Assembly (NCBI GenBank): GCA_026770705.1 | Contig: JANJGN010000026.1 | Span: 39,246,001 to 39,310,000 of the forward strand | DNA length: 64,000 nucleotides | Direction: 5' to 3' | Origin: Isurus oxyrinchus | Lineage: Eukaryota | Shown: positions 1-64,000 of the stretch, piece by piece | Position numbering within the stretch: the stretch's first letter is position 1 | Layout: every line of letters starts with the position of its first letter | Program-made: the position numbers and the translations under genes | The notes under the pieces: model-generated | What the model was told of the DNA's origin: nothing | Database searches by the model: none | What the model saw: only the letters and a program-made list of their open reading frames with translations

Positions 1-114
1 GATGTAAAGTCTCCAACAAGAAGTCAATGTGGGAATATTCAGTAAATACCTTTCCACACAAATTTCTGCTCTGAATTTATACCTCGACCCCACTTCCGAA
101 TGTTTGAAGGGTTT

Positions 115-592
115 TTGCAGTCATTCCTGGGATGTGGGCGTCGCTGGATAGGCCAGAATTTATTGCGCACCTCTAGTTGCTCTTCGAAGGCAGTGGTGAG
201 CTGTCTTCTTGAACTGCTGCATTCCATGTCATGTAGTTACATCCACAGCGTTGTTAGAGAGGGAGTACCAGGATTTTGACCCTGCAACATTGAAGGAGCG
301 GCAACATATTTCCAAGTCAGGATGGTGAGTGGCTTGGAGGGGAACATCCAGCTGGTGGTGTTCCCATCTATCCGCGGTCCCTGTCCTTCTAGATGGCAGT
401 CGTCGTAGGTTTGGAAGGTGCTGTCTGAGGAGCCTTGGTGAATCCCTGCAGTATATCTTGTAGATTGTACACACTGCTGTTGCTGTGCATCGGTGGTGGA
501 GGGAGTGAATGTTTGTGGATGGGTGCCAATCAAGCGGACTACTTTGTCCTGGATGGTATCAAGCTTCTTGTGTGTTGTTGGAGCTGCACCAA
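115..592 (-). mobile_element. LINE 3' fragment (CR1/L2 clade, shark HER1-like)
   Basis: Minus frame APTTHKKLDTIQDKVVRLIG (C-terminus of LINE ORF2). The 3' tail GCAATAAATTCTGGCC..CCAGCGACGCCCACATCCC is shared with other copies and SINEs in the window (44.9-45.3, 54.9, 38.2 kb). Confidence 0.7.
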
Positions 593-1449
593 CAATTGCA
601 GCAAAATGAATTATTAATATTGTCATTAATATAACTATTAACAATTATATTGGTTAAACATTTTTCGGTAAACAGCGCTGAGTTACTGGGTACATGATTG
701 ATCTTTCCTTATCGTGCAACAGAATCTCTCCCACTATCCACGACTATTAAGCTGGTCGCTGCACGCTGCCATTCATGTTCAATGCACCACTATCAGGAGT
801 AATCCTCTGTGCTAGAGCTAACTGAAACGGTGGCAGATGAATGGAGAGACAGTTACAGATACATAGGTATTCCCAGGCTGTCATATTGCAAAACAAATGA
901 TATTTATCAACATTTTCTGCCTTTGATCGTTTTAAGAAACTTTAGATGTGTCTCATTCCAATAATGTTTTGATATATCGATAGTTCCATACCTTCAACTT
1001 TCCCATACAACCAATTGCTTGCAACCGAATGATGTCTCCTACCCTATGAAAGACTCTCAACCCATTCACCACTCCTAAGCGATCGATGTTGCACAATCTG
1101 TCAATGATCGCCTATTGTATAACGATTCAAAGTCCAATGAGTATTCTTCTGTTTAAGGAAATGACCCAATTTGTTCAGAAATCCTCTCAATGACTGTGAA
1201 GTTCAGGCTAACCTTGGTTCTTAGAATACAATTCACACAATAGCTGAGCTATTCTGTTGTCAGGTTCAAGGTCACACCCACCGTCAGTGCCTCTGCTCCC
1301 GGCGGGACTCTACAATAGGTTTTGGGGTACAGGAGAGGCCCGGATTCAATCTGGTTTAACGATGTATCTATATTGAAGGCTGAGCCATTGAATGTCTGGA
1401 TTTCTATATATTGGTGTCCTCTTGATCTATGTATTCATTCACAATGAAC

Positions 1450-1785
1450 CCTGGCTGTCAGCTTTGGTTCAGTTGGTAACACTTCCCCCCTTTACATTAA
1501 ATTGAGGCCGTCTGCCCTCTCAAGTCGATGTAAAAGATCCCATAGTACTATCCTGGCTGGAAGTGCAGGGGAGTTGTCCCAGGTTTCTTCGCAAATATTT
1601 AGCAACCAATAAACATGACAAAATATTAACTGGTCATTATCGCACTGCTGCTTTTGGGAGCTTGCTGTGCGCAAATTGGCTGCTGCCCTTCCGACAAGAC
1701 AACAGTGAATACATTTCGGAAGTGCGTTTTTGGCTGTAAAACACTCAGAGATGTCCGGTGATGGTGAAAAGCGCTATAATACATT
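1450..1785 (+). mobile_element. tRNA-headed SINE with Deu-like domain
   Basis: Pol III-like head GGTTCAGTTGGTAACAC and core GCTTGCTGTGCGCAAATTGGCTGCTGCC; a related fragment lies at about 28.75-28.93 kb. Confidence 0.55.
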
Positions 1786-3059
1786 TTTCCTTTTCCCCTT
1801 TTTTGAACTCTAGGTGTAAAATGAAAAGTGTTGGATTGAGGCAGGGAATCATAGCCTTCTAGGATGCGCCTACACACCAGGCTGGGAAAGAGGTCATTCA
1901 GCCACTCAGGACTGTACCAGCATTAAAATAAACTATCGAATTTGTCTCATGCACTCTCACTCCCACTCCCCACCCACCCCATGCTGTTCCTCCATAGCCC
2001 TGCATTTTATTTCATTAGAGACCATGTCTCTGCTGATAATGGATTACATCCTGTCCAGTTGCCCCACTTACATTACTCTAGAGCATGACACCGTTTAAAT
2101 TATGTAAAACTATTTTTCAACTACTACTTCAAAAGGTGATACCCGAGGATGCTGAAAGAGGTTAGGGCGGAAATGATGAACGTAAGAGAGTAAAAATGAA
2201 TAACGTGGCAACATAAATAGGGGGAAACTTGCTGGAGATCAGCAAGTGTTTCATTCCTTTCCAAGCAAGGGGAATAATACATCAGGATTTTAAGATGAAG
2301 TAAGTTCAGGTCAGATGTAGGTAGATTTATTTTTTGCAATCAGTTGCCCGAATTATCACGCTCTTGATGTTTATATCAGGAGTTTCTGTTTAATGCTGAG
2401 CTAATCGCATAACAACGAAATGCAAAGAATAATTCGAATAATTTAGCCCCAGTTCAAACTGAATATTGGGGACATGGGTGCTTTCTTCTGATGGAATGCT
2501 CAATGTCTTCTCAATCAATGTTAACGACATTAAATGAACAGCAATTACATTTCGCATAAAATAAATTCTTGAACATAATGTGTGAAAATAATTATTTATC
2601 TTGGTGGATATAATTTGTAAACAGCATGATTTGTTGATACACATGTACGCACGCCAATACGCAGACACACACAAACAGACACGCGCACACAGACACGTAG
2701 ACACATGCACATACAAACACACATTTCAACTTGAGACCCTACCTTGGCTCCCTCGGAGGCTCTGTAGCATCTGAAGAATCTGCAAAAATCACCAACATCA
2801 TATTTCAGGTGGTACAATGATCCAATAATATCTACCCACGTCGCATATGTTGAGTTGGACATTAAAACGCCCATGGCCCCAACACTGTGCCCTGGTCCAC
2901 ATTGCTCGCTTCCACCAAGACCATCAAGAATTAATTAATAGGATTGAGACACTTTGCTCTTTTCCTGACCTAAGAGTGCGTAAATCAGCCACGTTAATCA
3001 GCAATAGTTGCACCTTAAATATTGGAACTTTCCACAGGAGTTAATGAGCTGATACATCA

Positions 3060-4360
3060 GTAGAAGTGGTTTCTTGACACATTAAGCCAGCATGGACTGG
3101 TAAAGGTCAAATCATGTTTAATTAACTTGCTTGAGTTTTTTTTCTTGACACAGCAGCGATGGTGGATGAGTCCAGTGCTGTTGACGTGGTTTATATGGAC
3201 TTCCAAATGTAATTTGATGAAGTGCCACACAACAGGCTTGTGAGTAAAACTGGGGCTCACTGGAATAAAATGGACGGTAGCATCATGGATAGGGAATTAT
3301 CTGAGTGCCAGGGAACAACGAGTAGTTTTGAACGGTTGATATTCGGACTCGGGGAAGGATTACAATGAAGTACCCCAGGGATCAGTGCTAGGACGCCTGC
3401 TTTTCATGATATTTATTAATGAACTGGGCCTTGGTGTACAGGACACAATTTCAAAATATACAGACGATGCGAAATGTGGAAGCATTGCGGGCGATGAGGA
3501 GGATAGTGGAGGATCTCAAAAAGACATAGAGAGGTTGGTGAAGAGGGCAGACAAGTGACAAATGAAATTTAAGGCAGAGAATATGAGAAGTGGTTCATTT
3601 TGGTGGGAAAAACGCAGAGAGACAATATAAAAGAAAGAGTACGAATCCAAAGAGGCTGCAGGAGCAGAGGCTGTTTATATGTATAAATCATTGAAGGTGG
3701 CAGGACAAGTAGAGAGAGGGGTTAATAAAGCATACATCATCCTGGATTTTATCAGTAGGGGAAAAGAGGGTAAAAGCACGGAGGTTATGTTAAACTTGTG
3801 TGGCACACTGGTTAGGCGTCAACTGGAGAATTACATCCAATTGTGAGCTTTAGGAAGAATTTGAAGGCATGAGAGAGGGCACAGATTTATGGAAAATGTT
3901 CCAGGGATAAGGAGCTCCAGTTATGTAAAAAGAGTGGAGAAGTTGGCTTTAATCTCCTTGGTGAAGAGAAAGTGTAGAGGAGATTTGATATGGGGTACTA
4001 AAAACCATGAGTGGTCTGGACAGGCTAGATAGGAGGGATTGTTCCCATTGGTGAAAGGATCGAAAACCAGTGGGCACAGGTTTACAGTAACCTGGAGAAG
4101 AAGCAGTGGAGAAGCAAGGGAAAAAACCGTCTTCACACAGTGAGTGGTAAGGATCTGGAATGCATTGCTTGACAGTGTGGTGTAGTGAGGGACATTTGAT
4201 GTTTTGAAACGGAAATTGTATCATTACCTGAAAAGGGGGAAAAAACGCTGGAGTACGGGAAAATCAGTGCCACTAGGACAATTGCTCCTTCAGAGTTCAG
4301 CACAGACAGGACTAGCAGAAAGGTATCCTTCTGTGCTGTAAGAATTCAATGATTCTATCA
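3060..4360 (+). mobile_element. CR1 LINE RT fragment, degraded
   Basis: Recognisable QHG..KSCL.NL.EFF, PQGSVLG and DD-motif remnants with stops and frameshifts; ends in an ATTCTAT-like tail. Confidence 0.85.
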
Positions 4361-4489
4361 TTAATATCAGAAGCAGCAACTGAAATCCACATTTTCACAG
4401 CATCAACAGTAGCAGAGTCTGTCCAGTGGATGGCAGTGAAACAGTGAAGACTGACACGATATGAGCCACGCACACTGTTTCAATCATTT

Positions 4490-6790
4490 CTGTTAAACCT
4501 GACCCTCTGTCTGTATATATTACACTAAGTCATGTCTCTGATCATTTTACAACAGGTTGTGTCTCAGTTGTTTCTGTAATAGGCCCAATCTCAGTTGTTA
4601 ATGTACTGGACAAAGGCCATATTACACTAGACATTAGAGTCATAGAGGTCTATAGTACAGAAAAAGGCCCTTCGGCCCAAGAAGTCTGCACCGGTCAGAC
4701 AAGTACCTAACTATTCTAATCCCATATTCCAGCACTAGGCCCAGAGCCATATATGCCACGGCATCGCAAGCGCACATCCAAATTCTTCTTAAATGTTATG
4801 AGGGTTTCTGCCTCTACCACCCTTTCAGGCAGTGAGTTCCAGATTCCCACCACCCTCTGGGTGAAAGAAATATTCCTCGCATCTCCTCTAAGCCTCCTGC
4901 CCCTTAACTTAAATCTATGCCCCCAGGTTATTGATTCCTCCACCAAAGGGAAAAGTTCCTTCCTGCCGACCCTATCCAAGCCCCTCATAATTTTATACAC
5001 CGCAGTCTTGTCCCCCCTCAATCTCCTCTGCCCCAGGGAAAATAACCCCAGTTTATCCAGCCCTTCCTCACAACTAAAACTCTCCAGCCCAGGCAACACC
5101 CTGGTAAATCTCCTCTGCACTGTCTCTTGTGCAATCACACCCTTCCTATCATTCGGATTCCAGAACTGCACGCAATATTCTAACTGTGACCTAACTAGGG
5201 TTTCATACAGTTCCAGTTTAAGCTCCCTGCTCTCACATTCTATGCCTTGGCTAATAAAGGCAAGTGTCCCATGTGCCTTTTTATAAATATACATTCTCTC
5301 AGTTATTATTTTTATTATAGCATGCCTTGGCTACTATAGTTATAGTCCATGTCTCAGTTGTTACTGCACTAGTATTTGTCTCTGCTTAATAGAAACCAGA
5401 ACATTTTCTTGTTTGCACGGCATGAGGCTCTTTCTCAGTTATTACACTACTAAACCCTGCCACGTTTATACTAAGCTAGGGGATGTCTCGGCCAATGCTG
5501 CACCAGTCCATGTCTCTGTTGAGATCATACGATGCCCTGTCACTGTTATTATTGCACAATACTGTGTGTCTCTCTATTAGTGCTGCACTTGCCCATATCT
5601 CTGTTTATATTAATCCAGGCCCTGTGTTTGTAATTACTGTGACAGGCTCTTTCTCCGTTTATATTGGACAAGGTCCTGTATCAGATAAAACTGCAGTAGA
5701 CCGCGTGACAGTTTCCTTTCACTAGATCCTGCCTCAGTTATTACTGAACTAGATCAAGTCACAGTTCATACTACACAAGGTCCTATTCAATTATTAGTGC
5801 ACTCGGCACTGCCCCAATTTCTATTCCATTAGATTATGTCCCTGTTTATATGGCACTAAATCGTGTCTTTGCTGATCTTCTGTTCGACCCTTTCTCAGTT
5901 TATATTATACTGGACGCTGTCTCAGTTTTATATTGCATTAAATCTGGTCTCAGTTTATATTACACTGCAGCCCGTCTCTGTTAATATTACACTAGACCCT
6001 GTCTCAGTTTATATTACATTAGACCCTGTCTCAGTGTATATTACACTATACCCTGTCTCAGTTTATGTTACACTAGACATTATCTCTGCTGATGCTAAAA
6101 TAGACACTGTCTTTGTTATTTCTGTGTAGACCATGTCTCTGCTTATATTACACAAGACAAAGTCTGTTATTACTGCACTAAAGGCTGGCTCAGTAACTGC
6201 TGATACTAGGCCCAGTCTTGGTTTATATTACTGTAGGTGCTGCATCAATAATTGGTGCACACGGCCCTGTCTCAGTATTACTGCATCAGACTCTGACTTT
6301 GTTTCTATTGAAATAGATTCTGTCTGTGATAATATTACACCAGTTCCTGCCTCCTCAGTTATTTCAGTGCTCGGTATTGTCTCAGCTGTTTTCGAATTCG
6401 GCCGTGGCTCTGGTTGTATTACATACAGTAAAGTCTCAGTTATTACTGCTCTGAACCCAGTGTCCGCATATGCAACGTTAAATCCTGTATTAGTTGTTGT
6501 TGCACCAGTCCATACATCTTATATTACACTCGCCTTGTCTCTGTTTTTACTTCAACTAGATCATGTCTTTTGTTTATCTTACATTGGAGGCAACCTCAGT
6601 TATAATTGCACCAGACCCTGTCTAGGGTATTATCAATCCATGTGCCAGATCAATCATTACTGTTCTAGCCCCGAGAGAGGATTGATATTAATTGATATTA
6701 ACCCAGGTCCTTATTCAATGATCACTGCACAAACCCTGCCTCAGTTATTACCACACTAGGCAATGCCTCTATTATTGCTGCAAGGGTCTA
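4490..6790 (+). repeat. Degraded 27-bp satellite block, orientation opposite to the main array, interrupted by CR1
   Basis: Repeated CCCTGTCTCAGTTTATATTACACTAGA-like units, clearest at 5.95-6.08 kb. Confidence 0.85.
4636..5283 (-). mobile_element. CR1 LINE 3' fragment
   Basis: ORF 4716..5294: LYETLVRSQLEYCVQFW..VQRRFTR..FTQRVVGIWNSLP, a typical CR1 ORF2 C-terminus. Confidence 0.9.
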
Positions 6791-8124
6791 TGTCTCTGTG
6801 AGTTGGAGATATAATGTTACACACAAAGATGTTGAGGTGGGAATTTTTCTCTGGCGTTGTCCAAAAACGGGCGGTATTTGATGGCCCGTTCCTTGCAACA
6901 CTTGACAGTTAGTTTCATTTAGTTTCTGTCAAATAAATTATATATCCGATATTGTCAGTTATGTGTGTTGTGTGCAAAAAAAATCATGCCTCTTGCCTAT
7001 GCCGCCATTTCTCAAAGATGAATAATGATCTTCACCAGAATGTTTCAGTATTTATTTTGATTTTACTCAAACTGTAACTGCGGATGATTTAATACTGCAA
7101 ATATTTATTGATAACATCTTTCGTTGTGTACTTGTGTTTAGAACGTGATGTCATATTCACCATTTCATTATCAAGACAAACATGTCTTTCAGCAAAATCA
7201 TTGAATGTCTCTTATCTCTTTGTCTGAGGCAGAGCCTAACTCATTGAACGTCTTCCCTTTATCTCTCTCTCTCTCTCCACCCACCATCTTTACTCCGTCC
7301 CTCACACCCTCTCTCTTTCTCTCTCTCTCTGTCTCTGTCTCTGAGCGTTCCTTATTTATTATGAATCTCCTATTATATAATAACACTATTTGGAGAAAAT
7401 ATATTTTTAGTAATTCCCCTTCATTTCTCCCAATGATAACCTTCAACCCATTCACGCCTTCAGTGATTATGTTCAAATCCAAAACTATGCATTTACTTTA
7501 ATTGTAAATTGTTTAACAACGTAACTATTTATTGATAACCAATTTTTTGTATGTATTTGTTTAGAAAATGATGTCAGACTGACTATTTCGTTCCTAAGGT
7601 GGCTTATCTAAGGTGATGATCAGTTGGAAAGCGAATGATATCACATCGAGAATAACCTGCAGTTTATTAACAAATGAGCATCTCAACATCTCACAGAAGC
7701 TCATAATAATCTCGAATGTGTGATGATTTGTGCAAGTGATGGCAAAAAATAAAACTTGACCAATACCTGCACATGTAATTCTCCGATGTATTACCCCTGT
7801 TGATGGGAAGGATTGAAACTCCTGCTGCTCTCCAGAGAACTTTCACTATTTCTGTTTCCCCTTTTTTAACTTTTACCTTCACAAACTCCACCACAGCCAT
7901 TCGAATTAATTTTGGACTGACTGTTTTATCTGTAGGTTGTATATTCAATGTAATCTTATCGAAAATAAACCAGGATCTAGTGGACCATAAGCAGACACCG
8001 GACCTGGTAATAGAAGACCTGGTTGATGCAGTAATAACAGAGACAAGATCTGGTGTTATATGGTGGGGTATGGGCAGGTGCCATAACAACAGTTACATGG
8101 TCTGGTGTAATAAAATCAGAGATA

Positions 8125-9815
8125 GAAGCATAGAAACAGAGAAACATAAAAATTAGGAGCAGGAGTAGGCCATTTGACCCTTCAAGCCTGCTCCGCCATT
8201 CATTATGATCATGGCTCATCATTCAACTCAATAGCCTGCTCCCACTTTCTCCCCATACCCTTTCATCCCTTTCGCCCAAGAGCTTTATCTAACTCCATCT
8301 TGAAAACATGCAATGCTTTGGTCTCAACTACTTTCTGTGATAACGAATTCCACTGGCTCACCACTCTCTGGGTGAAGAAATTTCTCCTCATCTGAGTCCT
8401 AAATGGTCTACCCCATATCCCCGGACTGTGACCCCTGGTTCTGGACTCCCCCACCATCGGGGACTTCCTTCCTGCATCTATCCTGTCTAGTCCTGTTAGA
8501 ATTTTATAGGTTTCTAACAGATTCCCCCCCTCATTCTTCTGAAATCCAGCGAATATAATCCTAATCGACTCAATCTCTCCTCATATGTCAGTCCTGCCAT
8601 CCCAGAAATTAGTCGGGTAAACATTCGCTGCACTCCCTCGAAAGCAAGAATATCTTTCCTCAGATAAGGAGACCAAAAACTGCGCACAATATTCCAGGTG
8701 CGGTCTCACCAAGGCCCTGTACAATTGCAGCACGACATCCACATTCCTTTACATGAATCCTCTGGCTATGAAGGTAAACATACCATTTGCCTTCTTAACC
8801 GCCTGCTGCATCTGCATGCTTACCTTCAGCGACTGGTGTACAAGGACACCCAGGTCTCGTTGCACATTCCCCTCTCTCAATTTATAGCCATTCAGATAAT
8901 AATCTGCCTTCCTGTTTTTGCTACCAAAATGGATAACTTCACATTTATCGACATTATACTACATCTGCCATGCATTTGCCCACTCACTCAGCTTGTTCAA
9001 ATCACACTGAAGGATCTCTGCATCCTCCTCACAGCTGACCCTCCCAAACAGCTTTGTGTCATCTGCAAAGTTGGAGATGTTACATTTAATTCCCTCACCT
9101 AAATCATTAATATATATTGTGAATAACTGGGGTCCTAGCACCGATCCCTGCGGTACCCCAGTAGTCACTGCTCGCCATTTGGGAAAAGACCCGTTTATTC
9201 CTACACTTTGTTTCCTGTCTGCCAACCAGTTTTCTATCCATCTCAATACACTACCCCCAATCCAATGCGCTTTAATTTTACATGCTTACTCTGATGTGGG
9301 ACTTCGTCGAAAGCCTGCTAAAAGTCCAAATAAACCACATCCACTGGCTCTGCCTCAACAACTCTACTAGTAACATCCTCGAAAAATTCCAGTAGATTTG
9401 TCAAGCATTGTTTCCCTTTCATAAATCCATGCTGACTCTGTCCGATTCTGCCACTGTTTTCCACGTGCTCAGCTACTAAATCTTTTATAATGGACTCTAG
9501 AATTTTCCCCACTACCGACGTCAGGCTAACTGGTCCATAATTCGCTGTTTTCTCCCTGCCTCCGTTTTTAAATAGTGGGGTTACATTAGCTAAGCTCCAA
9601 TCTGTAGGAACTGTTCCAGAGTCAATAGAATCTTGGAAGCTGAACACCAATACATCCACTATTTCTGGGGCCACTTCCTTAAGTACTCTGGGATATAGAT
9701 TATCAGGCGCCGGGGATTTATCGGCCTTCAATTTCTCCAACACCATTTCCCTACCAATATTCATTTCTTTCAGTTCCTCCCGCTCACTAAACCCCGTGTT
9801 CCCCAATATTTCTGG
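8125..9815 (-). mobile_element. CR1 LINE, 5'-truncated, RT domain with frameshifts
   Basis: ORFs contain PRVLKEVA, QHGFMKG..CLTNLLEFF, GVPQGSVLGPQLFTIYINDL, FADDTKL and FFTQRVV..WNSL. Confidence 0.92.
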
Positions 9816-12800
9816 CATGATATGGGCTAGTGTAGTGATAACAGGCACAATACCTAGTCCAATACAAACAGGGATATGCGCTACTGCAGTGATAACACAA
9901 ATTGACCCAAGGAGTAATATAAGCAGAGAAATGCGTTATTTCTGGAATAAAAGAGAGGGAGGACTCGCTATAACATTGAATGAACTGGCATTTGTGTGAT
10001 CATAATAACAAAACTGCTTTGTATAAAATAACAACTGAAAAAGGTCAAAGTGAAACACTAACAGAAACAGGGTCACCGTTAACAATATCAGAAACAGATT
10101 CCTATTGAAAACTGATAGGCACGAGGCTTTCAGAAATAATGAGAGAGGTTTGCATTAGAATTTGAATGACAGACAAGCTCTGAGCCCAACTGTTACAGAG
10201 GCAGCATTTTATACAACGAGTTTGGAGACACAGGTCAGGTTAAAAACCGGAAAGTTGTGTGTAAAAAATACAATGTTTGATGAAAGCAAGGAGCAGCATG
10301 TTCAGCGCATCACTGAATACTCACTGGATCCAGTGTGATGACGGCACAGTCAGGATCTAGTCCACCCAAATCGAAGTTGGGTCTGATATAATAGTGTGTG
10401 TGAGACAGCGCCAATTGATACAATAGCAAATGCTTTACCTAATGTCTAATAATAGAGTCAAGCACCACTGCAATATGAATGGGATGGAGTTGGTGTAATA
10501 ACACTGACACGGTATAGTGTTATAGCAAATAAAACATAACATTCTGGAATTACTCTGCAGGTCGGCAGAATCTGTGGTGATAAACAGAGTGAACGTTTCA
10601 TGGCGATGACCCTTCAGCGGAACCGGGGTCATCGATTTAACTCTGCTTCTCTCCACAGCCACTGCACTCCCGAGTGCTACAGTTGGTCGCACTTCTGCTT
10701 TTGAGCTGCAAGACTTGGTTTCAAATTCCACCCCAGGCTCCGTTGACCACGGGAAGAGTGCTCGTCTGACAGGGCGCCGGTTTTTAATCAGCCTCCAAAA
10801 TCCTCCCGCCCCTCCACACTTTTCCCAAGGCTGCAAAGTATATGACGATCCGGAAAACAGACTCGACACCTGCTGTCTGACCTGTGGTGGATTTCCGGCA
10901 CATTCGGTTTCTGGTTTCGATTTCTAGCATCTGTAATATGTTGCCGTTGTAGTAATGTAATGGGAACTGGGAATATATCATGTCAGCATTGACGAATTAA
11001 CGGCACTCTCATCCCTCAAGGTTTTGGGTTTAAGCCTCAGTCCGGACAGTTGACCACTTAATATCGGCCAAGGCTCACGGTGATAGTTCATATGGACGTT
11101 TTTCTGTTCTTTTATCCATTAGTTTCTTAGACTCAGCAAGAGTGAGAGAGAAACTGCGCAGTTCCTCCATGCAGCGAATGGCGGGTTCCTAGAACATTGT
11201 TGCTGATTTGACTTTCCCGCCTTCTCATACGAAACAAACAACTTCTCTATTCTTGGATTTGCGAAGGGAGTTCTGACTGCGGGGCACGGGCCAGACTGGG
11301 GCTGATCTAATAATCACAGAGGCCGGTTCCAGTTTTTCAGTAACAGAGGCTGCTGGTAATCTTACATAAAGGGGGGCAGGGGGCGAATGAACATCTGATT
11401 GTAATGTAATGGAGTGAACGTGTAAGGAAGTAATGATGTTTAAGGGCCTTAGCGCAGGCTGTGTTATGGTGAGTGACACAGGGATTTGTGTGGTAAAAAC
11501 GGAGTCTAAACATCATGACAGAGGCCCGTGTGACTGACTCCACCTGACTAAGAGCCGTTATACCCGAGGGGACGACAATCATGGCGGTCTCCAGAGATTT
11601 CTGATACCTGCATCTCTCAGAGAAACAAAAAATAACCTGCTCCTTCTCATTCTTACCGACAGTTCTCTATTTACACAGACACACAAGTGCCGGACCCGGC
11701 AGCTTGTAGAAACCAATGTTTAAATCCTCAGCTTGAGGCCGATGATGGCTGAAAATATTAAACACCAAAACTTCCCCAGACTCAATGCCACAAATGTTAA
11801 GGGTAATCGTGCTTTTTACTAAACAAGTTCCATCCAGTGTAATTTTGCTCAATATAATGATTTGTAAATAGTAATGAACTTCTGAGGGATGCCTCGTAAT
11901 TATCGACACACACACTGTGGCGCTGTCAAAAGACAGGATTAGCACAAGACGAAAGCTGCATAATTATTGCATTTTATTCGGTCTCATGCAAGGACAGAGG
12001 AAGATACAGAAAACGTGCTGGGACAATTATATCGACGAATGATCCAGTTGATCTCTTCAAGTATTTATCTGATTCACTTTACAAACTTACTATTAAGCCG
12101 ATTCCATCACGCTTTCAAGCTGTGCATTCCAGTTCATAACAACTCGCCGTGTAAAAAAATAAACAATTATCCTCCTGCCTTCCTGTTCAATAAAGTAAAT
12201 CTGTCGCCTCCTGCCAGTTGAAATATTTTCTCTTTATTTACTCTATTAATGCATTTCAATACTTTTATTTAATAGACTCACAGAGAGGTGGATAGAGATA
12301 GACAGAGATAAAACTGAGCGAAGAACACTTTAAATGGAAAAGGGAGACGGAGTGTTGCAGAGAAACAAGCTTCGAGAGAGAGTGCATGCCTAGGGAGTGT
12401 GTGTGTGAGTGGCGGGTAAGAGTGGGGGTGTGGGGGTGTGTGGAGGGGGGCTTTAGAGTGGGTAGCGGGTGATGGAGCATGATAACGAAAAATGAAAGGT
12501 AGCAAGCTCTCATTTCCCCGCTTCAGGGACCCGGGGAACCTCAGTGATTGATCCATTGACCACTCAGTTATCTCCTGGAAGCTCGAAACAGATCAGGAGA
12601 GGCTCATTTGTAAATGTCACCGCAATGTGATCTGTGTGACTCTACCTGACTCTGTGGCCAGATATAAGCCGCTTTGACAGATGTTCTCACCAGATTGTGG
12701 CCCTGGATTTATTTTCTGCTCAGAAGTGAGATGTGCGGTTTGGAACCGGCAGCAGAGAAACAGGAAGTTGTGTTACCTGAGAATGAAACAGCAGGCGTCA

Positions 12801-13554
12801 GTTTCATGTTATCACCGTGAACAGTCTTCCTGCCTGTGAGGTTAAACTCACTCTGACAGCATCAAGAACAACCACACAGATTGCTGCCGGTCTCAGCATT
12901 GCATTCAGCTCCATTCCCAATTTGAAGAATTAAATAAATGAGATTGTTTTGGTTATAGCATATTAACTGAAGGGGAGATGAACTAAACGTAATCACTGGG
13001 AGAAAAGAGCAGAAATTCAAACAATAATTTCCCTCACAGAGGGTTATTCTAAAATAGAAAGTTTTAAGAGGGTTTGGTGTTTTCTGAGAGAAAGAGAGGA
13101 AAGAGGTGAAGTGGGTGAGCTGGTGTCTTTCTGGTGCTGAATTTTCCTTTGATGAGGTTTTGGCCCTTTTCGTTTCAGTGATAATGCGCCTCAAGCAAAA
13201 GATTTAAACGTTGGTTCCTCGTAGCTGCCAGATCTGGCCCTTGTGAGTCTGTGTAAGTGAGTTAAGTGAAGTCTGAGAGAGAGGAGAGGTTAACTGATTT
13301 AGCTGTAGTCTGAGACAGAGGAAGAGAGGGAAGAAGTTCAGTGAGTCATTTGAAAAATGTATTTGCCGTGACAATGGAATTTCCAGCTTGACACTACTTT
13401 ATGGAGCACGCATGACAATGCATTGCCGATAAATATTAACGGTAGCATAGGATCTGTAAGTATATTCTCAATAAGCTATCATAACGTGCTGAAAAATAAT
13501 TGTAATGTATTTTGCAAACAATGGAAAATTATGTGTGCCGGATGTACCCGCCTC

Positions 13555-13606
13555 CACAGCCATACATACAGCTGCAAACACCCATATACACACCCACACA
13601 CCAACA

Positions 13607-13641
<35 letters not shown>

Positions 13642-13770
13642 TCACATACACAGGCACACACACCGACACACACCGACAGACACACACGCAGCTACACACA
13701 CACACAGAGACCGACACACACACATACACACACACACGCCGACACACACACACACAGACCCTGACACACA
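13555..13770 (+). repeat. (CA)n compound microsatellite
   Basis: Seen directly; it explains the overlapping HT/CV-rich ORFs. Confidence 0.95.
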
Positions 13771-14387
13771 GGAACATGGGTCATTAGAACGCTCTGGCCG
13801 CCCATTCGCCTGATGATACGGTTTCAGACTCTGCCTCTTACAATCGGTGGCCACGCCAAAAGCAAACAGAAAGTCCTATTGCAAAAGTGGGAAAAAAAAC
13901 TTAAAATGAAAGATAACTGTAAGAATTACCACAGATCAACTCAAGCATCAATTAGTCATCTGGAACACAATGCAGTGTGTGACTAAGTTGTGCAATGTGC
14001 AGTCCAATGTTGTTCACCTTTATTTCTGTTCCTCAATCTCATTGATGAAGGGAATGTTACAAGATTCATCCCAACCTTTCAATACAAACATTACACACAT
14101 TACACCAGAGCAATTAGAAATTGCACCCAACGCCTAATGGTTATTAACAAGTCTAAACGTATTCTTTCAACCACTTATCACCAACAGGGTATTATAACAT
14201 TCTTAAAGTTAATACCTACCTATCCATGTGGCACGCTCTCTCCATCTCTAGTCAGCAGAAACCTTTTATAATGCAGTAAGAACTGAGACTTGGTCCAGTT
14301 TATCAATAAATGAGATAGGACCTCTACAATATAAGGTGAGACATAGGAGAGCACAGTAATGAATGAAGCTGTCTAATACAGTAATAT

Positions 14388-15535
14388 CACAGAATCAACA
14401 AATCTTAATGGCACAGATGGGGGCCATTCGGCTCATCATGCATGCACCGGCTCTCCAAATGAGCTTTATGACCTAGCGCCATTGCCCTGTCATTTCCCCA
14501 TATCCTTGCACGTTGGTTCTATTCAAAAACTCATTTAATTCCGTCTTGAATGCTTCAGTTGAACGTCCCTCCACCGCACTTCCAAGCAGTGCATTCCAGA
14601 CTCGAACCACTCGTTGTGTGAAAAAGCTTTTTCTCACGTCACATTTGTTTCTTTAGCAAATCACTTCAAATCTGTGCCCTCTTGCTTTTGATCCTTTTAC
14701 GAATGAGAACAGTTTCTCCTTATCTGCTTTGTCCAGCCCGCTCATGATTTTGAAAACTTCAGCAAGTATCCTCTCAGCCTTCTCCTCTCCATGGAAATAG
14801 TCACAACTTTTCCAATCTATCCTCATAGCTGAGGTTCCTCATCCCTGAGAGCATTCTTGTAAACCTCTTCTGCACTCTCTCCAATATCTTCAAACCCTTC
14901 CTATAATATGGTACCCAGGGCGGTACACAATATTCCAGTTGAGATCGAAGGAGGGTCCTATATAAATTCAGCATAACCTCCCTGCTCTTGCACTCTATGC
15001 CCTTATTAACAGAGCCCAGGATACTATATGCATTATTAACTGCCATCTCCATCTGTCCGACAACCTTCATTGGTCTATGCACAAATACATCCAAGTATTT
15101 CTGCTCCTGCACACCTTCAAAATTCCAGCCCTTATTTTATATTGTCTGTCCATGTTCTCCCTTCCAAAATGCATCACCTCACATTTCTCTGCGTTGAACT
15201 TCATCTGCCATCTAACTGCCCACTCCACTAACTTGTCTGTGTCCTCTTAAAGTTCCACACCGTTCTCATCGCAGTTCACAACACTCCCAAGCTTCGTATC
15301 AATCGCAAACTTCGAAATTGTCCCCTGCACACCAAGATCTACATCGTTAATATGTATCAGGAAAAGCAAAGGCCCCAATACCGACCCCTGGGGAACTCCA
15401 CTACAAATCTTCCTCCAGCCCAAAAAGCATCGATTGACCATTACTCCCTGCTTCCTATTTTTCAGCCAGTTTTGTATCCATACTGCTACTGTCCCTTTTA
15501 TTCCATGAGCAATAACTTTTTCCACAAGTCAGTTG
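14388..15535 (-). mobile_element. CR1 LINE RT/3' fragment
   Basis: ORFs SGVPQGSVLGPLLFLIHIND..ISKFAIDTKL and LYRTLLRSQLEYC..VQKRFTRM. Confidence 0.9.
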
Positions 15536-15809
15536 TGAGATAAATCCTAATATAATACCAAAAGAGATTTTGTGCAATGCAACAGCAGCTCAGGAATTGT
15601 CACTTGCAGTATATCTGGAGGCACGGCTATGTGCATTAATAAATGAAGCGGTATATAATGTAACATAAACAGAGACATAGTCCCGTGCAGTAATAACTGA
15701 GAAAGAGTCAATTGTAGTGTATACTGAGGCAGGGTCCAGTGCATTAATAAATTAAACTGCAGATAGCGTTATATACACAGATGCATTGCTGAGAGGAAGA
15801 TAAAAGGAG

Positions 15810-16470
15810 AAATGGTAAGCAATTGGGAAAGCTAATCGAATGTTCTCTTTTCTTGTGAGGGGAACAGTAGGGAAGTTCTGCTTCAGTTGTACCAGGCACT
15901 AGTGAGATCACGTTTGGAGTACTGTGTGCAGCATTGGTCACCTTATTTAAGGAAGGACATGAATGCGTGAGAAGCAGTTCAGAGAAGGATTACTAGACTA
16001 ATACCTGGAATGTTTGGGTTGCTTAATGAGATTGGACAGGCTAGACTTGTATCTGCTGGAGTTTAGAAGAGTAAGAGGCGACTTGACTGAAACATTTACG
16101 ATCATGAGGGGCCTTGACAGGGTGGATGTGGAGAGGATGCCTTCACTTGTGGGAGAATCTAGAACTAGGGATTACTGTTTAAAATAAGGGGTCGCCCATG
16201 TAAAACAGAGATGAGGTGAATTTTTTTCACTCTCAGGGTCGTGAGTCTTTGGGACTCTCTCCCTAAAAAGGCAGTGGAAGCAGAGCCTTTGGATATTTTT
16301 AAGGCAGAGGTGGATAGATTCTTGGTAAACAAGGGGGTGATAGGTTATTGGTGGTAGGTGGGGTCCAAGATTTCAGGTTACTATCAGATCAACTATGATT
16401 TTATTAAAAGGCGGAACAGCTCCGGGGGGCTGAAAGGCCTACTCCTGCTCTTTGTTCGTATGCTCGTATG
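15810..16470 (+). mobile_element. CR1 LINE 3' fragment
   Basis: LEYCVQ.W, AVQRR.TRL and GESRTRG remnants plus CR1 3' UTR. Confidence 0.85.
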
Positions 16471-17029
16471 TCCGTCTGGTCTAGTACAGTTATAACTGAG
16501 ACAAGGTCATCAGGCCAAGGGTAGTGATAACTGAAGCATGGTGCAGTGTAAAATAATGAAACACAAGGTGCAGCGAAATATAAGTTCAGACATGGTTGTA
16601 CTACAGTACAAACTGAAAAAGGGTAATTGAAGTGTCCACAGAAGCATGGCATAATATAGTAACAAATGACACAAGATCTAATAATATAAACTTCGGCAGG
16701 GTCAGATGCAGTGATAACTGGGAAAGGACCAGTTACAGCACAAGTAGAAATATGGACGACTGCAGTAATAGATAAGATAGGACCCAGTGGACTATTGTTC
16801 AACAACAATAACTAAAGCAGAGTGTAGTATAGCATTTACAGCTGCAGGTGAGGTGCGAAATAAATTGAACCAGGGATGTATGGGGATTACTAAAACGGGG
16901 CCTTGATTGACATAAACTGAGACAAGACTTAGTGCAGTGATTACTGATACAGGGCCTGGATTATTATCAACCGAGACAGGGTCTAATGCAATGTTTACTG
17001 ATACAAGGTCTAGATTAATATAAAAACAG

Positions 17030-18395
17030 AAAATTCTGGAAAAACGCCATCCCATCCTCTCAGTTGCTTTGTCACCCTCACATCTGGTCCGATGATGCCA
17101 CTTTCCAAAACACTGCTTCTGACATGTCTTCCTTCTTCCTAAACTGAGGTTTCCCCTCCACCACCCCCCACCCCCACCGCCCCCCACCCCCCCCCCCCCA
17201 ACCTGTGGATGACAGGGCCGTTAATTGTGTGTGACCCATCTTCCGAGCCTCTGTTCACACTTTCCCCTCCCACCCAGAGCCATGATAGGATCCTCCTTGT
17301 CCTCACATTTCACCCCACAGCGTCCACATTCAAATGGTCATCCTCCGCCATTTCTACTAACTCCAGCATGATGCCACCACCAAACAAATCTTGTCCTCAC
17401 CACCCCAACCCCTTCGACTACTATCAGTGTTCTGTAGTGGCCATTCCCTTCAGGACACCCTGGCCTACTCCTCCATCAACCCCAATACCTCATTCACTTC
17501 CCATGGCACCTTCCTATGCAATCACAGAAGATGCCACATCTGCCTCTTTACCTCCTCCTTCTTCACCATCCAAGGGCCCAAACATTCCTTTCAGCTGAAG
17601 CACCACTTCATTGCACCTCCTTAAATTTGGCCCACTGCATTCGCTGCTCCCAATGCTGTCTCCTCTAGAGAGGGGACACCAATCACAGACTGGGTGAGTG
17701 TTTTGTGGAACACCTTTGGTTTGTCTGCAAGCATGATCAAGGCCTTCTTGTCGCTTGCTATTTCAACACACCACCCTGCTCTCATGCCCACATGTCCATC
17801 ATTGGCCTGCTGCAATGTTCCAGTGAAGCCCAACACAAACTGGAAGAACAGCACCTCATCTTCTGATGATGCACTTTAAAGCCTTATTCATTTATTAATT
17901 GTTTCAGCCCCATTTTACCCTCTTTTCTTGTTCTTTTTCATATAGTTTTTCCCCAACCACCGCCCCCTCCACCAACCACACCTCCCAAAAGGCCCATCTG
18001 TTACTTGTTCCATGTTGTTCTTTCACAGTGTGTTGACTCTGGTTCTGCTATTAACACATTCTGCTTTCTTACCTTTATGCCACTATCAGCACCTTGTTTA
18101 GCCTTACCACTACCATTAACTCTCCCTTAGCCTTTTTGCCCATGATATGTTTGTCAGCATCACCTTACCCCCAACTATCGCCTGCCTTCTATCCAGCCTC
18201 ACCTGATCCACCCCGCTTAAATAGTATTAATGTTGTCATATTTCCATTGTTCTTTAGCTCTGAGGAAGAGTCATAGGGTCTTTAAATGTTAACTCTGCTT
18301 CTCTCCCCACAGGTGCTGTCAGACGTGCTGAGTTTTGCCATCATTTTGTGTTTTCCTTTCAGACTTCCAGCATCTGCAGTATTTTGCTTTTATCC
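17030..18395 (+). mobile_element. Old Penelope-like element fragment (GIY-YIG end plus 3' region)
   Basis: Degraded homology to 25.8-27.1 kb (DR..LVLTFHP, C..C.FTSS..TIQGPKHSFQ). Confidence 0.85.
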
Positions 18396-21300
18396 CTTTT
18401 GATATAAATTAAGAAAATGCCTTTTGCAGTGATTACTGATACAGGGTCTAGGGTAATATAAACTAAGACAGGGGCAAGTGCAGTGTTTACTCATACAGGT
18501 CTAGATTGATATAAACTGAGGCAGGGCGAAGTGCAGTGTTTACTGATATAGGGTCTAGATTGATACAAACTGAGGCAGGGCATAGTGCAGTGATCGCTGA
18601 TACAGGACTGAGATGAATATAAATCAGGACAAGTGATGAGGCAGTGATTCCTGAAACAAGATGTAGAGCATATAAGCTGAGACAGTGTCCATTGCTGTGA
18701 AAACTGTTACAGGGTCTATATCAATATGAGCTGAGATAGTGTCTAGTGTAGTGATTGCTGATACAAGGTCTGGATTAAGATAAACTGAGACAAGGCCTAA
18801 TACAGTGATTACTGATACAATGTCTAGATTAAAATAAACTGAGACAGGGTCAAGTGCAGTGATAACTGATAGAGGGTATAGGTTGATATAATCTGAGGCA
18901 GGCCATAGTACAGTGATTACTGATACAGGGTGTCAATCAATAAAAACTGAGACAGTGTCCATTGCAGTGATTACTGATACAGCATCTAGACCAATTTAAC
19001 CTGAGGCAAGGTATAGTGCAGTGTTTACTGGTACACGATTAGCAATAATATAAACTGAGACAACATCTAGTGCAGTGATTACTGATACAGGGCCTATATC
19101 AATTTACACTGAGATGGAGTCTAATGCACTGATTATTGATACAGGGTCAAAATTAATATAATTGAGACAGGGTCTTGTGCAGTGATTACTGATACAGGAT
19201 CTAGATCAATATAAACAGAGAGAGTCAAGTGCAGAAATTATTAATATAGGGTCTCAATTGATATAAACTGACACAGAGCATTTAGCGTTAATTACTGATA
19301 CAGGGCCTAGATTAATATAAACTGAGAGAGCGTCTAGTGCAGTGATTACTGATACAGAGTCTTTAATAATATAAACTGAGTCAGTCTCTCATGCTGTCAT
19401 TCCTGGAACAGGGTCTGGACTAATAAAAGCTGAGACGGGGCCCAGCGCAGTGATTACTGTTGAAGGGTCGAGGCTAATATGAACGGAGGCAGGGCCAACT
19501 GCAGTGATTACTGATAAAGAGTTTAGATTAATATAAATTGATTCAGCACCTAGTGAAGTGATTTCTGACACAGACTCTAGATTAGTATGAAGTGAGACAG
19601 GCTCTTCTGCAGCGATTATCGCTACCAGCTCTAGATTGATAAAAATTGAGGCAGGGCCAAGTGCAGTGATTACTGGTACAGGCTGTAGATTAATACAACT
19701 GATACAAGGTCTAGTGCAGTGATAACACATACAGGAGAGAGACCAATATAAACCAAGTTAAGGTGTAGTGCAGTGATTACTGATACAGTGGCTAAATCAA
19801 TATAAACTGAGACAGGGCCACGTACAGTGATTACTGATGCAGTGTCTAGGTTGATATAATCTGAGGCAGTCCATACTGCAGTAATTACTGATACAGGATC
19901 TATATCAAAATAAGCTGAGTTAGGTCTAAAGCAGTGTTTACTGATACAGGGTCTTGATAAATATAAAAGGATAGAGGGTCTACCTCACTGATTACTGATA
20001 CAGGGCCCAGACAAATATAAAATAAGACAGGGGCTAATGCAGTGATGACTGATACATGATTGAACTTAACATAAAATGAGACAGGGTCCATTGCAGTGAT
20101 TATTGAAACCCGGTCTAAATTAATACAAAATTAAATAGGGTCTATTGCTATGGTTAATGATACAGGGTCTAGATCAATTTAAACTGAGACAGGGTCTAGT
20201 GCACTGATTACTGATACAGGGTCAAAATTAACATAAGTGAGATAGGGTCTAGTGTGGTGATTACTGATAGTGTCTAGATTAACATAAACTGAGGCAGGTT
20301 CTAGTGCAGTAATTAGTGATACAAGGACTAGATTAATATAAACTGAGACAGGCTCTGGTACAGAGATAAATGATACAGGGTCATGATCAACATTAACCGA
20401 GACAGGGTCTAGTGCACTGATTACTGATACAGGGTCTAGATTGATTTAAAACCAATAACTGAGGCAGGATCTAGTGCAGTGATTACTGATACAGGATCTA
20501 GATCAATGCAAACTGATACAGTGTCTATTGCAGTGATTACTGATACAGGATCTAGATCAATGCAAACTGATACAGTGTCTATTGCAGTGATTACTGATAC
20601 ATGGTCTAGGTTGATATAAATGAGGCAGGGCCTACTGCCATGATTACTGATACAAGATCTAGACTAATATAAACTGAGACAGGCTTGAGTGAAGAGATAA
20701 CTGATACAGGACCTAGATCAATATTAACTGAGATAGGGTCTCGTGGACTGAATACTCATGCAGGGTTTAAGCTAATATGAACTGAGACAGGGCATTGTAC
20801 AGTGATTACTGATAGTGGGCCTGTATAAATACAAACTAGAACAGGGCTAGTGCAGTGATTACTGATACAGGGTCTGGACTAATATAAACTGAGATGGGGC
20901 CCAAAGCAATGATTACTGATACAGGCTCTAAATTAATATAAACTGAGGCAGGGCCTAGTGCAGTGATTACTAATACAGGGGCTAGATCAATATAAACTGA
21001 GATAGTGTCTTGTGCAGTTCTTACTTACACAGGGCCCAGATAAATATAAGCCAGGACAGGGGCTAGTGCAGTGATTACTGATACAGGGGCTAAATCAATA
21101 TAAACTGAGACAGGGCCTAGATCAATGATTATTATACAGGGTCTTGATTAATATAAAATGAAAGACGGTCTTCTGCAGTGATTACTGATACAGGGTCTAG
21201 ATTGAAATAAACTAAGGCAGGCAATAGTGAAGTGGTTACTGATTCAGGGCCCAGATAAATATACACTAGGACATGGGCTAGCGTGGTAATTACTGATACA

Positions 21301-24300
21301 GGATCTAGATCAACATAAACTGAGACAGTATCCATTGCTGTGATTATTTTTACAGGGCCTAGATCAATGCAAACTGATACAGTGTCTATTGCAGTGATTA
21401 CTGATACAGGGTCTAGATTAATATAAACTGAGACAGGCCCTAGTGCCGTATTTAATGATACAGGATCTAGACGAATATAAACTAAGACAGGCTCAAGTGA
21501 AGAGATAACTGATATAGAGCCTAGATCAATATTAACTGAGACAGGGCCTAATGCACCAATTACTGATATAAGGTCTAGATTAACATAAACTGAGAGAGGT
21601 ACTGGTGCAGTGATTGCTAACATAGGGCCTAGATTGATATAAACTGATATAGAGCATAGAGCAGTGATTACTGATAAAGGCTCTAGATTAATAGAAACTG
21701 AGACAGGGCCTGGTGCAGTGATTACTAAGACAGTGTGTTCATTAATATAAACTGAGACAGGCTCTATTTCAATGATTACTGATACAGGTCATGTCCAGTG
21801 CAGTTCTTACTGACACAGGGTCTAGATCAAAATAAACTGAGACAGTATCCAGTGAAATGATTCCTGATGCAGGATGTAGATGATAAAAACTGAGGCAGGG
21901 CATAGTGCAATGATTACTGATACAGGGTCTAGATTTCTATAGACCGGGGCAGGTCATAGCGCAGTGAATACTGATTCATACAAACTGGGACAGGATCTGG
22001 GGCAGTGATTACTGATACAGGGACTAGATAAAAATAAACTGACACTGTGTCCAGGGCGGTGATTACTGATACACGACCTGAACTAATATAAAATAAGACA
22101 GGGCCAAGTGCAGTGATTATTGATACATGGTCTTGACTAATACAAACTGAGATGGGGCCTGGTGCAGTGATTACTGATGTAGGGTGTAGGTTAATATGAA
22201 CTGAGAACTGAGACAGAGTATATTGCAGAGCTTACTGATGCATGGTGTGGACTACTATAAACTGAGTCTGGGTCTAGTGCGGACAAATATGATGCAGCTG
22301 ATGTCAATATTAACCGAAACAGGGTCCAGTGCAATGGTTACTGATAATGTACTTTGATTAATATAAACTGAAACTGTGTCCAGTGCAGTGATTAGTGACA
22401 CAGGTTCTAGGTTAATGTAAACTGAGTCAGGGCCTAGTGCAGTGATTACCGATACAGGGTCTGGATTAATATAAACTGAGACAGGGTCTAGTGCAGTGTT
22501 TACTGATACAGGGTCTAGATTAATAGAAAATGAGACAGGGCCAAGTTCAGTGATTACTGATACAGGGTCTAGGTTAAGATAACCAGGGACAGGGCCTCAG
22601 GCAGTGATTACTGATACAGGGCCTTCAGTAATATAAACTGAGACAGGTTCTATTGCAGAGATAACTGATACAGGGTCTAGAACAACATTAACTGAGACTG
22701 GGTCTAGTGCAGTGATTACTGATACAGTCTAGATTACGGTAATCTGAGTCAGGACCTAGAGCAGTGATTACTTATACAGGGTCTTGATTAATGTAAAACG
22801 AAAGAGGGTCTCCTGCAGTGATTAATGATACAGGGTCTAGTTTGAAATAAACTGAGGCAGGCCATTGTGCAGTAATTACTGACACAGGATCTCGATTAAT
22901 ATAAACTGAGGTAGGGCCAAGCGCAGCGATTATCAATCCAGGGTCTAGATTAATAGAAACTGAGGCAAATGCAGTGACTACTGATAAAGGGTCTAGATTT
23001 ATATAAACTGGGGCAGGGCATAGCACAGTGAATACTGATACAGGGATGAGATTAATACAAACTGAGACAGGATCTGGGGTAATGATTACTGATACAGGGA
23101 CTAGATCACAATAAACTGACACCATGTCAAGGGCGGTGATTACTAATAAATGGCCTGAACTAGTGTAAACTGAGACAGGGCCAAGTGCAGTGACTACTGA
23201 TACAGGGTCTTGTCTAATACAAACTGAGACAGGTCCTAGTGCAGTGATTACCGATTCAGGGCCTAGATTAATATGAACTGAGAACTGAGACAAAGTATAT
23301 TGCAGAGATTACTGATGCATGATGTGGACTACTATAAACTGAGTCTGGGTCTAGTGCAGAGAAATATGATGCAGGGCCGACGTCAACATTAACTGAGACA
23401 GGGTCCAGTGCAGATGTTACTGATACAGGGCCTTGATCAATATACACTGAGACAGTGTCCAGTGCAGTGATTAGAGACTTAGGACCTAGATTAATATAAA
23501 CGGAGTCAGGGCCTCATGCAATCATTACTGATATAGGGTCTAGATTGATATAAACTGCAGGAGGGCATTGTGCAGTGATTATGGAGACAGGGCCTGGATT
23601 AATATAAACTGAGACAGGGTCTAGTGCAGTGATGACTGATACAGTCTTGAGATTGATATAAACTGAGGTAGTGCATTCTGCAGTGATTACTGACACTGGC
23701 TTTAGATTAAGATAGATATAAATCAATATAAATGGAGACAGTCTCTACTGCAGTGATTACTGATACAGAGTCTAGATTGATATAAACAGTAACAGGGTGT
23801 AGTATAGTGATTACTGATACAGGGCCAAGATTAATATAAGCTGAGACAGGATCTAGTGAGTTATTACTGATAAAGGGACTATATTATTTTTTAATGAGAA
23901 AGGGTCTAGTCTCTGATTACTAATGCAGCATCTAGATTTTTATAAGCTGAGACAGGATCCAGTGCAGTGATTATTGACATAGGGCTTAGATTAATATAAA
24001 CTAAGGCAGTGCATATTGCAGTGCTTACTGATACAAGGTTGAGATTAATAGAAACTGAGAAAGGGCCAAGTGCAATGATTACTGATACAGGCTCTAGGTT
24101 AAGATAAACAGAGACAGGGCCTAAGGCAGTGATTACTGATACAGGGCCTTCACTAATAGAAACTGAGACAGGTTCTATCGCAGAGATGGAAATAGGTGGG
24201 AAAAGAAAAATCTATATAATTTATAGGGAAAAGAAAGGGAAAAAGGGGGAAACAGAAAGGGGGTGGGGATGGGGGAGGGAGCTCACGACCTAAAGTTGTT

Positions 24301-24811
24301 GAACTCAATATTCAGACCGGAAGGCTGTAAGGTGCCTAGTCGGAAGATGAGGTGTTGTTCCTCCAGTTTGCGTTGGGCTTCACTGGAACAATGCAGCAAG
24401 CCAAGGACAGACATGTGGGCAAGAGAGCAGGGTGGAGTGTTAAAATGGCAAGTGACAGGGAGGTTTGGATCATTCTTGCGGACAGACCGCAGGTGTTCTG
24501 CAAAGCGGTCGCCCAGTTTACGTTTGGTCTCTCCAATGTAGAGGAGACCACATTGGGAGCAACGAATGCAGTAGACTAAGTTGGGGGAAATGCAAGTGAA
24601 ATGCTGCTTCACTTGAAAGGAATGTTTGGGCCCTTGGACGGTGAGGAGAGAGGAAGTGAAGGGGCAGGTGTTACATCTTTTGCGTGGGCATGGGGTGGTG
24701 CCATAGGAGGGGGTTGAGGAGTAGGGGGTGATGGAGGAGTGGACCAGGGTGTCCCGGAGGGAGCGATCCCTACGGAATGCCGATAAGGGGGGTGAAGGGG
24801 GATAAGGGGGG

Positions 24812-26602
24812 GTGAAGGGTGAAGGTTTTGTCTGGCGCACTGACCTCTACCTCGTGGATGCTGAGCGTCAACTCGCAGACACTTCCTCCTACCTCTCCCT
24901 GGACCATGACCCCACCACTGAACATCAAGCCATTGTTTCCAGGACTGTCACTAACCTCATCTCCTCTGGGGATCTCCCTCCCACAGCTTCCAACCTGATA
25001 GTCGCCCAACCTCGGACGGCCCGCATCTATCTCCTACCCAAAATCCACAAACAGAACTGCCCCGGTAGACCGATCGTCTCAGCTTGCTCCTGCCCCACAG
25101 AACTCATTTCTCGTTATCTTGACTCCCTTCTCTCTCCCCTTGTCCAGTCCCTTCCCACCTACATCCGTGATTCCTCTGACACCTTACGTCACATCAACAA
25201 TTTCCAGTTCCCTGGCTCCAACCGCTTCCTCTTCACCATGGACGTCCAATCCCTCTACACCTCCATCCCCCACCAGGATGGTCTGAGGGCCCTTAGCTTC
25301 TTCCTCGAACAGAGGCCCGAACAATCCCCATCCACCACTACTCTCCTCCGTCTGGCTGAACTTGTTCTCACGTTGAACAATTTCTCCTTCAACTCCTCTC
25401 ACTTTCTCCAAATAAAAGGTGTGGCTATGGGTACCCGCATGGGCCCCAGCTATGCCTGTCTCTTTATGGGGTATGTGGAACATTCCTTGTTGCAGTCCTA
25501 CTCCGGCCCCCTTCCACAACTTTTTCTCCGGTACATCGATGATTACTTCGGTGCCGCTTCATGCTCTCGTCGGGACTTGGAAAAATTTATTAATTTTGCT
25601 TCCAATCTCCACCCCTCCATCATTTTCACGTGGTCCATCTCTGACACTTCCCTTCCCTTCCTTGACCTCTCTGTCTCAATCTCTGGTGATAGACTGTCCA
25701 CCAATATCCATTACAAACCCACCGACTCCCACAGCTACCTCGACTACAGCTCCTCACACCCCGCTTCCTGTAAGGACTCCATCCCATTCTCCCAGTTCCT
25801 TCGCCTTCGTCGCATCTGTTCCGATGATGCTACCTTCAAAAACAGTTCCTCTGACATGTCCTCCTTCTTCCTTAACCGAGGTTTTCCACCGACGGTCGTT
25901 GACAGGGCCCTCAACCGTGTCTGGCCCATCTCCCGCGCATCCGCCCTCACGCCTCCTCCTCCCTCCCAGAAACATGATAGGGTCCCCCTTGTCCTCACTT
26001 ATCACCCCACCAGCCTCCGCATTCAAAGGATCATCCTCCGCCATTTCCGCCAACTCCAGCATGATGCCACCACCAAACACATCTTCCCTTCACCCCCCTT
26101 ATCGGCATTCCGTAGGGATCGCTCCCTCCGGGACACCCTGGTCCACTCCTCCATCACCCCCTACTCCTCAACCCCCTCCTATGGCACCACCCCATGCCCA
26201 CGCAAAAGATGTAACACCTGCCCCTTCACTTCCTCTCTCCTCACCGTCCAAGGGCCCAAACATTCCTCTCAAGTGAAGCAGCATTTCACTTGCATTTCCC
26301 CCAACTTAGTCTACTGCATTCGTTGCTCCCAATGTGGTCTCCTCTACATTGGAGAGACCAAACGTAAACTGGGCGACCGCTTTGCAGAACACCTGCGGTC
26401 TGTCCGCAAGAATGATCCAAACCTCCCTGTCGCTTGCCATTTTAACACTCCACCCTGCTCTCTTGCCCACATGTCTGTCCTTGGCTTGCTGCATTGTTCC
26501 AGCGAAGCCCAACGCAAACTGGAGGAACAACACCTCATCTTCCGACAAGGCACCTTACAGCCTTCCGGTCTGAATATTGAGTTCAACAACTTTAGGTCAT
26601 GA
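24812..26602 (+). CDS. Penelope RT + GIY-YIG endonuclease, N-terminally truncated but uninterrupted (596 aa)
   Basis: YLLPKIHK, PGRPIVS, MDVQSLYTSIP, GVAMGT, RYIDD, FLD and YKPT RT motifs; CxxC motifs, NLVYCIRC..CGLLYIGETKR and RFAEH (GIY-YIG). The start codon lies in the junction, so it is not native. Confidence 0.92.
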   Translation: MKGEGFVWRTDLYLVDAERQLADTSSYLSLDHDPTTEHQAIVSRTVTNLISSGDLPPTASNLIVAQPRTARIYLLPKIHKQNCPGRPIVSACSCPTELISRYLDSLLSPLVQSLPTYIRDSSDTLRHINNFQFPGSNRFLFTMDVQSLYTSIPHQDGLRALSFFLEQRPEQSPSTTTLLRLAELVLTLNNFSFNSSHFLQIKGVAMGTRMGPSYACLFMGYVEHSLLQSYSGPLPQLFLRYIDDYFGAASCSRRDLEKFINFASNLHPSIIFTWSISDTSLPFLDLSVSISGDRLSTNIHYKPTDSHSYLDYSSSHPASCKDSIPFSQFLRLRRICSDDATFKNSSSDMSSFFLNRGFPPTVVDRALNRVWPISRASALTPPPPSQKHDRVPLVLTYHPTSLRIQRIILRHFRQLQHDATTKHIFPSPPLSAFRRDRSLRDTLVHSSITPYSSTPSYGTTPCPRKRCNTCPFTSSLLTVQGPKHSSQVKQHFTCISPNLVYCIRCSQCGLLYIGETKRKLGDRFAEHLRSVRKNDPNLPVACHFNTPPCSLAHMSVLGLLHCSSEAQRKLEEQHLIFRQGTLQPSGLNIEFNNFRS

Positions 26603-26984
26603 GCTCCCTCCCCCATCCCCACCCCCTTTCTGTTTCCCCCTTTTTCCTTTTTTTTTCCCTATAAATTATATAGATTTTTCTTTTCCCACCTATTTCCATT
26701 ATTTTTAAATATTTTAAAATCTTTTATGCTCCCCCCACCCCCACTAGAGCTGTACCTTGAGTGCCCTACCATCCATTCTTAATTAGCACATTCGTTTAGA
26801 TAATATCACCAACTTTAACTTTAACACCTATGTGTTCTTTTGTACCATTGTCGCTGACATCTTTTGATGATCTGCTTCCAACACGGCTTGTTTGTCTACA
26901 CAACCACCTCTCTCTCTCCCTATCTCTCCGCCCTACACACACACCTTAAACCAGCTTATATTTCAACTCTTGGACTCGAAATCA

Positions 26985-27023
26985 AGTTCTGTCGAAGGGT
27001 CATGAGGACTCGAAACGTCAACT
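26985..27023 (+). ncRNA. Minimal type I hammerhead ribozyme-like motif of Penelope
   Basis: AGTT-CTGTCGA-A-GGGTC-atgag-GACTC-GAAAC-GTC-AACT gives stem I AGTT/AACT, stem II, GAAA core, palindromic ACGT stem III and a GUC site. The core deviates from CUGANGA at A6. Confidence 0.6.
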
Positions 27024-29704
27024 CTTTTCTTCTCCGCCGATGCTGCCAGACCTGCTGAGTTTTTCCAGGTAATTCTGTTTTTGTTTTGGATTTCCAGCAT
27101 CCGCAGTTTTGTTTTGTTTTTATCTATCGCAGAGATAACTGATACAGTGTCTAGATCAACACTAACTGATATGGGGCCTAGTGCAGTGATTACTGATACC
27201 AGCCTAGATTAATATAAACTGAGACAGGGCCTAGAGCAGTGGTTAATTACACAGGGTCTTGATTAATATAAAATGAAAGAGGGTCTTCTGCAGTGATTAA
27301 TGATACAGGGTCTAGGTTGAAATAAACTGAGGCAAGCCATTGTGCAGTGGTTACTGATGCAAGACCCATATAAATGTATTCTAGAACATGGGCTAGTGCA
27401 GTGATTACTGACACAGGATCTAGATCAATATAAACTGACACAGTGTCCATTGCAGTGATTATTGATACAGGGTCTCAATCAATGCAAACTGATACATTGT
27501 CTATTGCAGTGATTACTGATACATAGCCTTGATTAATGGAAACTGAGACAGGTTCCAGTGCCGTATTTAGTGATAGAGGATCTAGACTAATATAAACTGA
27601 GACAGGCTCAAGTTCAGAGATAACTGATGCAGGGCCTAGATAAATATTACCGGAAACAGGACCTACTACACTGATTATTTATCCAGAGCCTGGGTTAATA
27701 TTAACTGAGACAGGGCCTAGTGCAGTGATTACTAATACAGAGTCTAGATTGACAAATATTGAGACAGAGCATAGTACAATGATTACTGATACAGCATCTA
27801 GATTAATAAAAACTGAAAGAGGACCAGGTCCATTGATTACTGATACAGGGTCTCGAGATATTAACTGAGACAAGGTCTAGTGCAGTGATTACTTACACAG
27901 GATCTAGATTAATATAATCTGATATAGGGCCAAGTGCAGCAATTACCGAAACAGGATCTGGATTAATAGAAACTGCAGCAGGGCATTGTACAATGATTAC
28001 TGATACAGAGTCTAGATTAATAGAACCTGAGACAAAGTTCAGTGCTGTGTTTACTGATACATGGTCCTGATCAATATAAACTCAGACAATGACCAGTGGA
28101 GTGATGACTGATACAGGGTCTAAATTGATATAAACTGAGGCAGTACATAGTGCAGTGATTACTGATACAGGTCTAGGTTAGTATAACCTGGACAGGCTCT
28201 ACTGCAGTGATTACTGATATAGGGCCAAAATTAATATAAACTAACAGGATCTAGTGAGTTATTACTGATGAAGGGACTATATTAATTTTTAATGAGAAAG
28301 GGTCTAGTGCACTCATTACTAATGCAACATCTAGATTTTTATCAGCTGAGACAGGATCCAATGCAGTGATTACTGATATAGTGTTTAGATTAATAGAAAC
28401 TAATAAAAATAGAAAAGGGCCAAGTGCATTGATTACTGATACAGGCTCTAGGTTAAGATAAGCTGAGACAGGGTGTGGTGCAGTGATTACTGATCAATTA
28501 TCTGGACTAATATAAAGTGAGACAGGGCCAAGTGCAAGATTTATTTCATCGGTGGCGCCCATATCCCAAGAATGAATTAAAGTGATGCAAAATACTGTAG
28601 ATTCTGGAAATCTAAAGCAAAACAAAAAAAAAAACACACTTAGCAGGCCTGTGAGCATCAGTTCGGAGAGAAACAGATCAAATTTTCAGGTCGATGGCAG
28701 GTGCAAAATCTCCTTTGGTACCATCCTTGAGAGCAGAACTGTTCGCCCCACTATCCCATACCAATATTCATTCTTTAAGTAAAATCAAATATTATCTGGT
28801 CATTTTTCACAGCTCTATTCGTGGGATCTTGCTGTGTACAGATCACCCAATGCGTTTCCAACATTACAGCTGTGTATAAACTACTACAAAACTACGTTGA
28901 CAAGTTTTAAGGGTCGTGAGCATCATTCTATAAATGCACATTATTTCTAAATGTTAACATTTTAAAATGATAGCTGCAATATGTTGAAAACCCAGAGATT
29001 AATATGATTGTAGGTCAGTCCTCTGGCTGCCGTTTTAACTTGTCCAGTTTAAAGGGGTTAAATCTTCAATCAAATTGACATTCAATGGAATCCCAACCTG
29101 TTCAAAGATTGTGATAGTAGATCTTTTGGAATTAAATCCTTAATTTAAATGTATTTTTATTTATTTGAAATAAATAACATGTGTTCTTATGGATGTTAAA
29201 GAAGTTTCCATTCATTTTGTACCAACTGTCAATATTCTTAAAATAAAACCTTGTTTTGAGTTAAAACCAATCAATAAGTGTCTGTGTTTATCTGGTTTTG
29301 CTGCAATGAACACTTCATTGAAACCAGTGAGGCCTTTATGTAAATAAACACAGAAATAGAAGTCCCAGATTAGATTCTGGAGGGACAAAAACACAACAAA
29401 TATTTCCCCACCAACACAGAAATAGAGCCAAACATGCAAATACATCAACCGATTGCAGTAGCAATTTTTTTGGGCAATTTTTTAAATTAGTTATATGAGC
29501 ATTATGTCACGATGATATCTATGTTCAGAATTAAGATAGACTCCCACTTATCATGAAATATAATGGCATGGCAAATGTGTTTGTAGAGATTTCCTGTACC
29601 CTCTCCCTCTCTGTCTCTTTCTCTTATTTGGTTCTTTGTTTTGTCTCTCCACCATGGGTCACCAGTAGCGAGGATTTGATGCCGCAATGAAATGCCGAAG
29701 GATC

Positions 29705-30045
29705 TTTCCCTGTATCTAACCTGTGCTGTCTCGGCCTTTGGAGTATTTGATGGGACAGTGTAGACTGGGACAATTTTACTCTGAATCTAACCCGTGCTAT
29801 ACCTGCCTTACGAGTTTTCCATGTGGCAATGTAGAGGGAGCTTTATATTATTAATGTAGTCCCATGCTACACCTGACCTGGGAGTGTTTGATGGAGCCGC
29901 AGGCCCTGTCTCTGCATTACACTAGACCGTTTCTAACCGCATATAACCAGTGCTGGGAGTATTTAATGCGGCAATGTAGAGGGAGCTTTAAATTCTGTGC
30001 CTCGCCCCATGCTGCACCTGCCCTGGGAGTGTTTGATGGGACTGT
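29705..30045 (+). repeat. ~66-bp dispersed minisatellite, about 5 units
   Basis: Repeated TCTAACCCGTGCT.TACCTGCCCTGGGAGTGTTTGATGGGACAGTGTAGAGGGAGCTTTA; fragments also at about 45.36-45.55 kb. Confidence 0.75.
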
Positions 30046-30634
30046 AGGCCCGGTGTCAATATTGCACTCGACCGTGACCCTGCCCATGTTAATATTACAC
30101 TAGACCCCGTCAGTGTTTGCATTACACTAGACCCTGTCTCAGTTTATATCAAACTCATATGTTTCTGTTTATATTATACTTGACATATCTCTGTTTATAT
30201 TATACTCGATATGTCTCTGTTTATATTGCACTCGATGCTGTCTCTGTTTATAATACACTAGATGCTGCCTCTGTTTATATTACATTGGACCCTGCTTCTG
30301 TTTATATTACTCTAGATCCTGTTTTTGCTTCTATTAAACAAGGCCTTGTCTCTTTATATTACATTTGACATGTCTCTGTATATATTCATCTAGACCTGTC
30401 TCTGTATTGAAATATGCATTGTCTCAGTTCTGCGCTAGATCATGTTTGCAGTAATTCCATTAGAACCGGCCTCAGTTATTACTGCACTGCACAAGTCCAA
30501 TAATGTGGACATTGGTTGAGATGGAAATGGTGATGATCAGACATCAAGATGGTGGGAACGTTAATGATGCAAAAAAATCTTTCGAAAACAATTATCATGG
30601 GTGCCTATTTAGACGTCGTGACTTGCACTTTGTT

Positions 30635-31405
30635 GGAAGAATAGAGGCAAAGAGTATTTTCTAAATGGGAAGATAATTCAGAAACCTGGAGTGCAATGGG
30701 ACTTTGGAGTCCTAGTCCAGGATTCTCTTAAGGTTAACTTGCAGGTTGAGTCGGTAGTTAGGAAGGCAAATGCAATGTTGGAATTTATTTCGAGAGGACT
30801 AGAATATAAAAGCAGGGATGTGCTGCTGAGGCTTTATAAGCTCTGGTCAGACCACATTTAGATTATTGTGAGCAATTTTGGGCCCCATATCTCAGGAAGG
30901 ATGTACTGGCCCTGGAGAGGGTCCAGAGGAGGTTCACGAGAATGATCCCAAGAATGAAAGGCTTAACATATGAGGAAGGTTTGAGGACTCCGGGTCTATA
31001 CTCGATGGAGTTTAGAAGGATGAGAGGGATCTGATTGAAACTTACAGAATATTGAAAGACCTGGATAGAGTGGACGTGGGGAAGATGTTTCCTTTCGTAG
31101 GTGAGACTAGGCACAGCCTCGGAGTAAAAGGAAGGCCTTTTAGAACAGAGTTGAGGAGAAATGTTTTTAGCCAGAGAATGATGAATCTATGGAACTCATT
31201 GCCACAGAAGGCTGTGGAGGCCAGGTGATTGAGTGTTTTTGAGGCCGAGGTAGATAGGTTTTTGATTGGTAAGGGGATCAAAGGTTACAGGGAGAAGGTG
31301 GGAGAATGGGGTTGAGAAACTTATCAGCCATGATTGAACGGTGGAGCAGATTCGATGGGCTGAATGGCCTAATTTCTGCTCCTATGTCTTATGGTCTTAT
31401 GGTCT
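30635..31405 (+). mobile_element. CR1 LINE 3' fragment
   Basis: KANAML.FISRGLEYKSRDVLLRLY, LERVQRRFTRMIP and WNSLPQKAVEA; tail (TCTTATGG)n. Confidence 0.9.
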
Positions 31406-31814
31406 TGTTCTCCCGCATCCCAGATTTGTGTTCATAAGCCACAGATCTCTCCTTTCTTGCAGCTGTTTAAATTAAAGCATTTAACGCCTATTTCCAAGGT
31501 CTACAGCAATAAAGCAAGGGAATGCACTAATATAACATAAACAAAGGACAATAACATAAATAACAGACAGGGTCTAGTGTTACAGAAACATGGACCAAAG
31601 CAGAAATAATGAGACAGGCACAGTGTAATATGATCAGAGACATGGTGGGGTGCAGCAATATTGACTCCAGATGACCTGAAGCTGCACAGCACCAGATAAG
31701 ATAGGAGTGGAGATATCTCCTGGTCATTAACACCTATTGCCCTCCTTCAGCTGATAATTGCATTCAATCACAACCTGTAATCTCATGGACTAGAATATAT
31801 CCCTCACTGACTCC

Positions 31815-32235
31815 TTGGTGTGCACATCCACGGAGCCTGAAAGTAGCAAAACAAGTAGATGACGTGGTTAAGAAGGCATATTGGACACATAGAATGCAGG
31901 AGCAAGGAGGTTATGCTGGAACTGTATAAAACGTTGGTTAGGCCAAAACTGGAGCACTGCATGCAGTTCTGGTCACCACATTATAAGAAGGATGTGAATA
32001 CACTGAAGAGAGTGCAAAGGAGATATACCAGAATGCTGCCGGGCTGGAGGGCCTGAGCCATGATGAAAGATTGGATAGGCTGGGGCTGTTTTCCTTGGAG
32101 CAATGAAGGCTGAAAGGGGACGTGATAGAGGCGTAAAAGATTATGAGGGGCATAGATAGAGTGGATAGGAAGGCACTTTTTGACCGGCGCGGAAACGGTG
32201 GGCCGAATGGCCTCCTTCTATGTTGTAAACGTCCA
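31815..32235 (+). mobile_element. CR1 LINE fragment with internal deletion
   Basis: ORF LYKTLVRPKLEHCMQFWSPHYKKD..VQRRYTRMLPG. Confidence 0.85.
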
Positions 32236-33230
32236 TGGGTTTAACATTCAGCCCTGGGACAATGAGGAATGTAGAACCGCAGGTCAAAAACAACGCCTTC
32301 CATACCTGTGACCTCCACCTCCCAGAATAACAAGGGCAATAAGCACACGGGAACACAATGCCCTGCATCCTCCTACACATACATCTCTATAGGGGAGAAA
32401 TTGGCCTTGGGCACTTGCAAAGAAGAAGCGATATCTGAAATCTCATTCTGCTGACTGCGCTGAAGGTGAATATCAAGTGCTGCGTAGCACGTACGGCCGT
32501 TACTATACTGCCCGTTTCAGGCTACTGCCAGATGCCAATGTCCAGGCCAAGATCTTTATTTTTAATATTATCTCTCCTTCTCATAGACACATGGGGTAAT
32601 GCAGCTATAATTTAAACGCAGGCATAGATTAAAGCAAAGCACTGCTGATGCTGGAAATCTCAATTAAAAACAAAAAATGCTGGAAAAACGCAGCAGGTCT
32701 GACAGCATCTGTGGGGAGAAAAACAGAGCTAATGTTTCGAGTCCGTATGACTCTTCTTCAGTGGCATTGTAGTTACAATGACCAGGTCTGGTATAATATA
32801 GACATAGTCAAAATCGAATATAATATAAACAGAGACAGGGTCTATTTTAATATAAACAGTGACAGGGCCTAATGTAACATAAATGGAGACAGGGTCCAGT
32901 GCAATGCAAACTGAGATGGCTTCCATTGGAACATTAAGGAGATAGGGTCTATTTTAATACAAACAGAGGCCTGATCCAGCATAATAGAAATAAAGCAGTT
33001 CCCAGGACATTAATAATCGAACCAGGATCCTGTATAACATGGGAGGGACGATCGTGCAGTGGGAACGTCACTTGGTTAGTAAGCAGAGATCCAGGCCTTT
33101 TCCCTGGGAATAGAGATTTGAATCCCATTATGGCAGCATGAAGAATCGAAATTCAATTAATAAATCTGGAATTGAAAGCTCATCTCAATAATGGTGACCA
33201 TGAAACTATAATCGATTATCATAAGCATCC

Positions 33231-33862
33231 GGTCTGTCAGCATCGGCGGAGAAGAAAAGAGTTGACGTTTCGAGTCCTCATGACCCTTCAGCAGAACTGG
33301 GGAAATCCAAGGAGAAAGATGCAAAACTTTAGATCTTGATCTCCCTCCTCCATCCCCACCCTCTTTCTGTTTCTTCCCCCTTCCTTTTGTTTTTTCCAAT
33401 AATTTATATAGATTTTTCTTTTCCCACCTATTTCCATTATTTTTCCATCTTTTATGCCCCCCACTCCCACTAGAGCTGTACCTTGAGTGCCCTACCATCC
33501 ATTCTTAATTAGCACATTCGTTTAGATAATATCACCAACTTTAACACCTATGTGTTCTTTTGTTCTTTTGTCTGTGACATCTTTTGATTATCTGCTCCTT
33601 TCACTGCTTGCTTGTCCCTACAACCGCACCACCTCCCTCCACTTCTCTCCCCCCACTCCCACCCGCCCCCCACCCCTCCCCACCCCACCTTAAACCAGTT
33701 TATATTTCACCCCTCTCCTTGGATTCACCCAGTTCTGCTGAAGGGTCATGAGGACTCGAAACATCAACTCTTTTCATCTCCGCCGATGCTGCCAGACCTG
33801 CTGAGTTTTTCCAGATAATTCTGTTTTTGTTTTGGATTTCCATCGTCCGCAGTTTTTTGTTT
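33231..33862 (+). mobile_element. Short Penelope 3'-end insertion with inverted arm, nested in an HE1-like SINE
   Basis: 33335-33862 matches 26.6-27.12 kb; 33236-33315 is an inverted copy of its distal part. TSD TTATCATAA(G/A)CATCC at 33216-33230 and 33863-33877. Confidence 0.85.
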
Positions 33863-35054
33863 TTATCATAAACATCCATCTGGTTCACCGATGCCCTTTA
33901 GAGAAGGAAATCTGCTGTCCTTACCAAGTCTGGCCTACATTTATTTTCTTCATTCATGGAAATGTGAGTGGCACTGGCTTGGCCAGCATTTATTGCCCAT
34001 CCCTAATTGCCCTTGAGAACAGTGTGGCTTATTAGGCTATTTATTGCTGTGGGTCTGCAGTCACATGCAGTCCAGACCAGCTGGCATTAGTGTGAACCAC
34101 ATGGTTTTTACGACAATGGTTTCATGGTCATCATTAGATTTTTGAATTCAAATTTCATCATCTGCCGTAGGGGGATTCAAACACAGATCCCAAGCGAATT
34201 ACGAGCCAGGTGAGAATACCATTACACCACCTCCTCTCATACATATAGCTCCAGACCCACAATTTTGTGCAGCCCCATTCTCTGGCTATTTGATTAATTG
34301 CCCACCACCATTAATGACTGGATGTGACAGGACTTCAGAGGTAAAATCCAATCCGTTTGATGTGGGATCTTCCAGACTATGTGACTATGTGATATAAATA
34401 TTGGTATTGACTGGTGCAGTATTAATTAAAACAGGGTACAGTGACATATAAACAGAAACAGTGTTTGGTCTAACATAATATTAGATGGAGTCCAACTTAA
34501 AAAGTCAGAGACAGGGACAAGTGCAGCGTTAATTTAGACAATGCGTGCTTCGTAGAATGGATCCTTCAAGATTTCAAATCCATCTGCTGGCCAAACTTCG
34601 CAATTGCAGCTCCTGTGAAAATGTCGCTGTTAGGTTCGATCTTTGACATTATTGTGTCAAGAGTCCACTTCCTCAGATGTGATAACACATCACCTTCTGC
34701 GGGAGGTGTCAAAATTTAACACAATTCAACTAATTGCAGATGAACGTGGTTGATTAGCGCACGTTAAAGTCAGCACTAGAGTAAAGCGGCCCAATTCCTG
34801 GTAATGTAACTTTGTTCATCTTGACTATAGGGAGGGATGTTGACCAGGGAGCTGTATAGAGATCATGGGAACTTTAATGTCCACCTCAACAAACATAGTG
34901 TTGGGGAGAGTTATTGGTTCATGATACCACCTGATAGTTAGGGTAATTTTCTTCAATAGCTACGTGCTCCGGAGCCTCCCAGGAAGTCAAGGTGCTATCT
35001 TAATTTGAAGCAGAAGATGCCATTTTGGTTTGTGTGTGAGGGAGAGAGGCGGAG

Positions 35055-36630
35055 ACGCACATCAAATTGTTTGCAACTGAATTTCACGAAGATCGTGGAC
35101 AACCTTCCATCGATGAAAGGTCACAGACACACAATGGAAACAAACCCATTTCAGATGTGCTGATGGCTGAGGAGGCCAATTGTGAGGCAGGTTCTGCTGG
35201 AAGTGCTGCACATGAAGCTACAAATGTCGTTGTGGGGTTTTTTTTCCGGTGATGACCTCGATTGCCAAGCTGCTGTAGCCACTGGTCATTGTGCTGGTTC
35301 ACGCCAACTCACAGGAGGTGTCGCCATTTTCCTCATTCATCAGTTTGTTACACTCAGTTGTGATAATCGATATTTAGGGCCTTCACTTCAAGCATCCTTG
35401 AAGTGGAGCTTTGGGTGTCCCACTGGTTGTCTGCCTCCGGCTACCTCACTATACGGAAAGTCCTTGTGCATGTGACCATCTTCCATCCTATGTACGTTGC
35501 CAAGCCACCAGCACCATCTCTGTTGCATGAGCTCTACCATCTTAGGAGCTCCGCCTTTGAGAGTACTACTGCATTTATGACTTTATCCTGCCAGTACATA
35601 ACCATAATGCGCATCAGGTAGTGAAAATGGAAATTGTAGAGCTTCTTTTCTTGATAACTGTGAGTGGTCCATGTTTCACAGCCATAAAGCAAGGTGCTGA
35701 GAGCACAGGCCTTATAAACCATCAGCTTGGCCCTAAGGGTCAGTTTGATGTTATTCCAGGGGCATTTCAGAGTCAGCCATGAATAGCAGCTGCTTTCCCC
35801 ATGCGGGTATCAAGTTCTGCAGCAAGAAACAGGCTTCCTGTCACCGTGGAACCCAGTGAGCAGAATTTACTTCCATCTGAGTGGTAATTAGTGTGATCAA
35901 TGGCGTAAATGCAAAACCTTGTCCCATGACCAGGGTTTCCTTCATGCTTATAGTCAGGGAGAACAAGTTACAGACATGGGAGAGTCAGTTCATCAGACTT
36001 TGTGGATGAGTTTCCTTTTTGATGACCAAGTTATCAGCTTCGAGCAATTCTTTGATCAGGATTCAATGTGTTTTTGTCTTCGCTTTCAGTCTTCTAGATT
36101 GTGGGGCTTGCAGTCTGACTGGGTGTGTGAGTAGACTCCTTGTATATCTACAAGGAAGGCAAAGATCAGCAGCGTGGAGAAGAAGATGCTAAACAGAATG
36201 GGGGCTAGGACACAGGCCTGTTTCATTCCATTCTTCACTCCGAATCTGTCAGAAGTGGAATCCTTAATCTGCACAGTGCAATGCATGTTGTCATGGAAGG
36301 AGTGAATGAGACTGAGGAGCTTTGGATGGCAGCCAATTTTCCACAAAATCTTGTAGGGTCCTGTTCTGCTGGTGGTGTCGAGCGTATGGAGCAGATCATT
36401 TCCAGGGTATACCTTCCGACACAAACACTACACTGTGCTTCGGCCTACACGTAGATGAAGTCTTTAAAGTCTGATCTGAGCAAAGGCCTTCCCCGTGACT
36501 CAATGAGTGAGATATTCCTGTAGTTGTTGCAGTCTCACCTGTTGGTTTTGTTTTCAGATAGTGCAATGATTATGATGTTCTTCACCTCCTTCAGAACGGA
36601 TCTTAACTTTCAGCAGAGGAGGAGAAGGTC
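35055..36630 (-). mobile_element. RTE-clade LINE fragment, degraded
   Basis: VYKAC.LSTLLYGCETWT and KLLSLIHSFHDNM..GVKNGMKQACVLAPILFSIFF (RTE RT motifs). Confidence 0.85.
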
Positions 36631-36649
36631 GTAAAGGCTGAGAAACATA

Positions 36650-36992
36650 CATAATTATATATACCAATTATTATCAATTCACGAAGGTAAATAATTATAT
36701 TGACGAATTACCATCAATTCACAAAGATAAATAATTATATTCACCAATTGGCATCAATTCACAAAGATAAATAATTATATTCACCAATTATTATCCATGC
36801 ACAAAAATAAATAATTATATTCAACAACTATCATCAATTCACAAAGATAAATAGTTACATTCACCAATTATCATCAACTCACAAAGATAAATAGTTACAT
36901 TCACCAATTATCATCAACTCACAAAGATAAATAATTATATTCATCAATTATCATCCATTCACAAAAATAAATAATTGCATTAACCAATTATT
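36650..36992 (+). repeat. 40-bp AT-rich tandem repeat, about 8 units
   Basis: ACAAAGATAAATAATTATATTCACCAATTATCATCAATTC recurs at exact 40-bp spacing (36681, 36721 ... 36961). Confidence 0.95.
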
Positions 36993-37859
36993 TTCAGTAT
37001 TTTATTTCATATAAAATGTAATTGCAGTTCATGTAATATCATTGACATTGATTGAGATCACATTGACCATTCTGTCAGCATGGAATCACATCTCTCCCAG
37101 AATTCAGTGAGAAATGAAATTAAATCAGACTGAGGATAATGAGCAGCTACTCAGCAGCCTCTGCGCTTTATTGACAAGTAATCACCTCATCATCACACAG
37201 AAACTCCTGATATATAACTGGAGTGTGTGAGCATTTGGAAAGTGATGGTATGAAAAAGGCTACCTGGTCCTGACGTTAGTTGATAAATATTTAAATCCAG
37301 ATTTGTCATTTCCCTCGTCTGGAAGGTAAGGAAACATTTGCGGCACTCCATTGCGTTTCACACTATTTCTCTTTCCACAGTAATAGTGTTTAGTTTGTTA
37401 CATTCATTAATTTGGGTGAGGATATGTTGAATGTTTTGTTGTACATGAAAGGACCACATGTTGCAAATATTACAATCCTCCACTCTAATCCATATCATGT
37501 ACCCACTTTCTGTGTTAAAGATGATGATTGCCCAACAGCAGGGAAGAATCACCAGTGCCACAGGGACGTCTCCAGCCTTTTGTTGGTGACGTTCAGCTCG
37601 TTAGTTCCCGATAGGCAGGGGATGGAATTCATCCAGAAAATCTGAAAGGACTGAAGATATTAGACTGACACAAATTAAATACAAGACCAGCTTCAAGATA
37701 TGAAGTGGTCAAGCACAAAGATGAGAAAGTAGGACAACATCTTTCAGGTGCATCTATGGATACATCGATCAATTCACTCACTGATTCCTTCATGAAAATA
37801 TTCAGGCATCCAACCACCATTCATTCCTGCACACTGCAGTCATCCCTCTATTTTTGGTA

Positions 37860-38235
37860 GACGGTTGTGTTGCATTAACGTCACTGGACTCGTAACCCAG
37901 ACCCAAGCTATTCACGAATTCAAATCCCATTATGGCAGCTGGTGGAATTTAAATTCAGTTAGAAATCTGGGATTGAAAACTGGTCCCAGAGAAGGGCACC
38001 ATGAAACTATCATCGATTGTGGAAAAAAGTCATCTGATTCACTAATGTCCTTTAGGAAAGGAAATCTGCCACTGTACCTAATCTGGCCTAAATGCGAGTC
38101 CAGATCCACAGCAATATGGTAGACTCTAGCTGCCCTCTGAAATGGTTTCGCAAGACACTAAGCTCAAGAGCAATTAGGGAAAGGCAACAAATGCTGGCCT
38201 TGCTAGTGACTCTCCCATCCCGTGAAAGGGTAAAA
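37860..38235 (+). mobile_element. HE1-like tRNA-derived SINE
   Basis: B-box-like TTCAAATCCC, core ACCATGAAACTATCATCGATTG..GAAAGGAAATCTGCC, and a LINE-shared 3' tail. Confidence 0.7.
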
Positions 38236-39974
38236 GGGCAAAAAAATCACACAATCACACCTAATTTTCTATTTCCAAATTTTCATCTCTCTGAGTCCTA
38301 TCTGATAGTCCGCCTGTAATTCTTTCTATCTATCCATCCATCCATCACAATATTATGATGTGTTGGAGAGGTCCTCCAATAAGCTTTTAATGCTAACAGG
38401 GTGTCAGAGAAGCTGGATAAGTTTTCTTTCCTAGGAGATGGAATAGTTCACATAGGTTCACAACTTAAAAAAATAAAACTGACTTCAGTGCTGTTGCTGG
38501 GTAGATTTGTTATAAATAGGCCTTATTGACAATGTTAAGTGCTTGCAGTTGGCTTGCAACCAAGCGGTCAGTACTGAGGAAACAGATCTTTCATTGACTG
38601 CACAAACCCCCCAGATGCTTCCTGTAAATAACATTGGACATTCGAGCCTCCCTGACTGCAGCCGACTGGCTTGCTGCCAAATACTCTGTGGGGCAGATTA
38701 GCCTGGATATGAATCAACAAAATGGGATTTAGCAATTCAAATAATATTGCTTTCAGTCACACACGGAATACACATTTTAACTGGCATTTCATCCAAGGAA
38801 ATATTTTAATGAATGCCGTGTTCACTGAGATTAAACGCAATCAAAAAATATTAAATTGACCATATACTAATTAATTTATATTATTTCGAAGTAAAGGGCA
38901 TTCCAGTTATTAAAGCATGTTCATTAAGAACTTCGTGAAGTGCGAGAGGGCGATGTTGATGGTCACAATGTCCCAGTCCAATGAGACGAGTGCAATAGCA
39001 AAAATTAAAAAGAAAGTAAATTAAAATAAACTTGCTGAATTGCCTTAAAGCCGCAGGAATTCGTGAATATTCTCAGAGTTGTGCGCCTCATTTTATCTGA
39101 GGCGCCTCTTATTCCTGATTAGCACCGTGTACTGTACAGTTTAATTTGTGCTGATTTCTATTATTTAACAGTGCCTCTCATAGCTGCCAATGAATGGAGA
39201 AATGACCAGTTCATGACCCGCTTCAGTGGAAGATAAAACATTTATTCTTGTGATATTGTGTAATATGCCGCAAAGTCCTAATATCCTGTGTTCCCCATAC
39301 CAGGGAATGATAGACAGCCGGTGGCCAATAGAATTACCTATAATGATTTGGATGCTGATCGGATTTGCTGATCTCCGTGTCCATTCTATTCATTAGCTTC
39401 TCTGTCAAAAGTTGATGTAAATTTTATGTTTCTCTGTAAACGTACTGTTTAAATATCAGGGTGGCGGTCTTCTTTTTCCGCTAATTTTCACAGGGCTATC
39501 TTAGGTCAGGGGTTATTCGAGGAATGTAAGGAGAGACATTGCGTAATATGAGCAGATTCGTCTTATCTCTGGACCCAAACTGTATGGCGATAGCCACCCA
39601 TTTTGAAAATAATATCACTTTGTTCATCCCCCGCATTTAGCTACATAAATCAATAATAATTCCTCTGACTAATGATACTTTATTACTGTAATGAGACAGA
39701 GACCCGGAGTTGCTGCAAAACAGACTGACAGCCCTGATAATATAACTTATTTTTTTAGATTCAACCCGCTGTGAAGTAGTGTAGAAATAAATGGGCTTAT
39801 TTTACATTTGAATTAGTCATTTTTATGAACTGATTCTAAGCTACAATTCCACCATTAGAGCCAATGGAGACATTACAATAAATCCATTCAGTCAAATATC
39901 CCGATACAGATAAAATGTCCACTTTTAACAATAATCTATTGTAAATATCTGAGTCCATTCTGTTGGGGATGTGG

Positions 39975-40065
39975 AAGGTGGGGCGTGGATCCAGTCGCCG
40001 CCTCCACCAGGGAATCAACAGGCGGCGCCTGGAAACCCGCCCCCTTCTGCCGGGTATTTAAATGC
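39975..40065 (+). promoter_or_regulatory. VH promoter: TATA-like box plus GC boxes
   Basis: TATTTAAAT at 40055-40063, about 90 bp 5' of the leader ATG. GC boxes GGGGCGTGG (~39980) and CCGCCCCC (~40037). No perfect octamer seen. Confidence 0.65.
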
Positions 40066-40153
40066 CGCTCACTGGGGCCAGAATTCAACAATCCGGGAGT
40101 TGGTTTGTTCACTGAGTTCTGGACAGAACCATTTTCACCAAATGACCAGAAGG

Positions 40154-40199
40154 ATGAGGTCGGCGATTTCTCTCAGTTTGTTGCTGACTTTCTTATCCG
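40154..40199 (+). CDS. IGHV: IgH V leader exon (signal peptide MRSAISLSLLLTFLS-G)
   Basis: Hydrophobic leader with phase-1 donor G|GTGAGT; an in-frame upstream ATG is present at 40142. Confidence 0.93.
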
Positions 40200-40327
40200 G
40201 TGAGTAGTTTTTATTGTCCAAGTCTCTCACTGTTACTGTCTCAGTGTTAGTCTCTCTCTGGAATGTTACAGAGTCAAGAATTATTTCACCAGAATTAACC
40301 CTCGGGGTTTTTGATATATTTTTACAG

Positions 40328-40632
40328 GTGTCCAGTCGGAGATTGTGTTGACTCAGCCAGAGGCAGAGACCGGGCGTCCCGGAGGCACCCTGACACTGAC
40401 CTGTAAAACCAGCGGCTTCAATCTTGGCAGCTATTGGATGAACTGGGTCCGACAGGTTCCTGGACAGGGGCTGGAATGGCTCCTTAACTACTATAGTTCA
40501 TCCAACAACAACTACGCCCCAGGAATTAAGAATCGATTTACTGCGTCCAAAGACACTTCAAGGAGCATCTTCTCCTTGGACATGACGAGCCTGAAGACTG
40601 AAGACACCGCCATCTATTACTGTGCAAGAAAC
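40328..40632 (+). CDS. IGHV: IgH variable segment, germline, open
   Basis: Acceptor TTTACAG; (G)[69 protein letters not shown] with canonical Cys, Trp and Cys. Confidence 0.98.
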
Positions 40633-40671
40633 CACAGCGAGAGGAACCAGGGCTGGACCCGAACAAAAACA
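40633..40671 (+). other. VH 23-RSS
   Basis: CACAGCG - 23 bp - ACAAAAACA. Confidence 0.95.
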
Positions 40672-41039
40672 GATCGAGAGGGATTCAACAACTTCCATCG
40701 TAACCTGACGGTCAGTACTTGTTTTAAATGTAATATTAACTGTAATGATCAGAACCAGACAACAAGCCGCTTCTGACAAAAATAAAACAGCAAATTTAAC
40801 AGTAAAACATAACAAACCAATTGATATAATGGGCTGAGCTTTTGCTGTGTTTATATTTACTGTTAACAGTTTCCACAATTACAGTCCTGGATATAATGTT
40901 CATTTTAATATGTCTGATACTTGGAGGAGGGTCTCTGTTCATTGAGTTTTGTAAATTGCTGCATGAATTCTAAAGAAGATCAGAAGTAAACGTCTATTTG
41001 AAGTGAATATTAAGAAGCAGCATTGAACAGAGTGGGTGC

Positions 41040-41119
41040 AGTTTTTGTGCGGGTGTATTTCACTGTGATACCACAGCGGGTCACAGTGCTGTGCATAGCG
41101 ACATCCTCATACAAAAACC
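41040..41119 (+). other. IGHD: D1 segment (coding 41068-41081, ATACCACAGCGGGT) with 5' 12-RSS and 3' 22-RSS
   Basis: AGTTTTTGT-12-CACTGTG [D] CACAGTG-22-ACAAAAACC; all three frames are open. Confidence 0.95.
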
Positions 41120-41412
41120 TCAGAGAAGGAGTTTGTTTAAATTCGTGATCTCTAACACAGCAGGAACGACAAAGAAAATGATAGTTAAATAACATAATGG
41201 GTCGAGGTTTGCAAAAAGGTATTCCACTTTGTTCGTAGTGACGGACATGCCAAATCTGCAGAGATTTTGAAAGTATTCCAATCACATTTATAAATATAAT
41301 GACCAGCACAGGCTGGAATATCTCACTGATTCATTCTTAAGCGAGTCGGAATCGGGTTTTTGAGAAGGCAGTGAACTTAAATCTCTATATTTTACAGTGA
41401 ACAGTCTGCCGC

Positions 41413-41481
41413 AGTATTTGACATGGTGTGTCTCACTGTGATATACTGGATGGCACAGCAGTTACTGTCAATACAAAAACA
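41413..41481 (+). other. IGHD: D2 segment (coding 41441-41453, ATATACTGGATGG) with 12/12 RSS
   Basis: AGTATTTGA-12-CACTGTG [D] CACAGCA-12-ACAAAAACA; all three frames are open. Confidence 0.93.
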
Positions 41482-41811
41482 CCTCAGCACTAATTGAGTC
41501 TGCCTGGATCAGTGCTCGCTTTTACAATCCAACCATATTTACAATGAAGTATTATTTTTGTTCAGCATTGACCAAAGCAACGTGATTTAAGATGGAAAAG
41601 TTGTGATAATTATCCATTCATCAGTTGGTGATTTCAATAACATCTTCATGTGCTACTCTGTGAATTATAAAAAATGAGGGTCATTGATGAATAGCGAAAG
41701 ATATCCACAAACGCAAATATAATTTTGTGAGGATTCATCGTGATCTTCCTTTGCATCTGACTTATGAATATTTAGAATAATGGTGGATTTCTGTCTTTTT
41801 CGTGCAGGGAC

Positions 41812-41850
41812 GGTTATTGTATGTCACAGCCCAGGGAATGTAACACTGTG
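41812..41850 (-). other. JH 23-RSS
   Basis: GGTTATTGT-23-CACTGTG. Confidence 0.93.
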
Positions 41851-41898
41851 ACGCTATGGACTACTGGGGACAAGGGACCATGGTGACGGTGACTGCAG
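41851..41898 (+). CDS. IGHJ: IgH joining segment AMDYWGQGTMVTVTA
   Basis: WGxG motif; phase-1 donor G|GTAAGA. Confidence 0.97.
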
Positions 41899-44864
41899 GT
41901 AAGAACCATGCACTTTTTAAAAACTGTACTATTTAAGTCTTTGCTTTACATTTTTGTCTATTTTAATAATTCACTCGTTGACTGAAATGTGGGTTTGGTG
42001 GATTCTGTGTGCAGATTTTTTTACAATGCTTCATGCGATTCTGCTGAAATTGAGTTATATAATTCCGCTGTGTCTTGACAAAAAAGTGTTACTGAGGGAT
42101 TGAGTCCCTGGTTGTTGTGATTTGGTGTTTATCTGCTGAGGATACTGTGTGACCGGGCTACTTGAAATGTCTAACGTTTGTTAAAACAGTTTGACGTTTC
42201 TGCAATGTTTAATCTCGGTGACATCTAATGGCTGCGGGTTTTACCATCTGTTACACAGGGTTTAAATATGTCTGAAATCAAGCCTAATTTAAACAAAATG
42301 TGCTTAAGTTTCAATGTTAATTTATTGAACATGTTCCGCCTACTCACAATGCTGGTGCCATTATTCCATATTTCTGTTTAGTTTAATTATTCATTCATTT
42401 GGTGACGATCGAGTTGTCTGGATTCGTTGTTGAGTTTTTCTTGCAATGTGACATTGAATTCTGTTGGAAGTATTTGTTCAATTGAGCTGCTTCTCCATGA
42501 AACAGGTTTCAGCCCCTCAGTGATGTGATTCTGGTGTATTTTCTGCTGAGGAGATTGTGTGTCTGGGTGACTTTGAATTAGTAGAATTTGTGAAACGGTT
42601 TGGCGGTTCTGCATTGTTTCTGCTTTGTTTAAACTCGGTGACATTGAGCGGTTACACGTTTTGTGGTTGAATGGAAACAGTCTACGCGTTTGTATCTGCT
42701 TGAAGCGCGATTGTAGGCAGAAAACAGGTTTCAGAAATGGGGAAAAAGCGTTTAACGATGCCTTAGAACATTTTGTTTTTATTTTAAGTGATAATTGCAA
42801 ATTAAACTAAATCATGGATAATGACGCTCATTCAGAACATAACTCGGTACTGCAATCAGAAACTATATAATTAACAAGTTTTCAAATTGTAAAGTAAAAT
42901 GAATATAATTCAAACAATTATAATATGGTAATATTTCTCCATATTGACGGAACAACTTTCATATTAACATAATTGCTCATTAATCGTCTTTCACAATTCT
43001 GCTGTGCACTGCGCACTATTAAGATGATAGGAAAAGTTTTTAGGCTGGAAACATTTTGTGATTATGTATTAAAAAAATCAATAAGAATATACTGACTCTA
43101 CAGAATTGTTCAGATTCACAAGAGATTTTGAATTATTTTTTTAGATCCCTGATAACCTTTATCTTAAAATCTTAAAACCTTATCTTAAAGACTTAAAGAG
43201 GAGTTTGACATTGCAGTTTGGCAATATGTGTATCCGTTTATTACAACCTTTCTGTGCAACCAGAGCCGCATTATTCCTTCAATGTCATTGGGATTTGGAT
43301 AGCGAGATAATTGTCACTAGTTTAATCTTAAACAGTTTTTTGGGGGTAGAATTTGCTGGCAGTAAATGAATTGTTCTTACATTTTCTTGAAATGTAGGAA
43401 GGTGCAGACTGCATATGAATAGAGATTGACAAGTAAAAGCTTGAAATTCGAACAGATTAATTTAATTGCAAACATTAATATTAGTTTTGAGCTTAATAAC
43501 AATACCTCCCATAGTTGTGCTGGACACAGAATAGAATTATAGGGGAAGAACAGATTATATCTGAGATTCACGCTTAATTCTTATTAAATGTTAAATTGAA
43601 GAACAAAATCTCGAATCCTTTTGCTGGTTATATTTCAGTGGCGCAGATGATCTGAATGAATTGTTCTCATCAAGTTTTATACTGATCAATTTGGATCTTC
43701 TTTCAATGAACAACATATTTAACCATTAAATTATAGGGATTGTTATCTAGGAAGCACTTTTATTGTTAAGTAACTGCTAGGAACATTTTTTACATATAGC
43801 TTGGAATTAAGACAAGTTTGCTTTAACCAACAGATGGTGTTACAGCCCATCGACAGTTAATGTGATGTGACCCCCGGCCATATTTGAAAATATTTAAAAT
43901 ATTCCACTCATAAAGTCATCGTGTGAATTACTCGATGAGAATAGATGGAATTTATGATTTCTCAATGCGTTCAGAAACACGCATAGTTTACAATTTTGTA
44001 CGTTAAAACAGAGCAGTGGAAGTAAAAGTAAAATAGTAAATAATGATTAGATTTAAGTAAAATTGATATACTTCTCTGAATGTTACCATCTGGTAATTTC
44101 AAGTTTATTGTTCAACATTGTTTCAGTGTCAGGTTGATTTAAATAAACCCCAATTATTTCACAAAGTACCAGGGAGAAACAAGTTTTCAATTATTGAAAA
44201 CCATTTTTAATATTATAGAGTAGAAATCAGCTAACAAGAAAATGAATTGACAATAACAAGATAATTAACTTACAAGATAATATTAGTGAAAATTAATTCA
44301 ACATAAATAAACTCCAACAATTAAGTAGTCATTATAATGAATGCAAAATCTCAAAGGGTGGAGAGAATTTTTAATTGTATCCAAAATGAATTTAGAAAAG
44401 AATACTTCCTTAGTCAGCTGTGCTCAGCTCGATAAGGTGTTTCGCCTTGATGATTTTCTTGATTATATTTATATCTACAATCACATCAAATCAGTGGGTA
44501 ATCGATTTTCAATGTGACTATTTCCTGATTTGTTTAATTCTTACCTTGTCATTGAGTTTCTGTTACGGACATGAAATTACCCTGAATCTGTCATATTTAA
44601 TGTGCTCATTTTCAGGGTAACTTAAATCTTACATTGTTTGGAGATTTGAGGCAGACAGGGAGAATTAAATGGAGTTCAAAGGGAGTTTTAAAATGAAAAT
44701 CAGATTAATTTCAAAGAAGTTATAGAATAATTGTAGTAAATTGACCATTGATCAATTAGAATCAAACAGCTTGAATAAAATGGACAGATTGAACAGATCT
44801 ATCTGCTGGGAACTCACTTGTTGCATCATTTATGTCTGTTCTGTGCCTGTGCGCGTGGTCACTA

Positions 44865-45345
44865 TGCTGGGACCAGGATTCTGACATATTGACAGTGAAG
44901 GAACGGCGATATAATTCCAAGTCAGAATAGTGGGTGCCTTGGAGGGGAACGTACAGGTGACAGTGTTTCCAAGCACCTGCTGCCCTTGTCCTTCTAGTTA
45001 GCAGAGATTGTGGGTTTTAAGGGTGCTCCTGAAGGAGCCTTGGCGAGTTGCTGCAGTGCATCTTGTATATGGTACACACTGCTGTCACTGTGCATCGGTG
45101 GGGGAGGGAGTAAATGTTTAAGGTGGTGGATGGGGTACCAATTCTGTGGGCTGCTTTGTCCCGGATAGTATCGAGTTTCTTGGGGTTTTTTGAAGTTTCA
45201 CTCATTGAGGCAAGTGGAAACTATTCAATCCCAGTCCTGACTTGTGCCTTGTAGATGGTCAGTTGTCTTTGGGCAATAGGAGTTGAATTGCTCGCCACAG
45301 AATTCCCAGCCTCTGACCGGCTCTTGCAGCCACAGCATTTATATC
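44865..45345 (-). mobile_element. HER1-like LINE fragment in the J-C intron
   Basis: Homologous to 115-592 (KKLDTIRDKAA..IG). Confidence 0.75.
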
Positions 45346-46094
45346 AAAACTGGATTGAACCCTCTCGTGGGCATATTTGATGGAACAATGTAGAGAGAGT
45401 TTTATTTTATGTCAAACCAGTGCTGTACCTGACCCGGAGTGTTTGACAGTTCAGTGGAGAATTGGCTTTCTGTTGAATCCCATCCTTGCAGCTGATGACA
45501 GGAGTGTAGCGGAGGAGGAGTGGGGGCTTTAATCCATGTCTTAACTTGTCCTGTTCCTGACTTGAGAGCCTTTTCCCTGCAGAGGTCAAACAAACTGAAT
45601 CAGCATCGAACTAACTGGCTGTGAGTCCTAGACCAGATCTGTGAAAATAAATAGTTCCATTGCTCGGTTGAAATGACGCACATTAATTGTTTTTAACAAT
45701 ATTTCTGGAGAGAACATGTATGCATTTTAAATGAATTAATTATGTTTAAGCATTTTGAGTATCAGAAAATCATTGAATGTGAGTGACCTGAACTTGAGCA
45801 CAATTTCAGAACAAACAGAATCAGGGAGTAACAGTGAGGCTCCAGAGAGCAGCACCTGTTCTGATCTGATCAGAGGCTGCAAGTTATTTAAATGATTGAA
45901 ATGGACAATGACCAGACTCCCACTCCAAATAACCAGTCGTGGGGAATTTGGGGAAAAGAAGCCGCCATCAAATACTGAGTTATTGAATTGCCGCCTGCAG
46001 GAGGAGGAATGAATGACAGAAATAAGAGCATGAGGAGGACATTCGGCCCTTCGATCCTGCCCTCCATTCAGTAAGATCATGGTTCATCTACCTC

Positions 46095-46585
46095 GACACT
46101 CAGTCTCTTTACCACACACCCCCACTCGCTCACTCTCTGCATCACACACGCTCTCTCTCTCACACACACGTTCACTCTCTCTCTCTCTCTCACGCATTTT
46201 CTCTGACAGACACACACTGTCTCTTTCTCTCTCTGTCTCACACACACACACACAAACATACTCTCACATTCTCTCTTTCACACACACAACCTCTCTTTAA
46301 CACGCCCACACTCTGTCTCACACATTGCCTCTCTTTCACACACACTCTCACACATACTGTCTCAACTACACACACTCTCATGCACGTGCACACTGTCTCT
46401 CCAACACACACATGCACTATTTCTCACACATGCACTCTCACACACTCATTCTCTCTCACACACACACACACACACTTTCTGTCTCTGTCTCTCTCTCTCT
46501 TTCCCTCTCAAAAACACACATACACTTGCATGCACTCTCTCTCTCTCTTTCTCACGCACACACACACATTCTCACATACATATGT
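46095..46585 (+). repeat. CA/CT compound microsatellite
   Basis: Seen directly. Confidence 0.9.
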
Positions 46586-47154
46586 GGGCTGAAAATATTA
46601 ATTTCAGAATGAAAATCCGTTAAACTGCATGCATGTTCATTGTTCCATTTCTGAAGTCCTTTTGTGTAAAATGCAATTACACACGTGACATCACTATATA
46701 TGTGGAGAATTTCCAAGTGTTGAACTAAACACAAAGAAACAAGAAAATGGGAGGGATGTGATGGAGACCACGGTCGCCTGGATCCCCAATACTGGTGCAC
46801 ACTTGGTGCAAGATGCCTGCACGGCCCATCCTGGTTTTGCTGTAACCTTCCCCTCCAGTCCCTCAGTCTGCCTATTCATGCACTGACATGGGTTTCTCAA
46901 AGAAAGGAATTGGCATTATAGCAGCTGGCCAGTGCTCTACACTGCTGCCTGACTTTACACAGCCGGTGTTCCTGAAAGCTGATCAATCTGGAGAATCGGG
47001 ACAGGATCAATGGAGAGGAAGAGGAGGAGGTGGAGGTGGTGGAGCCGAATGGAGGAGCCCCCAGCTCGTCTGTGGACAACAGGCAATGGAAAGCTGAGCC
47101 AGAGCAGAAAATCATCTGGAGAAACATCACCTTGATGAGCCTGCAGACCTGGGC

Positions 47155-47985
47155 ACCCTCACTACCCACAATCACTCACCCTCATTCTCTCACTCACCCT
47201 CACTACCCATAATCACTCATCCTCACTCAATCTCACTCACTCACCCTCACTCACTCGCCATCACTCATCCTCACTCCCTCACCCACCCTCACTCACTCAC
47301 CCTCACTCACTCGCCCTCACTCCCTCCATCACTCATCCGCCCTCCCTCACCCACCCATGCTCACTCACCCTCACTCACTCACACTCACTCACCCATCACT
47401 CACGCACCCTCACTCACTCTCTCTCACTCACCCTCACTCACCCTGTCTCATTCTCACTCACTTACTCACCCTAACTCACTCACTCTCACTCACCCTCACT
47501 CACCTTTCCCTTCCGAGCCTCATTCTCACTCAATTACCCACCCTAACTCACTCACACTCACTCACTCTCACTCACCCACAGTCACTCACCCAGCCTCATT
47601 CACAGTCATTCACCCACCCTCACTTATCCACCCTTACTCATCCACGCTCACTCATCCTTACTCAAACTCACTCATTCACCCATCCTTATTCACCTACCTG
47701 CACTCACAGTCAATAACTCATCCTCCCCACCCTCACACACCCAATCACCCTCACTTACATACCCACCCTCACACACCCAGCAACTCGCACTCACCCACTC
47801 ATCCACCCTCAGTCAATCACCCACCCTCACTCACTCATCCATTCTTACTCACCCACATTCAGGCACCCACCCACGCTCACTCATCACTCACCCACGCACC
47901 CTCACTCACTCAGCCACCCGCCCTCGCTCTGTCACTCAGCCACCCTCACTTTGTCAACCATGCACAGGCTCACTCACTCGATCAC
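47155..47985 (+). repeat. C-rich low-complexity repeat (CTCA / CTCACC units)
   Basis: Reiterated CACTCACCCTCACTCA, with almost no G on the + strand. Confidence 0.9.
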
Positions 47986-48379
47986 TTTTCCTAAATCGGC
48001 GTGTGGGAGGGCGGGAACGAGAGACCTGGAAGAGAGGCCTGAGGCCTAGCAGTGCCAGAAAGTGGAGGATGGCCGAAGGGAGCGATGAGCGTCGGTCGAA
48101 AGGGCAGAGAGGCGAGGAGAAAGTGCAGAGAGCCTGGGGGAAAAGGCAGAGAGCCGAGGGGGTTGGGGTGGAAGGGCAAAGAGCCGGGGGGTTTGGGGGG
48201 AAGGGAAGAGAGTCGGGAAAAAGGGCAGGGATCCAGCAAAAAGTGCATAGAGATTGGGCAAGGGTCAGCGAGCCCGGGAACGGTCAGCGATCCAGTGGAA
48301 AAGGTCAGAGAGCCGAGCGAAAGCGCAGAGACCCGTGGAGTAAGTGCAGAGAGCTGGGGTAGAAAGCACAGGGAGGCGG

Positions 48380-50100
48380 GGGGGTGGGGTGCAGTGCAGA
48401 GAGGCAGGAGGGGGAAAGGGCAAAGAGGCGGCAGGGGGAAAGGGAAACGGCAGAGAGGCGGGGTGGAGGGCTGAGAGGCGGGGGGGCAGTGCGGAAAGGG
48501 CAGTAAAGCGGGGGGCAAAGGGCAGAGAAGCGGGAGGGGGAAAGGGCAGAGAGGCAGGAGGGGGAAAAGGCAGAGAGGCAGGAGAGGGAAAGGGCAGAGA
48601 GGCAGGAGAGGGAAAGGGCAGAGAGGCAGGAAGGGGAAAGGGCAGAGAGGCAGGAGGGGGAAAGGGCAGAGAGGCAGGAGGGAAAAAGGACAGAGAGGAG
48701 AGGAGGAAAGGGCAGGGAGGCCGGAGGAGGAAAGGGCAGAGAGGCCGGAGGGAAAAAGGGCAGAGAGGCGGGAGGGGGAAAAGGGCAGAGAGGCGGGAGG
48801 GGAAATGGGCAGAGAGGCGGGAGGGGAAATGGGCAGAGAGGCCGGAGGGAAAAAGGGCAGAGAGGCGGGAGGGGGAAAAGGGCAGAGAGGCCGGAGGGAA
48901 AAAGGGCAGAGAGGCGGGAGGGGGAAAAGGGCAGAGAGGCGGGAGGGGAAATGGGCAGAGAGGTGGGAGGGGAAATGGGCAGAGAGGTGGGAGGGGAAAT
49001 GGGCAGAGATGCGGGAGGGGAAATGGGCAGAGAGGTGGGAGGGGGAAAGGGCAGAGAGGCAGGAGGGGAAATGGGCAGAGAGGTGGGAGGGGAAATGGGC
49101 AGAGAGGTGGGAGGGGAAATGGGCAGAGAGGCGGGGAGAAAGTGCTGAGAGGCGGGAGGGGGAAAGGGCAGAGAGGAGAGGAGGAAAGGGCAGAGAGGCG
49201 GGAGGGGGCAAAGGGCAGAGAGGTGGGAGGGCGAAGGGCAGAGAGGCGGGAGGGGGAAAGGGCAGGGAGGCGGGAGGGGAAAAGGGCAGAGAGGCCAGAG
49301 GGAAAAAGGGCAGAGAGGCAGAAGGGTGAAAGGGCAGAGAGGCTGGCGAGAAAGGGAAGAGAGGCGAGGGGTAAAGGGCAATGAGGCAGGAGGGGCAAAG
49401 GGCAGAGAGGCGGGTGGGGCAAAGGGCAGAGAGGCGGGTGGGGGGAAAGGGCAGAGAGGCGGGAGGGCAAAGGGTAGAAGGGCCAGAGGGGGAAAGTGCA
49501 GAGAGACGGGAGGGGGAAAGGGCAGAGAGACGGGAGGGGGAAAGGGCAGAGAGACGGGAGGGGGAAAGAGCAGAGAGGTGGGAGGAGGAAAGGGCAGAGA
49601 GGCGGAGGGAGGAAAGGGCAGAGAGGCAGGAGGGGGAAAGGGCAGAGAGGCGGGAGGGGGCAAGTGCAGAGAGGAGGGTGGGGGTAAAGGGCAGAGAGGT
49701 GGAGGGAGGAAAGGGCAGAGAGGCAGGAGGGGGAAAGGGCAGAGAGGCGGGAGGGGGAAAGGGCAGAGAGGCAGAGGGAGGAAGGGGCAGAGAGGCAGGA
49801 GGGGGGAAGTGCAGACAGGAGGGTGGGGGTAAAGGGCAGAGAGGCAGAGGGAGGAAAGGGCAGAGAGGCAGGAGGGGGGAAGTGCAGACAGGAGGGTGGG
49901 GGTAAAGGGCAGAGAGGCTGCAAGGGAAAGGGCAGAGAGGCAGGAGCAGGCAAGAGCAGAGAGGTGGGGGGGGAAGGGCATAGAGGTGGAGGGAGGAAAG
50001 GGCAAAGAGGCGGAGGGAAAGGGCAGCGAAGCGGGCAGGGGGGAAGGGCTGAGAGGTGGCGGAATGGGGAAGGGCAGCGAGGTGGGCAAAAGTGCAGAGA
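48380..50100 (+). repeat. G/purine-rich 23-25-bp tandem repeat
   Basis: Consensus GGGCAGAGAGGCGGGAGGGGGAAA, about 70 units. The long Pro/Leu and Gly/Arg ORFs here are artefacts of the repeat. Confidence 0.95.
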
Positions 50101-50554
50101 GCCGGAATACAGTGGGGACATCCGAGCGAAAGCATTTGTGAGCCGAGGCTCCAGGCGCCCTGGGCCCCATTCTCTCTCTCTCTCTCTCTCTCCCTCATTG
50201 CATCTCCTCCTCCTGAAATCCTTTCCTTTCCTGGGGAAAGGCGATAAGTGCCTAGGAGAGAAAGGAGACAATGTCTCAGTGCGCTCCCCCCCCTCACCCC
50301 GGCCCCACCGGCTTCCTACACCTTCCTCCAGCGGGTGTTCACTGCCCCTCCAATCACAACCTGTTTGTCTCCCACTTTTCCTGCTGATAGGCCCACTAGT
50401 CAGGCTATCAGCAGCTAACGGGTCGAAGGCTCGCCTGAGATTGGGGGAGCATCTCCTTACAGATATCTTCAACTCCACTTACCTGCCTTACTAGCATTTT
50501 GAACAACGGCTCCGGGGGCCAGACAGAGGGGCTTCGGGGGCCACAATCCAGTGA

Positions 50555-52155
50555 AGGGACATGGATTGGACAAGCCCATAATAAAGGAAAATAAGGAAAT
50601 GGGCAGAGAAGTTGGCCAAATACTTTGGCCTTAACGAGGTGGTTACTAAAATGGCAGAGGCATTGGTTTTAATTTTCCAAACCTCCCGAGATTCTGGAAC
50701 AGTCTAATCAGGTTGGAAAATAGAGAATGAGGCTTTCTCTTAAAGAAAGGAGGGAAAGGGAAAGCAAGAAACTACAGGCCAGTTAGCTTAACATCTGTCA
50801 GAGCGAAAATGTTTTAATCTTTTCTTAAAGAGTATATCACGGGTCACCAAGAAAATCCAAATGCAAATATGGAGATCCATCATAGTTTTGTGAAAGGGAA
50901 ATCAATCACGTTTGGCTGATTTATTTGAGGCCTTTGAAGTAAGAAGGAACATGAATAAAGGAGAACCTGTGGGTGTGCTATACTTGGACTTCAAGAAGGC
51001 ATTTGACAAAGTGGCACGTCAAGGTTATTACACAAAATAGTGGTGTCAGCAGTAACATTTCAGCATGGATAGAAGTTTGGTTAGCTAACAGGGATAAATT
51101 GGTTATTTTAGATTGGCAAGATGTGACAAGTGGAGTGCCACAGGGATCAATGCTGCGGCCTCAACTATTTACAATTTATAACAATGACTTGAATTAAAGG
51201 ACTGAATGAATTTGCTAAATTTGCTGATAACACAAAATAGATAGCAAAGTAAATGGTGAAGAGAGGTTAAAGATCAGCAAAGGGATATCGATAGGTTAAG
51301 TGAGTGGGCAAAGAAAATGACAGATGGAGTATAATGTGGGAAAATATAAACTTGTCCACTTTGGCAGGAAGAATACAAAAGCAGCGTATTATTGAAAGGG
51401 AGAGAGATGGCAGAACCCTGAGGTACAGAGGGATGTGGATCCCTTGGTGCATGAATCACAAAAAGTTATAATGCAGGAACAGCAAGTGATGAGGAAGGCA
51501 AAGGGAATGTTGGCATTTATCACAAGGGGAACAGAATATAATGGAAGGATATTTTGCTACAGTTTAACGGGGTGGCGATGAGACCTCGTCTGAATTACTG
51601 TGTACAGATTTGGTCTCGTTTAAGAAAGGATATAAAAGCATTAGAAGCTGTTCAGAGAATGTTCATTCAAATGATACTGGGAGGTGTCGTCGGTTATCTT
51701 ATGAGGAAAGTTTGGATAGGCTGGGCCTGTATCCATCGGAGTTTAGAAGAATAAGAGCTCATTTTATTCAAACATATAATATCCTGAGGGGAATTAACAG
51801 GGTGGATGCTGAAAGGATGTTTCCCCTTGTGAGAGAGACTAACGATAGGGAACACGGTTTAAAAATAAGAGGTCTCCCATTTCAGACAGAAATGGGGGGA
51901 TTTTATTTTTTCTTTCAATGACTCGTGAAACTTTGGAACTCTCTTCCCCAGAGAGCGATGGAGGAGGAGTCATTAATATTTCAAGGCAGAGGTAGAGAGA
52001 TTCTTCATTGACAAGGGAGTCAAAGGTTAGCGGAGATTAGGCGGGAATGTGGAGTTCACGCCACAATCGGATCAGCTATGATCGGTAGTGAATGGTGGAG
52101 GAGGCCCCAGAGGCCGAATGGCCTACTCCTGCTACTGATCCGCACGTTCACATGT
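50555..52155 (+). mobile_element. CR1 LINE fragment, degraded
   Basis: NYRPVSLTSV, VTSGVPQGSML.PQLFTIY.NDL, KFADN and WNSLPQ remnants. Confidence 0.88.
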
Positions 52156-52711
52156 ACATACGATTGGAAAATATCGTACTAACAGTCACTGGTATTCAGT
52201 TTAGGGTTCTATGGTCATTATATAGGTACCATTACAAAGGTACTTTCGAAGGGTTATTGCTGTTCTTTGTTTTGGGGGGGATGTGGAGAGGGGAGGGGGC
52301 ATCAGGAAATTTGAACAGAGCCAATTTTCAAAGCTGCAATGATATAAATGATGAGACAAATTCTCTATCACCACGTGCTGTTGATTGAGAAATAAATGGT
52401 GCCAAAATAATGGGGAAGATGCTCTGCTCTTCCATTTTAATCCACTGAAAGGTACGTCATTCAGATGACATCAAAATGTTCTCTTTTAGTAATGGGATAG
52501 AGGCGGAAAAAGAGGTGTGGGTTTCTAAAGAGGGAACCGACAAGTGAGGGTCACCAAATGATGGGAATAATAAATGATCAAATGTGGATGTGGGCTTTAG
52601 TTGGAATATATTTGGATATGTTTATAGTTCTAGTCTAATGTCGAGTTGTTTGGTTACTTAATGATCACAAATCACAGAGCCTAACTTGTTCGATCGGCCA
52701 TTCTTTCCCAG

Positions 52712-53011
52712 CGACACCGTCTTCGCCCACTCTCTACAGCCTGGTCTCCTCCTGTCAGCAACACAACCCCGACGGCTCCGTCACCTACGGCTGTTTGGCG
52801 ATGGACTACTCCCCAGAAATCACCAGCCTGACCTGGAAGAAAGATGGGCAGTCGATCGCTACTGGATTTAAGACTTACCCGTCAGTGAGAAACCAAAAGG
52901 GAACTTTCACCCTGAGCAGCCAGTTAACCATCACCGAGTCAGAGGGAGAATGCAGCAAAATCAAGTGTGAGGTTCGATACAGCGGCTCAGACAAGAGCAT
53001 TGAAATGCACT
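52712..53011 (+). CDS. IGHM: IgM constant exon Cmu1
   Basis: Acceptor TTCCCAG, donor T|GTAAGT, 300 nt. [52 protein letters not shown]. Confidence 0.96.
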
Positions 53012-53225
53012 GTAAGTGTTGGGGAACCTGTGAGAAACAGAAAGGCTGTGATTGACCTGTATAGAGTCTTGGCTGTAACGCATTTATAATACTCTGCATT
53101 GTTCTGATCCCTGGAAATTCCAAGTTCGTGTCCATTGACCGCAAAGAGCCTGTTAAAATATAAGAACTTATTGTATCTGTTATCAATTTCTTCTGCAAGA
53201 AATGGCTAACCTTTGTTTTTTGAAG

Positions 53226-53540
53226 GTCCTCGTCCTGACTTACCTCCAACTGTTCTCCTCACCGTGAGTTCCAGGGATGAAATCACAACCAAAAAATTTG
53301 CAACCGCCGTCTGTTCAATCATCGATTTCCGTCCGAAGCCAATCACCGTGAAGTGGCTGAAAAATGGACAACCCATGAATTCAGGAATTGTCACCTCTCC
53401 CGCCTTTGAAATGAACGGGAACTTCTCGGCGACCAGTCGGCTGCAAGTCTCCGCTGGGGAATGGTTCAGCGATGCGGTCTATACCTGTCAGGTCACTCAC
53501 CAAGGGGTCACCCAAAGTCGAAACGCCACCAAGTGTGAGG
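53226..53540 (+). CDS. IGHM: IgM constant exon Cmu2
   Basis: Phase-1 AG/GT boundaries. [41 protein letters not shown]. Confidence 0.96.
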
Positions 53541-54164
53541 GTAAGAAATACAAACTGTGGAAGCAATAGATCATTCTGCACACCGGTGTTAATCAAATCA
53601 GGAATTTATTGGAGTTAGTAGAAAGCACGAAACAACATCTAATTTACTATCATATAGTTGGTGTTTCATTCCGATGTAAGGGCTGCATTCGGATTATTCA
53701 CCATTCAGGATTTGATCACATCACGTCTCTGCACTGACGTCATAGAGTGTGTGAGGTGGACTTGATATCAGCTTTACCTTGAGTCAGCTGATCATATTTG
53801 GAGAGGCAGAAGGTGTCTGGAACCCTTCACTGGTAACAGCTTCGAGACAGAGTGTTGGAAAGTGCACCCACCCTTTTTATAAAACATATTTCAGTCCTGC
53901 ATTCCAGGGCCCAGGAATGATACATTTGTATTGGGAATGGGGCAACGCAGATTTATGAGAATGTTACCGGGGCTGAACGACTTAAATTATGAGAACAATT
54001 TACACAGACCAAGCTGGTTTTCCATTGTGTAAAGAAGATTAAAAACGATAGTTAGAGGTTGATATGTCCAAGGTGCTTTATTCTCCTTCAGGGAGTGAAG
54101 ACTGAATACTGCTGTCCTGCTTCTGAAAGTGAAACTTTGGTTGATTTTCATTTCTGTCTCACAG

Positions 54165-54476
54165 GTGATCACCAATGCCTCAACGATCCCACAATTACTC
54201 TATTGCCACCTCCAATAGAACAAGTCTTACTGGAGGCGACCGTGACCTTAACCTGCATCGTTTCTAATGCTCCTTATGGAGTCCTCGTGTCCTGGACACA
54301 AGAGAAGAAGCCTTTGAAATCAGAGATTGCCGTCCAACCGGGAGAGGATCCCGACAGCGTGGTCAGCAACGTAAACATCTCGACACAAGCCTGGCTGAGT
54401 GGGGCTGAGTTCTACTGCGTGGTGAGCCATCAGGATCTGCCGACTCCTTTAAGAAGTTCCATCCACAAGGAACCAG
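54165..54476 (+). CDS. IGHM: IgM constant exon Cmu3
   Basis: CACAG acceptor, G|GTGAG donor. [42 protein letters not shown]. Confidence 0.96.
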
Positions 54477-55190
54477 GTGAGCGGTGAGATTGAAGCAATA
54501 AGTTGTTCAATGTGTCTATTTCCAGTGTAAATGTAAGGATCAATATTTACTATTCAGTGTATTCATGGTCTACTCTGATTAGCAATTTCGCCAACGAAAC
54601 GCCCTGGGCCTGTGGACTTTCAGGAGGAAATTGATAAGTAGATGAATGAACAATGAATTGAAGGCTGTGCCATTGGGTTTAGATGAAGCAAGATGGGAGG
54701 AGCCTGGTGCGAAGCTGAAACACCAACATGGACCAGTTGGGCAGAATGGCCTGTTTCTATGCTGTAAACTTTGAGAAACTTTCTCGTCCAACCCTATAAG
54801 TTCTCAAGGAAAAGGATTGTGCCACCTCTGCTCCGAGCTGGAAAGCCGGACAGATCCCAAACTATTTTATTTATTAATTCATGGGATGTGGGCGTCGCTG
54901 GCTGGGCCAGAGTTATTGCCCATCCCTAATTGCCCTTGACAAGGTGTTGGTGAGCTGCCTTCTTGAACTGCTGCAGTCCATGTGGTGTAGATACACCCAC
55001 AGTGCTGTTAGGAAGGGAGTTCCAGGATTTTGATTCAGCTATAGTGAAGGATCGGTGATATATTTCCAAGAAGTGGATAATGAAAAACCTTAATATTCAT
55101 CACAAAACACGTTACTCTCACATCTAACCAGTGGTTTCATTGTCTATGAATGTATCCAGTTTATTAACATTTATTGTACATTTTCTGCAG

Positions 55191-55582
55191 TTAAAGACCC
55201 GCGGGAACCGTCCGTGTCTGTCCTCCTGCCCTCGGCAGAACATGTCTCCGCTCAGGGATTCGTCTCCCTCAGCTGCTTAGTGACAGGTTTCTCCCCGCGA
55301 GAGATTTTCATCAAGTGGACCGTCAATGACAAGCCGGTGAATCCCGGAAACTACAAGAACACCGAGGTGGTGGCAGAGAACGGCAATCGCTCCTTCTTCA
55401 TGTACAGCCTGTTATCCATTGCAGCGGAGGAGTGGGCCAGCGGCGCTTCTTACTCCTGTGTGGTGGGACATGAAGCGATCCCCTTGAAGATCATCAACAG
55501 AACGGTTGATAAATCCAGCGGTAAACCGAGTTTTGTGAACATTTCCCTTGCACTGATGGACACCGTTAATTCATGTCAATGA
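55191..55582 (+). CDS. IGHM: IgM Cmu4 plus secretory tailpiece; internal donor at 55520/55521 for the membrane form
   Basis: [48 protein letters not shown]|GTAAAC. The tail [19 protein letters not shown] carries an N-glycan site and the penultimate Cys. Confidence 0.97.
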
Positions 55583-55609
55583 GAATCTCTCGGTTACATT
55601 TCAAACTTC

Positions 55610-55615
55610 AATAAA
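55610..55615 (+). terminator. Secretory-form polyadenylation signal
   Basis: AATAAA 28 nt after the stop, with GT/T-rich sequence downstream. Confidence 0.8.
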
Positions 55616-56024
55616 AAATAATAAAGTCCTTTTCTCCAATCGTGATTTAAATACACAGTCGTTTAAGTCATATTGTTTTCCAATTTTGCTAATTTTAGAC
55701 GTGTTTTGTTAAAATCGGATACTCACAGGGCTCAGACCCAAGTCTTGTACATCCAGTGCTCCCAGCTCAGATACACCCTGGGTTAGAGACAGAGTAAAGC
55801 TCATTCATTACAGGATTCTGCAAAATAGCTTCACCAGCTCTCCTCCAGCTGAGGAGAAATCTGACAATTTCTCATTTCCAATAAACAAACACAGCACATT
55901 TAGATCTCGGTGTTCCTGCTTCTCTTGTCTTCCATCCCTTTAAAATGGATGTCAGCTTTAAGCTTCTGCACCACACCCACGGGGAACTGAAGTGAGGGTC
56001 ACGCAGAAATATGTCCCAACAATC

Positions 56025-56545
56025 CCCCATCAGAGAGACGGGGAAGGGAAATTGTTACCCCATTGCACCTCCACCTCCCCAACAGAGAGAGGGGGAGCGG
56101 AAATTGCTAACCCACTGTACCCCGACTTCTCCAACAGAGAAAGGGGAGGGGAAATTGTTAACCCAATGTACCCCCACTTCCCCAGAGAGAGTGGAAGGGG
56201 ACATTGTTAAACCACTGCACCTTCACTTCCACAACAGCAGGTGGTGGTGGGGGGGAATTGTTTAACCACTGTACCCCCACTTTCCCAACAGAGAGAGGGG
56301 AAGGCAAACTGGAAAACCACTGTACCTCCACTTACCTGAGATAGAAAACTGAAAGGAAAATTTTAAGCCAATTTTATCTCCACTTGCTAAACAAAAAGAC
56401 AAGGAAGGCCATTGGTTAACCCGGTGTGTCTCCACCTTCTCAACAGAGAGAACCGAAAGGGAAATTGCTTAGACAACCAGACAGAGCAAAACTATTAACT
56501 CACTGGACCCTCAGTCCCCTAGTAGAGAATCTGGAAGGGAATGGG
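56025..56545 (+). repeat. ~50-bp minisatellite, degrading 3'
   Basis: Repeated CAGAGAGAGGGGGAGGGGAAATTGTTAACCCACTGTACCCCCACTTCCCAA. Confidence 0.8.
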
Positions 56546-56949
56546 TCTCTACTATAAGGACGCAGTTAACAACAGTCGAAGTCAGCTTCTAGCTTACTGG
56601 CCACAGATTTTAAACTCCCATCATGCTTGGGATGTTGTAAAAACGTCTACTTATGCAACATAACTTGAAGATGTTTTAACACTCTTGCCCTGTTAAGCTT
56701 ATGCTAAGATTGATTTCCCATCATCCAAATCTAAACTGGTGACTGAATCCTCCCTGGGTTGTTCAAGGTTCTGTCCCTGAATTTTTATGAGGCACATGGT
56801 TGATTCTTTGCATTCGTTCATCTGATATCACCTTGCATCTCACAGAAAACATGTTTATACACAGAACTTTGAAAATATTCACCGGATTTTTCACCGTCAA
56901 GGTCAGACTCGATCATTGGTATCTGGTGAACTTTGGAAAAATAGTAAAA

Positions 56950-58000
56950 ATACACACAGCTGACACAAATTGACAAACAAAAAACACGTCTACACACACA
57001 CATAGGCACAGACACACAGACACAAACGCACACAGGTACAAGCAGACACATGTACACCAACACATGCGGAACCACACAAAGACAGGCAGACACACATAGA
57101 CAAATATACACACACGTGCACACACACGCAGACACACACGCACACAATCACAAACACATGGACACAGACGCACAAACATACACAGACACACACGTACACA
57201 CATAAACAAATACACACGCACAATCACACACATTCATAAACACACACACAATCACACACATTCGGAAATACACACACTGACACACTCGCTCACACACATA
57301 TACACAATCACAAACACACACAAACAGATAAAACCAGACAAGCAGACTCATACAAGGATACAAAGCACAAATGTAACTTTTAGCATATGCATTATCACAC
57401 GTTCACAATGAAAGAAATACAGACAGAAAGACACATACGATCGTACTCATTAAAACAATGCATGGACATACAGTAACACATGCACACACATGAGCAGACA
57501 ACACCCAGATACAAAAACACAGAGGAACCGACTAACACATTCACAGACACCCATGTGGACACAAACATGAACATACTCATACACACTAGAACACAAAAAA
57601 CACACGTTGGTACATATGAAAACATAAACACGCATTGATACATAGTTCTAAATATCGATCAACACACAAATGCACACATTAAAAACCCTATTTCTCTCTC
57701 GCTGTGTCATACACACAGACGCTGTGACACAGACATTAATATGCTGACACACAGTGGAACACAAAAAGACACATTAACACTCATATTAGCAGGCAGGAAC
57801 TCGTAAACACAAATTAACTCAGATAGTAATAAGTCAACATAGACAACAATACACAAACACGCACAATAACACACTCATACATACACATCAGCAGAAAAAC
57901 CAAATATACATACAGACGCAGACACAAAAATACACAAATCAGCACTCATTAGCACATGAACACACATATTAACACACATGCACACCTATGGACACACAAG
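56950..58000 (+). repeat. CA-rich low-complexity tract
   Basis: Seen directly. Confidence 0.9.
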
Positions 58001-58598
58001 CAACCAGTAATGCAAAGTGCGAGATACTCGTGCAGACACTCACAAAAGCTAAAACACAACACAGAGGCCAGGCTATTGAAAGTATAATTCAAATGTACTT
58101 TTCTAACGGGCATATCCTCCGGCAATTGTCTCTATTACATAATAACCCAATAAACACTCTGAAACAATGCTCCTACTGAGAAACTGATTTAAATTAATGA
58201 TGCACCAAACATTCCCATCACAAATAGACAAACAAGATGGGAACTCACATCCGAGATTATAAAAAGCAACGTCCACAGTTTCCAAATAAGTAGCTCAGTG
58301 AATCTCTCCCGATACCCATCATAATATTCTCCAATAATAGATCATATGAAATTGTTCGAAAATAACCTGATACTGGAGAAAATTTGCCATATTTTCTGAC
58401 ATGGACTGTATAAAGATTGTAAAGGGAGAACAGCTGTGGAGATAGTTACAGAGATGGGTTACTGAGTGTCACTTAATAGTAGATATACATTGAACATTGA
58501 ATACATTAATAACTTATGACAGAGTAAAGGAAATATTTTTAAAATGATAGCCTAGATTAATAAACAATCTAATTATATTTCCTCATATATTCCCGTAG

Positions 58599-58726
58599 AT
58601 TCCACAGACCGCATCTGGATTGAAGACTCTGAGGATGATAACGGCAACATCTGGACAACTGCTTCCACATTCATCATCCTGTTCTTCCTGAGCATTTTCT
58701 ACAGCACTGCCGTCACTCTGGCGAAG
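58599..58726 (+). CDS. IGHM: IgM transmembrane exon TM1
   Basis: (D)[42 protein letters not shown] with CART motif; TAG acceptor, AAG|GTGAGA donor. Confidence 0.95.
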
Positions 58727-58864
58727 GTGAGAAGATTCAATCCACTCACACTTCAAACTGACAGAAGCGGTTTGAAATATCTCTCAATGTTTCATTGATT
58801 AGAACTCTAACATAAGTGTCCCAGATTATAAACATCTGCTTCATTATTTCATCCTCTTTTACAG

Positions 58865-58873
58865 ATCAAGTGA
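58865..58873 (+). CDS. IGHM: IgM TM2 exon (I-K-stop)
   Basis: Polypyrimidine tract plus TTTTACAG|ATC AAG TGA. Confidence 0.9.
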   Translation: MK

Positions 58874-59288
58874 CCGGTTGAATTTTGGACACCATAGATT
58901 TTCCTCAGCTCTTTATTGAGATCTCTGTATTCCGAATTTAAAATATATCCTCTCGGTGACTGTAAAAATGAAATACCTTCAGTTTCTGTTTCCCAATTTG
59001 TAACTGAGACAATCATGAACAGTATTTCCGTTTCTCTGTTTCAAACGTGCGAGATAATCGTGATTCATTGCAACAGCAGCTTATAATTTCCCACTAGTTT
59101 GAATTCCCTGTGTAAATAAGTAACTTTTCTCATTCCTCATTCACAATTAATCCCTTCCCTTTATATTGAGCTCCTGTTTTCTCTTTCTGGTGTCTGTTAC
59201 AGTTGTACACGCAGTTGGCAGCTCAGAGTGAATGTGCTCTGTTCTCAATGTGACCCTCAGTCATTATATTCACTTCAGTTAACTTTAA

Positions 59289-59330
59289 AATAAACTTTTC
59301 TGTAAAATGTTCCCTGAAATTGTTAATAAA
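59289..59330 (+). terminator. Membrane-form polyadenylation signals
   Basis: AATAAA at 59289 and 59325. Confidence 0.6.
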
Positions 59331-60514
59331 TCATGAATGTGAAACGAACTGACTTTGCTGAACTCCTTTCTCTCAGACCCATCGACACCGCTCCATTTTC
59401 CCTATTACACAGCTTTCCCCCCTTCTCCCAAGCAGGCATTTTTAACCAGTCTTGTCTGGGATCTGAAACAAAAACAGAAAATGTTGGAAAAACTCAGCAG
59501 GTCTCAGCATCTGTGGAGACAGAAAACGGAGTTAACGTTTCGAGTCCTCATGACTTCTTCAGAGCCCGAGATCCTTCAGTGAAAGAGTCACCGCGCCACC
59601 CAGCGGCCCATCGGTGTTAATACACCTTTACCTCTGCCTTTTTATGGCAAATTCCAGAGGCAAAATGATTGCACAGCGAGGAGAATCTCGGTGATTTCAC
59701 TCATACTCAGGCCTCTCACAGTCACATGTCAGGTAATTGTAAACAGCAGGGATCAGCTTAATCCGAGGTCCATATAGGACAGTATATGGAGGATGAAAGT
59801 TTCCTTTACACTGTCTCATTAAACACTCCCAGCGTCGGTGCAGCAGGGTTTAGATAGAGAGAAAAAGTTTTGTTTTTCCCCTCTTTATCCTTTCATGAGA
59901 TATGGGTGTCGCTGGCAAGGCTGCTCTGAACAGTCCGCCTTCCGAGGCCATTTCAGAGGGCAGTTAACTGTCAACCGCATTGCTGTGGACCTGGAATCAG
60001 ATGTCGGCCACGCCAGAAGAAGATGACAGATTTCCTCCCCGAAAGGACTTGAGTGCAGCAGATGGGTTTTTACGACAATCGGTGATAGCTGTCATGGTCA
60101 CCATCACTGAGGCCAGTTTTCAATTCCAGATTTTATTAATTGAACTCACATTCCAGCAGCTGCCATGTTGGGATTTGAAGCCCAGCCCCCAGAGCATTCA
60201 CCTGGACTCTCTGTACCTTGTCCGATTAAATACTCACAAGGCAGAGTCGTCACAGGCCGCCTTCTCAAGTCTATTAGGGATGGGCAAAAAATGCTGGCCC
60301 AGTCAGCCGTGCCCACATCGCATAAACGAATAACAAAAAATACGTATATACTACAGACGGTACAGTTGATACAAACCATTGGATGATTCCTAGAGACTAG
60401 GGCTGATCGAAGAGCAATTCTGCAAATTATTTCCACAGTTTGGGGCTTATCAGGGACACCAGGGAGCACAAATCGTGGAAATTCCCAAGCACTGCGGCCT
60501 GCCTGATGCAACAA

Positions 60515-60950
60515 ACAACTGAACTCACTAAGCATCTCCCCAGGGATCCTCTCTTCCTGTTCCATTCCGTCTGATACCATCCTCCTGAATTCACTGAGCA
60601 TCACCCCAGGGGTCCTCTCTCCCTGCTCCATTCCCTCTGACACCATCCTCCTGAAAATCACCCCAGGGGTCCTCTAACCCTGCTCCATTCCCTCTGACAC
60701 CATCCTCCTGAACATCACCCCAGAGATCCTCTCTTCCTCCTCCATTACCATCCTCCTGAACTCACTGAGCATCACCCCAGAGATTCTCTCTCCCGGCTCC
60801 ATTTCCTCTGATACCATCCTCCTGAATTCATTGAACATCACCCCAGGGATCCTCCCTTCCTGCTCTATTCCCTCCATTACCATCCTCCTGACCTCTCTGA
60901 ACATCACCCCAGGGATCCTCCCTTCCTGCTCCATTCCCTCTGATACCAGC
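60515..60950 (+). repeat. 54-66-bp minisatellite, about 7 units
   Basis: Repeated CCATCCTCCTGAA(CTCACTGAG)CATCACCCCAGGGATCCTCTCTTCCTGCTCCATTCCCTCTGATA. Confidence 0.9.
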
Positions 60951-61072
60951 TCAAATGGGAAGCTTCAACTCTCACTCCACTGATTCTGGCAGAGGCTGTT
61001 AAGCGTTTTCAGTTTTAAACCAATAATAAGAACTCTCTGTTTAAGCAGTGTGACATGAGCAAAGAACCCTCA

Positions 61073-61144
61073 TTCCCAAACCAGAAATTTAATCTGGGCT
61101 GCGGCGTTGAAAGGGCCAAATTCTAACCACATGGCCACCAGGGA
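61073..61144 (-). pseudogene. tRNA-Glu(TTC) pseudogene
   Basis: Minus strand TCCCTGGTGGCCATGTGGTTAGAATTTGGCCC-TTTCA-ACGCCGCAGCCCAGATTAAATTTCTGGTTTGGGAA, 72 nt and colinear with vertebrate tRNA-Glu. The T-loop/B-box is mutated. Confidence 0.75.
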
Positions 61145-61584
61145 TGTTATCCTTGTGTTTTGATAAATGATACTTTTGCCATTTTTTTCATTTCAAGCTG
61201 CTTTATCCAGAGACAAAATGACCTATTTAGCCAACTCAACAACCATTGCCATTGGCTGGAACATGAAATTGACAGTGTGGTGAAATAGTACCAAAAGCTG
61301 TGAATTGCAAATTCAATTTCCAAAACCCACCAATCTAATCACTGCAGCTCTTGTGCAACTTGCAAGGCAACACACGACAGACATTCATCATCGAAAGTAA
61401 TTGACCGACATAAAATTCTTCCACTCTCATGTTACATCTTCTAACTCCTAACCTCCACCTCAGTCATTTCCAGTTCTATTTAATACCCATTTGGAACTTT
61501 AACTCTGCTCCTCATTCCACGGATTTTGGCCGACTTGCTATGCATTTTATATTATAATAAAGCCATGAATTTGTGCTCTAATAA

Positions 61585-62460
61585 AAACAGGGGTGCTGAA
61601 GTTCCCAGCAGGTCTGGCAGCATCTGTGGAGACAGAAACAGGTTGAATGTTTTCAGGCCATATGGCACTTCTTCAGACCTGAAAGGAGATAGAAATGTGA
61701 TGGGATTTATGCTGCTGATGGGGCGGAGGGCTGGGGGGGGCGGTTAAGAAAATGGAGCAAAAACGTTCAGGGATAGGTTGGAGGTCAGGAGAGATTAAAT
61801 GACAAAGATATCATGGAACACAAGTCAAAGGCAAAGGAAATTATATTATTAATTATGAAAGTAGGTATTAATATCTAGACAAAGGTCAGCACTGACTGGA
61901 AGCAAAATAGCAGAATGTGTTAATTGCAGAAAAAGGGTCGGCGCTGTCTGAAAGCAAACATGAGAACAAGATGCAGGCTGGCACTTGGGGGGTGGGAGGC
62001 TGCAGGGAAATTAAAATGGAGGATGGAGTTGATGGTGTGAATCTGTTGACCTCAATGTTGAGTCCAGAAGGCTGTAGAGTGCCTATTGAGAAGATGAGGT
62101 GCTGTTCCTCCAGTTCGCATTGAGCTTCACTGGAACATTGTAGAAGGCCGAGGACAGAAATGTGAGTGTGAGCGAGATGGTGACAGGCAGGTCTGGGTTA
62201 TGCTTGTGGACTGAGTGAAAGTGTTCCACAAAGCGGACAGTCAGTCTGTGTTTACTCTCCCCATTGTAGAGGAGACCACATTGAGGGCAATGAATGCAAC
62301 AGCCTGAATTGCATGAAGTGCAAATAAATCTCTGCTTCATCTGGAAGGAGCGTTTGAAACCTTGGAGGGAGGTGGGAGGAGGTAAAGGGGCAGGTGTTAC
62401 ACCTCCTGCAATTGCATGGGAAGGTGCCATGGGAAGGGGATGAGATGTTGGGGGTGATAG
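61585..62460 (-). mobile_element. Old Penelope fragment (GIY-YIG plus 3' end)
   Basis: CIHCPQCGLLYNGESKHRL..RFVEH remnants. Confidence 0.85.
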
Positions 62461-62507
62461 TGTTTTTTGAATCAGAAATTGGTTTCTGGTTGTGATATTT
62501 TGCACTA

Positions 62508-62573
62508 CAGCGAGACCAGGAATCAAACCTGGGCGATGAGAACACCAGATCATAACCACTAGGTCACCAGGGT
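62508..62573 (-). pseudogene. tRNA-Glu(CTC) pseudogene
   Basis: Minus strand CCCTGGTGACCTAGTGGTTATGATCTGGTGT-TCTCA-TCGCCCAGGTTTGATTCCTGGTC, with a short deletion after the anticodon arm. Confidence 0.68.
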
Positions 62574-63139
62574 GCTTGTGAATCATCCTGTTTAGAGAAT
62601 TCAGCTGTCAACCAGAGCATTGGTGGTTTGACACCATCTAGGGCCAGTAGAATCTCTCTATTCCTGCTTCTAATTATATTACAGACACAGTTCTGCTTTG
62701 AGTCCTTTGGTTACAAGGAAATGTTGCCCTAACTTTGCCAGCCCTGCTGTTATCCAGTAGGTTCCCAGGCTAATAGTTATATGAATTTTTATTTCAAAGA
62801 AATGAGATAAATTAGAGCAAACATGTGCATAACATCCAACTCGTTGGGTTCAAAGCATCAAATAGAAATTGATATAGAAACAAAAATAGCTGGAAAAGCT
62901 CAGCAGGTCTGACAGCATCTGCAAAGAGGAACACAATTGATGTTTTGAGTCTGTATGACTCTTTGAATAGACTCTCAAATAGAAATTGATTCTGTGATTG
63001 CACAAATAGAACTGGAACACACCATCGCACCGAGTGAATCCGTTGTCTGTTTACATGTTGCTCAGTGAAAATTTCAATCATCCTTGACTTTGTGGCATTC
63101 GGGTACTGAATCGGTAAGCAGTCTATACTCAAAGGGCAT

Positions 63140-63720
63140 GTGAACATACGAATTAGGAGCAGGACTGGGCCACTCGGCCCTTCAAGCCTGTTCCACCATT
63201 TTATAAGATCATGGCTAACCTTTCAGCCCCTTGTTATATCTACCTATCTCTGCCTTAAAAAGATTCAAAGACTCTGCTTCCACTGCCTTTTGAAGGAGAG
63301 AGTTACAAATACTCATGATGCTCTGAGAGAAAAAGAATTCTCTCATCTCTGTCTTAAATGAGCGAACTCCTATTTTTAAACAGTGACACCTAGTTCCAGA
63401 TTCTCCCACAAGAGGAAAGATCCTCTTCACACCCACCCTGTCAAAACTCCTCAGGATCTGAAAGATTCCGATCAAGTCGCCTCTTAGTTTTCTAAATTCC
63501 AGCGGATACAGGCCTAGCCTGTCCACCCTTTCCTCATAAGACAGCCCGCCTATCTGTGATATTAGTCCAGTAAGCCTTCCCTGAATGACTTCTAACGCAT
63601 TTATATCTTTCCTTAAATAAGGAGGCCAACACTTTCCACAGCACTCCAGATATGGTCACACCGGTGTCCTGTACAACTGAACCATAACCTTCTTACTTCA
63701 ATTCCCCTCATAGTGAATGA
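63140..63720 (-). mobile_element. CR1 LINE 3' fragment
   Basis: ORF DRLGLYPLEFRKLRGDLI..FFSQ..NSLLQKAVEA. Confidence 0.88.
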
Positions 63721-63751
63721 TTACGTTCAATCCTAATTACTGAATCCTCAT

Positions 63752-64000
63752 TAGTGAAGCAACATTTCACTTGCATTTCCCCCAACTTAGTCTACTGCAT
63801 TCGTTGCTCCCAATGTGGTCTCCTCTACATTGGAGAGACCAAACGTAAACTGGGCGACCGCTTTGCAGAACACCTGCGGTCTGTCCGCAAGAATGACCCA
63901 AACCTCCCTGTCGCTTGCCATTTTAACACTCCACCCTGCTCTCTTGCCCACATGTCTGTCCTTGGCTTGCTGCATTGTTCCAGTGAAGCCCCAAGCAAAC
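63752..64000 (+). mobile_element. Young Penelope fragment (GIY-YIG region), runs off the window
   Basis: Near-identical to 26272-26520. Confidence 0.9.

Follow-up and report, generated by a model that had tools for sequence, protein, structure and literature searches.

Is the long G-rich repeat that lies between the joining segment and the first constant exon of a shark IgM gene a switch region, or does it owe its presence there to something else? Isotype switching between clusters has been reported in sharks (Zhu et al. 2012; Zhang et al. 2013), and shark loci are described as lacking switch regions, both according to four reviews (PMC4279169, PMC4588147, PMC8201067, PMC5192425). The repeat is contained in a 64-kb window of Isurus oxyrinchus DNA (GCA_026770705.1, JANJGN010000026.1, 39,246,001-39,310,000, plus strand), to which all positions below refer unless another contig is named. 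The initial annotation of this window had proposed a convergent or primordial, recombinogenic switch-like element. No published description of the tract was found in the literature searched, which consisted largely of open-access main texts.

The host gene is a germline (unrearranged) V-D-D-J-Cmu1-4-TM cluster on the plus strand, as revealed by RSS scanning, translations and Pfam V-set and C1-set matches, which confirms the assignment to a shark IgM gene with the tract in its JH-Cmu intron. The VH exon (40330..40632) has an open frame followed by a 23-bp RSS. Two RSS-flanked D segments occupy 41068..41453 (D1 at 41068-41081, D2 at about 41442-41453), and the scan recovered both D1 sites and the D2 3' site. 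The JH segment (41851..41899), the Cmu1-Cmu4 exons with the secretory tail (52712..55583) and the TM exon (near 58600-58727) follow. Measured from the J end at 41899 and the Cmu1 start at 52712, the tract lies 6.5 kb 3' of J and 2.6 kb 5' of Cmu1, which is the place of S-mu, 5' of the first constant exon. The V-D-D-J-C organization is shared with the shark loci for which switching has been reported; a tie of the tract to that process would be hypothetical. Tandem arrays are common around this cluster, since further minisatellites (40-bp AT-rich, 51-bp and 66-bp) are present at 36643-36991, 56025-56333 and 60519-60948. Upstream of the cluster we also observed 27/54-bp tandem arrays of up to 5.7 kb in both orientations (18425-24177, 27122-28536, 5886-6158 and 30087-30405), and a related unit is present upstream of locus L100.

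The core of the tract (48396..50086, plus strand) is a 24-bp G-rich minisatellite with the consensus GCAGAGAGGCGGGAGGGGGAAAGG. TRF gave a period of 24, 70.5 copies, 81% matches and a score of 1888, in agreement with the approximately 70 copies of a ~24-bp unit noticed initially. More degenerate 20-21-bp units occur on both edges, and the array reaches about 48100 and 50115; those of the 5' edge (48100..48395), delimited by the split of the units and by an nhmmer match, are older and resemble the G-rich segment of the transposon described below. The 1691 bases of the core comprise 955 G, 537 A, 150 C and 49 T, that is, 88% purine and 56% G, so the description of a nearly all-purine, G-clustered tract stood. 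Its mean G4Hunter score of 1.41 is that of the top G4Hunter stretch in the window, and it holds 48 G runs of four or more together with 27 non-overlapping four-G-run motifs (loops up to 12). Like mammalian S-mu, the tract lies in the J-C intron, extends over kilobases (1.7 kb here), is repetitive and bears its G clusters on the non-template strand.

By its place, length and skew the tract looks like a switch region; by its AGCT content and distribution it does not. The core contains no AGCT, 98 RGYW and only 1 WRCY, which supports the earlier remarks that palindromic AGCT is essentially absent and that AID hotspot cytosines lie mostly on the template strand. RGYW (GGCA) had been ascribed to each unit; this is mostly correct and slightly overstated, since of the 71 units 59 contain GGCA and 67 contain RGYW. 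The zero for AGCT is what base composition predicts (0.76 expected from 300 shuffles), and WGCW is not enriched either (9 vs 10.1 by shuffle). On the non-template strand, 17 WRC were counted vs 45.7 by shuffle, and 120 cytosines lie in GGC. Across the tract-bearing family the median density of AGCT is 3.0 per kb, vs 2.7 in the introns of the second IgM family, whereas working synthetic switch regions carry 4 per 80 bp, as given in PMC4245955.

The intron is transcribed as part of the gene, and its non-template strand is 56% G in the tract, so R-loop or G4 formation is predicted as a side effect of transcription. The tract, transposon-derived as described below, might then be an accidental fragile site, in which R-loops or G4 stall the polymerase, draw some AID-initiated breaks and bias the sites of inter-cluster switching in this IgM family, without selection for that effect. 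A G content of 46% suffices for long R-loops in mouse B cells (PMC4245955), and that of the tract is higher; its high G4Hunter score and four-G-run motifs come with a polarity that is always sense, and switching between clusters is reported for sharks (PMC4279169, PMC4588147). However, the displaced strand carries few AID hotspot cytosines, as the single WRCY, the deficit of WRC and the many GGC cytosines indicate; there is no paired AGCT for double-strand breaks, the tract is 6.5 kb beyond J, and germline exchange points are not enriched in it, as detailed below. We consider such a fragile site unlikely.

The array is enclosed by a dispersed non-autonomous hAT-type transposon and lies over the element's own G-rich segment of about 220 bp. 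The remnant of this MITE occupies 46108..50578 on the plus strand, its 5' end being lost here. It begins with a CA/CT microsatellite (46108..46600), followed by an internal unique segment (46600..47157) that is found at two non-Ig sites too (81% identical to L122) and by a C-rich TCAC-type simple repeat (47158..47990) with a skew opposite to that of the G tract. Beyond the array, the 3' part (50116..50565) contains a CT microsatellite, a CCAATCA inverted pair (about 50341-50451) and the subterminal GGGGGCCAC, and the 3' terminal inverted repeat (50566..50578) shares 11 of 13 bases with the family end and is perfect in several paralogues. A broken LINE reverse-transcriptase fragment (50579..52150), identified from its frames and showing very high contig depth, adjoins the transposon end; Pfam gave no match on this fragment, which we take from its motifs to be CR1. 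The order of CA microsatellite, unique segment, C-rich repeat, G tract, inverted CCAAT pair and LINE fragment recurs in nearly every first-family cluster. A Pfam six-frame scan of the 46600-47201 part of the element returned no match. A Harbinger origin of 46600-47157, suspected by eye, had no Pfam match and was dropped on finding the hAT-type ends.

A pattern search with the motif 3' of the tract matched four non-Ig sites. At three of these lies a complete element, 1.0-1.2 kb long, bounded by the 13-bp inverted repeats CAGGCTTGTCCAA and flanked by 8-bp duplications. Exact copies of the 13-bp end number 860 + 863 in the genome, compared with 12 + 4 for the reversed control. The family is dispersed, with 3175 first-look candidates from one copy, of which the 40 scored lie on many chromosomes and on both strands. 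Of the 8 flanking bases, 6 or 7 are the same on both sides in six of nine inward-facing pairs (5, 3 and 2 in the others) and in six of seven further copies, amounting to 12 of 16 full-length non-Ig copies, and the target duplications resemble NTCTAGAN; at the Ig site the right-hand duplication is unrecoverable. An nhmmer profile of seven non-Ig copies matches 47817-48245 (E 4.5e-39) and 50067-50576 (E 2.2e-50), with an inverted match at 50451-50341. The two main matches share profile positions 729-838, which correspond to the element's G-rich segment, and the array lies between them. A caveat in the initial annotation, that the CpG-rich flank near 50.52 kb could belong to a non-autonomous DNA transposon, was thus well founded, since the motif is the subterminal part of an element whose 3' end closes at 50578.

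The element combines short terminal inverted repeats, an 8-bp target duplication and dispersed copies in which no coding frame was found. We assign it to the hAT type because the inverted ends and 8-bp duplications match the hAT features listed in PMC3014272, which treats the Anolis hAT-HT/hobo non-autonomous families, vertebrate hAT MITEs. Like those, the shark element has inverted ends starting CAGG, a duplication of the NTCTAGAN type, a length of 0.7-5.5 kb and many copies on both strands. Unlike them, its ends are without an autonomous partner at the flanks checked (none of these ends paired at 11 flanks, out of 34 genome matches to the hAT transposase domain PF05699), and the Ig copy lacks the 5' end and a visible right duplication. 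Four hAT dimerisation-domain matches lie in long open frames of 668-698 aa (C7:84481401, C11:16494230, C30:23107855 and C31:20391929) and are possibly domesticated or intact transposases.

It had been suggested that such a transposon could have carried the minisatellite in. This could not be upheld as put: the array likely grew in place from the G-rich segment of the element, and no finished array would have been brought in. In the non-Ig copies this segment measures 143-540 bp with a median of 220 (measurable in 13 of 19), vs a median same-anchor distance of 1909 in the Ig loci (41 of 62 loci). In two of the 19 non-Ig copies a 20-bp G-rich unit is repeated 17 and 23 times, respectively, and other copies of the family hold other private arrays, which argues that the element is prone to array growth. 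In the small sample of 19 non-Ig copies with the segment, its expansion goes no further than about 0.6 kb; a different repeat of the element family attains 0.77 kb, and the Ig arrays are much longer than either. AGCT declines from 5.9 per kb in the non-Ig source segments to 4.4 at the array edges and 2.2 at the array centres, so growth diluted this motif. Minisatellites born in mobile elements, including Alu-, B1-, MaLR- and MITE-derived arrays, are well known (PMC6947457). The shark array is like them in its head-to-tail units, its homology to a short internal segment of the element, its older degenerate edge units and its variable copy number. It is unlike them in that a long array was likely multiplied about 60-fold by host cluster duplication and not by transposition, and it is therefore confined to one gene family.

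The distribution of the tract was assessed from a Cmu1 search, in which 150 of 413 candidates were scored. Two IgM families were seen among these 150, a first of 61 rows with 80-100% identity, mostly on C26, and a second of 50 rows with 64-72% identity. We compared the 10-kb upstream stretches of the remaining 60 rows of the first family, of 40 out of 50 rows of the second and of the split pseudogene L101, as well as those of 10 IgNAR-like, 2 IgW-like and 7 light-chain-like loci. The IgNAR label derives from PDB 4q97 as the best single-stretch match of L102, and the IgW and light-chain labels are our presumption. The tract is found in 57 of 61 first-family clusters, in the sense orientation in all, with a length of 323-3446 bp (median 1643 bp) and at least 1 kb in 53 of the 57, although many contigs off C26 are possibly second haplotypes, which would inflate these cluster counts. 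It was seen in none of the 40 second-family loci compared (of 50 listed; J reached in 35). Nor was it seen in the 10 IgNAR-like and 2 IgW-like loci, or in any of the 19 non-IgM Ig loci overall, light-chain-like ones included; J is unlocated in the IgNAR-like loci and in one IgW-like locus, so their introns may be incompletely covered.

An exact two-unit pattern gave 170 matches in the 4.98-Gb genome and 0 for the reversed control. All 170 fall in a first-family J-Cmu intron and all are sense (125 + 16 forward, 29 reverse), 154 being in the compared introns and 16 in one further copy located where a contig ends. The 24-mer thus occurs nowhere outside the first IgM family. A 24-mer scattered genome-wide was rejected on these matches, and a looser purine-spacer pattern yielded 4, all at family loci. 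The same place and polarity, which the initial annotation had suggested looking for in other clusters, is thus a property of the first family and does not extend to the second family or to the IgNAR/IgW-like loci. Scattering in random orientation, named there as counter-evidence, does not apply to the 24-mer, but a single origin with cluster duplication explains this as well. Unlike S-mu, which precedes donor and acceptor isotypes, the tract is limited to one IgM family, has a transposon origin and is known here from germline DNA alone.

The first-family loci, about 60 related IgM clusters in both orientations, lie on C26 at about 24-40 Mb and on C140, C151, C152, C210, C242 and C301; the second family, of about 50 clusters, occupies C20, C38, C42, C49, C100 and others, near the IgNAR-like loci. 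L057 (C26:36584435-36584695) has a Cmu1 without its first 12 codons and no family J-C intron within 10 kb, and is probably a displaced fragment. At C26:34567843, 37546431 and 32312663, and at several V matches of 40-46% on C26, C140, C152 and C210, V exons lie among the IgM clusters with no corresponding Cmu1 among those scored; they are possibly orphan V segments or another isotype.

How the tract came to be shared was addressed with a Cmu1 tree built from the last 420 bases of 68 rows (L057, L060 and 32 second-family rows left out). The element-free loci L055 and L058 fall outside a 58-row clade (support 98/92), in which 56 of 58 members carry the tract. The two exceptions are L034, with a 7-kb deletion, and L101, with an unexpanded segment plus an inverted copy. 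L101 keeps both transposon ends, of which the window retains only the 3' one, and its homology to L055 ends at the start of the L101 element 5' end, after an 8-mer like the family target. Since L058 is deleted across the insertion site and LINE sequence has taken the place of the right junction, the empty site is deduced from one junction. In a second species, two contigs (X6 record 13 and X8 record 18) run across the boundary between the transposon end and the LINE, and X8 record 17 covers the tail of the tract, so the insertion predates the split from that species. One insertion likely accounts for all Ig copies, and the tract is, judged from these comparisons, younger than the split of the two IgM families. 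On this evidence the common place and polarity were inherited and did not arise independently. In the pseudogene L101 (oriented 5100-5850; C152 about 1172800-1173500), an inverted duplicate comes after the G-rich segment, in place of a long tandem array, and could form a 0.4-kb fold-back with it.

These findings refute the proposal of a primordial switch region homologous to tetrapod S-mu, because the basal clusters are element-free and the tract is absent from the second family. Such homology could appeal only to the J-Cmu intron position and the G-skew, while the tract derives from a dispersed transposon, is younger than the split of the shark's two IgM families, and amphibian S regions are AT-rich; we regard it as hardly conceivable.

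In our view the tract is quite probably a passenger, namely a minisatellite inside a hAT-type transposon that grew after a single insertion and was spread by cluster duplication, with no selected role in switching. In the order that we infer, the element would have inserted into the J-Cmu intron of one ancestral cluster, and host DNA beside its ends would have been lost as LINE fragments arrived. A 20-bp unit and then the central 24-bp variant may have grown through slippage or unequal exchange, of which the latter would be favoured by about 60 near-identical neighbouring clusters, and units would have been gained and lost continuously. The spread was likely through duplication of whole IgM clusters.

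The unusual length of the arrays and the tract tail of the second species leave room for an incidental or co-opted use in B-cell switching. The hAT-derived minisatellite could have become a convergent, switch-like, break-focusing region that channels AID-driven VDJ/C exchange among about 60 clusters, which we judge improbable from the sequences at hand. It is also quite improbable that the array has been selected for promoting recombination between first-family clusters. Selection of this kind would suit the growth from a source segment of about 0.2 kb to 1-3.4 kb in 53 of 57 clusters, the retention in nearly the whole clade and in the second species, and the confinement of every exact match to this intron in the sense orientation; yet place and polarity are explained by the single origin, the source segment expands at non-Ig sites too, and growth moved away from AGCT. 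Moreover, with no copy in the second-family and IgNAR/IgW-like loci compared, the tract cannot pair isotypes, and all its partners are of the same isotype. Open V and Cmu1 frames are found both with and without the tract, those of L034, L055 and L058 being examples without it. The shortest or unexpanded tracts include broken genes (L048, L101), and L039 has Cmu1 stops yet a long tract.

The tract had also been called recombinogenic, for which the germline gave no support. Among 46 loci in 9 groups, 5 of 27 collapsed exchange points fall in the tract, or 2.5 per kb vs about 2.8 per kb overall, the highest density being that of the CA microsatellite with 5 breakpoints in 0.5 kb. The tract as a germline recombination hotspot was rejected; site incompatibility, calculated from the 26 usable loci out of 61, was 0.285 across the tract vs 0.263 on the same side. 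This proxy is crude, as repeats misalign and haplotigs are possible, and it says nothing direct on B cells. In six of 25 near-identical cluster pairs the divergence on one side of the tract is sharply different from that on the other, which suggests that frequent germline exchange makes new V-C pairings, to which haplotigs or misassembly may contribute. The pairs L003/L004, L005/L006, L012/L013 and L015/L016 are near-identical on the C side and 2-3% apart on the V side, with breakpoints through the J-Cmu intron.

As the evidence stands, the tract is an ordinary transposon-borne minisatellite, and it cautions that an S-like appearance and a common position in many shark clusters can stem from one insertion plus cluster duplication. 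It also provides a natural experiment within one genome, with about 57 IgM clusters carrying the tract and a few close relatives and about 50 second-family clusters without it, which permits a direct test of whether the junctions of inter-cluster switching in sharks gather at G-rich repeats in introns. If they did, this would show one way in which switch regions can arise out of mobile DNA, with consequences for how switching is targeted in sharks; if the tract were a convergent switch-like region, it would be a living example of S regions arising from mobile DNA.

In five read runs, which we guess to be RNA, the C-region word share is 0.23-0.47, a value that we do not take as a sign of expression. 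G-rich peaks in six second-family introns were considered as possible tracts and rejected from the one that was read, L075, in which the peak belongs to an unrelated inverted insertion of about 3 kb without tandem units, presumably retroelement-like. These six loci (L075, L076, L088, L096, L098 and L099) form a second-family subgroup with a common pair of G-rich and C-rich peaks.
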